In this document: positions 1 to 64,000 of the stretch, piece after piece
How the letters are laid out: the number at the start of each line of letters is the position of its first letter
Numbering within the stretch: the first letter of the stretch is position 1
Assembly: GCA_963921275.4 (NCBI GenBank)
Contig: OZ001293.3
Coordinates: forward strand, 896,001 to 960,000
Source of the DNA: an uncultured Hormoscilla sp.
GTDB taxonomy: Bacteria; Cyanobacteriota; Cyanobacteriia; Cyanobacteriales; Desertifilaceae
Reading direction: 5' to 3'
Length of the DNA: 64,000 bases
The notes under the pieces: model-generated
The model's database searches: none
What the model was told of the DNA's origin: nothing
What the model saw: the letters and a program-made list of their open reading frames with translations, nothing else
Translations under genes and position numbers: made by a program

Positions 1-584
1 AGCAAGCGAGCTGGTGATTTGTGTTTGAGACTGATGACTATGACTGGTCGTTCATAGAAATAGGCTACCATGCCATCGAACTTACGAACTCCCTTAGCTT
101 TGCCCTTAGCTTTGGGAAATTTAGCAAAATGAACCACGGGTATTCCATAATTCCAGCAGAATTCGAGGAGTCCTTCCAGGTTGACAAACTCCCTCCTATC
201 TAGAATAATATCTCGTATTTCTTTTGCTGATTTTGGCAGTGGTTTACAGGCTGGCGTACAAGCATATGCTATCATTTCAGCAATGCGTGCTGCCATGCAT
301 TGAGCGACAAAAAGCTGCTCTTTTTCAGTCCCATGTTTAAGCTTGAACTTCGCATGACACGATTGCTTAAAAGTTGGCTTTCTCTCCGGTTTCAGCAAGG
401 AGCAGATATCCAGGTTTAAGCGACGGGAAATGTAGGCCGCTGCCTCGATCGCGGCCCCGTTCATGGTTTCAACTTCATCATCCCACCAATCAGGTAAGGC
501 ATTCGATCGCACAAAGTTTTTGGGAAAGCCCAGGGATGACAAGCGATCGTATAGGGTAGCCATATTAATTTCAGTTTGTGTCAT
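1..584 (-). CDS. ImmA/IrrE-like (HigA-type) metallopeptidase family protein, runs off window start
   Basis: Open frame read manually from ATG 584: MTQTEINMATLYDRLSSLGFPKNFVRSNALPDWWDD...NYGIPVVHF...FDGMVAYFYERPVIVISLKHKSPARL. This resembles the segment preceding HELGH in such proteins; the motif itself lies outside the window. Confidence 0.55.
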   Translation of the reverse strand, partial: MTQTEINMATLYDRLSSLGFPKNFVRSNALPDWWDDEVETMNGAAIEAAAYISRRLNLDICSLLKPERKPTFKQSCHAKFKLKHGTEKEQLFVAQCMAARIAEMIAYACTPACKPLPKSAKEIRDIILDRREFVNLEGLLEFCWNYGIPVVHFAKFPKAKGKAKGVRKFDGMVAYFYERPVIVISLKHKSPARL

Positions 585-1027
585 AGCACGGCTCCTCTGG
601 CCACAGTTATGGGTACTCTCTTCTACCTTATTGCTATCATATCATAAATACCCTCTTTCGGGATGGCATCACCAGAGTCGAAAAGGACAGTTCCTTGGGT
701 GAGCCTCGCCTTTTCCGATAGCAGTAGTGGCATCACCGGTGACAGGTACTGGCTGACGGGTGAGATGCGCATTCGTTCAGGGATTTTGCTCGAGGGCGAT
801 CGCATGGCAAGCTTTACTGATATCTTACACCAGGCCCGGGCACCGTTCCGGAAAAATCAGGAAATCTGCTGCACAAGGGGCGATCGCCTGTCCGGGGTCG
901 GTGACGGTGATGGCGATCGTCTTATGCCTTCGGAGCATATCGGTATCGATACACAAAACTTAACTTGCACAACTTACAGCTTCTGTGTTAATATGTTCTC
1001 ATAAGCCCTGGATAATTACCATTAGCA

Positions 1028-1249
1028 ATGAGGATGAAAAATCAATTAATCGAAAGTTCTCCTGACATCATGTCGGGGACATGTGCTGGCACCCGCGTAC
1101 CAGCACAGACGCTGATCGACTATCTGGCAGCGGGAGAAAGTATTGATGAATTTCTATATGACTTTCCTACTGTCAGTCGCGATCGGGCGATCGCTGTCCT
1201 TAATTTAGCGATGGGATCTATTCTCCAAAACTATGAAGCTGTTGCTTGA
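1028..1249 (+). CDS. DUF433 family antitoxin (small internal deletion likely)
   Basis: PDIMSGT..AGTRVP..LIDYLAAGESIDEFLYDFPTV signature; overlaps the downstream PIN gene. Confidence 0.8.
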   Translation: MRMKNQLIESSPDIMSGTCAGTRVPAQTLIDYLAAGESIDEFLYDFPTVSRDRAIAVLNLAMGSILQNYEAVA

Positions 1250-1550
1250 CGAGTGCCTGCCTAAAAGATTAAAACGAGACTTAGTGGAGCATACCGTTAT
1301 CACTGTACCAGAGCAAGGATGGGCTAGTAAGAAGAATGGGGAATTACTTCGATTAGTCGAAAATGAATTTGATGTTTTTATAATGGCAGACAAAAATTTG
1401 CCGTATCAACAGAACTTGTAGAATATTAATCTGGCGGTAGTGATACTGATAGCTCCAAACAATAGTTTAGAAACGCTCAATCTTCTGATGCCACAAGTAC
1501 GAGCAGTATTGGAGACGATTCAACTTGGTCAAGTGGTTCCCATTGAGTAA
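1233..1550 (+). pseudogene. DUF5615 PIN-like toxin with in-frame TAG at 1419-1421
   Basis: MKLLLDECLP...KNGELL...FDVFIMADKNL; frame continues after TAG (NINLAVVILIAPNN...) to TAA 1550. Confidence 0.8.
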
Positions 1551-1789
1551 GTTAAGCTTTGCTAGAATGAAGGTGGACCCACACCGCCCACCTACCCTCG
1601 TTCCCTGACTCTTATATCTTGGGCGGGCGATCGCCTACCTTTTCGGATAGCAGTAGTGGTATCACCGATGACAGGTACTGGCTTGGAGTGACTCGGGAGG
1701 AAACTGGCCCGGGTTGAGGAACGAAACCCAACCGATGCGGGAGATGGCGATGTTAGGTTACAAGAGCGTCAACCCAACCTACAAGATAT

Positions 1790-2370
1790 CTAACTAGCAG
1801 TAACAGGAGTCGCTCTTTCCAACTGTTCGATCCATTTTTGGGCATCATCATGGGAGAGAGGACGGGTTAACATAGGATTAGCAACTGCAAAAATAACTTC
1901 AGAGAGTATCTCTTCAATGTCCCTTTCATAACCGATGTCCTCGCGACATTCGTATCCCTGCGGGACGCTAGCCATTCGCATTCGCCCAATCTTCCACTTC
2001 AGATGCAGAGAGTACGAGGTATCGCCTCAAAACATTTGCAAGATGTTGTGTCTCCAAAATAACGAGCATATTGTCGCTATCCCATCTGATGCTGTTCAAG
2101 GGTTTAAATATCTGCCCGAGGGGGCGATCGAACTTTAGCAGTGACTTCAGTAATTCAATTCTGTCGCTCATGGGTATTTCTGTTTGACATGAACAATGCT
2201 ACCATCGCATAGGTAGTTTTAGTATATAAAGTTGTTGTCCCAGCGGCATCCACCTGTTTTTCATAAGTGGCAAAGGAACCCGGAAGGTTTCTGGCGGAAA
2301 CATCTGCCTGAAATGCTTTGCCCCCATTGGGAATATCATAAATCCTAACTGGGCTAGCATTCTTCGGCAA
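1790..2370 (-). pseudogene. Possible orphan polymorphic-toxin C-terminus (2155-2370) plus frameshifted immunity-like gene (1790-2171)
   Basis: Two coupled small genes; ORFs 1968-2171 and 1790-1981 join as ...EVEDWANA/ECREDI...; family assignment is from recollection only. Confidence 0.35.
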
Positions 2371-2609
2371 CTGTTTCTAGAAGCGAATTAGATTTGCTGC
2401 TTGTTCGGCGTTTAAGGATGTCGCCATGTTGCCTGGGTAATTTTCCGAACTGTTTCCATCATGATCTACTCCAACGCGGTCTTCCCTACAGTATGCTTTA
2501 TGGCAATAGAACCTAATTATAAAATTGCGATAATGTAGGTTGGGTTGAGGTACGAAACCCAACCGATGCCGGTGATGCAAACGCGCTTTGCGTTTACCAC
2601 GAATCATCC

Positions 2610-2996
2610 TTAAGCAGCAAATGGATTTAACAAAGTTAGCTCCTCGATCCGTTCAAAGTCCTTAACATTATGGGTAACCAGCGTGCGCTCTTGTGTAATA
2701 GCACAAGCAGCAATCAGCGCCTCTGGTAGCTTTAGCCTATAATCCCGCCGAATTTGGGCAGCACACTCCAAAACTGTTTCTGTAAGTACCACGCAAGTCA
2801 ACCTCCTCAAAAACCCGCGTATTTGATTCGCCTCATTGTCAGTCAGGGGGGCATAGCACAATAGTTCAATCCAAGTGAGAGGACAGTACATTCCTTGGGC
2901 ATTACTACCCCGAATGTCAGAGAAAATCGGTTGCACAATCAGATTTCCCTTAAAGTAATAAATCAAGATATTCGTATCCAGCAGAAAATTACTCAT
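2610..2996 (-). CDS. vapC: VapC-like PIN domain toxin
   Basis: LLDTNILIY...ELL...LPEALIAACA...LVTHNVKDF PIN motifs. Confidence 0.9.
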   Translation of the reverse strand: MSNFLLDTNILIYYFKGNLIVQPIFSDIRGSNAQGMYCPLTWIELLCYAPLTDNEANQIRGFLRRLTCVVLTETVLECAAQIRRDYRLKLPEALIAACAITQERTLVTHNVKDFERIEELTLLNPFAA

Positions 2997-3228
2997 CCCA
3001 TTCCGATCTTAATTGCTGTTGAAATTCCAAGGGGTCAACCCAGTCGGGCATGAAGCCGAATAGGTCTAAATCTTCATATGAATTCTGAGTTACTTCTGTT
3101 GACTGCAATATCGGTTGCATGACAACCAGCACTTCTACTAATCCCGGTCCGATCGTCTCTGGAAGGGCGATCGAGAGTTGGCGGACGGTTTCCTCCAGGC
3201 GTACAATTTTCCTAACTGTTTCCATCAT
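2989..3228 (-). CDS. Putative antitoxin upstream of vapC
   Basis: 79 aa, ends DPLEFQQQLRSEWDE, overlaps the toxin start. Confidence 0.7.
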   Translation of the reverse strand: MMETVRKIVRLEETVRQLSIALPETIGPGLVEVLVVMQPILQSTEVTQNSYEDLDLFGFMPDWVDPLEFQQQLRSEWDE

Positions 3229-3260
3229 TATCTACTCCAACGCGGTCTTACCTACAGTAT

Positions 3261-3360
3261 AACGGCAAACGCTAAAGCGTTTACTACGAACGGGCAGACG
3301 CTAAAGCGTTTACTACGAACGGGCAAACGCTAAAGCGTTTACTACGAACGGTTTACTACG
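3261..3360. repeat. Three tandem ~29-bp REP-like units with internal hairpin
   Basis: AACGGGCAAACGCTAAAGCGTTTACTACG x3; AAACGC-TAAA-GCGTTT stem. Confidence 0.85.
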
Positions 3361-6300
3361 GTCCCCAAGGCTGATGCATCAGCACGTAAAAGCAGGGGAT
3401 GATAAATAATGTTAGCATTGTCGCTAAGGAAAGTCCCGAGAATACTACTACTCCCAATGGTTGTAGAAATTCCGATCCTTCCCCAATTCCTAATGCTAGG
3501 GGAAATAATCCTAACACTGTGGTAATTGTCGTCATTAATATCGGACGCAGGCGCTGGGGGGCGGCTTGCAAAATTGCTCTCTCATAGCCGATCCCTTCTT
3601 CTTCTCGTATCTGGTTCGCTAATTCTATCATGATAATGGCATTGTTCACCACAATCCCTACCAGTAACACAATCCCCACGATCGCCGTTGCCCCTAATGC
3701 TGTATCGGTCACGTACAGTCCCAGGATCCCTCCACAGACCGCTAGCGGCACTGTTAACATAATCACTAAGGGGTCGATCAGCGAATTGTACTGCACTGCC
3801 ATGACTACGAAGACTAAAAATGCTGCTAAGCTTCCTAACAAGATCAGCGATCGCTGCAATTCTTGGTTAGCTGCCACGGAGTAGCTAGGCAGCAAGCTAA
3901 CTCCCGAGGGTAACTCTAACTCTGCTAACACCTCCTCTACCTGCGCGATCGCCTCACTCAGTCTGACTCCTTCACTCAGGGTTCCGGCCATCAAAAATAC
4001 CTGTCGCTGATTAATCCTTTGGATCTCCCCTGGCGCTTGACCTTTTGCTATTCTGGCCACATCCCGGAGACGAACTTGACGGTTATTCTCCACAAATAGG
4101 GGCAAACGCCGCAGTTCCTCTACAGTCTCGATCGCCCCTTTATCCAACTGCACGCGGATATCTACCAAACGATTTCCCCGTTGCAACTGAGTAGGAACCG
4201 ACCCAGCAATAGCAGTTTGAATGGTTTCTCCAATCTCTTGGGCCGTTAGTCCAAAAGCTTGTAACCTTTCCCAGTCGGGCAATATTTGCAGTTCTATCTG
4301 CTGCGGGTCCGCATCGGGACGGAACCGGGCAGCTGTGACCCTTTCATCTAGCACTCGCAACACCTGACGCCCAGCTTTTTCTAATGTCTGGGTGTCCTTC
4401 CCTTGCAGGCCAATGTCGATATCGGCCCGTATGGGCGAGTTGCTGAGAATTAAACCTCGCACCGATCCTGGGAACAGGCGCAGGCGAATGTCTACCAAGT
4501 TTAGTTGATTTAATTGTTTACTTACCCGTTCCACATAGGCGGGGACATCCGTACCGGGTTTGAGGGTAATGGTGCTGCTGGCCCGCAACAGGTTTTCAAT
4601 GGTGATGTTAGAGAACAGAAACCCACCGATCGTGGAAAAAACATACTCTGTTTCTGGCTGTTGTAGCAAGACTTCATCTACTGCTGCCATGACTTTGCGG
4701 TTCGTTTCTAGATTTGTACCCGGCGGAAATTGGGCAAATAACCGCGCTTGACCAGTGCTAATGCGAGGCAAGATTTCTTGGGAGAGATGATCTCCTATCC
4801 ACCAACTTCCTCCCCCTAGGACTACAAAGGATAGGGCGATCGCCACTAGCCTCCACTTTAACACAACCTTGAGCAATCTGCCATAGTTAGTCGTTGCTGC
4901 TGTAAATCGGCGATTAAATTCTCGTAACAACCACAACTTTCCTACTCGACTCGACCAGGTAACCCCTAGCAGTCGGGAAGCTAGCATCGGCACCACTGTC
5001 AGTCCGACAATTAGGGACGCTGCCATTGCAAAGCTAATGGTCAGAATTAACTCATTGAATATTAGGGATATCAACCCACCAATCAGCAAAAATGGCAGCA
5101 CTGCTACTAGGTTAGTACTTGTGGAGGCCAGTAATGCTGATTCTAACTCTTTACTGCTCTTTTGCGCTTGCCTAATAATGGAAATTATTCCATTTTCCCT
5201 TCTCGATTTCCCTTTCTCGATTGTCGATTTTTCATGACCCTTGACAATATTCTCCAGCATGACGATCGAGTTATCCACCACGATGCCCACACCCAAGGCC
5301 AGACCGCCCAAACTGAATACATTCAATGACAGTCCAAACAATCCCATGAGAATAACAGCTGTGAGTGTTGCTAGGGGAATGGCCAGGACTATGATTAATG
5401 TCTGGCGCAGGGAACCGAGGAACAGCAACACGGCAATAGCTGCTAGCACCGACCCTGTTAGTCCCGCCAAGACTACATTATTAATTGCATTGCGGATGAA
5501 CCTTGACTCATCTAGGGTGGGTGTCAGGACAGTATCATCAGTTATTAACCCCGACTTCTGGAGAAATTTAATCCGTTCTTTAACTGCGTCTACCACCGCG
5601 ACCGTATTGGCATCAGGCTGTTTCTGGACGCTGACTTTCACGGCGGGTTCTCCATTCAGGAAGACTAAGACTCGCTGTTCTTCTATGCCATCAATCACTT
5701 GGGCAAAGTCTCGCAGATATACCCGTTGGGGCGGGTTCGTTCCCGATATTTCCAAGGATAAGTCGCGAATTTCTCTGGCGTCCTGAAAACGCCCGATCAC
5801 CCGGGTGAGAGGTTCCGCCGACAAACCCCGGAGTCTCCCTCCCGAGGTATCGATGTTCCGTTCTTTCAAGGCATCCAAAACATCTTTTATATCTACTCCT
5901 AAAGCTTGCAGGCGATCTAGGTCCAGGTTAACTTGAATTTCTTCTTGCACGCCTCCCGATACATCCACCGAGGCTACTCCTTTGACCACATTCAGTTCTC
6001 TAGCTAACTCTTCATTTGCAAAGACCCGCAGGTCTACATCTTGCAATGAAGGTGAAGTAAGAGCAAATTCATAGACTGGTGATTGGGATGGATCGTATTT
6101 GAACAGACGTGGTGTTTCAATAGTATCTGGAAGTCTACTGACCGTGCGGTTGAGAGTAGCAGTAGCATCATTCAGGGCTTGGTCTATGTCACTCCCTGGT
6201 TCAAAATAAAGGTTAACGCTGACTCGTCCTTCCCGGGTGGTAGAATATACTTGCACTACTCCTTCGGTAGCAGATAAACCTTGTTCTAAAGGGCGAGTAA

Positions 6301-6505
6301 TTTCATCGATCGCTACTTCTGGGGATATGCCCGGGGCATCAACCCGCACTCCGATGCGAGGATAGGTGATGGATGGCAATAGATCGACGGGCAGTTTGGT
6401 AATGTAGAATACAGCGATGACTATTACTGCTAAAGCAAGCATCATAGTACCGATATGGCGGCGAATGGCGATCGCGCTAATGCTAGCAGGAGGGTTATTA
6501 TTCAT
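3356..6505 (-). CDS. RND efflux transporter permease (AcrB/AcrD/AcrF family)
   Basis: 1049 aa; LPVDLLP, GIVVDNSIVMLENI, RLRPILMTT motifs. Confidence 0.95.
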   Translation of the reverse strand: MNNNPPASISAIAIRRHIGTMMLALAVIVIAVFYITKLPVDLLPSITYPRIGVRVDAPGISPEVAIDEITRPLEQGLSATEGVVQVYSTTREGRVSVNLYFEPGSDIDQALNDATATLNRTVSRLPDTIETPRLFKYDPSQSPVYEFALTSPSLQDVDLRVFANEELARELNVVKGVASVDVSGGVQEEIQVNLDLDRLQALGVDIKDVLDALKERNIDTSGGRLRGLSAEPLTRVIGRFQDAREIRDLSLEISGTNPPQRVYLRDFAQVIDGIEEQRVLVFLNGEPAVKVSVQKQPDANTVAVVDAVKERIKFLQKSGLITDDTVLTPTLDESRFIRNAINNVVLAGLTGSVLAAIAVLLFLGSLRQTLIIVLAIPLATLTAVILMGLFGLSLNVFSLGGLALGVGIVVDNSIVMLENIVKGHEKSTIEKGKSRRENGIISIIRQAQKSSKELESALLASTSTNLVAVLPFLLIGGLISLIFNELILTISFAMAASLIVGLTVVPMLASRLLGVTWSSRVGKLWLLREFNRRFTAATTNYGRLLKVVLKWRLVAIALSFVVLGGGSWWIGDHLSQEILPRISTGQARLFAQFPPGTNLETNRKVMAAVDEVLLQQPETEYVFSTIGGFLFSNITIENLLRASSTITLKPGTDVPAYVERVSKQLNQLNLVDIRLRLFPGSVRGLILSNSPIRADIDIGLQGKDTQTLEKAGRQVLRVLDERVTAARFRPDADPQQIELQILPDWERLQAFGLTAQEIGETIQTAIAGSVPTQLQRGNRLVDIRVQLDKGAIETVEELRRLPLFVENNRQVRLRDVARIAKGQAPGEIQRINQRQVFLMAGTLSEGVRLSEAIAQVEEVLAELELPSGVSLLPSYSVAANQELQRSLILLGSLAAFLVFVVMAVQYNSLIDPLVIMLTVPLAVCGGILGLYVTDTALGATAIVGIVLLVGIVVNNAIIMIELANQIREEEGIGYERAILQAAPQRLRPILMTTITTVLGLFPLALGIGEGSEFLQPLGVVVFSGLSLATMLTLFIIPCFYVLMHQPWGP

Positions 6506-7006
6506 ACTTTATGTTTATTTTATACTCTAGCTTATAGCGTTTCTCAAAATGATGTGGTACAAAAAGATCGCCTATTTGTCATTGCGAGGGGGTGTGGTCA
6601 AAAGTAGTTGATAGAGTAGAAAAGCTGTCCCCTTGGTCAATTATGATAATCATTATCATTCTCTTTTACCAAGGAGAACTTTGGTTCACAGTATGTAAGC
6701 AGGTGGGCGTAAATCAACTGACCTCTGTTAAGAAATGTCTTATCGCGCCCATCTACTTCTGGAAGAGGCTTGAGCGCCAACTTAACAAAACTTTACTGCC
6801 GTTGAGTTTACTTATGCACAGCTACTTATCAATAGTATATAATGTGGTCTTGTGGGATTTTTTTGTAATATCCGTACAAGCATTCTGGGCAATTTATAAC
6901 CTATAAATTGCTAGGGCCTGCACGTGGCGAATGCGCTCGTGTGGCTCCGGACGACTGCATGGCGACTACCCCTGGAGCTGCACTGGCGCTGGGATCTTCT
7001 GTACTC

Positions 7007-7800
7007 TTAAATAATCACACCAGCAGCATATTTCAAGCCAAGTCGTAGTCTTGAAGCAGTCAAACTTCTTAACAGGAAGGTATGGTTATTACTACCCTGG
7101 TATTTTTGCTCGGAGGGTCTCAAGTTGCCAAAAATCCGACCAGCATTATTAGCTTGTAGAATGAGTAGCCCTAACATCGGATTAATATTATCAGGATGCC
7201 AAGTCGCGCCGGGAATCTTTAACCTTTTTTGGGGTATATAGCGATGAGCACTTTCAATTTCTCCTGAACCGATGGGTAAACCTAACGAGAGCAACCGGTG
7301 ATAATTAATACAATCAGAAAAGCTTTGCAGATACTTACACAAACGAGATAAACGCTCTTGACCTTTTGCGGTGAGCAATGCCTTCCTGCTTCCGAGACAT
7401 TCTTGAAAATTTGTCAACAGTTGCTGTACTTTCCCGGCATCAATTTTCGATAGTTCTTCATTTACCAAATCTTGTTTTTCGCTTCCCTCCAGCCCCAGAG
7501 CTAGCGCGACGGCGTCGCGGCGTATCAGCGGTTTCATAAAGATGTTGTTTGAGATGACAACGCTTCAGGATAAATTGCAAGTTGTTAAATTGTAAGTTGT
7601 CAAATTGCTCCTGGAGTTCTGAGGGTAGCCCATTACCACCATCTCCGACTGCATAGACGTGACGCGCGTAGTGACATCCCTTGATTTATTGCTGCACTTA
7701 CCAATTGATTTACAAGGATAGGATACTTGCTCATTTATGCTAGAAAATTGCGCTTTTCTTTGTTTTGAACTGGACTTTTCTTACCAACTCTGACTTCTCG
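7007..7800 (-). mobile_element. ISKra4-like transposase remnant
   Basis: LPIGSGEIESAHRYIPQKRLKIPGATW; frameshifted upstream part. Confidence 0.7.
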
Positions 7801-7994
7801 CCACGGTAGTGATAAATATGTAGTGATAGAACATTCCATCCCTCTATTAATCCTTACTTTTCTTAGGAATGATATAACAGCTCTTTATCTTAGCCAAATT
7901 GATAGCAATGATAAAATATTCTCATGTATAGCTCATCAGAAAAATGCTCTTATGTTATTAGTCAAAAGCGAGTATAGACTTATAAACACATCAT

Positions 7995-8560
7995 CATCGT
8001 CGCGACCCAATTGCCCTTATTGTAATTGTGAGCGAACAGTAAAAAATGGTAGTACTCATAATAAAAAGCAAAAATATGTAAAAAATCGGCAATAAATTGA
8101 AAACCCGACAGCAGGTATCGTCCGAAAAGAAAAAGAATATAGATGAGCTATTACTTGAAAGAGTCGAGTAAAGGTTTCACAAACGTTAATAAAAAATCTG
8201 CCGTGAGATTAAGGTTTCAGACAAGCCCAAAGGAAAATTGACTTGTGATGAAATGTGGTCTTGGGAATAAAGAAAACAAACATTGGCACTTGATACAAAA
8301 ACAAATTGTAGGAGTTGGGCGATCGCAGTCTCAGCAAAAAAATTGTGGAAATATTTACTTCCTGTTTATCGACGCGGTTTTTTACTTTTTGGGAAGCATA
8401 TAACAATACCGAAAAAGCGTTACTATTGCGGTAGGTAAATAAACTGGAAAAACTAATCATATTGAAAGGTTAAACAACGAGGCCAAGAATTAGTCGCTTG
8501 GTTCGGAAAACATTATCATTCTCTAAGAAGAAAATCACGCGATTTGGTATTTTGTGCATG
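7995..8560 (+). mobile_element. IS1-family transposase remnant
   Basis: CPYCNCERTVKNGSTHNKKQKY zinc ribbon and RLVRKTLSFSKK C-terminal motif; multiple frameshifts. Confidence 0.75.
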
Positions 8561-8604
8561 ATTACAACAAATGCTTGTCGGGTTAGTTGTGCCATCACTA
8601 CATG

Positions 8605-9026
8605 TTTATCACTACCTGCTAGGTATGCCTTGAATGTTTCTTCTGTCTCTTTGGGTCCGCTCCAGTATCCCATCGCCACACTCCCACCTGACACCCAAAT
8701 TTCTCCCACTTGGTTATCATCACAAGTTTTACATGTTGATGGGTCTACTATCACCACTTTTGGCTCCAGCCAAGTTTTCCCGCTGCTCGCTATACTCCGG
8801 TCATCTCGCTCTTCTCTATCTACCAAAACTACTAGATTTTTTCCAGTGCTGTCGATAAGACATTTATTTCTATCCGTTTAGCTCCTTTTTCACTCCCTGT
8901 TACTGCCGCCGTTGACTCTGCCAGACCATAGCAGGGTGTAAAGGCCCTTGAGGAGAAACCGCACTCTGCAAATCGGCTTTCAAACCGCCCTCGTTCCGGT
9001 GGGTCTCCCTGGGAATGGGAAGTCAC
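8605..9026 (-). pseudogene. Fatty acyl-AMP ligase / adenylation domain fragment
   Basis: FAECGFSSRAFTPCYGLAEST; VVIVDP...VGEIWVSGGSVAMGYW; both ends missing. Confidence 0.8.
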
Positions 9027-9102
9027 GAGGCGGGAGTCTCCTGTGAGTGCGCTGAACGCCGTTTATTCCTCCTATGAATGAGTAGAAACGGTAGTCTGAC
9101 TC

Positions 9103-9229
9103 TCAAAAGGAGGCTCTCGCCTCAACCGGCAGTGACCCGGGAGACCCTAGTCACTAGACACCGGACACTGGTCAAAAGGAGGCTCCCGCCTCAACTGGCA
9201 GTGACCCGGGAGACCCTGGTCACTAGACA
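9103..9229. repeat. Two direct repeats (~58 bp, period 69) with AGTGAC...GTCACT hairpin
   Basis: TCAAAAGGAGGCTCYCGCCTCAACYGGCAGTGACCCGGGAGACCCTRGTCACTAGACA x2. Confidence 0.85.
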
Positions 9230-9292
9230 AAGGGTGGGCCGTGCCCTACTAGGTTTAAAAATGATAAAGGTGGGTAATGCTCACCCTACCGA

Positions 9293-9365
9293 TACCCCCA
9301 AGGGAATTCGAATCCCTGTCGCCTCCGTGAAAGGGAGGTGTCCTAGGCCTCTAGACGATGGGGGC
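9293..9365 (-). tRNA. trnE: tRNA-Glu (TTC), CCA not encoded
   Basis: Reverse complement GCCCCCATCGTCTAGAGGCCTAGGACACCTCCCTTTCACGGAGGCGACAGGGATTCGAATTCCCTTGGGGGTA; cyanobacterial/plastid type. Confidence 0.97.
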
Positions 9366-9467
9366 TTGATTTATCTTCCTTAAATAATATAGCTAACCCG
9401 ATCTGAGATTGTCAACCCTTTTTGCTAAATTTCCCAAAAAAATTTTTTGAGCAGTAGGAAAAGGGGT

Positions 9468-10643
9468 TTAGGAGCGGTAAACCGGCAGCGTAAAATTAAA
9501 GCAGCTACCGGTAGTCCCAGCTTCATCCACCCAAATTTCACCGTAATGGGCCCGAATAATTCGCTTACACAGAGACAGACCAATGCCATATCCCTCCTTG
9601 GCCTCATCCCGTTCCAGTCGGAAGCGGTCCTCAAAGATGCGCTCTCGATTTTCCGCCGGCACGCCAGGACCGGTGTCGCTAATACTCACCTGCACTTTCT
9701 GAGTGGTGCGATGGAGAATGGAAACGGCAATGGTGCCGTCGGTGGGAGTGTACTTGATGGCATTGTCCAAAAGATTGACTAGCACCTGGCGGACCTGTTC
9801 GAGATCGGCATACACGGGAGGCAGGTCCTGGGGGATATCCGTTTCCACTCGCTGAGATTTGGTCTGAAATTGTTTTTGCAGCTGGCCGATCGCCTCCTGA
9901 CAGAGTAGACCTAAATCCATCTTTTGGGGTTGGATGTTCAGCTTGCTGATACTCCCTTTCGCCGCTTGCAGGATATTGGTGATTATCCGGTCCATCGCTT
10001 GGATCTGAGTGCGAGCATGTTTGAGTAACTGACTGGTAAGGGCCGGGGTGAAGCGAGAGGCGCGACTGTCCGGATCTGATTGACCTAACTCTATAGTTTC
10101 TATGGCCAGGGAGGCAGCTGTTAAGGGATTGCGCAGATCGTGAGCTAACATGGCTACCAGCCGGTCCTTAAACTGTAATTGCTCCTGGAGTTGTTCTTTT
10201 TCTTGCTGGAGGCGAAAAATTTCGTCAGATAGCTGCATCAGTTCTGCTTCCATGGTAATGGCACTGATGGCAGTTAGGGTTTGACCGGTTTTCGCACCAT
10301 TACTAACGGCCTTTTGGTGAGCGAGATATGCTTCTGCCTCCCGTCGCCAGCGGGGCAAACAGTTCGCCAACTGATCTGCTATATTAGTGCCTGTCAAGGT
10401 CTGCCTGGGTTCGGGATGGATTTTGATCAGGGTCGGAGTAACTACCAGCTTGAAATGTTCGGCTAAGTAAGGCTGTTCCCCGACATCGACTACCATCAGT
10501 TCATAGTCGCAGTCACCATGCAACTCTTTCAGCTGGCGACGACTTTGCCTGATATGCTCCCCGGAAATGGGACGTTTGTCCACAAATAGCAGCAGCTGTA
10601 AAGGCGCTTCCGAGTCGATCAGTTTTTCAGGAGATGCCTGCAT
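9468..10643 (-). CDS. sasA: Circadian clock-associated histidine kinase SasA
   Basis: N-terminal KaiB-like domain (LLLFVDKRP...EQPYLAEHFKLVVTPTLIK), H-box AHDLRNPL, HATPase N/G boxes. Confidence 0.92.
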   Translation of the reverse strand: MQASPEKLIDSEAPLQLLLFVDKRPISGEHIRQSRRQLKELHGDCDYELMVVDVGEQPYLAEHFKLVVTPTLIKIHPEPRQTLTGTNIADQLANCLPRWRREAEAYLAHQKAVSNGAKTGQTLTAISAITMEAELMQLSDEIFRLQQEKEQLQEQLQFKDRLVAMLAHDLRNPLTAASLAIETIELGQSDPDSRASRFTPALTSQLLKHARTQIQAMDRIITNILQAAKGSISKLNIQPQKMDLGLLCQEAIGQLQKQFQTKSQRVETDIPQDLPPVYADLEQVRQVLVNLLDNAIKYTPTDGTIAVSILHRTTQKVQVSISDTGPGVPAENRERIFEDRFRLERDEAKEGYGIGLSLCKRIIRAHYGEIWVDEAGTTGSCFNFTLPVYRS

Positions 10644-10817
10644 TTAGCTATTTTCTGACTAATTTTAGATTTTATTAATAATTTAGCAAATATTGGCGAT
10701 CGGTGATTACCGATTGCTAGCAATGAAAGAATTGAGAAACCAGGTTTTTTCCCAAAACCTGGTTTTTAGGGCTACTGGTGAATGGGGTAATTTAAAATAG
10801 TTAAAATATCTTTTAAA

Positions 10818-12590
10818 ATGATGGTGCTCAATTGGCTGCAAAAACCGGGACAGAAGGTGGCTTACGCCTGGCTTTGTATTTTTTTGAGTTTCGCCCTAGT
10901 CTGCACGCTGCACAGGTACTACAGCTTTTACGCCAGCTTCGATCAGGGGATTTTCAACCAGGTCTTCTGGAATGGGATGCATGGTAACTTCTTCGAGAGT
11001 TCCCTGTCTTCGAGTCTTTCTACCAATGTTGTCCATGCTGGGGATGTGCCGGACGTATCTTACCACAGGTTGGGACAGCATTTTACTCCGGCCCTGCTGC
11101 TGTGGCTGCCAATTTATGCCCTGTTTCCTTCCGCAGCTACTTTAACGGTATTGCAGGTGACCCTGCTAGGGTTGGCGGGACTGGTTTTGCACGCCTTGGC
11201 CAGACAGCATCTGCTACCCCAGAAGGCTGGCATGATTACTCTGGCCTATTACGCTGCTAATGCGGTGCTGGGTCCGACTTTGGGGAATTTCCATGATAAT
11301 TGTCAGTTGCCCCTGTTTGTGTTCGGACTGCTGCTAGCAATGGAAAAACGCTGGTGGTGGCTGTTCTGGCTGCTGGCGGTTTTGGTGTTGGCCATTCGGG
11401 AAGATTCGGGAATTGTTCTGTTTGGCGTCGGTTTCTACCTGGTTGTCAGTGGCAGATATCCCCGGGTTGGTTTGGCAGTCTGTACCCTCAGTTTTGCCTA
11501 TATGCTGATGCTGACTAATCTGATTATGCCCCTGTTTTCGGCAGATATTTCCCGTCGCTTCATGATGGAACGCTTCGGTCAATATGCTACGGAGGCGGAA
11601 GCTTCGACTCTGGATATTATTTGGGGGATGATCTCTCACCCCCTGCGCTTGGTGCAGGAATTGTTCACCCCCTTTTTTAAGACGATTAAATATCTTTTGG
11701 GGCAATGGTTGCCTTTGGCTTTTGTCCCCGCCTTTTCTCCGGCTTCCTGGTGTATCGCTGGCTTTCCCCTGCTCAAATTGTTTTTAGGTCAAGGAGAGTC
11801 GGTCCTGGCTATTAATATTCGCTATGCTTTAACTCCTGTGCCGGGACTGTTTTATGGGGCGATCCTCTGGTGGGCGGGTAAAAGTGATTTTCGCCTCTGG
11901 TGGTTTAACCTCTACCCCCACCCTCACCCTCACCCCCACCCACACCCTCACCCCCACCCCCACCCCAGCCGCCCCACCCTAAAGGGATGGGGCTACAGTT
12001 ACAAAGCCCGCCTGCGCGGGCTTCAGAATCATGAGGAGTTAAAAAAGCCTAAAGCTGTTTCCCGTTCTGTGCGCAGGTTTTGGACAGTCTGTATTGTCCT
12101 GTCGCTGCTGTTTACTCTCACTTCTAATCCGAATCGCACTTTCTATTTCTTGATTCCCGATTCTTTCCAACCCTGGGTCTATGTTAGTTTAACCCGACAA
12201 TGGCAACATGTGAGTCATATCCGCCCCATGCTGGCAGAAATTCCTGCTGATGCTAGTGTGGCTGCTACTACTTATATTGTCCCTCATCTTTCCAGTCGCC
12301 GGGAAATTGTTCGCTTTCCCGCCCAGTTGCGCCTCCGCAATGATGATGGTCAAATTGTTTATGTGGATTATTGTCTGGCAGATCTGTGGCAGCTACAGGA
12401 ATATCAGCTGGCTTTTAAGCGCGATCGCCTGCAATTGCAGCAGGGAGTGCAGCTTATAGATGATATGCTGGCCAATAATACCTATGGGGTGATCGACTTT
12501 GCTGATGGGGTAATTTTGCTGCAAAAAGCTGCCCAGTCCGATGCCAAGGCATTAGCTGCTTGGCGGGCTTTCCGTCAAGCAGTTAAGTAG
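10818..12590 (+). CDS. DUF2079 family membrane protein (GT-C-like) with in-frame repeat insertion
   Basis: FDQGIFNQVFWN, LGQHFTP, NFHD, REDSG motifs; many TM segments; (HP)n plus REP insert at ~11913-12022. Confidence 0.85.
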   Translation: MMVLNWLQKPGQKVAYAWLCIFLSFALVCTLHRYYSFYASFDQGIFNQVFWNGMHGNFFESSLSSSLSTNVVHAGDVPDVSYHRLGQHFTPALLLWLPIYALFPSAATLTVLQVTLLGLAGLVLHALARQHLLPQKAGMITLAYYAANAVLGPTLGNFHDNCQLPLFVFGLLLAMEKRWWWLFWLLAVLVLAIREDSGIVLFGVGFYLVVSGRYPRVGLAVCTLSFAYMLMLTNLIMPLFSADISRRFMMERFGQYATEAEASTLDIIWGMISHPLRLVQELFTPFFKTIKYLLGQWLPLAFVPAFSPASWCIAGFPLLKLFLGQGESVLAINIRYALTPVPGLFYGAILWWAGKSDFRLWWFNLYPHPHPHPHPHPHPHPHPSRPTLKGWGYSYKARLRGLQNHEELKKPKAVSRSVRRFWTVCIVLSLLFTLTSNPNRTFYFLIPDSFQPWVYVSLTRQWQHVSHIRPMLAEIPADASVAATTYIVPHLSSRREIVRFPAQLRLRNDDGQIVYVDYCLADLWQLQEYQLAFKRDRLQLQQGVQLIDDMLANNTYGVIDFADGVILLQKAAQSDAKALAAWRAFRQAVK

Positions 12591-12932
12591 GGTGGGCGGC
12601 ACATACGAAGCGTCTATATAAAAGGAGCGTCTGAAACCCTCATCCAGTAAGGGATATAGCCCTTTTATCCTCAATGAACGAAACACCTGCCCTGTAAGGG
12701 TTTCAGCAGTTTTCTTGAATCTTACCCTCGAAGAGTGCCGGGTGGGCACCGCCCACCAAATGATTATAAGTAGGGTGGGCACCGCCAGCCCTTTCAACGT
12801 TAACTTTAAAACTCTAGCTAGTCCCTTATCATTTCTGTCAACTAAAGGGAGGTCATCTAGCGGCTGAAATTCTTGTCTGGTAATGCTTTCAGCCTCAAAA
12901 ATTAGTGGCACTACTTGGCAGCGACTTAGCTT

Positions 12933-14337
12933 TTATGTTGCATGAGCTTTAAGCAGTCTTGATGTTGACAGATGACGATGTTTTCTATCGACAATGAGAG
13001 GACTTCGTTTCTTTTTGGCTCCCCGAGGTGTTTTCACAAAGCGTTTGAGTTTAACCCTCGCGGCGCACTGCTGGAGCCATTCAGCCATTTGGGTATTTGA
13101 ATAAGCCCCAAAGGGTTCCCACTCTGGTGGTGGGATGGCAATCATCATGCCATGGCTGCGCCACGCTGCGCGATCGGTAGGTGCCTTGAATCTCATTCAC
13201 CAGATAGAAATCTGACAACCCTGCTTCAATTTTTCCAACACCGTGGACAGTTCCCAAAGCAGCTCTCAAAGTGGCCAGGATGTTATACGCAATTATTGCC
13301 ATGCAATAAGAAAACAAAGCTGCCTTGGGATATGCGAGAGTGTTAATTTCACCATTGAAGTTTTCCGTCACCGTAAAAAAGAGGGTTTCGATGCCCCAAC
13401 GATCTTTATAGAGCTGAGCAACTAGGGCAGGTCCAGCATCGCTAGTTGGCAAATTGGTCAAAATTGCGATAAGGGTATCTCCATCCCGAGTAGGATTGAA
13501 TAGCTTCAGGACCACCCTTCTACAGGGCAACAGTTTATCTCCATACCGAATTGACACCTGCTGTTCAAATAATTCTCCAGTCTCCGTTTTACCCATCGCT
13601 TGTAATTCACTTCTTGGTTCCCAGCTCAATGAGCCATGTTGACGAATTACAAAGTAAGCGTTTTTGTCAGCTAAGCTAGTCAAAAATTTAGCGGTGCAGA
13701 AGTTGCGATCTCCTATCCAAACGTCTTGGGCTTCAACTCGTTCTCTAACCTGCTCTAATAATGCTCTCTCTTGGGTATAGGCATCCTCACAAGGAAACAG
13801 ATCTATGACCAGTTGCAGAGTCGGGTCTAACACTACCAGCGCTTTACCTGGCAATGGTTTAGCCGCATAAGAGCGAATGGGCTTCAACCGATGAGCTGTT
13901 GCAGCTAAACAAGTACCATCCAAGATTTTTAGCCGGTATCCAGGTAATAGATTTTGCTGTTGGACTCCCATCAATTGAATTAAATTCTTCAACTCTGGCG
14001 CCGTTTCTCTGATTAATGCTTGAGAGACATTCGGTTCGATTCCTTGCAGTTTGTTGTACAATGCCGTCGTGCTGACACTTAACTCTGCTGCTTTGCTTCT
14101 GTAAGCTGCATGAACTGAAGGGTGTATTCCACAGACTACTAAACTCATCAAATCTACCTGGCTCGAAAAGAGCAAATCTTGTTGGTATTGGTTGGACGCA
14201 TATTGTTCAAATAAATCATCCATGCGTTCAGGGGCAAACACTCGTTCCCTTAACCCTCTTGCCATAACTTTTACTGGGCTATCGGTGACAAATTGATTAA
14301 AAATGGTGGATAGCATCATCTGTTTTCCGACGTGCAA
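12933..14337 (-). mobile_element. IS4-family transposase, frameshifted near the C-terminus by a 22-bp insertion
   Basis: ILDGT, IGDRNFC, LYKDRWGIETLF (YREK-like); C-terminus continues in ORF 12933-13196. Confidence 0.85.
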
Positions 14338-14858
14338 TGGTTGATAACAACATCAGAGAGTTAGATATTTTTGAAGTGAGGCCCCAAGCGTAGTGAATAC
14401 TTTAGTCTATGGCTGTTCTCATTTCATTATAATACAACCTGCGACTAGGCGTATCTTTCTTGTGAGATATTTTCTGTATTTTAGCTGTAAAAGCAAATCC
14501 GATAGCCGATCAAACGCCAGCTGCTTCACAGAAAATTTCACCCCTGGTGTCAATGTTCGCCCCTGCATCCCACCCCTAGTAATCCCTTAGTCATACTATA
14601 GAGATTACTAGGGTAAGTATTAATACAGGTTGAAAGGGATGGGTGGGCACCGCCTAGGCTGTTCACTTTGGGGGGATTTTCCCTCCTTAAGTTCATGCAT
14701 ATTCTGTGTCTTGCCTCGCCCCCTGAAAAACAGCTCGACGCTTTGCCAGGGGGGACAGACCAAAGACAGAGCGATACCAATCGGAAACTGCCGCAAACGA
14801 GACCGTTTCCAGCGCTGCTGAGATCAGTTCTGCCGTCAGTTTGGCGGTGAGGAGGGGG

Positions 14859-14914
14859 CGGTGTCACTTGACAACCATGAGATACTATCGTCTCATGGTT
14901 GTCAAGTGACACCG
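14859..14914. repeat. Perfect 24-bp-arm palindrome (miniature inverted-repeat element)
   Basis: CGGTGTCACTTGACAACCATGAGA-TACTATCG-TCTCATGGTTGTCAAGTGACACCG. Confidence 0.9.
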
Positions 14915-15039
14915 TAGGGTCAAAATCAAGTGACCTCTAGGGCTAAGACCTCCACTCTCCGGTGGCCTCTCTGACCAAATGCTGCCAACGAGCTTGGGAA
15001 ATTCCTAAGACACTCCATAATTTTCTTGCTCCCAATTCT

Positions 15040-16061
15040 ATAGTCATATACTTCACTTGGTCAGGATTTGAGCTTTATCGATAATTTTAAATTTCAGATT
15101 TAGCAGAGATTTAAGCTCTTCTTTATGGACAGTATGAGCGTTGTCTATTGTAGTAGTGATTGCTGATTTGAATGCGTTTTCATAATCTTGAGAATTTCAA
15201 CATTGTTTTTTGAACCATTTCCACAATCTCTCTATTAAATTTAAGTTAGGAGAATATGAGGGCAAATCTAATAAATCTATATTGAGTTCTTTAGCCTTCT
15301 CCCAAACTAAATTGCATTTTTGATATCGGGCATTGTCCATAACTAATCAAATTGGTATTGAGGGCAATGCGAATTTTTGACAAGAATTCGCAAACGGTTT
15401 CCGCGTTGATATAGGCATCATTAGTTACAGTTATTACTTCGGAAGTAATAGCATTTAAAGCTCCTAAAACATTGAACCTTTTTCGACCGTTTTGATAAAA
15501 ATTATCTTAAAACACCACAAAAATCCCAGAAAAGCTCCCATGACAAAATGCGCTGCAAAAAAAACTGCTCTTGTCCCCTCACGAGCCTCTGTCAGTATAG
15601 GTTATAGGATTTTTTCTTTATATTCTTGTTGTATATCTGGGTCAGCTATCAAAGGTATTTGTCCTACTTTTCGGTCATCGCATTCCTATCTTTAACATCA
15701 ACTTCCTTACCTGAGTAATACCACGTTTTATACCGGTCAATTTTTCTATTCTTGCCGCTGCTTCTTTTATCGTTGCTGGCGGATCCGGATTGAAAATTTT
15801 CTCGAATAATTTTTTCAAATTTTATCAACTCGCGGTTTGTATATGTTAAATTCTGCCAACCATCCCACCTTCTAAATATTCATAAAAATCAGTCCAGTAT
15901 TTTGAGTTATCCGTATCGGACCTGGCTATTTCTTTATGAGAAAATTTTTGACTTTTTAGCCAGATAACATCAATTTTTTTACGAACTCTTGGGTGAGGAT
16001 GGTGAAATTTTAAATAATTCAGTTGTTCTCGTTCTTCTTCACTAAATGGGATATTAATCAT
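15040..16061 (-). mobile_element. IS630-family transposase remnant
   Basis: FHHPHPRVRKK...HKEIAR N-terminus; MDNARYQKC and LPSYSPNLNLIERLWKW readable on the minus strand; frameshifted. Confidence 0.8.
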
Positions 16062-16084
16062 GGTCTTTAATAATTAGGCTAACT

Positions 16085-16600
16085 GCTCTCATTCATTATC
16101 ATAACTCAAAATTTTAAAAAACGCAATTCCTGACCGCGCGGAGTATATCTATGATGAATAACCAGTCGCGGCGATTTTCCCGACGGCGTTGCAGTTCGTA
16201 CAGACCCACTCTTAACACCCAAGCCGCGAATACTGCTATAGCTGAGGCAGGCCAGGGGAAAATACTGACCCAACAGGGAAAAATTCCGGGCAGCTCCCCT
16301 GAAACTGTTTAAGCTCTCCACCACGAATGCTACCGCTAACTGAATAATAAACACACCATAGTAATGGCCTCGTGCAGCAGAACACTGACTTGGCTCATTA
16401 TCTCCAGAGCCAACCTCGCTGGCAGCCGTCTGGGGAATGGCATCTGGCTTGTCGGACAGTTGCATGGCTTGATTTTTTTCGGCTGTGCGGTACTCTCGAA
16501 TGATTTGTTCGGCAGTTTTGGCCCGGCGTTACACTCGCTCTCGACTTTTCTCGCTCATCTCGAATCCAAATCTCTTGGGCCCTGAGTTTCTTTTGCAACT
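16085..16600 (-). mobile_element. Degraded transposase fragment
   Basis: HYYGVFIIQLAV...SFRGAAR fragment lying between two other IS remnants; family uncertain. Confidence 0.4.
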
Positions 16601-16649
16601 CTATGGCCCTGGGTTTCCAAAGATCGCGGCTTGGCGCCGAATTTTTTGA

Positions 16650-17940
16650 CCAGACGCTCGATTGAGCTAAGAGATCCTTGTATCATGGGGCCGGTAACAT
16701 CCTGACACAGATTATGCATGAACTCCATCCACCAGCTCAAGCCCCAGAGTGAACAGCCTAGTAGGTGCCCCCAAAAAAGTCCAACAAGTAGCAGAACTGA
16801 TAGAACAGCCCGCCCTCAATCCGAGAATACCAAGGAGACCTGTGTCAATGCCAGTCCTGTGGGTGGTCTGGCTGTGGGTGGTCTGGGTATGCTCCATGGG
16901 GAATAAAAGAAGGATTTAGTTATGGTGGCCGACGAGCGTAGCGTTGTTGGCTGGCGCTTGAATGGTGGCAACTGGAGAAAACAAGAGTATTTTGTCGAGC
17001 ATGTCTTGGGTTTACCGATCTCTCAAGGCAGCTTGGCAAAAATGCACCGGTGGTTTACGCTCGAGCTTGGAGCCTTGTTATCAACAGTGGCTCGCCTATG
17101 TACGACAACCCGGTGTGCGGTGTGTAGACGAGACCACTTATGGCATTGACTCCGATTAAGTATTGGCTATGGGTGGCCACCAGCGACTTCGTGATGCGTT
17201 TTGCTTTTGGCTCCAACTCGCAGTAGCGCGGAACTCAAGCAGTTACTAGGAGAGAACTTTTCGGGGATTCACAGAGCGTGATTGTTTTAGTGCTTATGGT
17301 CCACAGATAGCAGCAGCAAAACAGAAATGCGAGCGCCCATCCTTCACGTGACTTGGAAGCTCTGGTAACCAGTCGTTTTGCCGCCAACGTTGATTTTGCT
17401 CAAAACATCAAGCAAATTTTATGGACAGCTAGAAAAGCATATCAGGATTATCACGCTGGTAATTTAACTTCTGAACAACAGAGCGCAACAACGTCCAAGT
17501 GTAGAAGCTCAATTGCAAGCAATTTTGGAGCAACCTCCATTGGCAGGATGGCCCGCCGATGCCCAAAGACTTGCCTCACGACTTCGACGCCATTGGGATG
17601 AGTGGCGATGTCTCTGCCAGAGCTCTTGTCCCAGGGGACATGGCTGCGCCACGCGAAGCGAACGGCACACAGGAGACATCGGGTTCACCTTTTTGAGTCA
17701 TCCGGACGTTAAACCCGACAACAATGATGCTGAACGAGCTTTGCGCCCTGTAGTAGTACATCGTCAAGTCAGCGGTGGCGCCAGAAGTGATTGGGGGGCA
17801 AAGCTAGTCGCAATGATGTTTAGTTTCTTAGAGACTATGCGATTGCAAGGAGACTCAGCGGTCGCCAGTCTGTGTGAACTTTTGTCTTTGGCTGGTCGGG
17901 GTCCACCACCGATTGTACTCTACTTAACACATGTATAGGG
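16650..17940 (+). mobile_element. IS66-family transposase remnant
   Basis: CVDETTY, FTFLSHPDVKPDNNDAERALRPVVVHRQVSGG; many frameshifts. Confidence 0.85.
17606..17681. mobile_element. CGATGTCTC-ended miniature element inside the IS66 transposase
   Basis: TIR CGATGTCTC/GAGACATCG with GG duplicated; splits HWDEW|FTFL. Confidence 0.8.
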
Positions 17941-19005
17941 CTTGGAAAAAGATCGCGTTTTCTGATAACCCTACTTATTGCGAGTCGCGGTCTAGGGCCG
18001 AATGACAATCTACTTAATACTTTAGAGGGCTTGGAATTGATTTCCTTATCGTTTTCTTCAAGTCCGACTTTTTGTTGGCTGCGGTTCGTAATCAATTGCA
18101 ATCTACTTAACACTTTAGAGGGCTTGGTATTTATCTCTTTCTACCTTTCTCAACAAGCCATTATTGTTCTCGTGATTAGTTACTCAAAATTTTATTTATG
18201 AGTCGATAAATATGAGTTATATTTGCAGTTAAAATTGCCAATAATCGAAATCAATGCTTATTATCAGCTCGTAATAACGCTCAATTGAGTAAATAAGCTG
18301 AATAAATGGTAATCACTGCAAATGTTTCAGCTTTTTTAGGGCGCATTTATTCTCGAATTACTACATCTATTGGAGTCAGTTATTGCTCTAATTTTTGGGC
18401 TAGGAATAATTGTGTATGGTGCCTGAGTTTCAGATATATTATAATTTGGCGATTCCTCTTAAAAAATTGAGTTTAATCAATACTACCTTTGCTTTGTTGA
18501 CAGTAAATACATCAAACCCTGATTTCTTCGTGTAAGTAACATATGTGATAAAGTGAGGTGGAGATTGAAACCCAGACCTGGCAAAGGTTTTATTCTTGGA
18601 CAGGTCTATTGATTGCAGACACGCGAGTAGCAGATCGCAACCGTTTGAACAGGCGCTCGGGGCTATTTTGCGTTTAGTTTCACCCAGAGGCAGAACGTGA
18701 TAGAAGAGAAAAGGTTGGCTCTTAGCAGAGCCTCAATCTTGTCGTTTCCAGGCGTCCCCAAGGAACGAGAGGAAGTCATTTCCACAATATCGTCGGTAGC
18801 GGTCAGGCACCAGTGGACCTACAGAGACCAGTTTCCTGCTTGGCGGACAGCAAGGAAAGGCACCACTCCAACTGGCGGTGGTAAGATCCGATTGTAAAAT
18901 GCAAGTGAATATATAGAGCCTGTTGTCCCTGGGGGGAACCCAGCGGACATGGGCGACCATCAATTATAACCTGTAAAAGTACCCAGTTGTTGAGGAAGTT
19001 TTGTC

Positions 19006-19581
19006 ATGCTCGTCGACCCGGTTCAGATTAAACTTAGTTGGAAAGACGCGATTACAGGAGAGTTACAGGAACCAGTGTTAGAGGTGCCGATCGCCTTCGG
19101 TCGGGAATTAAACGATATGCCAGCTTCCTTGGGAGACAAAGCCGTTTCTCGAGTTGTGCTCAATAGCAAAAAAGTCTCCCGGTTCCACGCTCTGATTACC
19201 TGCGACCATCAGCAGTTGTCGATCGCAGACCGCAGCGCTAACGGCACCTTCGTGCAAAAACGGCAGCTGTATCAGACAAGTATCCCCCTCAAGGATCGCG
19301 ATATTATCAGACTGGGGCCTTACAAGATTACAATTACCCTGATGAGCGATTACGATCCTGAAGATACCGAGATCAATACCAGTCTGACAACAAGTTCCCT
19401 CGCGTCAGCATCGGCATTTTGGCAGCAACCTTGGGTAACTGTAACAATGGGAACGATTCTGGTTTTATTGATGGGAGCTGGTGCTTGGGTCTTGGCGAGC
19501 AATCTCTTAGAAAAATATCGACCCCAAGCACCTCAAACACCATCGCCCACTTCACAAAATCCTCCTGTCAGAAAAATTTAG
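19006..19581 (+). CDS. FHA domain protein with C-terminal TM helix
   Basis: FGR...VSRFHA...SANGTFV...GPY FHA motifs. Confidence 0.88.
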   Translation: MLVDPVQIKLSWKDAITGELQEPVLEVPIAFGRELNDMPASLGDKAVSRVVLNSKKVSRFHALITCDHQQLSIADRSANGTFVQKRQLYQTSIPLKDRDIIRLGPYKITITLMSDYDPEDTEINTSLTTSSLASASAFWQQPWVTVTMGTILVLLMGAGAWVLASNLLEKYRPQAPQTPSPTSQNPPVRKI

Positions 19582-21510
19582 ATGCCTCTACTTAGTTATG
19601 CCATGTTTGAGTTGAAGTTGACCCGCAAATCAAAAATCAGCCGCTGGTTCCTACTGGTGCTAGCTGGCCTTTTCTCTCTACTCCTGACTCTGACACCAAG
19701 TTGGGGCCGATCGCCTATTGTGGGAGAGTTCGATCGAAAGGCTCCGGTGGTACTGGACGGGCGAGTTTTGTTTCACGTCAACGACTTAAACTCCCTCAGT
19801 GCCGAAGAAAGAGCAGAGATAATTAATCATAAATTGGAACAGGTATTAATCGATCATTTAGATCGAGGACAAGAACCTGCTTTTTACGGGATTTCTGAGA
19901 AAAATCAAGAGACAATCCTCCGCATTAATAACCGAGAATATCTGACTGTTACCGAAAAGGACTTGAGGGAAGAAAGGACGACGGTTGCTCAGGCCAGAAA
20001 CTGGGGGCAAAAGATCGCCGATGCTCTGCAAGTAACGAAAAGCGAACGCAGTTGGAGCTATCGCCGCCAAGCCCTGCTGTTCTCGATGTTGGTGCTAGCA
20101 GGCACCCTGGCGGTTCACTTAATTTTGCGGTGGGTAAACTGGCTGTTCGATCGACAACTAAAGCGCTCTTTAGACCGAAACCAAATGTTTTTGGAGGATG
20201 GGCATAAATTTTTGCAACAATTTATGAGGTTGGGACGTATAGGGCTGTTATTCGGGATTTGGGCAGCTGTAATCCATTATATCACCGATATATTTCCGGT
20301 CTTGCGGCGCTGGCGCTACTGGCTGTTTAATCTCTTGCGTGACAGTATTACCGAGCCCATTTTTACTTCCAACCAAACAGACTATACAGTTCTGGATATT
20401 TTGGTTCTCTTGACCTTAAGTGTCGGACTCTGGTTTGTGGTCCGAAATCTGACTAAGCTGCTGAAATCCCGGCTTTTATCCAGAACCAGTATTAACCGGA
20501 ATGTACAAGATGTCGTAGCGGTATTAACCCAATATACCCTCAGCTTGCTGGGTCTGATTATCATCCTGCAAATCTGGGGTCTGGATGTTAGTTCCCTGAC
20601 TATTGTAGCTAGCGTTCTCGGTGTAGGGATTGGTTTTGGTCTGCAAAATATTGCTAATAACCTGATCAGCGGTTTGATTATCACCTTCGAGCGCCACATT
20701 CAGGAGGGGGACTTTGTGGAGGTAGGTTCTCTGATGGGCGTGGTGGAACGTATTGGCGCTCGCAGTACCAAAATTGTTACTCTAGATAAAGTCAAGATTA
20801 TTGTGCCTAACTCTCGTTTTCTGGAAAACGAGGTGATCAATTGGACTCATGACAGTCCCATCTGTCGCCTGCATGTCCCCGTGGGTGTATCCTATAGTAC
20901 GGACCCCCATAAAGTCCGCTCTGTGCTGCTAGATGTGGCGAAAAGTCATCCTGATGTTTTGGTCAATCCAGTTCCTCAAGTCTGGTTTAAGAGTTTTGGA
21001 GACAGTTCCCTCAATTTTGACCTCTTGGTTTGGACGCGGGAGCCGACAAAACAATTTCCCCTCAGAAGCGACCTTTACTACCGCATCGAACAGACTCTCC
21101 GATATCATAAGATCGAAGTACCCTTCCCCCAACGAGACTTGAATTTGCGATCGACTCACATTGATGAGTTCCTCAAAATCTTAAAGCAACCAGCATCTGA
21201 AAAGACAGCAGTCCAGTCAGAGTCTTCCGAGAAGAACAAATTATGCCAATCTGTTAACCTAGATGATATTATTAGTCAAATGCAAGGTGCAGAAGGAGTG
21301 GAAATAAAAGACCGGTGGTATCGGAGTAATTTGTATCCCGCCTGTTTTATTGGGGCGGAAGCTGTAGACTGGTTGATGAGAACCCAAAATTGTCAGAAAG
21401 AAGACGCGATCTCCTTGGGACAGTTGTTGTGCGATCGGGCGATCATTCATCATGTTTCGGACGACCTTTCTTTTATGGATGGCTATCATTTCTATCGCTT
21501 TTCTAATTAA
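19582..21510 (+). CDS. MscS mechanosensitive channel with C-terminal DEP domain
   Basis: GIGFGLQNIANNLISG, IVPNS, FGDSSLNF, PFPQRDL; DEP motif CFIGAEAVDWL...FYRF. Confidence 0.9.
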   Translation: MPLLSYAMFELKLTRKSKISRWFLLVLAGLFSLLLTLTPSWGRSPIVGEFDRKAPVVLDGRVLFHVNDLNSLSAEERAEIINHKLEQVLIDHLDRGQEPAFYGISEKNQETILRINNREYLTVTEKDLREERTTVAQARNWGQKIADALQVTKSERSWSYRRQALLFSMLVLAGTLAVHLILRWVNWLFDRQLKRSLDRNQMFLEDGHKFLQQFMRLGRIGLLFGIWAAVIHYITDIFPVLRRWRYWLFNLLRDSITEPIFTSNQTDYTVLDILVLLTLSVGLWFVVRNLTKLLKSRLLSRTSINRNVQDVVAVLTQYTLSLLGLIIILQIWGLDVSSLTIVASVLGVGIGFGLQNIANNLISGLIITFERHIQEGDFVEVGSLMGVVERIGARSTKIVTLDKVKIIVPNSRFLENEVINWTHDSPICRLHVPVGVSYSTDPHKVRSVLLDVAKSHPDVLVNPVPQVWFKSFGDSSLNFDLLVWTREPTKQFPLRSDLYYRIEQTLRYHKIEVPFPQRDLNLRSTHIDEFLKILKQPASEKTAVQSESSEKNKLCQSVNLDDIISQMQGAEGVEIKDRWYRSNLYPACFIGAEAVDWLMRTQNCQKEDAISLGQLLCDRAIIHHVSDDLSFMDGYHFYRFSN

Positions 21511-21784
21511 GAAACCCGGTTTTGACAAAAAACCGGGTTTCTGGGCTACTGGTGAAATTCTCGTGTCGTCCCAATACTTCAAGGTTTTGGATTTTATTTG
21601 TCATTGCGAGGGGGGGGGTACATTAACTTATGCTCAATTGAGTTAACCCCCCCGAAGCAATCTCATGCCTCGTCGGGGAGATTGCTTCGGGGGGCTCCTG
21701 GCGGCGATCCCTACAATGTCGGTTTGGGCTCCCCCCCTCGCTCCGGACAGGTTGTTAACCGAGAAGTATTGCGTGTCGCCCGTC

Positions 21785-22081
21785 CTACGCAACCGGGACC
21801 GTCTGCTTTACTGATGCTAGCAATGCTGATTGCTGGAGCCCTCTAGTCAGACCAGAACAACCATTTTCGCCAACCGATAACCCACCTAGCTGCTTCAACT
21901 TACTCAGTAGATCTTCTAGTAATTCAATATGATCTTGACTGAAGTAGACCGAAAAGCCCCGACCATCTAGCGAGTAACCGGGAATGTACAGCGAAACTTG
22001 ATTCAACCCCTCATGGGCCGTCAGGATGGTCATTTCTGTCCCATCCAGCTTGTAGGTAGTATCTGTCCATGTTTGTGCCAC
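21785..22081 (-). CDS. Hypothetical protein divergent from the XRE gene
   Basis: GTG start with AAGGAG RBS; 98 aa; no recognised motif. Confidence 0.5.
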   Translation of the reverse strand: MAQTWTDTTYKLDGTEMTILTAHEGLNQVSLYIPGYSLDGRGFSVYFSQDHIELLEDLLSKLKQLGGLSVGENGCSGLTRGLQQSALLASVKQTVPVA

Positions 22082-22147
22082 TTTGTTATCTCCTTATCCC
22101 CTATTGCCTCTCACCGGCTATATCCCCGGTTTTTATTTGATTTTTTA

Positions 22148-22189
22148 GTCAACATTTGATGCTAACGTAAAGTTGACGAAAATGTCAAC
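22148..22189. promoter_or_regulatory. Candidate operator in the divergent promoter
   Basis: GTTGAC-GAAAAT-GTCAAC palindrome (22172-22189) and a further GTCAAC half-site at 22148. Confidence 0.5.
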
Positions 22190-22248
22190 ATAGGGATTGA
22201 TGTTTTGTTCAAACTGGATATAAAATGTTTATGTAGTGGAGAAAACAC

Positions 22249-22653
22249 ATGCAAAATCAGACTTTTGGCAGGGTAATCCGACAAGCTCGCAAGGACAAGG
22301 GCCACTCTCAGCGGAGTCTAGCGGCCCTGGTCAAGCTGGATTTCACATATTTGTCTAAACTGGAAAATGACCGCGCTAATTATCCCCCCAAAGAGGAGGC
22401 GATCAAGTCCCTGGCGCGTCACCTGGATTTAGATGCGGAACGGTTAATATGTCTGGCTGGCAGGATCCCACAACTGTACGAGGAAGTCCTGAAAAATAAC
22501 TACGACCAGATGCCGGTACTGCTGCGGCGTCTGCGGGAAAATCCAGAGTTTGCACAAAAGGTGTTTCAAGCTGCGATGGAGGAAGATAACGTTGTCTCCG
22601 ATCAAGCCATATCGCTTCTACCCGAAGGCAGAAATCCAGCGTCGGGCCAATGA
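22249..22653 (+). CDS. XRE-family HTH regulator
   Basis: FGRVIRQARKDKGHSQRSLA...YLSKLEND. Confidence 0.88.
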   Translation: MQNQTFGRVIRQARKDKGHSQRSLAALVKLDFTYLSKLENDRANYPPKEEAIKSLARHLDLDAERLICLAGRIPQLYEEVLKNNYDQMPVLLRRLRENPEFAQKVFQAAMEEDNVVSDQAISLLPEGRNPASGQ

Positions 22654-23263
22654 CCTGCTCATGCGGATGCAACTGACACCCAATTGGCAGCCAAGTTGGC
22701 CGTTTGAAGCCGATCGGGTGGCAGATTTTCTGGATCTGGGAGTGGTTTGGGACTCGATCCCGGCAGATGCAACCGGTCCGATTGCGGCCCGGATTCTGCC
22801 GCGCGATCGCCTGATTGAAATAAACGAAGAGATTCTGGAACTGCCGGCAGGGTTTCAACAATCGACCATTGCCCATGAAATCGGACATTGGATGCTGCAC
22901 ATTAACTACTCTCTTCTAGACGTGGAGACCGAAGAGTTGGAGTATGAGAATGCAGCGGACGGGCCGCAGCAATTTGTCTGTCGTGCCAATAGCGGTCTAG
23001 ACAAAGTAGAGTTGATCGAATGGCAAGCGCAGTATTTTGCCAGTTGTCTGCTAATGCCGAGGTCTATCCTGTCCGAGAAATGCCAGGGAAGGGATTTAAC
23101 CAAATGGTCTAATCTGTACGCCCTGCGTTCGGAGTTGGGGGTAAGTATCTCCAATTTAGTCAATCGCCTGCAAGACTTGGGTTGGATAGAAGTTCCCAAG
23201 GGGAGTCGCAAGATTTATCCGGGTACGGCGACGATCTCCGAACAGATTCCCATGTTTGGTTAG
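22592..23263 (+). CDS. ImmA/IrrE-family metallopeptidase
   Basis: TIAHEIGHW HExxH, EWQAQYFASCLLMP; likely start at TTG 22592. Confidence 0.9.
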   Translation: MSPIKPYRFYPKAEIQRRANDLLMRMQLTPNWQPSWPFEADRVADFLDLGVVWDSIPADATGPIAARILPRDRLIEINEEILELPAGFQQSTIAHEIGHWMLHINYSLLDVETEELEYENAADGPQQFVCRANSGLDKVELIEWQAQYFASCLLMPRSILSEKCQGRDLTKWSNLYALRSELGVSISNLVNRLQDLGWIEVPKGSRKIYPGTATISEQIPMFG

Positions 23264-23845
23264 ATTCGTTGATCGTTTGCAAGTAGAATCAAAGAATGAA
23301 ATTAGATTTTTTGAACTATAGTAAGCCGGTAAAACAAGAATTAGAAAAGCTGCCGCCAATACATAGAGTAGCGGCAAGTTCTTAGTGTAGTGGAATATAC
23401 TTCCGCTACGGTCGAGATATTTCTTACCAATGCCGAGGAATATGCATAAATTAGAAATGATACCGAAAAACAAATAAACATGCTAGCCAATCATCCTTTG
23501 TTAAGTAAAGAACTCGCAAAACAAAGTGAAGACTTGCAACGATTGCAATCAACGCAAACTTTAGATAGCGAATTTTTAGACCTCTCCAAAATATAAATTT
23601 ATGCTATAATAAGATTTGAGAACTTGAATTTGGAGACTTAAAGGCTATGAGCTATAGCTATAGTTATAGTTATACATGGACATCGCATAAATTACTTTTA
23701 CAAATGAGATAATTTGTTCTTCAAAGGTGTCAATGGCAGCTTGGGCTTTGTTTGTGCCATAGCGCATCGCCAAAGAACGCAACTGTTCGTTCTTGAGAAC
23801 TCAGACAATTAGATAACTCCTGCCACAGTTGCCAGTGTCCGCTCC

Positions 23846-24960
23846 TAATACCAATTCTTTATGAAGCTGCGCTAAATAAAGCTTCAAGTATAAATGTATA
23901 AGAAGTTATAGAAGCAATTTCTGCGGGAGTGATAGTTGACAAAACTTCAGCCAACTTTTGACGTAATTGAGTAAGATTTTCGCATGCCATTTAAGTTTGC
24001 TCTTGAGAAACTCCCAAAACCTTTCTATAGGATTCAGCTCTGGACAATGGGAGGGTTGATAAATTGGGATGATATTTTCTGGACAATCTAGGTTTTTTAT
24101 GGTATGACATGACATCTAACTGAAGGAGCGCCAAGTCCGGAACCAATTTCATTCGACAATAAATCTAAAAAGATTTGGAAACAATCTCCATCAAGATGAG
24201 AAAAGTCGTAGAAAAAACTGTATCCGCTTAAAGGTTCGACAACCCCGTAAAGATAAAAATTATCGCGTTTCCATTGACTTTCACCCATGGGTTTTACTCC
24301 AGGAGCTGTAGCGACCGCCAATTGTCTTTAATCCTAGACGAGTTTCATCTTGACACATATATCTAATTGATTTACCATTACCAAATTATTCTTGTAAAAT
24401 TTTAACTGCTTCGGGGAGTTTTTCTTTAAACTGTTCCCGTCTTAAAGGATCTTGCTCCCGGCTTTTTGGGCGAGGGACTTTAAGTTTAGCTCCTAGTTGA
24501 TACCTCACCAGTTTATATACAGTTTTATAAGCCATGCTGACTCCTAATTCACTCAATAACCATCCTTGAATTTGACCATGACTGTGAAATCCTTGAGGAT
24601 TAGCCAATCTTTTCTCTAAACGTTCCAAGTTTTCTGGAGTCAAAATTGGTTCCTTCCCAGGAGCTTTTTTGACTAATAGTAACTCCGCCTCCCTCTTTAT
24701 ATTTTGTTAACCACCGAGTTATCGTGGCTGAAGCTCTGCCTAAAAGCTTGCTAATCTCTTGCCGACTGGTAACTTGACCGCTTTTTAACCAATAAATCAT
24801 CTGCAATCTTTCTTTGCTACTTGCCGTCCTACTGTGCCGTAGAGCTTTTGAGATTTCGTCAATACTTTCAACCCCGATCGATAACTAATTTGCGACCCAT
24901 GATGAGAGTAATCCAAATTCAATACCTACAACTATTTTAGCGCATCCTACAACTAGCGAG
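23846..24960 (-). mobile_element. IS630-family element remnant
   Basis: GAKLKVPRP, QPSHCPELNPIERFWEFLK; end sequence TAATACCAATTCTTTATGAAGCTGCGCTA, with inverted copies near 24938 and 25079-25106. Confidence 0.8.
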
Positions 24961-25724
24961 TCTCCTTTTTAGTGATAAGTAAAACTTATCAACAGTAAAA
25001 ATAAAGGTTTTCAGCCTTTTTTTGGTGTTAATTGTATCTGGCGATACAATTAACAATAAAAACCCAGGAGAGCTATTTTAGCGCATCTTCATATAGAATT
25101 GGTATAAGATCGAAGGGATGAATCGCTTGGGTGATGGCATGGAGGGCCTGACGGTAGCTCCTTTGATCTTCTTCGGTGCATTGCTGCTGGACTTCTAGTT
25201 GCCAGAGCGCTCCCTGAAGTTCGGCACGCTTGGTCTGTTCGGTTGTCTTGGCTAGCCCTGTCAAGGTGGGTCTGATGGGTGCTGCTCTGCGTATCTACGG
25301 TAGTGATCGGGCATATTGCATCATTTTTTCTGTAGGGTCTCCAGTTTTTTATGTCATTTATGTACCAAATATATTTTTTATTCCAAATAGAGAGCCCGAG
25401 GGTGATTAATGTGGTCTGTGGCATTTTCAAGAGTGTAAATGCTACCTAGAGAGCTAAAGCAAAAGAACTCCAATCGCCCAGGGTGGCGCAGCCATGTCAG
25501 TCCCACAGCCGTTTATGATAAAATTAACAGGGTTGACAAGGGTGTTAGTAGCGAATACAACTTAGAAATTAGCTTGCTTCCCGAAGAATAAGGTATTGAC
25601 AATTGGCAAGGAACAATGAACTATTAACCACCACGAACAAAAGGATATGATTACAGTGGGATGGGCTTAGGGTGGGCACCCGAAATCGCCGCGAGTTCTT
25701 CCGACTGGGAAATGTGTAAAATTT

Positions 25725-25868
25725 GGGTGCATCTCAATGCATGCATCTTGTCAATAAATCAATTAGGCTAATTGCGAATAGTAAATTGTGAATGGAGAAG
25801 AGAATATAACGCAATTCTCAATTCGTAATTCTCAATTCGCCTCAATTTACTTGCCATGAGATGCCTCC
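25725..25868. mobile_element. MITE with 12-bp imperfect TIR and 8-bp target duplication
   Basis: TAAAATTT|GGGTGCATCTCA...TGAGATGCCTCC|TAAAATTT; internal heptamer repeats. Confidence 0.75.
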
Positions 25869-25936
25869 TAAAATTTGGTGTCCACCTACTTACTTGTGGA
25901 GTACTACTGTACAAGGTTTTTTATTCATATTCGTAA

Positions 25937-26248
25937 TCATGTTCGTCGAGCTGCCAAATCTCTAGCCCCATGAATGACTCGCACAATTTCTATGCCTGAT
26001 GCAGTAGGACGATAGAAAACTAGATAGTTCGTAAAGTTTTTAATTGCCTGCTGTCGCATATCAAGCAGTTGGGGATTAGTAAATTGACAAATTTTCCCTG
26101 TTCTTGGCATTTGCGCTAGTTGTTTGAAGGTTTCTTCGGCTGCCCGAAGAAACCTATCTGAAGCATCTAAATTTTCCAGATCAATATAGGTAGCTATTTC
26201 GATCAAATCACGGATGACTTGCGGACGCTTGTAGATTTCCCTCATCAT
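25937..26248 (-). CDS. parE: ParE/RelE family toxin
   Basis: DLIEIATYI...YLVFYRP...IEIVRVIHGARDL. Confidence 0.88.
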   Translation of the reverse strand: MMREIYKRPQVIRDLIEIATYIDLENLDASDRFLRAAEETFKQLAQMPRTGKICQFTNPQLLDMRQQAIKNFTNYLVFYRPTASGIEIVRVIHGARDLAARRT

Positions 26249-26496
26249 TTCTGCTGTTTTCCTTCTCGCACTGCGATCCGAATTTCTTCCCAGTCTCGTG
26301 CAGTCATCGGTTCGGCAGTACCTGACTCTATGCCCTCTATTAACATGTTTTCTAGGCGTTGTTTGGCTTGGCGTTCGAGATCCTGCTGCACTAAGATGCT
26401 AAAATACTCGCTGGCATTGCTATAATTGCCCAGTCGTATTTGCTCTTCAACATAGACTCCCTGGGAGTTGGGTAGAGAAATGACTATGTTTTTCAT
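26245..26496 (-). CDS. parD: ParD family antitoxin
   Basis: ISLP...GNYSNASEYF...LIEGIESG. Confidence 0.88.
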   Translation of the reverse strand: MKNIVISLPNSQGVYVEEQIRLGNYSNASEYFSILVQQDLERQAKQRLENMLIEGIESGTAEPMTARDWEEIRIAVREGKQQK

Positions 26497-26617
26497 TGGC
26501 TAACTCCAGAGTTTATACATGTTGTTGACATTATGACATATTTTCGCCTTGCCAATTGACAATTGGCAAGGAACCATGAACCATCAACCATAAAGGATTA
26601 ACCACGAACAAAAGGAT

Positions 26618-27262
26618 ATGATTACAGTTGCCTTACCTAAAGGCGCACTGCTAGAGGATAGCATCAAGCTGTTGCAAGCAGTAGGCTTAGATTTCAGCGC
26701 CTTTCTGGACTCCTCGGGCCGCCAATTGCAGATAGAAGACCCCACTCATACTGCTAAAGCCTTGTTAGTGCGGGCTCAGGATGTACCGGTGTATGTAGAA
26801 TACGGTCAAGCCCAGTTAGGGATGGTGGGTTACGATGTCTTGCGGGAGAAAAAACCATTAGTCGCTAACTTGGCAGACCTCGGGTTTGGCAAATGTCGCA
26901 TGTCGATCGCGGTCAAGAAGTCTAGTGGTTACCAGTCGGCCTTGGAACTACCGCCTCACTGTCGGGTGGCCTCGAAGTTTGTCTACTGCGCCCGGGAATA
27001 TTTTCACAATATAGACTTGCCAGTGGAAATAATCCCCCTTTATGGTTCAGTAGAATTGGGACCGATTACGGGGATGTCAGAGGCGATCGTGGATTTAGTT
27101 TCCACGGGTCGCACCCTGCGAGAAAATGGTTTAGTTGAGCTGGAAATTTTGTTTGAAAGTACAGCACGGCTGATTGCTCATCCCCTTAGTTATCGCCTCA
27201 ATCTGGACGGTCTAAATGATTTGATTGCACAGCTGCGCGCTACTACTTTAGCGATGGTTTAA
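26618..27262 (+). CDS. hisG: ATP phosphoribosyltransferase (short form)
   Basis: [39 protein letters not shown]. Confidence 0.97.
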
Positions 27263-27646
27263 TCTGTTATACTGCGAATGGTCAAGAACTGCGCAAAGAA
27301 GAGCAGCTAATATGTCATTGCGAGGGGGGGGGGATAATTGAGAGATGCAAGTGCCTCCGGAGTAACATCCCCGGGCCTTCGCAGCGGCGTGACGCCAGGA
27401 GCGCTAGCAATCTCCACGCGCTGGGTGGGAGATTGCTTCGGGGGGTCTGATAGTTGTGCGAACCTTCGTTACTGCTGCCAGAGCCCCCCTCGCTCCGGAC
27501 ACCAACAATGAGCGTCGGCGGCCAAAGAAGCCGGGTTTCTGAGCACAGAGTTTCTCAGGTTGTTCTATCTCATGCATAATGCTATCCTACTCTAGATTGG
27601 GAAAGTACTTGCAGTTTTGTCATATATCTGAAGTATTAGGTCATAA

Positions 27647-29461
27647 ATGACGAGAAAATCAGCAAAAGTTGTCAAAAATCGTCGGGAAAGTGACTGGCGA
27701 CTATTTCTGCGATTAGTGCCTTATACCCGTCGCCAGGGACCGCTGCTAGCGGTGTCGATGCTGCTATTGGTGCCCTTATCATTAGCAGGTGCCGTTCAGC
27801 CCCTGATCGTCGGGCAGGCAGTCTCTTTGATTAAAAATGAGCCAACCTGGGCAATAATTGCAGACCGTACTCTATCATCAGGCTTAAATATTCTCGGAGT
27901 GTTGCTCTTAGGGACGATCGCCTTCCGGCTATTTTTTCTGGGGTTCCAAGGCTATTTGGTACAGAAAATCGGACAACAAATTACTGCTGATATTAGAAAT
28001 GATTTGTTCGACCATGTCACCAATCTGGCGGTGCGATTTTTTGACCGCACTCCCGTCGGGAAATTAATTACCCGTCTCACCAGTGATGTGGATGCCTTGG
28101 GAGAGGTGTTTTCTACAGGCGCGATCGGGATAATAAACGATATCTTTGCGATCGTAGCCATTGTCATTATCATGTTTTCCCAGCAATGGCAACTAGCTAG
28201 TTTGCTAGTCCTGATGTTGCTGCCCGTGACCGGTCTAATTGTTTACTTCCAAAATCAATATCGCCAAGCCAATTATCAAGCCAGAGAAGAACTTTCTGCC
28301 CTCAACTCCCTGCTGCAAGAAAACATTGTGGGCATCGATGTCGTGCAGCTGTTCCGCCGCGAACGCTTCAATGGCGAATTATTTCGCCGTACCAACCAGC
28401 AATATATCAAAGAAGTAGAAAAAACAATCTTTCACGATTCAGCAATTTCTGCTACTCTAGAGTGGATTTCTCTAGCCGCGATCGGGGGAGTGCTGTGGAT
28501 GGGAAGTATCTTAGTGATGCAGTCAAACCTGAAGTTTGGCACCCTAGCAGAATTTATCCTCTTTGCCCCTCGTCTGTTCGACCCCTTGCGGCGATTTGCA
28601 GAAAAATTCACCATGTTTCAAGCGGGATTTACAGCCATCGAGCGCATCAGCGACATCATGGACGAGCCCATAGAAATCCGCGATCCAGAACTCGTTCATC
28701 CCGTACAGCATCCGACAACAATCAACAATGAAACTGGGGAAATTAGGTTTGAGAATGTCTCCTTTGCTTACAAAGGAGATGAATATGTCCTGAAAAACCT
28801 GAACTTTACCATCCATCCGGGAGAAAAAGTAGCCTTAGTTGGTCCGACAGGTGCGGGCAAAAGTTCGATTATCAGGCTACTATGCCGACTATATGAAGCC
28901 ACCCACGGGCGCATACTCGTAGATGGCATTGATATCCGAGACTTGCGCCAAACAGCATTGCGCCGTCATTTAGGAGTAATTCTCCAAGATGGGTTTCTGT
29001 TTGCCGGAGATATCAAGAGCAACATCTCTCTAGGAGAAAATTATGATTTGGCAGAAATCCAGAAAGCAGCGCAAATAACCAATGTTGCCAGTTTTATCGA
29101 ACAACTACCTCAAGGTTACGATACCCAACTGCGACAGCGGGGGACGAATCTTTCCAGCGGTCAAAAGCAACTATTAGCCTTTGCCCGGGTAGCAATTCGC
29201 GACCCGAGGATTTTAGTCCTAGACGAAGCAACGGCGAATCTGGATGTGGGTACAGAAGCTTTAATTCAACAAGCATTAGACCAGTTATTAGTAGGACGGA
29301 CGGCGATTATCATTGCTCACCGACTCTCGACAATTCGCAATGTAGACCGAATTTTGGTGCTGAAGCGAGGCGAACTGATAGAATCAGGTAGTCACGAGCA
29401 ATTGTTACAGCAAAATGGTTTGTATGCCAGTTTGTATAAGTTGCAGATGTTGGGGAATTGA
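27647..29461 (+). CDS. ABC transporter ATP-binding/permease (MdlB-like)
   Basis: TM domain; GPTGAGKS, LSSGQKQ, LVLDEAT, IAHRLST. Confidence 0.95.
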   Translation: MTRKSAKVVKNRRESDWRLFLRLVPYTRRQGPLLAVSMLLLVPLSLAGAVQPLIVGQAVSLIKNEPTWAIIADRTLSSGLNILGVLLLGTIAFRLFFLGFQGYLVQKIGQQITADIRNDLFDHVTNLAVRFFDRTPVGKLITRLTSDVDALGEVFSTGAIGIINDIFAIVAIVIIMFSQQWQLASLLVLMLLPVTGLIVYFQNQYRQANYQAREELSALNSLLQENIVGIDVVQLFRRERFNGELFRRTNQQYIKEVEKTIFHDSAISATLEWISLAAIGGVLWMGSILVMQSNLKFGTLAEFILFAPRLFDPLRRFAEKFTMFQAGFTAIERISDIMDEPIEIRDPELVHPVQHPTTINNETGEIRFENVSFAYKGDEYVLKNLNFTIHPGEKVALVGPTGAGKSSIIRLLCRLYEATHGRILVDGIDIRDLRQTALRRHLGVILQDGFLFAGDIKSNISLGENYDLAEIQKAAQITNVASFIEQLPQGYDTQLRQRGTNLSSGQKQLLAFARVAIRDPRILVLDEATANLDVGTEALIQQALDQLLVGRTAIIIAHRLSTIRNVDRILVLKRGELIESGSHEQLLQQNGLYASLYKLQMLGN

Positions 29462-29505
29462 GAATTGTAAATTGAGAATTGTAAATTGAGAATTGGGAGA
29501 ATTGG
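29455..29505. repeat. STRR-like heptamer repeats
   Basis: (GAATTGT/AAATTGA)n directly after the ABC transporter stop. Confidence 0.7.
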
Positions 29506-29816
29506 AACTCACATTTTCCCTCGCTCTGCCCGTCAAGGCGATCGTCACCCAGCAGGTTGGGATCAGTGCTGACCATAGCGACTGCTGTATGCTGGGTTTT
29601 TCATGATGATTGAAGTCAAAATTTCCTACTATTATAGCAGGCTATCTGGCTTAAAAAATACCAAATCTTTAGAAAAAGAGAGAGACAGCAACGCGCAATA
29701 CTTCTCGGTTAATAATCTGTCCGGAGCGATTATGAGCGCAGCGTGGGGGGAAACCCAAACCGATAATTTACAGCTCTCTACCAGGATCCCCCCGAAGCAA
29801 TATTCCCCATAACTTA

Positions 29817-30203
29817 TCAGACTGGGACCGGAACGCGCCACTTGTAGCCTCCAGCCTTGGGTAATTCTTTTTCGTAGTCACAGGCTGCAACTGCTTGAAA
29901 TCCCCAAGACCACAAACTTTCTAAAAGTTTTGAAACCAGTGCGATTTGAGCTGGGCGCTGCTGCCCGGGAAGAGCATCAACATCCATGTAGTAACGAAAA
30001 TAAACAAATTCCTCCGGTTCCTCATGGCGACGCTCTGGCTTGAAGTCTTCATTTTTCTTGATATCGATTTCATAATTGGCAGTGCATACCGTATCGATAT
30101 CGACCGTACCTCCCACTAACTGGGCTACTTTCTCTAAAAGCTCGTCGCCAGAAACGTCGGCGTCAACGTAGATTTAGCAATATAATTCATCAGTACTATT
30201 CAT
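29817..30203 (-). pseudogene. Hypothetical (immunity-like) gene with nonsense codon at position 10
   Basis: MNSTDELYC*IYVDAD... is in frame with ORF 29817-30116. Confidence 0.55.
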
Positions 30204-30561
30204 CAGCTCTACTCCTACGCTACAAAAAACGGCGCTACAAAAAACGGCGCTACAAAAAACGGACATTAGCTTCACGGGACGATAATCCAAGGTCCTCTGT
30301 CAAATTCACCCCCGATTCTAATTACCGCGATAACTTAGGGGATTCCAAGCAACAAACTCCCCAATTCGTAGAGCAGGCTTCCGCAAAGCTACCGACCCCG
30401 AACAGGCGGGACGTCTTACGGCAAGGCAAGGAGGCAAAGCAAGGGAGGGTTATAGAGATTGGAAATCCCTTATATTAGAGCTTAAAGCAACAACCTCCGT
30501 GCTGTCATCTAGCCCGCGCCGGCGGGCTTTGTGCGTGTAGCCGGACCCCTCCACGGCTCTA

Positions 30562-31680
30562 TTATCCCAAACGCGCAAGAAGAGCCATCCCTCTGTCATC
30601 TCCCCCCTTTGGAGGTGCCCAAACTTTTGGGTCTTCCAAAAATTGAGTTAACTCTTCCTCTCCAAATTTGCCATCTCGCATTTGCGCGAAGAACTTGCTA
30701 AGCGCTCCTGCAATTCTTGAACCATCCGTACTGACCAAAGTCTCTCCTGCACCGTCTGTAAGCGCAGCAATACCAGTTAGGTTATGGCTGGGGAGGAAAC
30801 CGTGGTGAATGTCTGCATCTTTAATTTTGTCGCTGACAAAAGTAGTTTCGTTAGCAAACTCACTTTTGCCAAGGGGACCAACTAATTCTAGTTTGTTGTC
30901 CTTTTCAACAACAATAAATCCATCTCCGACTTTGAGCCAAAATAAGCGATTTTTGCCCAATACCGCAATCAGTAATGTACAGTTCAATTCATTAACGGAG
31001 CAGTTTTTCTTGTGAGAGAGTTCTTTTAGCGTTTCGATCGCACGCTTTATCAAACTATCTGCATACTTCTCGCCTTCTTCGTCATTAATTTCTTGTTCTC
31101 GATCGAGCAGTTCGTGGTAAATAGAATCTTCTCCCTGTGATGTTATAAATTCAGACAATTTCTCAACAACAGCTTGAGAACCAAGATGAGATAGTCTAGC
31201 ACTACCAGCCCCATCAGCTACGAAAATTGCTGGGAGTGGTTCTAATACAGCAAGTGTTGCATCTTGGCAGGGAACAGGTGGCTCATATCGAAGATGTGAA
31301 TGACCAACTTGCTTAGCATGAATACCTCGCCATTTTGTACTATTTGGATACCGCTCCAGAGGATTGCTAAATTCTTCTGTTGTTAACGGAATGCTTTTCT
31401 CTTCGCTTTTTGCCTTAATGCTTTTTTCTTCGCTTTTATCCGTTTTAGATTTAACATCCTTTATAAGCTCATCAGGTACTTTCTTTTCCCCTAATTCTTT
31501 TTGCTGATCCTGCAGCTTCCCGAGCCGAATATAAAATTTATCCTTTTGCTTTGTCGAAACAGCCTCACATATCGCTTTTATACAATTTCGATACCGCTCC
31601 AGAAGATTGCTAAATTCTTCTGTTGTGAACGGAATGCTTTTCTCTTCGCTTTTTCTTTTTGCCTTTCCATTTTTACTCAT
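30562..31680 (-). CDS. PP2C-like phosphatase (TerY-P triad) with duplicated N-terminal peptide
   Basis: GHSH...CQDA, VADGAGSA, KVGDG, LTDG, GDDR. Confidence 0.88.
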   Translation of the reverse strand: MSKNGKAKRKSEEKSIPFTTEEFSNLLERYRNCIKAICEAVSTKQKDKFYIRLGKLQDQQKELGEKKVPDELIKDVKSKTDKSEEKSIKAKSEEKSIPLTTEEFSNPLERYPNSTKWRGIHAKQVGHSHLRYEPPVPCQDATLAVLEPLPAIFVADGAGSARLSHLGSQAVVEKLSEFITSQGEDSIYHELLDREQEINDEEGEKYADSLIKRAIETLKELSHKKNCSVNELNCTLLIAVLGKNRLFWLKVGDGFIVVEKDNKLELVGPLGKSEFANETTFVSDKIKDADIHHGFLPSHNLTGIAALTDGAGETLVSTDGSRIAGALSKFFAQMRDGKFGEEELTQFLEDPKVWAPPKGGDDRGMALLARLG

Positions 31681-31845
31681 ACATCCAGTTCCTAATCATT
31701 TATACTACCAACGTCAGGCAGGAAATCCAACAAAATTTCAAAACTTTGACATCACTTTGATATCAAGTTCGGCAAGGAGTTTTCATTTTCATGTTTGAAT
31801 GGTATCCCATCCTTTTGTTCCAGTTCCTGGAGTAGAAACACTCAC

Positions 31846-32538
31846 TTATGCTTGAATGCTATCCCATCCTGTTGTTGGTGGCAACTCTACTCCAGTTCCT
31901 GGAGTAGAAACACTCACTTGTGCCATACTTGCTGAGAGCCACTTGAAGAAGTCTCGGAATCTATACCCTGTTAATGTCTTGGGCGGGCGATCGGCTGGGC
32001 AAGCCTGAGCAAGTTTCTCTATATTACAGGAATTACCGATACCAATCCCAAAAACTAATATTTTATTATTCTCAGCCAATTGCCGAAGCGTAGCTGCTGC
32101 TTCGCGATAGACATGATCATCGGTAGGTTTACCATCAGTCATTAGCACTATCCAAGGTTTATAGTGAGCAACACCATTATCTTTGTATGCTTGCGTTCGT
32201 TTTTCCAATACCTCAATTGCTTTCAGAATTGCCGATCCCATTGCTGTTGCTCCGCTCGCAGTAAATATAGGTGTATTAACCTGCAAGATTGATTGGACTG
32301 GGATTACCTCATTTACAATTGTCCCAAACGTAATAACTCCTAATTCAACGGCAGAAGATGCAAAGTCATCTTGACAAACTTCTTCAATAAACTGATTAAC
32401 GCCCTGGTTGAGTTCGTTGATCGGATCTCCATGCATGCTGGAGCTGACATCCAAAACCAACATACATGCACAACGCGGAGTTGGATTTTATATTAAATCT
32501 AAATCGCCATCTAAATCGCTATAGCTATTTGCCCACAT
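31846..32538 (-). pseudogene. terY: TerY-like vWA protein with nonsense codon at 32488-32490
   Basis: MWANSYSDLDGDLDLI*NPTPRCACMLVLDVSSSM (MIDAS), KPWIVLMTDGKPTD, FFKWLSASM; restart at 32463 possible. Confidence 0.85.
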
Positions 32539-32639
32539 CTTCCTATCTCTCCCTCAAAGTAAACGAAAGTACTGTGAATTGCAACAATTTTGTTTGGTAG
32601 TTTTGAATCGTAACTCTAGTTTCGTGCTGAACCCATTGG

Positions 32640-33629
32640 TCATTCTTCATCTTCTTGACTTGGTTTTGGCTGTGCTGGTCTTATTTCTGAAGTGTTATAC
32701 TCCATATTCATTGCCCAGTAATATTTTTCAAGAGTATCTTTCCATTCTGAAATTGATGCTCGGCTTGATGGATCGCGAACACCATACCTCAATGTTTGAA
32801 TAAACAAGGTTTTAACATTATACGTCAGGTGACTCCAAATAATATACCAAGGACCTGGTGGTAAACTCCCTGCCTTTCCTGGTGGAGCGCCTCCTTTACC
32901 ATAAGGGAAATTACCCTTCCTAAGATTTTCAACCGGATTCCCACCGCCAATCTGGCTATAAGGATGCTGTCCCAGCATTAAGCACTGAAACATAAGTATC
33001 GCTAGTGAAAACAGATCGCTTTCGACTGTTCTAGTAATAGTTTTAAAATCCTTGCCATGATGTTCTACAGGTGTCATCTCAGGTTTCCCCACAGGACAGT
33101 GGTAGACTCTGGTTGCACTCTTAATCTGGTAGCTATCAGTATCAATCAGGCATACCTTAAACGAAGTGGAATCTCCCAGTACATTGTCTAGGTTTATGTC
33201 ACCGATACATATCCCTTTTTGGTGTAGCTTTTCAACCGTGTCTAACAGATGCAATAGCATCTTAACAATTCCCCTCCTATCTATGCCTGAAAAATATTTT
33301 CGGTAGAGCATTGGATGAGCTAATTTGCTTAGCTGAACGCCTTTAGCTCGTTTCATAGCGTAGCCAATCCATTCACCTTTAGCATTAAAAACCTGTATTT
33401 GTGGCCAAGTCAGATAGCGATTCTCAATAATATCCCGCATCTGGGTTTGAACATGAACTTTTTCTCTCAGTTTATCTCCTCTCTTCTTCAATTTGTCGGC
33501 ATTAAAAATTTTGACCAAAATATTAGGGTTCTCACTGAGGCAATATACATTTCCTTGCCCACCGCTGCCAACAAGTTCGCCAAGCTGACGTGGTTGCTTA
33601 TTTTTCTCATAGACAGTCAAATTGTTCAT
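32640..33629 (-). CDS. Ser/Thr kinase-like protein (TerY-P triad)
   Basis: GSGGQGNVY, LVKIF, IGDINLDN, LIDTDSYQ, GQHPY. Confidence 0.88.
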   Translation of the reverse strand: MNNLTVYEKNKQPRQLGELVGSGGQGNVYCLSENPNILVKIFNADKLKKRGDKLREKVHVQTQMRDIIENRYLTWPQIQVFNAKGEWIGYAMKRAKGVQLSKLAHPMLYRKYFSGIDRRGIVKMLLHLLDTVEKLHQKGICIGDINLDNVLGDSTSFKVCLIDTDSYQIKSATRVYHCPVGKPEMTPVEHHGKDFKTITRTVESDLFSLAILMFQCLMLGQHPYSQIGGGNPVENLRKGNFPYGKGGAPPGKAGSLPPGPWYIIWSHLTYNVKTLFIQTLRYGVRDPSSRASISEWKDTLEKYYWAMNMEYNTSEIRPAQPKPSQEDEE

Positions 33630-33659
33630 ATAGCACTTTTAACTGAACGGGGACAGACA

Positions 33660-34270
33660 ACCGGTGGGGACAGTAGCTGTGAGGCCCTATCCGCTGCTGG
33701 TGAGTCATACTTATTTCTACCAGATAGCGGGCGATCGCCTCGGGTGCCGCTTTCAACCGATTTTTCCGGAACGGTGTCCCGACAAATGCTATCCACCATT
33801 CTGTCATATCGGGAGCCTTACCTGTCAATGTTTACAAAAATTAACACAGATGCCAATAGTTTGGGGCACAGTAGCTGTCCGCCTCAAGAAGCTGCCGGTG
33901 CCTCTGACTTATTTCTACCAGATAGCGGGCGTGGTTGCTTATTTTCGTCATAGACAGTCATATTGTTCATATAGCACTTTTAACTGAACGGGGACAGACA
34001 ACCGGTGGGGACAGTAGCTGTGAGGCCCTATCCGCTGCTGGTGAGTCATACTTATTTCTACCAGATGGCGGGCGATCGCCTCCGTCGGGGCTTTCTACCG
34101 ATTTTTCCGGAACGGTGTCCCCCAAAATGCTATCTACTATTGTGTCACATCTTTGCTTTACATGTCAAGCCAAACAAAGTTTAACACAGATGCCAATAGC
34201 AAAGGGGACAGTAGCTGTGATGCTCTATCCGCTGCCGGTGAGTCATACTTATTTCTACCAGATAGCGCGC
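33660..34270. repeat. ~197-bp non-coding repeat array, left block (4 hairpin modules)
   Basis: ACAGTAGCTGT at 33670, 33868, 34011, 34208; TTATTTCTACCAGAT in each copy. Confidence 0.92.
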
Positions 34271-34386
34271 CATTCCTAATATTTTCTGAGAGCTTCTTGT
34301 ACTCCTTCTCGATCGGCATCAGGTAACCGAGGCTTTTCCAGACAGGCGATTAACTTTGCGCAATGCGGTTGTGGTAATTTCGGCAT
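34271..34386 (-). pseudogene. 5' fragment of a restriction endonuclease gene (Bpu10I-like)
   Basis: MPKLPQPHCAKLIACLEKPRLPDADREGVQEALRKY*EW directly downstream of the MTase, cut at the repeat; family from recollection. Confidence 0.55.
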
Positions 34387-34388
34387 AG

Positions 34389-35582
34389 TTAATTTATTGT
34401 CTGATATAGGTAGCAGTTTCTATCTAGTTTCGGAGTACTGCTAATAGCTGGTACTCGTTCAATTGCCGACTCCAGATACTCGCGATTTTTAAGTGGAACC
34501 AAACTTCTTCCCATTTTGAGAACTTCAGTAGCTACTTTTCTGGCAAGTTTTTCTGTCGCCTCGCCAACTATATCACAATTTGAAAAATTTAGCAAATCTT
34601 CTCGGATCCTTTTCCCAAACTTATTTTTGAATTCTCTTTTCTGCCGCAATACTTTTTTATACATACCCGATTCTATTGCCAACCTTTCTATAATATCAGC
34701 ATTATAAAAAGGCACTCCCATAACTTGAGATTCCCGACCAACTACAAATATAACTCTTGCTTCACTTCTGCATACTCTTGCTAGTTCCCTTAAAGTTTCT
34801 GCCATATCTAGGCAATATTGTACAACTGTATAGAAACGATTGCCTCTATTTGCTCGATTATTACCTATCTCTGACTTAGCAATTTTTAACAAATCCCATC
34901 CCAAGCACTCCGCAGATTTGCGATAATTTTGGTGATAGTTGAAGACATTAATATAGGGTGGAGATGTGAGAATAAAATCAATTTGGTTATCTGGCAAGGG
35001 GAGAACTCTAGCATCCCCTAGATGTGCTGCAATCTTTTTTTCTGAATAGGGTAAATTTTCAATTAGCTTCGCTAATTGAAAAAACTGACTCTGGATAAAT
35101 TCATTAGTAATCTGGTTGTTGCCAACATCCAGAATAATTATCAGAGCATTTAGTAATATTTCTGCATCCGGCTCCAGGCGATCGCGGATTTGCTTAACCT
35201 TCTGTTCCCAGTCTAGCACAAGGGTTTCCCAGGAGCTTAAAATTCTGAAAGGGAATTCTAATTCTAGATTTTCTCTCAGTTGCTTGAGGAGGTAGTCGCG
35301 GGATCCCTGATTAATAAACTCATAAGTCTTGCTCAACATCCAAGCAGCGGGATTAAGTTCAAAACCATAGGCTTCTAGGGATAGATTCCCCGCTTCTAAT
35401 AAAACGGTTCCGCTTCCCAAAAAAGGATCGAGAATCACCGAATTAGGCAAACAATAGGCAGATATTATCGCCTCAACCAACTGTGGCGATAACTGACCCC
35501 GCCATGCAAATAAATTAGCTCTTTTTTTGTCAGCGATATTCAAGAGTTGCTGGCAAATAGGTTTAGCGAAATCTTTCAACAC
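34389..35582 (-). CDS. DNA methyltransferase (amino-MTase, probably m4C)
   Basis: ILDPFLGSGT (motif I) and LTSPPY (motif IV). Confidence 0.9.
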   Translation of the reverse strand: MLKDFAKPICQQLLNIADKKRANLFAWRGQLSPQLVEAIISAYCLPNSVILDPFLGSGTVLLEAGNLSLEAYGFELNPAAWMLSKTYEFINQGSRDYLLKQLRENLELEFPFRILSSWETLVLDWEQKVKQIRDRLEPDAEILLNALIIILDVGNNQITNEFIQSQFFQLAKLIENLPYSEKKIAAHLGDARVLPLPDNQIDFILTSPPYINVFNYHQNYRKSAECLGWDLLKIAKSEIGNNRANRGNRFYTVVQYCLDMAETLRELARVCRSEARVIFVVGRESQVMGVPFYNADIIERLAIESGMYKKVLRQKREFKNKFGKRIREDLLNFSNCDIVGEATEKLARKVATEVLKMGRSLVPLKNREYLESAIERVPAISSTPKLDRNCYLYQTIN

Positions 35583-35664
35583 TTGTTTATCTCCACCGCG
35601 TAGGGTTCCTCCAAGGTTTGATAACTGTTAGCCAGAATCATATCTAAGTGCACGGCGCGCGCTG

Positions 35665-36012
35665 GGGTAAAGATAAAGTTGCTCTCTTTCCTTTATCTGC
35701 TGCCGGTGCCTCTGACTTATTTCTACCAAATGGCGGGCGATCGCCTCCCTGGGGCTTTCAACCGATTTTTCCGGAACGGTGTCCCGACAAATGCTATCCA
35801 CCATTTTTTCACATCGGGAGCGCAACCTGTTAAGCAAAACAAAAATTAACACAGATGCCAATAGCAAAGGGGACGGTAGCTGTGATGCCCTATCTGCTGC
35901 CGGTGATTCATCCTTATTTCTACCAGATAGGGAGCGATCGCCTCCCTGGGGCTTTCAACCGATTTTTCCGGAACGGTGTCCCTAAAAATGCTATCTACTA
36001 TTCTGTCACATC
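35665..36012. repeat. ~197-bp non-coding repeat array, right block (2 units)
   Basis: Same hairpin, HIP1 and TTTCAACCGATTTTTCCGGAACGGTGTCCC core as the left block. Confidence 0.92.
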
Positions 36013-36462
36013 TTTGCGGGTGTGGTCAAAACCTGTTGATTCTCATGATCTCTCCCAGTCGCCGGAGCCCCCCAAACCCCCCGCTAAGTTAGGGGGCTAA
36101 AGGATTTGGGGGGGCTCCTTGTGCAACGGTCTGCATGACCACACCCATCAGAGAAACCCTGCATCAGGAACACCAAGCAATCGGGAGTGAACTCAAAGGT
36201 TGCGTTACCACTGGCGATCGCTCCCCGATCGGGGAGGTATTCGCGATCGGACTGTGAGTCGCCGGTCGCCAGATGGCCCTCACGGAGAGTCTGAAATACC
36301 GATAAGATCACCTAAGCAGAAAGCAGGGAGCACCCGAGCACGGGTGCTCGGGTGCTGTCAGACTCATAACCGGTTTTGTGCGACCTGCTACAGGTGCTGA
36401 GCGACCAAAATTGATAAAGAAACCCGGTTTCACCGCCCCCACGCGAGGATCCTCCGACGAGC

Positions 36463-36670
36463 GCATATATGCTTTGTTCCTCAGCATATATGCTTTACCC
36501 CTCAGCATATATGATTTGTCTATAAGCAAATCAGCTTTGCCCCTCAGCATATATGATTTGTCTATAAAAAAATCATATATGCTCTTCAGAATATATGATT
36601 TGGCCATTTTAAATAATATTTGCGGCCGAGCAAATATTATCTACCGCCGAGCAAATACTATTCTGGGCCT
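36463..36670. repeat. Degenerate 21-bp tandem repeats (~10 units)
   Basis: GCATATATGCTTTNCCCCTCA-like units. Confidence 0.8.
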
Positions 36671-37010
36671 ATATTTTTAACCGAAAAGTATTGGAAGCCT
36701 TTAAATATCATTCCGAGGGATCTACCCAAAATGCTTAGAGGAACGGAAAAGTCGTACCCGAGCAGTTGTAAATACTTTCTGCGGTAATTTTAGGATATGT
36801 CAGTCAAATTATATCAACAGGATATACGCCTTTTGACCGGGTGACCTCGGAATGCCCAGCATTATGACTGGTCGATTATGATAGAACCAGACAGTGGAGA
36901 CTATTTTATCCGGAGCCAAAAGTGGCTTTCCCAAGGAAAACGTAAACCAGCAATCTGATTATCATCAGATTATAAATTGAAGGTATTATGACTGAGGCTA
37001 ATGCTTAAAG

Positions 37011-37514
37011 ATGAATATTAATACGCAAAAAAAATAATTCAGTTATGCTTATATTTATGCAGTCGCTTCGACAGCGAGTTACTCCTGCCAACTTGCGAAT
37101 AGACCCTCAGACTTAGAAGGAATCGATCTGACGATTTCTGGTCCGGAACTCCAAGACACTCTCTATCCTCCCAGACTTGAATTGCCAGTTAAGTCAACAT
37201 CCTCAGATATGGGAAATGATGACCCGATCCGCTATTCTCTGAAAGTAAAAAACTACAACGAACTCAGAAAAACCAGAATCTTAATCCCTAAACTATTAGT
37301 AGTCCTTTTCATCCCCGAAAACCCAGGGGATTGGTTAAAGCAAAGCGAAAGGGAACTTTGTCTCCGCAAATGCGGATATTGGTTATCCTTGAGAGGACAA
37401 ACCGCAACTGACAATACCGAAAAGATGACTGTCTATCTCCCTCGCCAGCAACAGTTTACTGTTAATGCTTTACAAACTATCATGCAGCAAATCCAAACTA
37501 GAGGAACATTATGA
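37011..37514 (+). pseudogene. DUF4365 (restriction-endonuclease-fold) gene with nonsense at codon 9
   Basis: MNINTQKK*FSYAYIYAVAS...GIDL...VKSTS...LRKCGYWLSLRG. Confidence 0.8.
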
Positions 37515-38059
37515 AAGCAACTGTTTACGATTTTACTCTTTTGGGTCACCTCGAACCTCAGCAAATCGAAACTTATCTTACAGGCGCAGGTTGGCAAGAA
37601 CACCACCGCATTCCCGACCGTTTTTCTGCGTGGACTAATGATAACTATCAAATGTTAAAAATTTACCTTCCTTTAGACCGAGAGTTCGAGGACTACCCTC
37701 AACGGATAGCCGAAGTGGTAGAAACTATGGAGAAAACAGAAGGGCGATCGCAACTGGAAATTATCAGGAAACTGATTACGGATATCCCTAATATTAACAT
37801 TCAGGGATTGATCGTGCAAGTCCAACCTCCAGAGGGCGATCGCCTGAGTGGAGAGATAACAATGTTTGGAGTAGTGATTGACCAACTCCGCCAGATTAAA
37901 ACTTCATTGTTTGACCGAGATTATATTATGGCTATGGCTATTAAAGCATATACCGAACGCCTCCCCATCCGCTGTACGGGGGATTTAGTTAAATAAAATA
38001 ACGGTTTTATCCTGAAGAATAGCCATGATTTGAGCTTAGATTGTTCCTGGCAAAACTGA
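37511..38059 (+). pseudogene. DUF4365 partner gene with late nonsense codon
   Basis: ATGA overlap; frame continues past TAA 37996 (NNGFILKNS...) to TGA 38059. Confidence 0.6.
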
Positions 38060-38145
38060 TAGGCGGTAGAACCGGAAGGGGCGATCGCCCCTTTTCGGAG
38101 GAAAGGCAAGAGGTTTCTGCGCCCAAACCTAATCGCCTTTTTTCC

Positions 38146-38633
38146 TTAACTAGGAGTGCCTATTGATTGAATTGCAAGGGGTGAGTTGATACCCAGTAAA
38201 ATCCGGGATTTCAAAGTTGCTAAATCCTCTGTTGCTGCTTGGGCCTCGTAAAGAGATTCGGTTGCAGCAGCAAAGGCATCTGCATCTAGGGCATAATAAA
38301 GAGAATTAACGGCGTGTGCCTTTTGAAAAGCAGCTATGTAAGTTTCCAACTGCGCTTTCCCTCTTCTGCCATCTTTTCTTGTAAGTCCCACTGCTTTTCA
38401 TCAAGCTGGTTAATAAAGGATTCTAACCTCGATCGCAACATTTCGTTACCCGGTACGCCTCCTTTGATTGCCTCTAATCCTTTATCAATAATTGTAGCGC
38501 TGATGCCAGTTTTTGCAAGGGCAAATTTGCAGGCGATCGCGCTGCGCGCACGCTGTTGGGCAATTGAAGCACTCAGCAAATATGCGGAGAGTTCTGGGTC
38601 AATCAATTCTAAGCGATTTCCTGTCATTTTCAT
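38146..38633 (-). pseudogene. Hypothetical gene split by frameshift
   Basis: Overlapping ORFs 38334-38633 and 38146-38391 read as one protein. Confidence 0.5.
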
Positions 38634-38647
38634 CTTAACTCCTTTGT

Positions 38648-38887
38648 TATCTCGTTCCCTGACTCTGGCATTCCCTGCCCAACAGAGGCTCTGCCTCCTG
38701 TCAGGACGCGAGGCAGAGCCTCTGAAAATCGTTGCTAGCTAGAAACTAGCAACGAGGGTGATATCTATTTTATCATTATTTTATCTCGTTCCCTGACTCT
38801 GGCTCTTAACGCCCGACCGCGAGGCAGAGCCTCTGAAAATCGTTGCTAGCTAGAAACTAGCAACGAGGGTGATATCTATTTTATCAT
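38648..38887. repeat. Two tandem REP-like composite repeats
   Basis: TCTCGTTCCCTGACTCTGGC...GAGGCAGAGCCTCTGAAAATCGTTGCTAGCTAGAAACTAGCAACGAGGGTGATATCTATTTTATCAT x2. Confidence 0.85.
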
Positions 38888-39061
38888 CCGAGCGACTGCA
38901 AAAGCAACCGCGATCGCCCCTTCGTAGTCCGGGCGTCCCGCCGTCTCGCCTGTCCCTGGGCGAAAAAGCCGATCGCCCTTTCTTTCTCCCCATCAGCAAA
39001 AAAAATATGCTAAAGCCTTGACAAACAGAGCGGTATTGCAGTCTATTAGAAAAGAGAGATT

Positions 39062-39395
39062 AATGGTGGTTTCTAGAGCGGTGAAAACTAAGAGAAAAGT
39101 GCCTCTTGGCAGTCCGATGTTTCCCGATCTCCCGCCCATCGATCCAGCAGAAAGAGTCAGACGGAAAGCGAAACGTCGGGCCTTTGCCCAGCGTTGTCGG
39201 GCAATTTTTGACCGGGTGGCCCCGGAATTAATTGCCCGGCATTATGACTGGTCGATTATGATAGAACCAGACAGTGGAGAGTATTTTATTGACCCGGACC
39301 CAGAAGTAGCTTTCCAAAAGGCCAAGCACAAACATCCGATGGCAGTGATTATGGAAATGCGTTTGAATGAAACGGGGACTTGTGGCAAAATATGA
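39062..39395 (+). CDS. Conserved cyanobacterial hypothetical protein; next gene truncated at a HIP1-like site
   Basis: HYDWSIMIEPDSGEYFID...RLNETGTCGKI; followed by an MMEGYFGDR fragment. Confidence 0.6.
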
Positions 39396-39475
39396 TGGAA
39401 GGATATTTTGGCGATCGGGACTGTTCGCCTCAAGTGACAGCAAAGAAGACATGAGGGTAAATTGAGGTTTGTGGT

Positions 39476-39907
39476 ATGAAGATATATCTGGACACGAATG
39501 TATATAACCGACCATTTGACGATCAAACGCAAACGAGGATCGAGTCAGAAACATTAATTTTCAGAGTGGTAATGAGGTTGGTGGAAATGGGAGATACAGA
39601 ATTAGTCAGTTCGTATATACTAGAATATGAGAATAGTAGGAATAGGTTTGTAGATCGGCGGAAATGGGTGGAGAGCAAATTGCAGCTAGCGACATTTTAT
39701 CAAGAAATGAACGCCGAAATAGCCGAACGCGGGAGAGCGCTTCAAGAACAGGGCTTGGGGGCGATCGATGCGCTGCATGTAGCTAGTGCTGAAGCCGCAG
39801 GTACGGACTATTTCTTGACTTGTGACGATCGCCTGATCCGCCGTTATCAGGGAAGTCTCAACTTGGTTACGCCGGCAAATTTTATATTAGCAATTACCAG
39901 AGGATAA
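39476..39907 (+). CDS. PIN domain protein
   Basis: IYLDTNVYNRPFDD...DALHVASAE...FLTCDD. Confidence 0.88.
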   Translation: MKIYLDTNVYNRPFDDQTQTRIESETLIFRVVMRLVEMGDTELVSSYILEYENSRNRFVDRRKWVESKLQLATFYQEMNAEIAERGRALQEQGLGAIDALHVASAEAAGTDYFLTCDDRLIRRYQGSLNLVTPANFILAITRG

Positions 39908-40132
39908 GTGATGAACAAGAGGACCCCAGAACAAGAAGAAGTCATACAAGAAGCGTTAGAGATTTTAAAGAAATACATGGCACCATCGAAACTAGCGCTT
40001 TTGATATCTATGTTACCATGGGATGGTGGGGATTCTGTAGCAATGCGCGAAGAGTTGTTTGCTGGAGAAACTGTGGATAGTTTGGTTGAGAAAATTCAAG
40101 ATTATCAAAACAGTAAGATCTCTCGCGTTTGA
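39908..40132 (+). CDS. Small partner (putative antitoxin)
   Basis: 74 aa, abuts the PIN gene. Confidence 0.6.
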   Translation: MMNKRTPEQEEVIQEALEILKKYMAPSKLALLISMLPWDGGDSVAMREELFAGETVDSLVEKIQDYQNSKISRV

Positions 40133-40311
40133 ATAAGAGGGGGCGATCGCCCCCTCATTCTCCCCAGAGGCGATCGCCCTCTACTGCACGACGGTTCCAG
40201 ACTGCGGTACTGCGATCGCCCGGGTTTCCGAGGATGCCCAGAAACCCGGTTTCTCAACTTTCGCAACTGATTTGAAATTGCTATCATAAGGATAGTAGAG
40301 AGGATGTAGCC

Positions 40312-40739
40312 ATGAGCCTTGTTATCGCTGACGAAATTTTAACGAAAACTCGCATGACTGAAGCCGAAATGAATCAGGAAATCGCTGTCATGCTTTTTCA
40401 GAAGGAAAAATTAACTCTTGCTCAAGCCAGTCGCTTTGCAAATATGCATCGCATTGCTTTTCAACACTTACTCGCAAGTCGGAAAATTCCAGTTCATTAC
40501 GGAGTGGAAGATTTTGAACAGGATATTAAAAACTTGCGGGAGATGAGCAGACTACGATCGTTATCAGCGATCATCCCCTATTAATAGTCGAAGCCAAAAG
40601 TCAAGGATTGATTACTCGGGTGAAGCCCTTGTTGGATGCTTTGATAAACCAAGCTGGGTTCTGGGTTACTGAACCTCTATATAACAGCGTTTTACGGCTT
40701 GTTGATGAGGAGCTTGAATTTTCGTGGCTTACAAATATG
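40312..40739 (+). pseudogene. UPF0175 antitoxin plus internally deleted DUF3368 PIN partner
   Basis: KLTLAQASRFA...FEQDI; IVISD start fused to the AKSQGLITRVKPLLDALINQAGFW C-terminus. Confidence 0.7.
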
Positions 40740-40754
40740 AGTACGCACTACAGA

Positions 40755-42377
40755 TCATCTAGTTCCAGAGCGATCGCCTATTTCCCGGGCGATCTCTAAA
40801 TGCTGTCGATGGCAATCCATTGCTCGGCTATACTGCCCTAGGCAACCGTAGGCTATTTTCAAAGAACCCAGCGCCATCCCCTCGACAGCGCGATCGCCTA
40901 TTTCCCGGGCGATCTCTAAACTCTGCTGAAGATAATCTATTGCTTGTCTAAACTGTCTTAGGGAACAGTAGGCATTCCCCAAAGAACTCAGCACTTTTCC
41001 CTCGCTAGCGCGATCGCCTACTTTTCTGGAGATCGCTAAACTCTGCTGTAGGTAATCTATCCCTTGGCTATACTGCCCTAGCTTATTGTAGACATTTCCC
41101 AAATTACCCAGCGCTATACCCTCGCTAGCGCGATTGCCTATTTCCCTGGCAATCTCTAAATACTTTTGATGGCAATCTATTGCGCGGGAGAACTCCCCTA
41201 GGGAATCGTAGGCATTGCCCAAATTTCCCAGCACCTTACCCTCGCTAGCGCGATCGCCTATTTCCCTGGCAATTGCTAAACTCTGCTCAAAGTAATTGAT
41301 TGCTTGAGTATACTGCCCTAGACCATTGTTGGTAAGCCCCAAATTTCCCAGCGCACTACCCTCGCCAATACGATCGCCTATTTCCCTGGCAACCGCTAAA
41401 CTCTGCTGAAGGTAATCTCTTGCTTTCTGATACTGTTCTAGATAATTGTATGCATTTTTCAAATTTACCAGCGCGTAAACCTCCTGAAGGCGATCTCGAT
41501 CGCCTATTTTCCGGGCGATCTCTAAATGCTTCTGAAAGTAATCTATTGCTTTCTGATACTGCCCTTGGTCACAATATGAAGTTCCCAAATTTCCCAGCCC
41601 AAAACCCGCGATATATATGTTATATATATCTCCTCTTTCCCTGACAATTATTTGCTCATAGTAATCTCTTGCTTTCTGATACTCCCCTAGGCGATTGTAT
41701 GCATTTCCTAACCCATTCAAACAAATAATGTCCAAATAATCATTTAACTTTCCCTCCAATTTCCTATACGGTTTGAATTTCCCCAACAGTCTGCTATACA
41801 GTTCAATTGTTTCCCTGTAGTAACCCCAAATATGCAGTTGATTGTCTAATTGTTCCTGCGTATCCATGCGGATACAAAGTATCTTGGTAGCTTCTCCCCA
41901 TTCCGACAACTCGCAGAGATGGTGAAACGCTTCCAAGTATCCCTGCACCTTCTCTATATTAGAATCATCTCGCGGTTCGTAGTAATTGAAGTTATAAAAT
42001 GCCTTGCGGATGTGAGACTGTTCTGTCAGGGTCAACTCTCTTACTTCTCCCGTCCATATTTGATTATCATAGTTGCTAATCAAGTCCATTAGCATATTTA
42101 TTATCTTCTCATCCCGAATTGCTCCCACTCCCTTTGCCAACAGTTCCTCCACTCCCATCGCCATGACATCGTTTCTATCGTTTTCCTGTTTGCTATCAGC
42201 ATCTGAGACAGGCAAAACCAACTTCCTCTCTGGCACAGTATATCGCAACTGGAAGACATCATCTTCCGAAAGCTCTTGCAGTCGCACCTGTTTGTATAAT
42301 CTCTCTATAATAATCCTCGCTTCTCGATCTTTTAATTATCGGTTCTTCCGTTCTGTTATCAACTCTGTTGCTGGCAT
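40755..42377 (-). CDS. TPR-repeat protein (nonsense at codon 14, GTG restart 42287, C-terminus truncated)
   Basis: YLEAFHHLCEL segment and about 8 repeats of ALGNLG..Y..LGQY..AIDY.QQSL.IAREIGDR. Confidence 0.85.
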
Positions 42378-42400
42378 AACTCACCGCGTAGCACTGCCGT

Positions 42401-43837
42401 TCAATTCCGATCGAATGCCCGCAAATGTTCCAGCGCCACTCCCCTGATCATACTGTGCAGGCGATAGTAAACCTTGCTCTTAACCTTTTCGGACTCCAGC
42501 AAAAACCGACGCTGCAAGGTTTCAAATGCCAATTTTTGTTCCTCCCGGGGAAACTCGCCAATCAAAAACAACCAAGCTCTCCGATTTTCCGCCCGTCTAT
42601 TCGTCCCCCCCATACAAAACAATTGATATGCCAGAGGGTAATCCTCGCGCAAGCGGGAAACGCTGCTTTCAATGCGCTTGCGCACCAAATCCTTGAGGTC
42701 GATAGTAAAGGTCAAATCTTCCCTATCCTGACTCGGATCCCCTTCCGTAGCAGTTTTCAGCCGTTCCACCTCCTCAATTTCATATCCATATTCATCCCAA
42801 AAAGCCTGAATGTCCCCCTCGTAGGGAGAACGAATTTCCCCAGCAATCACCCGCAGGGCCAGGGGGTGCCCTTCGTAGACAGCAATCATCCGGTCCAGAT
42901 ACTCGCCATCCACATCTGAATTTATCTTCACATTCCAAGCAGCAAACAGCATTCTTGCTTCTGTTCTATCTAAACCTTTCATCGGTTCCGTATGGTGTCG
43001 TTCCAAAAAGCGCCCCTCAGCGCCAACCGGGGGTCGGTATTGAGAAGTCAGGATCAGGCGCGATCGCATTTCCGGTGCCGAGACCACCGCATCCAGGAAC
43101 TTGCCAAAAACAGGCTGCTCAAACCGGTGTCCCCCCTGAGTATCCGCCTGTAAAACCGCTTCCAACATATCCAGGACTAACAAGCAAGGTTGTGACTGCA
43201 ACTTATGGACGATCTTCCGAACCATAGCATCTTCATTTTGCAGCAACTCAGGTTGAGAAGCCAAATTTTCACCCAAAACCCGCTGCGCCACCACCTGAAA
43301 GTCAAGAGACCCTTGATAAAAGCTGAGAGTTTTCACTCTTGGCAAAAACTCTTGCATCTGTGGTTCCCGCGTCAGTTGGGCCGCCAAAGAAGTCTTGCCA
43401 ATACCCGTTATCCCCACCAGGGACAAAACCCGACAATCTCCCTGCAATTTAGCAATCAGTTCCCCAATCAGAGTCTCACGTCCCACCCAGCGAGTCAAGC
43501 CATCATCAAGTCCTGCTGTCAGTTGTTCTTGTTCTTTCTGCCCAGACTTCGACTGAGAATCTGTCCTCTGCGCCCCATAGCGTTCCAATGCCGCGCGGAA
43601 ACTCTTCTTACTCACCTTTTCCCCTAACGCCTCCGACAGACGTTCCCACAGCTTTTGACCATAATCTCGCTTGAAAGTCGATTCAGCATAGCCGTGCTTT
43701 TTGGCTATCTGTTCATAGGTCTGCCCCTCAACCGACCCCTCAATTATAAACTTTTCCGGGTCTCGTAAGTGTTGTCCCTCAAGAGCGAAAATCGCCTCAT
43801 CAGCAATCTGAAAATATTCTTTCGGCTTCAATTCCAA
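42401..43837 (-). CDS. STAND/NB-ARC-like ATPase with N-terminal HTH, no fused sensor
   Basis: GITGIGKT Walker A, LLVLDMLE Walker B, ILTS, GHPLAL, RLHSMIR. Confidence 0.85.
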   Translation of the reverse strand: MELKPKEYFQIADEAIFALEGQHLRDPEKFIIEGSVEGQTYEQIAKKHGYAESTFKRDYGQKLWERLSEALGEKVSKKSFRAALERYGAQRTDSQSKSGQKEQEQLTAGLDDGLTRWVGRETLIGELIAKLQGDCRVLSLVGITGIGKTSLAAQLTREPQMQEFLPRVKTLSFYQGSLDFQVVAQRVLGENLASQPELLQNEDAMVRKIVHKLQSQPCLLVLDMLEAVLQADTQGGHRFEQPVFGKFLDAVVSAPEMRSRLILTSQYRPPVGAEGRFLERHHTEPMKGLDRTEARMLFAAWNVKINSDVDGEYLDRMIAVYEGHPLALRVIAGEIRSPYEGDIQAFWDEYGYEIEEVERLKTATEGDPSQDREDLTFTIDLKDLVRKRIESSVSRLREDYPLAYQLFCMGGTNRRAENRRAWLFLIGEFPREEQKLAFETLQRRFLLESEKVKSKVYYRLHSMIRGVALEHLRAFDRN

Positions 43838-43998
43838 CTGACTTCTCCTGTACTTTCCTGTACTTTCCTGTACTTTACCATACTTGCGAGTACAGTTACA
43901 ACTTTTTTCTATATTCCTGAATTAATCCTACTTTTACCCTCTCGCCGGTGGGCAACGATATTAGCTACAACATAATTATAGGATAAGAGGAAAGCAAA

Positions 43999-44343
43999 AT
44001 GGCATTTCAAACCAACAGCCCCAAGCGCGGCGAAATCTATCTAGTACAACTGGGTCCCACAATTGGTTGTGAGATCCGCAAAGACCGTCCGGCGCTGATC
44101 CTGCGGAATTCAAATAGTCCCCTCACCTGCATCGCGCCCCTAACCTCAAAAGTACATAAAAACTCTCCCACCACAGTATTCATCAAAGCTAATGAAGGAG
44201 GATTGAATTTAGATTCATTAGTCTTACTAGAACAAATGAAATCCATAGATAAGCAAAGGTTGCTCAAACGCTTCGGTAATGTCACCCCACAGACCATGAA
44301 AAGAGTCGATATTGCCTTCAAGAGAACCTTTGGTTGGAAATAA
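43999..44343 (+). CDS. mazF: MazF/PemK family toxin, no adjacent antitoxin
   Basis: KRGEIYLV.LGPTIGCEIRKDRPALIL...QMKSIDKQRL. Confidence 0.88.
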   Translation: MAFQTNSPKRGEIYLVQLGPTIGCEIRKDRPALILRNSNSPLTCIAPLTSKVHKNSPTTVFIKANEGGLNLDSLVLLEQMKSIDKQRLLKRFGNVTPQTMKRVDIAFKRTFGWK

Positions 44344-44686
44344 ACCGTAGCACTGCCCACCAACGCTCATCCTAAGCATTACCAATACTAGGCGAAATTT
44401 CCAAATCTCTCGCTCCCAGGTTCAGCGATAATTTTACCATATCTTATCACTTGACACGAAAGGCAGAGCCTCTAGATTACGTTCCCTGCCAGAGTCAGGG
44501 AACGAGATATTTTTTAGCTGGCTACAAGTTGAGAGTGGTCTGAAACCGCACAAATGGAAACTGCCCGCGATCGCGATCAGGCCAAAGTTTCTGGGTTAAT
44601 TGGTTAGAAAATTGTCAGGGAGCGGTAATAGATTATAAAAGCGGATGCGATTTGATACAATATCAGCAGTTGTACCCAGATTAATT

Positions 44687-44935
44687 ATGCAATTGTCTAT
44701 TCCTGATGGTGTAGTTCAAGCTATCCGACTCCCAGAACAACGCCTAGAACAAGAGCTTTTGAAAGAACTGGCGAGTGCCCTCTATGCCCAAGAACTACTC
44801 TCCTTTGGCAAAGCGAGAGAACTGGCACAGATGGGACATTATGAATTTGGCCAGTTATTGGGAGAGCGAGGTATATTGAGACATTACGGTGCCCAAGAGC
44901 TTTCCGAAGATTTGACCTATGCCCGTGGTGAGTAA
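44687..44935 (+). CDS. UPF0175 family protein; DUF3368 partner reduced to its first codons
   Basis: LSFGKARELA...ELSEDLTYA; followed by an MPVVSNTSPLLNLA fragment. Confidence 0.8.
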   Translation: MQLSIPDGVVQAIRLPEQRLEQELLKELASALYAQELLSFGKARELAQMGHYEFGQLLGERGILRHYGAQELSEDLTYARGE

Positions 44936-45184
44936 CACTTCTCCACTTTTAAACCTAGCAAATCTTTTGTTGGGAATAAACCCTAGGGTGGGCACCGCCC
45001 ACCAACGCTAATCATAAGCACTACCAATACCATGCGGAATTGATAAATGCTATTAGTCTGTTTCAACCGACTTTAGCTATTAGCCCGGGGTTTGAACCCC
45101 GGGCGGGCTAACAGCGAAGTCCCGTAAACTGCCCAAATGCGGGCTAACAGCGTAGAGAAGTAACTTTTTTACAAATGGAATAAT

Positions 45185-46663
45185 TTAATCAGCCATCCCA
45201 AGTATACAACCACTCCGCGCCCCCAACTGTAAGCCGAGAAAACCAGAAGCTTCCGTCCAAGTTATCTCTGCCTTTCCATATAATAGCTGACGGGGTACAG
45301 AAGACAACCCCTCGAGCTGAAAGCTGACATTTGCTGCTGACTCTCCCACATTAACAGCCACAATTAATTCTTCATCCCCCAGTTGTCGCGCAAACACGTA
45401 AACCTTACCCTCCGCAAACAAAACCTTGTACTTCCCTGTCCGCAAGGCCGGATATTTGTGCCGCAAAGCAATCAACTGGCGATGATAGGCTAACACTTCA
45501 GTATCCCAGTCCTTTTCTGCTGAAAAACCCCGCCGCGAGTCGGGATCCTGGGCCCCAGGCAAACCCACTTCATCTCCATAAAAGATACTCGGCGCACCCG
45601 GAAAAGTAAACAGCAGTAAAGTTGCCAACTCCACAGTAGCTTTATCCCCTCGGGCAATAGTCAGTAACCGGGCCGTATCATGGCTATCTAGCAGATTTAA
45701 CTGCGTCAGTTGAATTTCCCAAGGATAAAGATCCAGCAACTTTTCGATTTTCGCCCCATACCCCGCCCCATCCAGGGCCGGATAGGGTTCGTAGGATCGA
45801 TCGCGGACCAGTTCCATATCCACCTGATCGCCCGCCGTAAATGCGATTGTGGGGGCAGCAAAAAGATAATTCATCACCCCATCAAACTGGGTGCCATCCA
45901 ACCACTGGCGGGCATCATTCCAAATTTCCCCAACAATATAAGCATCAGGGTTAAGGGCCTTTACCCGCTGACGAAACTCCTGCCAAAAGCCCTCAGTTTT
46001 CACGCATTCGGGCACATCCAAACGCCAGCCATCGATACCCAGTTTAATCCAATGTTCGGCAATGCGCATAATATATTCCCGCACATCAGGATTATCGTGA
46101 TTAAACTGGGGCAAAGCCCGGTTATCAGCCCAAGAAACATAGTTAGCAGGCTTACTGCCATCATAAGCTGACAGGGGCCAACCTTCAACCTTAAACCAAT
46201 CCAACCAGGGAGAATGGGGTCCATTTTCCAGGATATCATGGAAGAAGAAAAAGCCGCGACTAGCATGATTAAACACCCCATCCAGCACCAGCTTAATATG
46301 GCGCTGTTTCGCAGCTAGCAGCAATTCCATGAAAGCTTGGTTTCCTCCCAGTAAAGGGTCAACATGGTAATAATCATGGGTGTGGTAGCGGTGATTGCTA
46401 GCAGATTGGAATATCGGGGTAAAGTAAATTGCGTTCACCCCCAAATCCTGGATATAATCGAGTTTTTCCATCACCCCCCACAAGTCTCCGCCCTTGTAGC
46501 CTTGCGGCGTCGGTGGCGTTTCCCAGGCTTCCAGAGGGGGGCTGTCGGAAACCCGCGATCGGGGTTGCTGGCTTCTGGCAAAGCGATCGGGGAAGATTTG
46601 GTAGAATACGGCCTGTTTAACCCAGTCTGGTGTTTCCATCGATAGTTTGAGATTATAGAGCAT
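45185..46663 (-). CDS. GH13 neopullulanase/cyclomaltodextrinase
   Basis: YQIFPDRF, DGVFNH, DGWRLDV, VGEIW, LDSHD, YGDEVG. Confidence 0.93.
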   Translation of the reverse strand: MLYNLKLSMETPDWVKQAVFYQIFPDRFARSQQPRSRVSDSPPLEAWETPPTPQGYKGGDLWGVMEKLDYIQDLGVNAIYFTPIFQSASNHRYHTHDYYHVDPLLGGNQAFMELLLAAKQRHIKLVLDGVFNHASRGFFFFHDILENGPHSPWLDWFKVEGWPLSAYDGSKPANYVSWADNRALPQFNHDNPDVREYIMRIAEHWIKLGIDGWRLDVPECVKTEGFWQEFRQRVKALNPDAYIVGEIWNDARQWLDGTQFDGVMNYLFAAPTIAFTAGDQVDMELVRDRSYEPYPALDGAGYGAKIEKLLDLYPWEIQLTQLNLLDSHDTARLLTIARGDKATVELATLLLFTFPGAPSIFYGDEVGLPGAQDPDSRRGFSAEKDWDTEVLAYHRQLIALRHKYPALRTGKYKVLFAEGKVYVFARQLGDEELIVAVNVGESAANVSFQLEGLSSVPRQLLYGKAEITWTEASGFLGLQLGARSGCILGMAD

Positions 46664-46768
46664 TCATCTATAATATCTTAACCCTTAGCATCGTGCAATA
46701 TGATCCTCACCCTAAAGGGTGAGGGTACAGGAACGAAGCCCGGCGGGCTTGAGGCGATCGCCTGCTTA

Positions 46769-47150
46769 TTAGCCGACAGCAAAATCAGAGTACTTGCGCA
46801 TAGAGGGGGGAATAAATGCCAAAACAATATCCCGTTTGGGAACCCCCAAAGCTACTAAACTATCAGCAATTCCTTCTTCAGTACCATCATGATGAATCCA
46901 GATATTGCCATCTTTAATATCCAAATGCAGCACCCAGCCATAGTTACGACGCTCCCGTTCTGTCCACATGAACCAACTGGTAACGATCGCGTTGGACATC
47001 AAAAATCAGTTCTTTCTCAACTTGTGATTTTCTCAAATTGTGGGCCGTTCGTTGAACCTTTTCTGTCAATAGTTGTTGAATATACTGCCGATACTGCTCT
47101 ACTGCCATAGAGTAATCACCTCCTCATCTGGAGCGTAAATCAAAAGACGC
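46769..47150 (-). pseudogene. xisI: XisI gene (frameshifted) preceded by XisH C-terminal remnant
   Basis: HLDIKDGNIWIHHDGTEEGIADSLVALGVPKRDIVLAF; ATG 47108; LLIYAPDEEVITLWQ. Confidence 0.8.
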
Positions 47151-47236
47151 AACTAACTGCAACAGCAGTTCAAACTTTTGAGTATTTTTCACTGCTCAAC
47201 TAAACTATTCATTTTGCCCTAGCTAGAGGGCGATCG

Positions 47237-47614
47237 CTATGATAGCATTCTCTCAATTTCCTGTAACACATCGACCAACATGGGAGCATCTGAGGAAATA
47301 ATATTATCTTGACTCCCATCATGCTTGTGATGAGGATAATTTGGCAGATGCAGCTTTTTGTGATGTGTGGTATTGTCATAGCGAAAAATCAGATTATTTG
47401 AAGCGTACTGATATGAATACAGATCGCCGTCTATCTTAGTTTTTACAGCTACATACTCGCGCAGGTAAAGCACGGAAGCATCTGTAAATTTTACCTCCCC
47501 ACGAATAAAACCTTCATAAGTGCCCTGTTTCTCAGGGATAAGGGTGAACGAATGCACGACGGGATAAGCTTGAATAGCCTCGTCAATAAGCTGAAAGTAC
47601 TCCTCAATTAACAA
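47237..47614 (-). CDS. DUF6516 family toxin
   Basis: YSYQY...IFRYDNTTHH...PHHKH. Confidence 0.8.
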   Translation of the reverse strand: MLIEEYFQLIDEAIQAYPVVHSFTLIPEKQGTYEGFIRGEVKFTDASVLYLREYVAVKTKIDGDLYSYQYASNNLIFRYDNTTHHKKLHLPNYPHHKHDGSQDNIISSDAPMLVDVLQEIERMLS

Positions 47615-47894
47615 ACTTCACACCTCCATATATATCTAAATTTTTTTGTAATCTCTTCAGCATCATTGATTCTCCAATCCACTCATCCAGTTCTAACGTC
47701 TCGGAAAATTCATCATTTTCATAGCGACGCCGAAACTCCTCTGTCGATAACTGATATTTATCCTCAAATTCCCGCAGTCTTGACTCTGTTCGCTGGATAC
47801 TGTGAGCAAGCAATTGCAATTCTTTGGCTAGCATATCTTTGAAAAATAGCTTTAAGGAATCTGGATGCTTGCAGAGGATCTTGAGTTCAGCCAT
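47604..47894 (-). CDS. Putative antitoxin upstream of DUF6516
   Basis: LREFEDKYQLSTEEF...DEW. Confidence 0.7.
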   Translation of the reverse strand: MAELKILCKHPDSLKLFFKDMLAKELQLLAHSIQRTESRLREFEDKYQLSTEEFRRRYENDEFSETLELDEWIGESMMLKRLQKNLDIYGGVKFVN

Positions 47895-48025
47895 GTTTAC
47901 CTCCTACGGTATATGGTTAATTACGTCGAGCCAGAGTATATGATATCATCAAAGGCCGATCGATGACACAGAACCCATATCCCGATAGCCTAAAATAATC
48001 ATATCATGATAGCTTAACATAAAGA

Positions 48026-48180
48026 TGAAACCTCTTTGAAATTTGTTGCGGCTCTATTCGATCGAGACCTGATGCCAACGGCGCTGAAAGTCGCAGCAGT
48101 GGTAGGATCGCTCCTGTTTACGATCGACCAAGGTGGGGCGCTGGTGCAAGGAAAGATGACAGGCGATCGCTGGATATAGC
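48026..48180 (+). pseudogene. NrtS-like small membrane protein fragment
   Basis: PTALKVAAVVGSLLFTIDQGGALVQGKMTGDRWI then stop. Confidence 0.6.
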
Positions 48181-48339
48181 GAAGATATTTGTAGTGCCAA
48201 TTGACAATTGACCACTGACCACTGTCCCGGAGACCATAACCTCTCCTTAACCAAACTTTTCTGCCAATCCCCCTTGCCAACTGCGCCCTACAGTCGGACA
48301 CTGGATCGGAGAGTTTACAGGCAGTTGAGAGGTTTTTCT

Positions 48340-49629
48340 GTGAAAAGAGTATTAGGGATCATTCTCGGAGGAGGCGCAGGCACCCGGCTTTACCCGCTGA
48401 CCAAGCTGCGGGCAAAGCCAGCAGTCCCCCTGGCAGGCAAATATCGCCTGATTGACATCCCCATCAGTAACTGCGTCAACTCAGAGATTTACAAAATTTA
48501 CGTCCTGACGCAATTTAACTCAGCGTCCCTGAACCGTCATATCACCCGTACCTACAACTTCTCTGGCTTGACCGAAGGCTTTGTGGAGGTGCTAGCAGCA
48601 CAGCAGACCAAAGAAAACCCCAGTTGGTTTCAAGGCACTGCCGACGCCGTGCGGCAATATCTCTGGTTATTTGAAGACTGGGACATTGACGAATACCTGA
48701 TTTTATCAGGGGACCACCTCTACCGGATGAACTATCGGGATTTTGTCGGACGCCACCGAGAAACCGGTGCCGATATCACCCTCTCGGTCTTACCCATTGA
48801 TGAGAAACGGGCCTCGGACTTTGGCTTGATGAAAATTGACAAGACAGGGCGGGTGATTGACTTCAGCGAAAAACCCAAAGGGGATACCCTCAAGCAGATG
48901 GCCGTGGATACCACTACCCTGGGACTGACGCCAGCAGAGGCGACTGAACGACCCTACATCGCCTCTATGGGGATTTATATCTTCAGCAAAGAGGTAATGA
49001 ACAAACTGCTCAAGGACAATCCCGATCAGACTGACTTTGGTAAAGAGATTATCCCCGGATCGGCAAAAGACTACAACATTCAAGCCTACCTGTTCAAAGA
49101 TTACTGGGAAGACATTGGTACAATTCAGGCATTCTATGAAGCGAACTTGGCCCTCACTCGGCAACCACAGCCGCCCTTCAGCTTCTACGACGAAAACGCC
49201 CCGATTTATACTCGCTCGCGTTTCTTGCCTCCCTCTAAGATTTTAGACTGTCAGGTGACCGAATCGATTATTGCCGAAGGCTGTATCTTGAAAAAATGCC
49301 GCGTCCAACATTCAGTTTTGGGAGTGCGATCGCGCGTAGAAGCTTCCTGTCTGATCGAAGATTCCCTGGTGATGGGTGCTGATTACTATGAACCCTTTGT
49401 TGAAAGTCAATCATCCTCAGACAAAGACGGCATTCCCGTGGGTATCGGTGCAGATACGACAATTCGCCGCGCCATCATTGACAAAAACGCCCGCATTGGT
49501 CGCCAGGTCCAAATTATCAATAAAGACTGGGTAGACGAAGCTGATCGGGAACAAGATGGATTCTACATCAAAAATGGTATAGTCGTGGTATTGAAAAATG
49601 CCGTAATTCCCGACGGAAAGATAATTTAG
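48340..49629 (+). CDS. glgC: Glucose-1-phosphate adenylyltransferase
   Basis: GTG start 48340; [35 protein letters not shown]. Confidence 0.97.
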
Positions 49630-49667
49630 TTCAAATTCCCCCCAGTTCCTTGTCCGGACAATGACGA

Positions 49668-50198
49668 ATGACCAGACTAATTCTGCTTATAGGGCTTCCT
49701 GGTAGCGGAAAATCCACTCTGGCACACCAGCTGATAGCGGAATGGCCCAGCTATCAGCTGGTTTCCACTGACGCTATCCGCGCTCAACTATTTGGCTCGG
49801 AAGCTATCCAGGGAGAATGGCTCCGCGTATGGCGTCAGGTGCAGCGACAATTCCAAACCGCCGTGGCCCAAAAGGCAACAGTAATCTATGATGCTACTAA
49901 TGCTCAGCGGTGCCAGCGACGATGGGCGATCGCCCTGGCCCGGGAAACTGGCTTTACCCACATCACTGGCATCTGGTTGCGTACTCCCTTGCTAGCATGT
50001 CTGGAACGTAACCGCAACCGCCCGCGCCAAGTGCCAGAAGAAGTAGTCTTCCGAATGCACCGGCAATTATCTGGCGCTCCACCGGCAGTCAATGAAGGGA
50101 TGGATTTTCTGATCTATTATGGAAAACAGCATGGTATTGTGGGGGAATTGCGATCGCCCGCGAGCAAAAACCGAACTCCAGGAGATGGAAATATTTGA
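49668..50198 (+). CDS. P-loop kinase (AAA_33 family)
   Basis: LIGLPGSGKST, YDATN. Confidence 0.85.
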   Translation: MTRLILLIGLPGSGKSTLAHQLIAEWPSYQLVSTDAIRAQLFGSEAIQGEWLRVWRQVQRQFQTAVAQKATVIYDATNAQRCQRRWAIALARETGFTHITGIWLRTPLLACLERNRNRPRQVPEEVVFRMHRQLSGAPPAVNEGMDFLIYYGKQHGIVGELRSPASKNRTPGDGNI

Positions 50199-50269
50199 TA
50201 GCCTAAACAGTAACAGTAGTTTATCGAAAAAAATCAGTTAGTTGAATGTTTAGGCAACAGGAGAGAAGC

Positions 50270-51280
50270 ATGGCGAAAACAGACTTCAAAGATTATTACT
50301 CCATCCTGGGAGTGAGTAAAAACGCTAGCGTTGAAGAGATCAAAAAGAGTTTCCGCAAACTGGCAAGGAAGTATCACCCCGATATGAACAGAAACGATAG
50401 GCTTGCGGAAGCCCGGTTCAAGGAAGTTAACGAAGCCTACGAAGTTTTATCAGACCCGGAAAAACGTCGCAAATACGACCAATTCGGTCAATATTGGAAG
50501 CAAGCTGGCAATGGATGGTCTGGCAGTAGTGGTGGTAGGGGAACTAATGTTGACTTTGGCGGCTTTGACTTTAGTCAGTACGGCAGCTTCGATGAATTTA
50601 TTAATGAATTATTGGGTCGCATGGGCGGCGGCGGGGGGAGACAAACCTACAGTTACCGCAAGAATGGTGGTGGACCAACAGGATTTGGCGGCTTTGAAGA
50701 TTTTGCCGGATTTGGTGGCGCTTCCGGGGCGGGTTCTGGGGCGGGCCCAGATGCAGAAGCAAATCTCACCCTCAGTCTATCGGAAGCATTTGCTGGAGTC
50801 CAGAAGCGTCTGAGTTTGGGTTCGGAAGTGATAGACGTGCGCATTCCGGCTGGGGCGAAACCGGGTAACCGCATTCGTGTCAAAGGGAAAGGTAAAATGA
50901 ACCCCCGCAATGGGCAAAGGGGAGATTTGTACTTAAAAGTAGGAATTGCCCCTCACTCCTTCTTCCAATTCGAGGGCGATAATCTCGTCTGTGAAGTACC
51001 CGTGACACCCGATGAAGCCGTACTCGGGGCATCCGTGGAAGTTCCTACCCCTGATGGCAGCGTCAGCGTACAGGTCCCCGCAGGTATCCGTCCAGGTCAA
51101 TCTCTGCGACTGCGGGGCAAAGGCTGGCCTCATCCTCAAGGCGGACGGGGAGACCAGCTGGTGAAAATTGCGATCGCCATTCCCAAAGATCTGAGTAAGA
51201 CGGAAAAGGAATATTACGAAAAAATTCGTACCAGTCGCAGTTACAATCCCCGCCAACATTTATCTGGGGTGCGGCTATAA
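50270..51280 (+). CDS. DnaJ/CbpA-type co-chaperone (no zinc finger)
   Basis: J domain with HPD, G/F-rich linker, C-terminal domain. Confidence 0.93.
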   Translation: MAKTDFKDYYSILGVSKNASVEEIKKSFRKLARKYHPDMNRNDRLAEARFKEVNEAYEVLSDPEKRRKYDQFGQYWKQAGNGWSGSSGGRGTNVDFGGFDFSQYGSFDEFINELLGRMGGGGGRQTYSYRKNGGGPTGFGGFEDFAGFGGASGAGSGAGPDAEANLTLSLSEAFAGVQKRLSLGSEVIDVRIPAGAKPGNRIRVKGKGKMNPRNGQRGDLYLKVGIAPHSFFQFEGDNLVCEVPVTPDEAVLGASVEVPTPDGSVSVQVPAGIRPGQSLRLRGKGWPHPQGGRGDQLVKIAIAIPKDLSKTEKEYYEKIRTSRSYNPRQHLSGVRL

Positions 51281-51398
51281 CAGGTCTAGAACTCTAGGGA
51301 AAACGCATCTAAATTCCGGAAGCCTTTCCCAGCAAGGGTTTGAGAATTTGATCAGTATTTATACTCGATCGTGCTGAAACCCTTGCCCTGTAAGCATT

Positions 51399-51947
51399 TC
51401 AAGAATAAGATGCGTTCGCCCTGTCTAGAACTCCCAGCAAAGTATCCACCTCAGCATTAGAGTCTAAAAAAGAGAACAGGTGTTTATAACGCAAGATTCC
51501 CTGCTTGTCAAGGACAAACTGGGCGGGTAGGGGTGCCCCTAATGCTTGTCCGACTTTGTAAGCCCGAAAAGTCCGGCAGCTAGGGTCAGCAAGCAACGGC
51601 ATTTTTAAGCCCAAATCTTGCACCACGATTTGGCTTTGTTCGGTGTCCGTACTGGTAATCATCAACAGTTCTGCGCCCCGACTGGTAAACTGTTCGTAAT
51701 TTTCATTCAGGGCTTTGATGTGGGGTTTGCAAAGGGGGCAATATTGCTTTTCAGTGAAAATTCGGGTAAAGGCAACAATAACTGGTTGTTTTTCCCGGTA
51801 ATCTGATAACTTGACTGTCCCGGAATTAGTAATATCGGGTAGTTCAAAGTCCGGGGTTTTATTTCCCAAGCTGAAGGTAGTGGTGGCAGGAATGGGGAAA
51901 AAGTTTTTCCTAAACCGCTCATTTTTAATGTCTGTTAAAGTCAGCAT
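51399..51947 (-). CDS. AhpC/TSA-family peroxiredoxin-like protein
   Basis: PDFELPD, YCPLC; likely start at MLTLTD. Confidence 0.85.
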   Translation of the reverse strand: MLTLTDIKNERFRKNFFPIPATTTFSLGNKTPDFELPDITNSGTVKLSDYREKQPVIVAFTRIFTEKQYCPLCKPHIKALNENYEQFTSRGAELLMITSTDTEQSQIVVQDLGLKMPLLADPSCRTFRAYKVGQALGAPLPAQFVLDKQGILRYKHLFSFLDSNAEVDTLLGVLDRANASYS

Positions 51948-52028
51948 AGTAAAAGGGATTAGAGATTGGCAATTTAGCGTTTGTAGTTGCGCTTTAGCGC
52001 TAAAGCGCAACTACTTCCCGACAGATGA

Positions 52029-52625
52029 CTAAACAGCGGCAAAGTATACTTTAGACTTGACCGGATCGGGGTTCATAGTCTTGTCTCCGGGCTTCCAGTC
52101 AGCCGGGCAAACTTCATCTGGATGAGTTTGCACGTATTGGAGGGCTTGCAGTATCCGCAGGGTCTCATCAACGTTGCGACCGAAGGCGAGGTTGTTGATG
52201 GTAGCATGTTGGATGATGCCCTCTTTGTCAATGATGAATAGACCTCGTAGGGCAATGCCCGCTTCGGGATCGAGTACGTTGTAAGCGGCGCTGATTTCTT
52301 TTTTGATGTCGGAAACCAAGGGATAGTTGAGATCGCCGACGCCGCCTTCCTTACGGTCTGTCTGAATCCATGCTAGGTGAGAAAACTCGCTATCTACGGA
52401 GACGCCGAGAACTTCTGTGCCTAGCTTCTTGAATTCCTCAAACCGATCGCTAAATGCGGTAATCTCAGTGGGGCAAACAAAGGTGAAGTCCAGGGGATAG
52501 AAGAATATGACGACATATTTACCCTGATAGTCAGACAGCTTAATCGTCTTGAATTCTTGATCGACTACAGCAGTCGCAGTAAAGTCCGGGGCCGGTTGTC
52601 CCACCCGCAGGCATCCTTCAGTCAT
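52029..52625 (-). CDS. 2-Cys peroxiredoxin
   Basis: [13 protein letters not shown] and EVCPA. Confidence 0.96.
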
Positions 52626-52808
52626 AATTGAGTCTCCTTCACAAATCGTTACAAGTAGATCGTAGTCATAACGATTATGACTATAGCATAATTGGACTGA
52701 AATCCTGGGGCACGAGAGGCCTCTACAGTCCCGATTACTCGACCGTTACTCTGCAATCGGGAGACAGTGTAACTTTAGAGGCGAGAGTGGAATGGCCCGA
52801 GGCATCAG

Positions 52809-52983
52809 CGATGTCTCTGGGGTAGTGCGAATACGATGTCTCCCCTTTTGTGCGATTACGATGTCTCCGTATCGGTGCTCTGCGTAGTGCGAATAGCGCG
52901 CGCAGAGCACATCGGAGTATTGCTTCTAGCGCTCTCCGGAGACATCGAGCTCCCAGGAGACATCGAGCTCCCCAGAGACATCG
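52809..52983. mobile_element. Nested cluster of CGATGTCTC-ended miniature elements
   Basis: Three left ends, an inner GTGCTCTGCG/CGCAGAGCAC hairpin, then three right ends. Confidence 0.88.
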
Positions 52984-53392
52984 AAACCCCCCGTGAGTAA
53001 CTCGGATTTTCAGGAAGCTGTTGTCTCCGAAGAACTTCGACTGGAAAGGATTTATGGCCATCTACTCTCTCGGACAGATAACCCAATTTGGCGTCAATTG
53101 CCGCGGGCAGGCGATCGCTTTCTCGTTTACCGGGCCGACCTTGCTAGTCCGACAGTGATTGCTGGTTATCATTGGTTTAATGACTGGGGTCGGGATACTC
53201 TCATTGCCTTGCCTGGGTTGACTTTAACTACCCAGCCCTTTGACGTGGCCCGGGGACTGCTGTCAACTTTTGGTCGCTATTGCCACAAGGGATTGATTCC
53301 CAATAATTTTCCCGATCGGGGTTGCGATCCAGCTTACAACAGTATCGAGGCTGCCCTGTGGTGGATTGAAATTTTGGGGCTATACCTGGAAG

Positions 53393-54359
<967 letters not shown>

Positions 54360-54741
54360 AAGACCCAGGACTGGGATTTCTGAGAGCAACAATATCCGAT
54401 CCGGCGGCAGATTTACAAAGGTTTCCGAGGCGGCACTCTCTATAATCTGCGTTGACCCTAGGGATGGATTGATGACTTGGGAAGCGCCCGGTGTGGCCCT
54501 GACTTGGATGGATGCTGTCATTGACGGTTGCCCGATCGCCCCCGTCCGGGCAAACCGGTGGAAATTAATGCCCTTGGTACTCGGCTTTGTGCTGGATCGC
54601 TCAGTGGGCCCAGCAACTGGGGCATCATGAGATCGCTTGCCAGATATGCACGAGAAGCCCAGCAAGTCAAGGCATCTTTACAAAAGTTTGGGAATGGAAA
54701 GCTGGGATATCTTTACGATCGCATCGATCTGGATGACAGGG

Positions 54742-54785
54742 CCGTGTCTCTTGGATAGTGCGATTAGCGCTTCCAAGAGACACGG
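54742..54785. mobile_element. Single 44-bp member of the miniature element family
   Basis: CCGTGTCTCTTGGA-TAGTGCGATTAGCGCT-TCCAAGAGACACGG. Confidence 0.8.
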
Positions 54786-54976
54786 CGGGGGATGCAAGCA
54801 TTCGCCCGATTGCGCTGCGCGATCGACAAGGTAAAATACTCCTTGGCCCCATCAAGCAACCGCACCCCTCTGGCAACCGACAGAAAAAGTCTGGTTTGAG
54901 CCTTTGACGTACCGCTCGATGTCGCGGATAATGGTAAGCTTGATGGTTGCAAATAATGACGATCGCAGGTAAAGTA

Positions 54977-55669
54977 ATGACTGTAGCAGATGACAAAACT
55001 ATTGTCCGTGAGTATTTTAACGCGACTGGCTTCGAGCGGTGGCAGAGGATCTATGGCGATGGCGAGGTGAATAAAGTCCAGCTGGATATCCGCAAGGGAC
55101 ATCAGCAGACGGTTGATACGGTGCTCTCCTGGCTGCAGGCGGATAATAATATCAAAGGATTATCAGTCTGCGATGCGGGTTGTGGTGTGGGTAGCCTCAG
55201 TATTCCCTTGGCCCAAGCGGGTGCGCAAGTCTATGGGAGTGATATTTCTGAAAAAATGGTGACAGAAGCATCCTCCAGGACCAAGGCGGCGATCGGCAAC
55301 AACGATAATCCTACTTTTATTGTCCAGGATTTGGAGCAATTAAGCGGCAGCTACCACACGGTTATTTGCCTGGATGTGCTGATTCACTATCCTCAAGAAA
55401 AAGCAAGTGAGATGATCGGACATCTCTGTTCTTTGGCCTCCTCTCGTCTGATTATCAGTTTTGCCCCCAAAACTCTGGCTTTGTGTATACTCAAGAAAAT
55501 CGGTAGTTTATTTCCCGGTCCTAGTAAGACAACTCGCGCTTACATGCATCGCGAGGTAGATGTGGTCAAGATGCTCGAAAACAATGGCTTTTCTATTGCA
55601 CGTGATGCCATGACTAAGACTAGCTTTTATTACTCTCGCATCCTCGAAGCTACTCGCATTCCCTCCTAG
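54977..55669 (+). CDS. chlM: Mg-protoporphyrin IX methyltransferase
   Basis: YFNATGFERWQRIYG, CDAGCGVGSL, CLDVLIHYP, FPGPSKTTRAY. Confidence 0.95.
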   Translation: MTVADDKTIVREYFNATGFERWQRIYGDGEVNKVQLDIRKGHQQTVDTVLSWLQADNNIKGLSVCDAGCGVGSLSIPLAQAGAQVYGSDISEKMVTEASSRTKAAIGNNDNPTFIVQDLEQLSGSYHTVICLDVLIHYPQEKASEMIGHLCSLASSRLIISFAPKTLALCILKKIGSLFPGPSKTTRAYMHREVDVVKMLENNGFSIARDAMTKTSFYYSRILEATRIPS

Positions 55670-55751
55670 CCCCCCCACCCCCTAAAGGGTGAGGCTACAT
55701 GAACAAAGCCCGCCGGCGCGGGCTATGAAGTTAATGTTCGAAAATAATTTA

Positions 55752-56049
55752 ATGATGACAAGAATTTTTCTGGCGATCGCCTCTATTTTCGGGGCCCTGG
55801 CGGTAGCAGCAGGTGCCTTTGCTTCTCATGCATTAAAGGATCGGTTAACGGAGAAGGCTTTGAGTATTTTTGAAACCGGGGCCAGATACCAAATGTATCA
55901 TGCTTTGGCGCTGCTGATGGTGGCGTTGCTGTTAAGTCGCGCCGAAGCTTCCCAGACCTTTATCGTAGCAGGAGGATGGGCCTTCGTTGTAGGAATTGCT
56001 ATTTTTTCTGGCCGCTTGTATGCTTTGAGTTTAACAGGTATCAAGTGGT
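55752..56049 (+). pseudogene. DUF423 membrane protein, 3' truncated
   Basis: GAFASHAL, ETGARYQMYHALAL; similarity ends at LTGIKW. Confidence 0.8.
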
Positions 56050-56369
56050 TCATTTGCTTGGGACTCTGTAATTGTAGGCTCAATATTGTAATCTCCTTGG
56101 TTTCGTTTATCCTGAGCATCAATTAGGTAACGATGGAACTCTATAGGAACGCGCCCAGTACGGGCAAAGTCTCGACCAAATGCTGAAATTACAGCTGCAT
56201 GGCTAGAGAATGTTAAACCATCCTCTAACAAGCATGCTTCAGCAATATAAAACATTGTATAATAAGCCCGTGATGCGGCAAAATCAGGTAGTGAATGATT
56301 CGCTAGTAACTTAGCTGCTTGCAGACTTTCATCAGCCTTTCTCAGAAGGGAAGCTTGTTCTGGTGTCAA
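56031..56369 (-). pseudogene. HEPN domain toxin, 3' truncated
   Basis: AASRAYYTMFY, SSHAAVISAF, RNQGDY. Confidence 0.8.
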
Positions 56370-56686
56370 ATTGGTACTCCTTCCCGTCGAACATTGAGGA
56401 AAAACGGACTATTTTCTGACTGGAAACGCAGTAATGACACAAAAGCGCGGGAAATGACTACCGTATGTTCTAGGCACAAAGTCGCAGTAAATTCACCGGT
56501 ACGATCGATTTCTTCCCAGGCATTAACGTCATCTTTGAGAACTACCAAAACATCAATATCGGAGTCCGGTCGAGCATCTCCTCTCGCTTGAGAACCATAA
56601 AGAATTAACCGCACTAGACGTTCTCCATAAAATGTCTTAAAATAATGACGCAGTTCTGTCAAAATATCTGGCAATTTCTCTTTCAT
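56366..56686 (-). CDS. MNT nucleotidyltransferase antitoxin
   Basis: LYGSQARGDARPDSDIDVLVV. Confidence 0.88.
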   Translation of the reverse strand: MKEKLPDILTELRHYFKTFYGERLVRLILYGSQARGDARPDSDIDVLVVLKDDVNAWEEIDRTGEFTATLCLEHTVVISRAFVSLLRFQSENSPFFLNVRREGVPI

Positions 56687-56747
56687 AGCATACCTCCTAC
56701 CTATCTGAATAGGAAGCGAGCGCCCGCCCGTTCGCTCCCTTTCCCAC

Positions 56748-57282
56748 TTAAAAGTCTTGAGGATAACCGCTTTCGACAATTTGACAGGCTATCTGTTCGT
56801 AGACAGAGGGATTCTCTGGGGCAATGGTTGCTAAACCATCCACGTAACGATTATACATGCAAAAGGCAGCAGCAATCAATACGGTATCGTGAATTTCCCG
56901 ATCGCTGGCACCTTGTTTCCGCGCCCGTTCGACGTCTGCTTCTGTTACGAGATTCCCTCCCATTTGGACTTTGCCAGCAATTGCGAGCAGGGCCTTCATT
57001 TTCTCGCTGATGTCTGCGCTTTCAATATCCTGCTTGACAGCATCTACCGCAGGACTTTTCTCTTGCAGCAGTTCTCGGGCGATCGCCCCATGAGCCGAGC
57101 TGCAAAAATTGCATTCATTCCGGTAAGATACATAGGAAGCAATCAGTTCTCGTTCTCCCTGGGATAAGGGCGACTCCTCGCAGCAGTTCTGCTAATTGGT
57201 TTAGAGATTTACCGGTGTCCGGTCGATATTTGAACAAACCTAAAATTCCCGGTAAACCTGCTGGTAAATTAATATGTGGCAT
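56748..57282 (-). pseudogene. Carboxymuconolactone decarboxylase/AhpD-like peroxidase, frameshift near 57175
   Basis: MPHINLPAGLPGI...; ERELIASYVS..NECNFCSSAH; FCMYNRYVDGL. Confidence 0.8.
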
Positions 57283-57982
57283 TTTCTCTCCTGATTATCT
57301 GGCGACTGATATCGAGATTATTTGTTACCCGTTTTAACAAATGCCGCTGGACTTGAGTTAATCCTATTTGCGGGCGTATATGAGCGATCGCTGCTTCTGC
57401 TTGCGTCCCATTTTCCGCTAGCTTCTTGGCAACTAAAAGGGCAGCGGCAACTGTGGCCGATCGCCCGTGTCCCAAGGCACAATGAATATACATGTTTCCC
57501 TGCCACAGGACAAGTTGTTTGAGGAGTTCCCTAAAGGGGCGATCGCCGGGCACCATTCCGTCCAAGGTGGGAAGGCAGATATAAGTTTTTCCGGCTATTA
57601 CCTTTGGCACGGCAGGAAATTCCGCAGTTAGATCGACTATTAAATTAATATTAGCAGGCAGTTCGTGCCAAAAGGGTCGGCGTCCCAACCAAATTCCCGG
57701 CCCGATCTCGTGACAGCATTCCTCTTTACTTGCTATTCTTTGTACGTGCCAGATACTCCAGGTGAGTAATAGATAGGGCAATAATAGGGCGATCGCCCAC
57801 CAGGCCATGCTGCCGTCGGACTGCTTGCCAAATACCTTTGCTCCTAACCCCCCATAGGCTATGCCTACAATGATAAAACTAACACCGCACCAGCAGAAAA
57901 GCCAGCTCGCAATATCTGTCTGGAGGGAGAGGACGATCGCGCCTATTACGTTTGTGATAAAGATAAAACTATACTTCATCAA
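57269..57982 (-). CDS. Membrane-anchored dual-specificity phosphatase
   Basis: N-terminal TM helices; IHCALGHGRSA (CX5R). Confidence 0.88.
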   Translation of the reverse strand: MMKYSFIFITNVIGAIVLSLQTDIASWLFCWCGVSFIIVGIAYGGLGAKVFGKQSDGSMAWWAIALLLPYLLLTWSIWHVQRIASKEECCHEIGPGIWLGRRPFWHELPANINLIVDLTAEFPAVPKVIAGKTYICLPTLDGMVPGDRPFRELLKQLVLWQGNMYIHCALGHGRSATVAAALLVAKKLAENGTQAEAAIAHIRPQIGLTQVQRHLLKRVTNNLDISRQIIRRENATY

Positions 57983-58194
57983 CCAATATCATGTCTGATT
58001 AAATGTTTATAATAAAAAATGGATCATCTGTAGGTTGAGTTGAGGCACGAAACCCAACACGCTTTGTTTCGCATTCCACCTTCTGGTATAATTCCCCTTT
58101 CTCCCCTTGGTGGGCGGTATACAATTCCCCTTGGTGGGCTGTACTTCATCAGTTATATCAAATCCAGCCTTGGTGGGCACCGCCCACCCTACAT

Positions 58195-59199
58195 TCAAAC
58201 AGTATAACTAATTGTTACTACCCCTACCCTGTCTGAGGAGGAAGTTTCTCCCAAGGCATAGTGAACTGTACACCATTCCCCACCCAGAATGAAATTGAGA
58301 TTGTAAGTCTTGGCATTGTGCAGTTGTTCTGCAAAAAAATCGATAAAGTCTAACTCGAACTTGTTTTCGCTGAGTACTTCTTCTAATTCCTCTCTTGCTT
58401 CTGCTAATTCTGCTTCTATTTCCTCAAGTTCTTCTGTCCCACCTTCTCCTTGTTCCTCAAGTTCTTGTTCCAGTTCCGCTATTTCTTCTTGATACTCCTC
58501 TATTTCTCTGCCGTACTCATCAGAGACTCTCATAAAGTCCTTGATTTCCTTTACTTCTAAAAATCCGGCCTTCTCTAATAACTCGTGCATCACATCCTCG
58601 CGACTATCTGTGACGACAATCTCCCAATCATTCCCCACGTACAAGCTATTTTCTGACGCTTTCGTTTTTTGCTCCATTTGACTGGCGATCGCCTGAATTT
58701 GCTCCACCAGTTGAGCGGTACTTGCGCTAACTGATTCTAGATCGGGCATGACGCATACTGGCGATGTGCTAAATCCTGATTGCTGCTTAAGTCCCAATCC
58801 AATCCATTCTCCAGAACTCGACGAACATATTATCATGGGAATTCCCAAACTGCCAAACCAACCACTTTCAACTGGAAACCATTCTTGCAATTCACCTGGG
58901 AGTTTGACTAGACGATAGCCATATATCCTTAAGTCCCGATCGGCCAGCAGCGATAGCAGATTTTCGTAAGGTCCGATCGCCGTTTTTGGTTGGGTGTGGC
59001 GAATGCGATCGAGAAAATATGCCGGTTCCAAAGGAATCAGACCTTTGTTATCCACCAGGAAGTTTTCTAATGTGAACGGACCTTTTTCATCCACGTCCCA
59101 AGCGACTATCTCATAAGGTGCATCCCCGACTAAGCTGTAAAACTCGTCTTTTGTTAACTCTGACAGGGCCGCAACTATTTGCTCGGTTTCCGCTTTCAT
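58195..59199 (-). CDS. Acidic protein, possibly with nuclease A inhibitor (NuiA)-like domains
   Basis: LSELTKDEFY..GDAPYEIVAW N-terminus; Glu-rich coiled coil; GV.TIS.TV end. Confidence 0.5.
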   Translation of the reverse strand: MKAETEQIVAALSELTKDEFYSLVGDAPYEIVAWDVDEKGPFTLENFLVDNKGLIPLEPAYFLDRIRHTQPKTAIGPYENLLSLLADRDLRIYGYRLVKLPGELQEWFPVESGWFGSLGIPMIICSSSSGEWIGLGLKQQSGFSTSPVCVMPDLESVSASTAQLVEQIQAIASQMEQKTKASENSLYVGNDWEIVVTDSREDVMHELLEKAGFLEVKEIKDFMRVSDEYGREIEEYQEEIAELEQELEEQGEGGTEELEEIEAELAEAREELEEVLSENKFELDFIDFFAEQLHNAKTYNLNFILGGEWCTVHYALGETSSSDRVGVVTISYTV

Positions 59200-59230
59200 G
59201 ACATTCTACCTCCAAAGCTCATCCTATTAT

Positions 59231-59390
59231 ACCCCTCGTTCCCAGTCTCTGGCTGGGAACGGGACTTCAGAGGCTCTGCCTCTAGTTACAACTACTGCAA
59301 TTATACTCCTGCTTACCCCTCGTTCCCAGTCTCTGGCTGGGAACGGTGCTCCAGAGGCTCTGCCTCTAGTTACAACTACTGCAATTATAC
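59231..59390. repeat. Two tandem ~84-bp REP-like repeats
   Basis: ACCCCTCGTTCCCAGTCTCTGGCTGGGAACGG...AGAGGCTCTGCCTCTAGTTACAACTACTGCAATTATAC x2. Confidence 0.88.
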
Positions 59391-59609
59391 CCCATAACGC
59401 AGCATTCATCGCTGTTGGGTTGAGGCACGGATACTGTTGGCGAATGTGCTACCAAGCATCTTACATTGAGTATTACTAATCGCCCAAGTAAAGATTTCTC
59501 GTTCTTGTAGCACGATCTTATTCGTCTTTCGAGATGGATTTCGCCAACAGCATCAGGCACGAAACCCAACCTACATTCTGACATTATCAATTCCCCATCT
59601 CTTCGCACC

Positions 59610-62270
59610 TTATCTGGTCATCTGCCACAACCTTATCGTACCATCGGCACTCCCGGAAACGAGGATTTGACCGTCCCGACTAAAAGCAACAGCTGTCACC
59701 GCGCCAGCATGTCCTTCTATGGGTTTTATTTCTTCCCCTGATGCTACATCCCAGCACCGCACTGTCTTATCGGCACTCCCAGAAGCCAGTATTTTACCAT
59801 CATTGCTAAATGCAACGCTGGTCACATCATCTGCATGTTCTGCTAGTCTGTTTAGTTCTTCTCCTGATGCCACATCCCACAACTGCACTGTTTTATCAGC
59901 ACTCCCAGAAGCAAGAATTTTGCCATCATTACTAAATGCCACGCCAGTCACGGATCCATCTTCTTGTAGTTGCTTTAATTGTTGCCACGAACCCGCATCC
60001 CACAACCATAGGTTTCCATATCTACATCCAGAAGCGAGGAATTTGCCATCAGGAGAAAAGGCGATGCCAGTCACGCGACTACTACTGCCATGTGCCAACA
60101 ATACTTCCATCTGTTTCCCCGATGCTACATCCCACAACTCGATTTTATCACTCCAAGGAGAACCCAAAGCGAGGGTTTTGCCATCTGGACTAAACGCTAA
60201 ACTGCCTGCTTCCGAACGACCTCCTTCTAGTTGCCCTAGTGATTGTCCCGACCCGACATCCCACAATATTACCTTATCCCTCCACAGGCAAGCAGAAACT
60301 ATTGTTTTTCCATCTGGACTAATGGCAACTCGGATCTCCTTACCCTCATGTCCTTCTAGTTGCCGCAGTTCTTGCCCCGATGCCACATCCCAGCACTGCA
60401 CTATTGAATCGTAACTACTCCCGGAAACCAGGATTTCACGATCGGGACCGTTAGGGGCGATCGCCAGGTTGGTGACGCCATTAGTCCCTTCTAGTCGCCT
60501 AATTTCCTGCCCCGATGCCCCATCCCACAATCGCACTTTCCCATTCTGACTGCCAGAGATTATTTTTTGACCATCCTGAGTAAAGGCAACGCAATTTACT
60601 ATACCATCATCTCCTTCCAGTTGCTGTAGTAACTGTCCCGATCGCAGATCCCACAACTGCACCATAGTCGGGGTCGAGCTGGGGGTCGCCCCCCAACCCT
60701 CCCATTCGAAACCGGACATGCGACTTTCACCGCTGGGGCTTGTCCTTAGAACAGTTAGGGATTACTCCCATTGTCCCTCATCTCATGTAATTTCTCCCCT
60801 TTCCTGGTTGGTAAGTGGCACTGCCAGATAATTTTTAGTATTACCATTTTCTCAAGTCTGTTTTACCAGTCATCCCACCTTAGCTACGCCAGGTATTGGG
60901 GCATGTTAGGGATACTTTTGCCCAAGATTTCCTACTTTCACCAACCCGCGTCTGCATGTTGAGGCATTATTATCTGTTCCTCAACTTATCCATAGGAATT
61001 ACCCTAGGCATTAGCTTCTCGGGCTATCTCTCCCCTCATGGCTTACGCTTTACATCTAACTCGTCCAAATGAGGACAGCACATGAGAGGTTACTTCGTTC
61101 CCTGGTATCATTTCGCGATACTTTTAGGCCCCTGCTATCCTCCGGGAGTTCTTCGAGCACGATGCTGATAAAGGAAAACTACTAGCACTAACTTCCATTT
61201 CCCTTTTGGGCCAGCGTATAAGCCTTATTCCGCTGGTTTAACTTAACGAAGTTTACACAGGTTCGCTTGCTCTAACCTTGAGTATCTTTCCTAGCGGTGT
61301 CACTGACATAGGCTGCCAGCTATCCTACATTTAAGTCCTTGCTTCGCACCGCAGCGATGTGACTCCGCAGCACTAAGGACCGGTGTCACCCCCATGCTTA
61401 GGGGAGGGGAATTTAACCCCTATGAATACCAGAGTTACCAGTTTGGACCTGGCCTAGTGTTCCGTATTTGACTACGTTAGACTAGAAAAAATCGCACTTC
61501 CTTAAAATTATCACAAGCACAAGCAAGGATTTGACCGTCCGGACTAAAGGCCAAGCTATGGGTGCTACCTCTAGTTTCCAGTTTCCGTAGTTGTCGTGCC
61601 GATGCCACATCCCATACATAACACTTCTTCGGCGATCGTTTGACCGTCCGCACTAAAGGTCAGGTTGGCGATATCTCTATTAATTCCAGTTTCTAGTTGC
61701 TGTAGTAGTTGCCCTGATGCTATATCCCACAAATATACCATCCCATCCTTTCCTCCAGAGGCGATCGTTTGACCATCTGGACTGAACCACTCAATATTCG
61801 ATCGAAATGTCTTTTTAGTTGTCGGATTTTTTGCCCCGATCCAATATCCCACAACTTCACATTGTCTTCTCCTCGGACAGCAGCAGCGATTATTTGATTG
61901 TTCCGACCGAACGACTTAAAACATCACCACCATGTCCTTCTAGTCGCCGTCGAACTTGCCCCGATGTCAGATCCCACAAATAGATATCCTGATGCCAACT
62001 CAATGCTAATATATTACCGTCGGGACTGAGAACTCCACCTGTAGCAGGACTATCTATCTCCCAGAGAATTTCGTTATTACTGAAGTTCCATAATGCTGCG
62101 CCGCTACTCGAACAGAGTATCGCCAACTGATTATTCAGGGGAATAACATTGTTTATGCTACCCCGCCCCAGTCGTTTTACCATCCCCTGTTCTTTCAGGA
62201 ATGGTAAGATAAAATTACCTCCCAGAGTTATCACATTTGCTGATGAGGGCGATGTCTGTCTATTTCCCAT
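59610..62270 (-). pseudogene. WD40-repeat gene interrupted by a group II intron and frameshifts
   Basis: Repeated VAFS.DGK.LASGS.D.TV.LWD; the 5' part is broken into several frames. Confidence 0.88.
60666..61497 (-). ncRNA. ORF-less group II intron, copy 2 (domain V partly degenerate)
   Basis: GTGCG at 61497; collinear with copy 1; removal rejoins DNFKE|MVQLWD. Confidence 0.92.
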
Positions 62271-62355
62271 AGCTTTAATTTTTTAAACTCTGCTTAACAA
62301 TCGGAACGGAAGCAGTTCCGATAATTTTTATATCTTCCGTCCCCAATGAATAGTC

Positions 62356-62973
62356 TTAGTTATTATCCTTCTTTTGCAAAATAATCATTCCTCGAGAACG
62401 ATCGCATGACGAATCTTTATCGACACATGCTTGATACATCAGATCTATAGGACACTTCCAGAAACGAGTGTATCGCTTAGGATTTGTATCGGCAATCGTG
62501 ATTTCACGAGAACTGGGATTATAGTCTGCTAAAAGCGAAAAATGTCCTCCTTCCAGATTGGGGTTGTTGTGAGCAATTTTGGTATTAAAGTTGAAAATGT
62601 GAATGTCACTTGTATTTGAAACAGCTTTTTCCACAGTTTCCATAAACTTCTCCAGCGTCATTGATGGATTGTCAAAATATTCCATACTCACAGTGAGTGG
62701 TAAGTTGGCATTCTCGACATATTTTACACAGGTATCGTATGTCTCCGCCAATGTCATGCCATCATCTAGAACCGAAGCGATCGGTAGCCTCGTTACATAT
62801 AAAATATCATCTACCGTTGTCGGAAAGCCTAACGCCGTTGCCGCATAGGCGATCTCCGTGACGTTACAACAACGAATCGGTTGTTGTAATTCGCTCAGCT
62901 TAATATTGTCCATATCTTTCATGATTGCTCTCCTCTTTTCCTGTGATTTGTTTCTACTTCTTGTACGGGACAT
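62356..62973 (-). CDS. Phytochelatin synthase-like papain-fold protein
   Basis: QQPIRCC, GGHFSLLADY, IADT, SRG motifs. Confidence 0.75.
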   Translation of the reverse strand: MSRTRSRNKSQEKRRAIMKDMDNIKLSELQQPIRCCNVTEIAYAATALGFPTTVDDILYVTRLPIASVLDDGMTLAETYDTCVKYVENANLPLTVSMEYFDNPSMTLEKFMETVEKAVSNTSDIHIFNFNTKIAHNNPNLEGGHFSLLADYNPSSREITIADTNPKRYTRFWKCPIDLMYQACVDKDSSCDRSRGMIILQKKDNN

Positions 62974-63118
62974 CTTCGTAAAATAGCTTCTAGGTCATCT
63001 TTACCCGCCAGCTTAATGTTTTTTTAAGATTTGCCCTTGTCTCAGCGGGTTGATACCGGCGATCGCACCTGGTACTGAACCGATTGGATCTCATAGGCTA
63101 TGGCACACTTTTATCATA

Positions 63119-63701
63119 TCATAGGGGTTTACGGGCCATAAATGCTGCATGGGCTGGCGGCAGATTGTAGGAACCGTGACGGCGTATAATCTCAACTTGG
63201 AAACCCACTCGACCCAGTTCTTCTGCCAGATCGGTTGCTTTGTATAGCTGCTGATGGTGGACTTCATCATCCCGTAGGTAATGTTCCCCCACTTGGCGCA
63301 AGCTGATAATTCTACGAGTTAATATTTCCCGTTCTCTATCCTCGGACTTCTCGAACATTACGATCCAATCTTCTCCTTCCTTGAACCCCTGATTTGTGCT
63401 TCCTGACGTTACCTGTCCTGGTTCGGCAATGTCGAAGATTAACAGACCTCCAGAACTTAACCCATTGTATATGCGATCGCACAGCTGCACCACCCCCGCC
63501 CGATCGCCATCTGGGTCGAACAAATAGTTAAAGCATTCCCCAACGGAGATCGCCGCATGACAAGGGGGGATATCTATTTGGAACAGCGACCCGAGAATCA
63601 AGTCAGCATCTGGCACTCTCCTGCGAGCAATTAATAGCATTGACTCGGAGATATCCACTCCGAGAACGCGATAACCAGCATTTGTGAGTGCTTGGGTCAA
63701 T
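63119..63701 (-). CDS. Class I SAM methyltransferase, 3' exon
   Basis: GYRVLGVDISESML, GECFNYL, GGLLIFD; motif I lies beyond the intron. Confidence 0.8.

Positions 63702-64000
<299 letters not shown>

Follow-up and report, generated by a model that had tools for sequence, protein, structure and literature searches.

A composite repeat array with promoter-like units at two defense-type operons of an uncultured Hormoscilla sp.

Described repeat systems and their likeness to the array

Tandem repeats directly upstream of a defense operon recall RNA antitoxin arrays: in type III toxin-antitoxin (ToxI-like) systems short near-identical RNA repeats are followed by an endoribonuclease toxin gene. 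In cyanobacteria, NsiR1 upstream of hetF in Anabaena/Nostoc forms a tandem small-RNA array with a promoter and an intrinsic terminator in each repeat. CRISPR arrays consist of direct repeats of ~23–50 nt with unique spacers of similar length, and integron cassette arrays have a neighboring intI integrase and an attC site after each cassette. The small dispersed repeats (SDR) of the Nostocaceae, reportedly described by Elhai et al. in Genome Res in 2008, are imperfect palindromes of ~20–27 nt with high dispersed copy number and insertion polymorphism. According to the passage of PMC5861425 that deals with such elements, no SDR-like repeats were found outside the Nostocaceae, and HIP1 (GCGATCGC) is the highly iterated palindrome of cyanobacteria. 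Finally, TerY-P triads (vWA, PP2C and Ser/Thr kinase) associate with restriction systems and TerY-P-like modules are stand-alone phage defense, as stated in a section of PMC10542128.

The stretch of 64,000 nucleotides analyzed here (the window) belongs to the 7.03-Mb genome (G000) of an uncultured Hormoscilla sp., a sponge-symbiont cyanobacterium. It contains a repeat array which the earlier note took for a repeated structured ncRNA or a portable promoter-leader unit linked to a defense island. In the following, the hairpin module is termed A, the second module B, and the succession of A, HIP1 and B a full unit; G001 to G004 are further genomes of the same genus.

The array resembles type III toxin-antitoxin repeats in being a set of direct repeats immediately upstream, and on the same strand, of a defense-type operon. 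This assignment was ruled out by a unit of 197 bp instead of tens of nucleotides, by copies 81–92% identical and by the kinase and methylase genes downstream; it further differs in a gene fragment embedded in the array and in the same units preceding also the methylase. With NsiR1 it shares cyanobacterial tandem repeats, each with a promoter-like element, but an sRNA array of that type was ruled out, the unit having no intrinsic terminator in the window or in G004, no Rfam match and no covariation. CRISPR was ruled out as well: the units of 197–198 bp stand head to tail, and variation is limited to a loop of 9 nt, of which the window has three variants. Being short, non-coding and present at more than one locus, the unit might be compared to a MITE, and the end of the array does harbor a true MITE family; the unit itself was ruled out as a MITE, with two loci in 7.03 Mb and without terminal inverted repeats, and a non-systematic inspection showed no target-site duplication. 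As to an integron attC or cassette array, no integrase domain turned up when two sets of ORFs (9 and 26, together spanning ~10–52 kb of the window) were scanned with Pfam.

Layout and genomic setting of the array

All six module A copies listed in the earlier note were present at or near their positions (Table 1). The motif ACAGTAGCTGT (or ACGGTAGCTGT) started at 33670, 33868, 34011, 34208 and 35873, and the sixth copy, starting at ~35677–35694, was degenerate in its 5' part. HIP1 and module B followed four of the six copies (33670, 34011, ~35690 and 35873), as had been described, and were missing after those at 33868 and 34208. Start-to-start distances of 198, 197 and 198 bp agreed with the proposed period of 197–198 bp, and the three loop variants GAGTCATAC, GCCTCTGAC and GATTCATCC were likewise recovered. 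The repeat search resolved families of three copies of 183 nt (100/60/81%), two of 228 nt (92%) and three of 122 nt (61/100/88%), and the local copies were beyond chance when one unit was compared by blastn with the whole 7.03-Mb genome (E = 1e-37 to 1e-101). Owing to its interruptions, the array escaped Tandem Repeats Finder. Four features had gone unmentioned in the earlier note: the 341-bp duplication that includes the kinase 5' end, the genome-wide repetition of the B core, the MITE at 36018–36146 and the restriction-endonuclease stub at 34276–34386.

The array lies within a variable island which, in Pfam and PADLOC scans of the window ORFs, was rich in defense and toxin-antitoxin genes: a TerY-P-like kinase-vWA-PP2C triad, a type II methylase, PDC-M02 fragments, a STAND NTPase and toxin genes of the PIN, MazF, ParE and TumE kinds, which bears out the suggested defense-island context. 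The adjoining minus-strand genes code for the kinase, the vWA protein, the PP2C phosphatase and the N6/N4 DNA methylase (Pfam), confirming a position directly upstream of the triad and on both sides of a DNA methylase; the latter lies between repeats because its operon too has units upstream. The operon downstream has the same three domains as TerY-P, but PADLOC models gave no match for its PP2C and vWA proteins and only weak matches for the kinase (MkoA and PD-T4-6, E 1e-8 to 8e-7). Among the five genomes of the genus, a kinase ortholog (98% identical) was found only in G004, which also has a restriction endonuclease (REase) of 303 aa matching Pfam RE_Bpu10I (E=3e-103). The nearest transposase genes lie at 13–18 kb in the window.

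Table 1. Features of the array and its borders (positions in the window).
Feature	Position	Strand	Basis or content
Ser/Thr kinase gene	32640..33629	-	Pfam Pkinase E=2.3e-8; first gene of the TerY-P-like kinase-vWA-PP2C operon
Proximal leader, unit 1 to kinase start codon	33630..33665	-	Sequence; 100% identical in G004
Full unit 1 (198 bp)	33666..33863	-	A1, HIP1 33731-33738, SDR-like 22-nt insert 33755-33776, B1
B1 hexamers: TTGACA 33828-33823, CAGAAT 33803-33798, 19-nt spacer	within unit 1	-	
Module A2', variant 5' part, loop GCCTCTGAC	33864..33931	-	Without HIP1/B; abuts duplicated kinase fragment
Pseudo-ORF of 28 codons, fusion of kinase start codon plus ~13 kinase codons with A2'	33884..33970	-	Translations MNNMTVYDENKQPR... 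vs kinase MNNLTVYEKNKQPR...
Duplicated kinase 5' end and leader, second copy of 341-bp duplication	33924..34006	-	Repeat search; also in G004
Full unit 3 (197 bp)	34007..34203	-	A3, HIP1, SDR-like insert 34096-34117, B2
B2 hexamers: TTGACA-18-CACAAT, 34168-34139, TG preceding	within unit 3	-	Promoter scan
Module A4	34204..34271	-	3' end = breakpoint of REase-gene deletion
36-codon stub of Bpu10I-family restriction endonuclease gene	34276..34386	-	Matches N-terminus of 303-aa G004 REase
Type II N6/N4 DNA methyltransferase, without cognate REase	34389..35582	-	Pfam N6_N4_Mtase E=1.4e-13; PADLOC MTase_II
Unit 5	35677..35868	-	Degenerate A5, HIP1, SDR-like insert 35760-35781, B3; upstream of methylase
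B3 hexamers: TTAACA 35833-35828, AAAAAT 35808-35803, 19-nt spacer	within unit 5	-	
Unit 6	35869..36017	-	A6, HIP1, SDR-like insert 35957-35978, B4
B4, truncated at -35 side by MITE; CAGAAT 36005-36000; MITE end gives TTGACC 36029-36024	unit 6	-	
MITE, 129 bp	36018..36146	.	Terminal inverted repeats GGGTGTGGTCA...TGACCACACCC; caps array

Promoter-like sites and RNA folding

The sigma70-like hexamers reported for the minus strand were found as TTGACA-18-CACAAT (34168–34139) and TTGACC-18-CAGAAT (36029–36000), and the other two B copies have TTGACA or TTAACA, a 19-nt spacer and CAGAAT or AAAAAT. A sigma-70 consensus scan, with -35 and -10 hexamers spaced by 16–18 nt, was passed by two of the four B copies in the window, TTGACA-18-CACAAT scoring 10 of 12 with TG upstream and recurring in G004; those that did not pass combine the 19-nt spacer with a weak -10 (CAGAAT, AAAAAT). 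In an alignment of 14 B copies the -35 TT.AC and the GATGTGA columns were invariant or nearly so, with a spacer that differed between the two unit types, and where the upstream half had been replaced by the MITE or by the REase 3' end, TTGACC or TTTACT was still placed at 18 nt. In G000 as in G004, two different operons have units upstream in sense orientation. Judged from these comparisons, the array unit probably carries the promoter of both operons, and the portable promoter-leader idea of the earlier note stays plausible, units having the same orientation before two different operons in two genomes and the hexamers being kept while the spacer differs.

The same origin by nested repeats and segmental duplication could also have left the units functionless, with hexamers arisen by chance and the real promoters located elsewhere, which we consider a possible, albeit unlikely, explanation. 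It agrees with the number of promoter-like sites, which was not clearly enriched over shuffles either in the window (9 vs 4.4 ± 2.2) or in G004 (8 vs 5.4 ± 2.5), and with the isolated copies (locus 2 of G000 and G004, u0 of G004 and one G002 copy), where TTGACA is kept and GAACGA replaces the -10; in G002, as at locus 2, no sense gene lies ahead of the presumed promoter. The array diverging faster than the neighboring genes, the co-duplicated gene fragment and the crowding of the region with small repeats (MITE, 21-nt tandem arrays, HIP1) point in the same direction. Functionless relics are, however, less compatible with the -35-like TT.AC and the block GATGTGAnAnAAT being kept in all array-type units of three genomes despite spacer differences, with hexamers persisting where foreign DNA had replaced the upstream half, and with both operons having units directly upstream in the sense orientation in two genomes.

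The claim of a repeated structured ncRNA found no support. The proposed GGGACA...TGTCCC closure with its hairpins can form, 91.2% of 171 cells being paired, and the fold is possible in most copies. However, cmscan of positions 30000–40000 at E ≤ 1 gave no Rfam match within the repeats, both sub-threshold matches (30510–30533 and 32049–32142) being outside of them, and the RNAalifold consensus had an energy of -9.8 kcal/mol on one strand, where none of 17 pairs was compensated, and of -9.0 kcal/mol on the other, where none of 13 was. For the named fold, a change on both sides was seen in none of its 21 pairs and 500 of 500 shuffles were as good, in a covariation set of low power (10 sequences from one genus). 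Fold stability was near that of shuffled sequences on the gene strand (z-scores -0.98, -0.01 and +0.27; other strand -1.71, -0.86 and -2.09), and the minimum-free-energy folds differed among copies. The variation that does exist breaks pairs: the second-hairpin pair of alignment columns 45:58 was lost in four of eight units and the pair 91:123 in five of nine, while the gene strand paired in only 54 of 80 cells of the outer A helix. By U-A/U-G alternation the same strand keeps the five innermost base pairs of the A hairpin in 80/80 cells, in 16 of 16 copies, vs 66/80 cells for the other strand, which leaves some room for an RNA-level role. That each unit gives rise to a minus-strand leader or small RNA of ~130 nt, closed by GGGACA/UGUCCC and regulating or partnering the defense genes, is nevertheless very improbable, since one of its hairpins consists of a mobile insert of 22 nt that the G002 unit lacks and no terminator was found in the units; a structured ncRNA or cis-regulatory leader was considered unsupported, with no compensatory changes and a gene-strand fold no stabler than shuffled sequence.

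Origin, turnover and distribution of the units

The array is a composite of partly generic genome repeats and not a designed array. Its B core is a genus-wide dispersed palindrome of 18–22 nt (imperfect, ACCG-ATTT-TTCCGGAA-CGGT), located on both strands and in coding as well as non-coding DNA. A pattern count of the B-core 18-mer CGATTTTTCCGGAACGGT gave 155 exact copies in G000, 18, 111, 122 and 94 copies in the four other genomes of the genus and none in the 36 genomes that represent 29 other genera; a control count with the reversed pattern likewise gave none. The B-core 20-mer had 238 copies at ≤2 mismatches in G000. TCCGGA within the unit is part of the genome-wide 18-mer and not a specific promoter motif. 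Empty sites were seen in G000 (C1:~2368400) and in the G002 unit, which is without exactly the 22-nt B-core insert; the G003 form is 5 nt shorter. As a very short imperfect palindrome with hundreds of copies and filled and empty sites in close relatives, the B core, and only this part, is SDR-like, albeit somewhat shorter (15–22 nt) than SDRs as generally described and different in sequence and lineage (Hormoscilla); the whole 197-bp unit is no SDR. HIP1 occurs once per full unit, right after the A hairpin, but as a generic genome-wide octamer it is not what sets the unit apart. Two supposed structural parts, HIP1 and the second hairpin, are generic genome-wide palindromes. Across the genome, the terminal 14-mer of the MITE was matched exactly by 94 copies and with ≤1 mismatch by 145, and the unit/MITE junction is common to G003. 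Other small repeats of the region include, besides the MITE, 21-nt tandem arrays and HIP1.

A 341-bp segmental duplication (33583–33810 and 33924–34151, a 228-nt repeat, 92% identical) takes in 47 nt from the 5' end of the kinase ORF, so that the array has received the kinase start codon along with ~13 further codons' worth of kinase sequence; its layout is shared by G004. Positions 34273–30561 of the window correspond to 10014–13741 of the G004 sequence L021 (97.7%) and 35605–34266 to 7575–8916 (95.8%). The order in G004 is u0 (an isolated partial unit at L021 7290–7432), methylase, intact Bpu10I-type REase, 3.5 units with the duplicated block, and kinase. Compared to G004, the window has lost the REase from ~codon 40 together with ~1.3 units, the deletion ending inside a unit (A4 3' end), and has different units upstream of the methylase; contig X5 from another sample has the join as in G004. 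G000 and G004 differed at 18 of 644 positions in the array, 5 of 990 in the kinase gene (none of 330 third codon positions) and 0 of 618 in the vWA gene, and the array differences clustered at 34083–34100. The array has diverged faster than the adjacent genes and shows no sign of constraint; the clustering of its changes suggests gene conversion.

Given a composite unit, a 341-bp duplication with the kinase start codon, faster array divergence and operon rearrangement and deletion with breakpoints in units, we see about an even chance that the array represents a composite intergenic spacer, bearing a promoter and multiplied locally by recombination, and not a dedicated RNA gene family. Its core would be a low-copy element of ~130 bp restricted to the genus and made up, on the gene strand, of HIP1, an imperfect hairpin, the block CTATTGGCATCTGTGTTAA, TTGACA and GATGTGA; in the present lineage it would have gained a -10-like TGnCAnAAT together with a short leader. 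The 22-nt small dispersed palindrome would then have inserted into this core-plus-leader, and the unit would have multiplied by unequal homologous recombination and segmental duplication. If every full unit acts as a sigma-70-type promoter on the gene strand, then the methylase and the kinase-vWA-PP2C operon would each stand behind two tandem promoters (four in G004), with transcripts running through the hairpins into the genes and no discrete small RNAs.

The unit was confined to the genus Hormoscilla, with two loci per genome. The own-genome blastn search with the unit returned 12 rows, six for the array, two for one other locus and four for short B-core matches; a match was obtained in four of four same-genus genomes and in none of 56 other relatives. 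The covariance model of the unit matched only G000 among 151 genomes (seven matches), and the conserved 19-mer and 17-mer occurred only at the two G000 loci, the 17-mer with two additional chance-level matches at ≤2 mismatches. The second locus of G000 and G004 is between a peptidase M32 gene and TPR gene(s), not defense genes. Copies scattered over the genome with no link to defense, which the earlier note had named as evidence against its reading, were thus found in part, namely for the B core with its 155 exact copies and for the second unit locus.

Repeated homology at the borders of defense operons might allow these to be moved, duplicated or deleted by homologous recombination, and cassette shuffling might be what the units are for, which appears doubtful. 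Units or their fragments were located at the junction of the R-M system and the triad in G000 and G004, at PARIS (AriA/AriB) and HEC-01 in G002 (the same site in G000 has HEC-01 and no unit), beside PDC-M02 fragments in G000, G003 and G004, and after hisG-ABC in G001, which is without the triad; moreover, the REase deletion ends in a unit and two arrangements exist among the samples. The genomes compared are, however, only five, all of one genus and not independent of each other; peptidase M32 and TPR genes flank the second locus of G000 and G004; no recombinase is nearby, the nearest transposase genes lying at 13–18 kb in the window; and recombination can make use of any repeat, whether or not the repeat serves this purpose. 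Read from the sequences, a genus-specific portable module of promoter and homology at the borders of the R-M, TerY-P-like triad, PARIS, HEC-01 and PDC-M02 operons, which would both drive and shuffle them, is similarly improbable.

Local amplification of a composite spacer carries a caution: an array of promoter plus hairpins beside defense genes can come from ordinary processes, here a low-copy intergenic element, inserted generic small repeats and segmental duplication, and an RNA device is not required. The locus also documents the turnover of a defense island in a sponge symbiont, where a deletion with one end in a repeat has reduced an R-M system to its methylase, and where the same element is flanked by different defense systems in sister genomes. 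If true, the portable module would mean recombinase-free shuffling of defense cassettes in an uncultured sponge symbiont. The hyper-abundant, genus-restricted palindrome of 18–22 nt with its filled and empty sites could help to study how mini-repeats spread, elements of the SDR kind being reported in the cited passage of PMC5861425 as confined to the Nostocaceae.

Layout of the array and its defence neighbourhood

The repeats described in the earlier note were indeed present in the sequence. Copies of the hairpin module (module A) start, with ACAGTAGCTGT or ACGGTAGCTGT, at 33670, 33868, 34011, 34208 and 35873, and a sixth copy with a degenerate 5' part starts at ~35677–35694. In four of the six copies module A is followed by HIP1 (GCGATCGC) and a second module (module B), with spacings between the unit starts of 198, 197 and 198 bp. 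The repeat search in the window returned families of 183, 228 and 122 nt with 60–100% identity, and the E-values of the local copies in a one-unit blastn against the whole genome (1e-37 to 1e-101) excluded chance as the origin of the repeats. A segmental duplication of 341 bp (33583–33810 versus 33924–34151, 92% identical) includes a fragment of the kinase gene and has made a pseudo-ORF of 28 codons (MNNMTVYDENKQPR..., the kinase counterpart being MNNLTVYEKNKQPR...). The kinase 5' end having been carried along, this points to unequal recombination rather than a modular RNA gene.

The proposed defence-island context was also real, with abundant defence and toxin-antitoxin genes around the array. 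Its minus-strand neighbours are the three genes of a kinase-vWA-PP2C triad (Ser/Thr kinase, vWA protein, PP2C phosphatase) and an N6/N4 DNA methylase gene; the island further includes an HTH + M78 peptidase pair, ParE, truncated PDC-M02A/B, PIN, TPR/STAND NTPase, MazF and TumE, and no integrase was found in it. The triad combines the same domains as TerY-P, which PMC10542128 associates with restriction systems and, for one form, with defence against phages; the vWA and PP2C proteins of the triad were not recognised by PADLOC models. The candidate defence system PDC-M02 is truncated at 37182–37996, where 110 aa of the A protein (DUF4365) and 161 aa of the roughly 380-aa B protein are left. A GC-rich hairpin just 3' of the PP2C gene (30510–30533), matching CRISPR-DR28 below the threshold (29.7 bits versus 35), is probably a terminator-like hairpin, and a perfect 15-bp tandem repeat in three copies lies near it at 30218–30262.

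Features of the array and of the surrounding island in the window, the array being listed in gene-strand order
Feature	Position	Strand	Remark
MITE	36018–36146		caps the array
Truncated B4, HIP1, A6, then B3, HIP1, degenerate A5		minus	after the MITE
88-bp gap			between degenerate A5 and methylase
N6/N4 DNA methylase	35582–34389	minus	
Restriction-enzyme gene stub	34386–34276	minus	36 codons
A4, then B2, HIP1, A3		minus	after the stub
Duplicated fragment		minus	after A3; leader, kinase start codon and ~13 kinase codons
A2', then B1, HIP1, A1		minus	after the duplicated fragment
Leader and Ser/Thr kinase gene	33629–32640 (kinase)	minus	
18–22-nt palindrome	33755–33776, 34096–34117, 35760–35781, 35957–35978		
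HTH + M78 peptidase pair	22249–23263		
ParE	25937–26248		
PIN	39476–39907		
TPR + NB-ARC/STAND NTPase	40755–43837	minus	
MazF/PemK	43999–44343		
TumE	47237–47614		

Rearrangement of the locus among Hormoscilla genomes

The corresponding locus of the same-genus genome G004 (L021) starts with a PDC-M02A (DUF4365) gene, a diverged partial unit (u0) and the methylase, continues with an intact 303-aa Bpu10I-family restriction endonuclease (E = 3e-103), a truncated B, A-B-A-B-A, the same duplicated kinase fragment and A'-B-A, and ends with the leader and the kinase-vWA-PP2C operon. The window matches it in two segments: 35605–34266 against the methylase and the initial 120 bp of the endonuclease gene (95.8%), and 34273–30561 from a point within an A module to PP2C inclusive (97.7%). 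These segments indicate that the window has lost the endonuclease from ~codon 40 together with ~1.3 units, in a deletion ending in A4; the stub in the window matches the N-terminus of the G004 enzyme. The repeats stand on both sides of the methylase because each of the two operons has units in front of it and the intervening gene was lost by deletion. The type II restriction-modification operon (N6/N4 methylase and Bpu10I-family endonuclease) is intact in G004 (L021:7481–9707) and reduced in the window (34276–35582) to the stub and a methylase without its partner.

The units 5' of the window methylase were only 86% identical to any G004 unit, and we read them as paralogous rather than orthologous. 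Among contigs from sequencing runs, which carry neither strand nor end information, X1, X2 and X4 matched the window exactly, and X5, from another sample, had the G004-like join. In the same-genus genome G002, PARIS (AriA/AriB) and HEC-01A/B (L022, on G002:C2, 6477–11818) are separated by units that two MITEs have broken up, and the neighbouring genes there run in the opposite sense; at the syntenic site of the source genome, G000 (C1:4646051–4648598), HEC-01 is present and PARIS and the units are absent. G001 has an A remnant 330 bp after hisG-ABC and no kinase ortholog, which within the genus was found in G004 only. None of the 400 sampled cyanobacterial genomes had a kinase above 35% identity (at E ≤ 1e-35, 13 of 401 matched, the gene of G000 included).

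A copy at a second locus (locus 2), in G000 and G004, is flanked by a peptidase M32 gene on one side and TPR genes on the other. What the isolated copies (u0, locus 2 and one in G002) have in common is limited to module A and the upstream half of B; they run on into 21-nt tandem repeats in place of the -10-like segment. Tandem repeats of this length and of the GGTACGGAAGAGTCGTGCTCG type flank the isolated units at locus 2 of G000, in G002 and in G004. Adjacent 21-bp arrays in the window at 36463–36661 (GCATATATGCTTTGTCCCTCA x4.8 and AAATAATATCTACCGCCGAGC x2.4) sit in a 1.04-kb stretch absent from G004.

The orthologous arrays of G000 and G004 differ at 18 of 644 positions, clustered at 34083–34100, the kinase genes at 5 of 990 (third positions, 0 of 330) and the vWA genes at 0 of 618. 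The array divergence resembles the outcome of gene conversion between units and not that of constraint. The PP2C genes (30562–31680 versus L021:12622–13740) show 40 differences over 1119 positions (20/6/14 by codon position), and the mosaic divergence across the triad suggests that PP2C either holds a recombination tract or is under relaxed selection.

Structured RNA, coding and promoter readings of the unit

The earlier note had proposed a structured non-coding RNA or a portable promoter-leader unit. No Rfam model matched the repeats at E ≤ 1. With ten leader-length copies, RNAalifold gave -9.8 kcal/mol for the gene strand, where 0 of 17 pairs were compensated, and -9.0 for the other, where 0 of 13 were. 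The fold drawn in the note (closing helix, dispersed-repeat hairpin and A hairpin; 21 pairs) paired in 91.2% of 171 cells. None of its pairs was changed on both sides, a result equalled by 500 of 500 shuffles, and the variation present disrupts 45:58 in 4 of 8 units and 91:123 in 5 of 9. Over 16 copies of A, pairing of the inner 5 bp on the gene strand held in 80 of 80 cells, via U-A/U-G, and on the other in 66 of 80; for the outer 5 bp the respective figures were 54 of 80 and 64 of 80. These opposite trends leave the strand evidence mixed and indicate that the outer helix is not maintained. Against 200 shuffles, the stability z-scores of the gene strand were -0.98, -0.01 and +0.27, those of the other strand were -1.71, -0.86 and -2.09, and the minimum-free-energy folds differed from copy to copy. 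The structured RNA reading is not supported by these comparisons, which gave nothing positive for RNA structure and have limited power, all copies coming from one genus.

A coding function was rejected: the unit-spanning ORFs of both strands, including a 201-aa ORF in G004, had no Pfam family below E = 0.01, and the unit length varies between 197 and 198 bp.

A consensus scan of the gene strand located TTGACA-18-CACAAT at 34168–34139, preceded by TG and also found in G004, and TTGACC-18-CAGAAT at 36029–36000; the remaining two B copies of the window have TTGACA/TTAACA, 19 nt and CAGAAT/AAAAAT. Across 14 aligned B copies TT.AC and GATGTGA show no or almost no variation, the spacer exists in two unrelated versions, and where the upstream half is replaced by a MITE or by the 3' end of the endonuclease gene, TTGACC or TTTACT remains 18 nt from a -10-like hexamer. 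Scans of the window and G004 gave no terminator-like sites inside the units. Against a promoter stand the site totals, not clearly above those of shuffles (9 versus 4.4 ± 2.2 in the window, 8 versus 5.4 ± 2.5 in G004), the missing -10 of the isolated copies, and the lack of a sense gene faced by the element in G002 or at locus 2. Promoter function would still be the most likely, albeit unproven, role of the unit.

Distribution of the unit and the palindrome in module B

In G000 the unit occurs only in the array and at locus 2 (C1:2871108–2871249): the 12 blastn rows comprised six from the array, two from locus 2 and four short matches to the B-core motif, and the conserved 19- and 17-mers were confined to the same two places, bar two chance-level matches of the 17-mer with ≤2 mismatches. 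Among 61 related genomes, at least a partial copy was found in all four same-genus genomes and in none of the 56 outside Hormoscilla. A pattern scan with one genome per species gave three loci only, in two Hormoscilla MAG records, and a covariance model of the core (R1), which under stricter filters also missed the truncated copy of G003, matched one of 151 genomes of the order, G000 itself, with seven matches. Two metagenome scans for the unit pattern gave 0 matches, and blastn of the unit against plasmids and phages gave none.

Module B is largely a generic genome-wide repeat. The 7.03-Mb genome contains 60 exact and 238 ≤2-mismatch copies of the 20-mer CCGATTTTTCCGGAACGGTG, and 155 exact copies of the 18-mer CGATTTTTCCGGAACGGT, the core of an imperfect 18–22-nt palindrome (the reversed pattern, used as a control, had 0 matches). 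The four same-genus genomes have 18, 111, 122 and 94 copies of the 18-mer, and 36 genomes of 29 other genera none. Open frames of ≥150 codons enclose 85 of the 155 copies, the other 70 lying in no such frame; the commonest reading frames through it are DFSGT (38) and TVPEK (23). A DIF/heterocyst-type TCCGGA promoter motif was rejected, as TCCGGA is part of this 18-mer. The unit in G002 is without exactly 22 nt at the B core (GGGGCTTTC|TCCCGAC) and represents an empty site; the form in G003 is shorter by 5 nt. Another clean empty site lacks 15 nt at G000 C1:~2368400 that are present in G001 and G002. Given the 22-nt insertion into the unit, the inserted element is the source of the "second hairpin" and of the GGGACA...TGTCCC closure's 5' half. 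According to PMC5861425, HIP1 is generic in cyanobacteria, and small dispersed repeats, which the palindrome resembles, are reported only from Nostocaceae. This hyper-abundant palindrome with filled and empty sites is the most unusual item of the analysis, obtained as a by-product. The MITE is 129 bp long with terminal inverted repeats (GGGTGTGGTCA.../...TGACCACACCC), the 14-mer at its end occurs in G000 in 94 exact copies and in 145 with ≤1 mismatch, further copies of this MITE split the units of G002, and the truncated-B/MITE junction of the window also occurs in G003.

As a repeat, the unit is of an ordinary kind: new, low in copy number and restricted to one genus. The earlier account holds for the repeats and their defence context, is not supported for the structured RNA, and keeps the promoter as probable only. 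The array is best explained as a composite spacer that was amplified by recombination and that probably carries the promoter of the operons.
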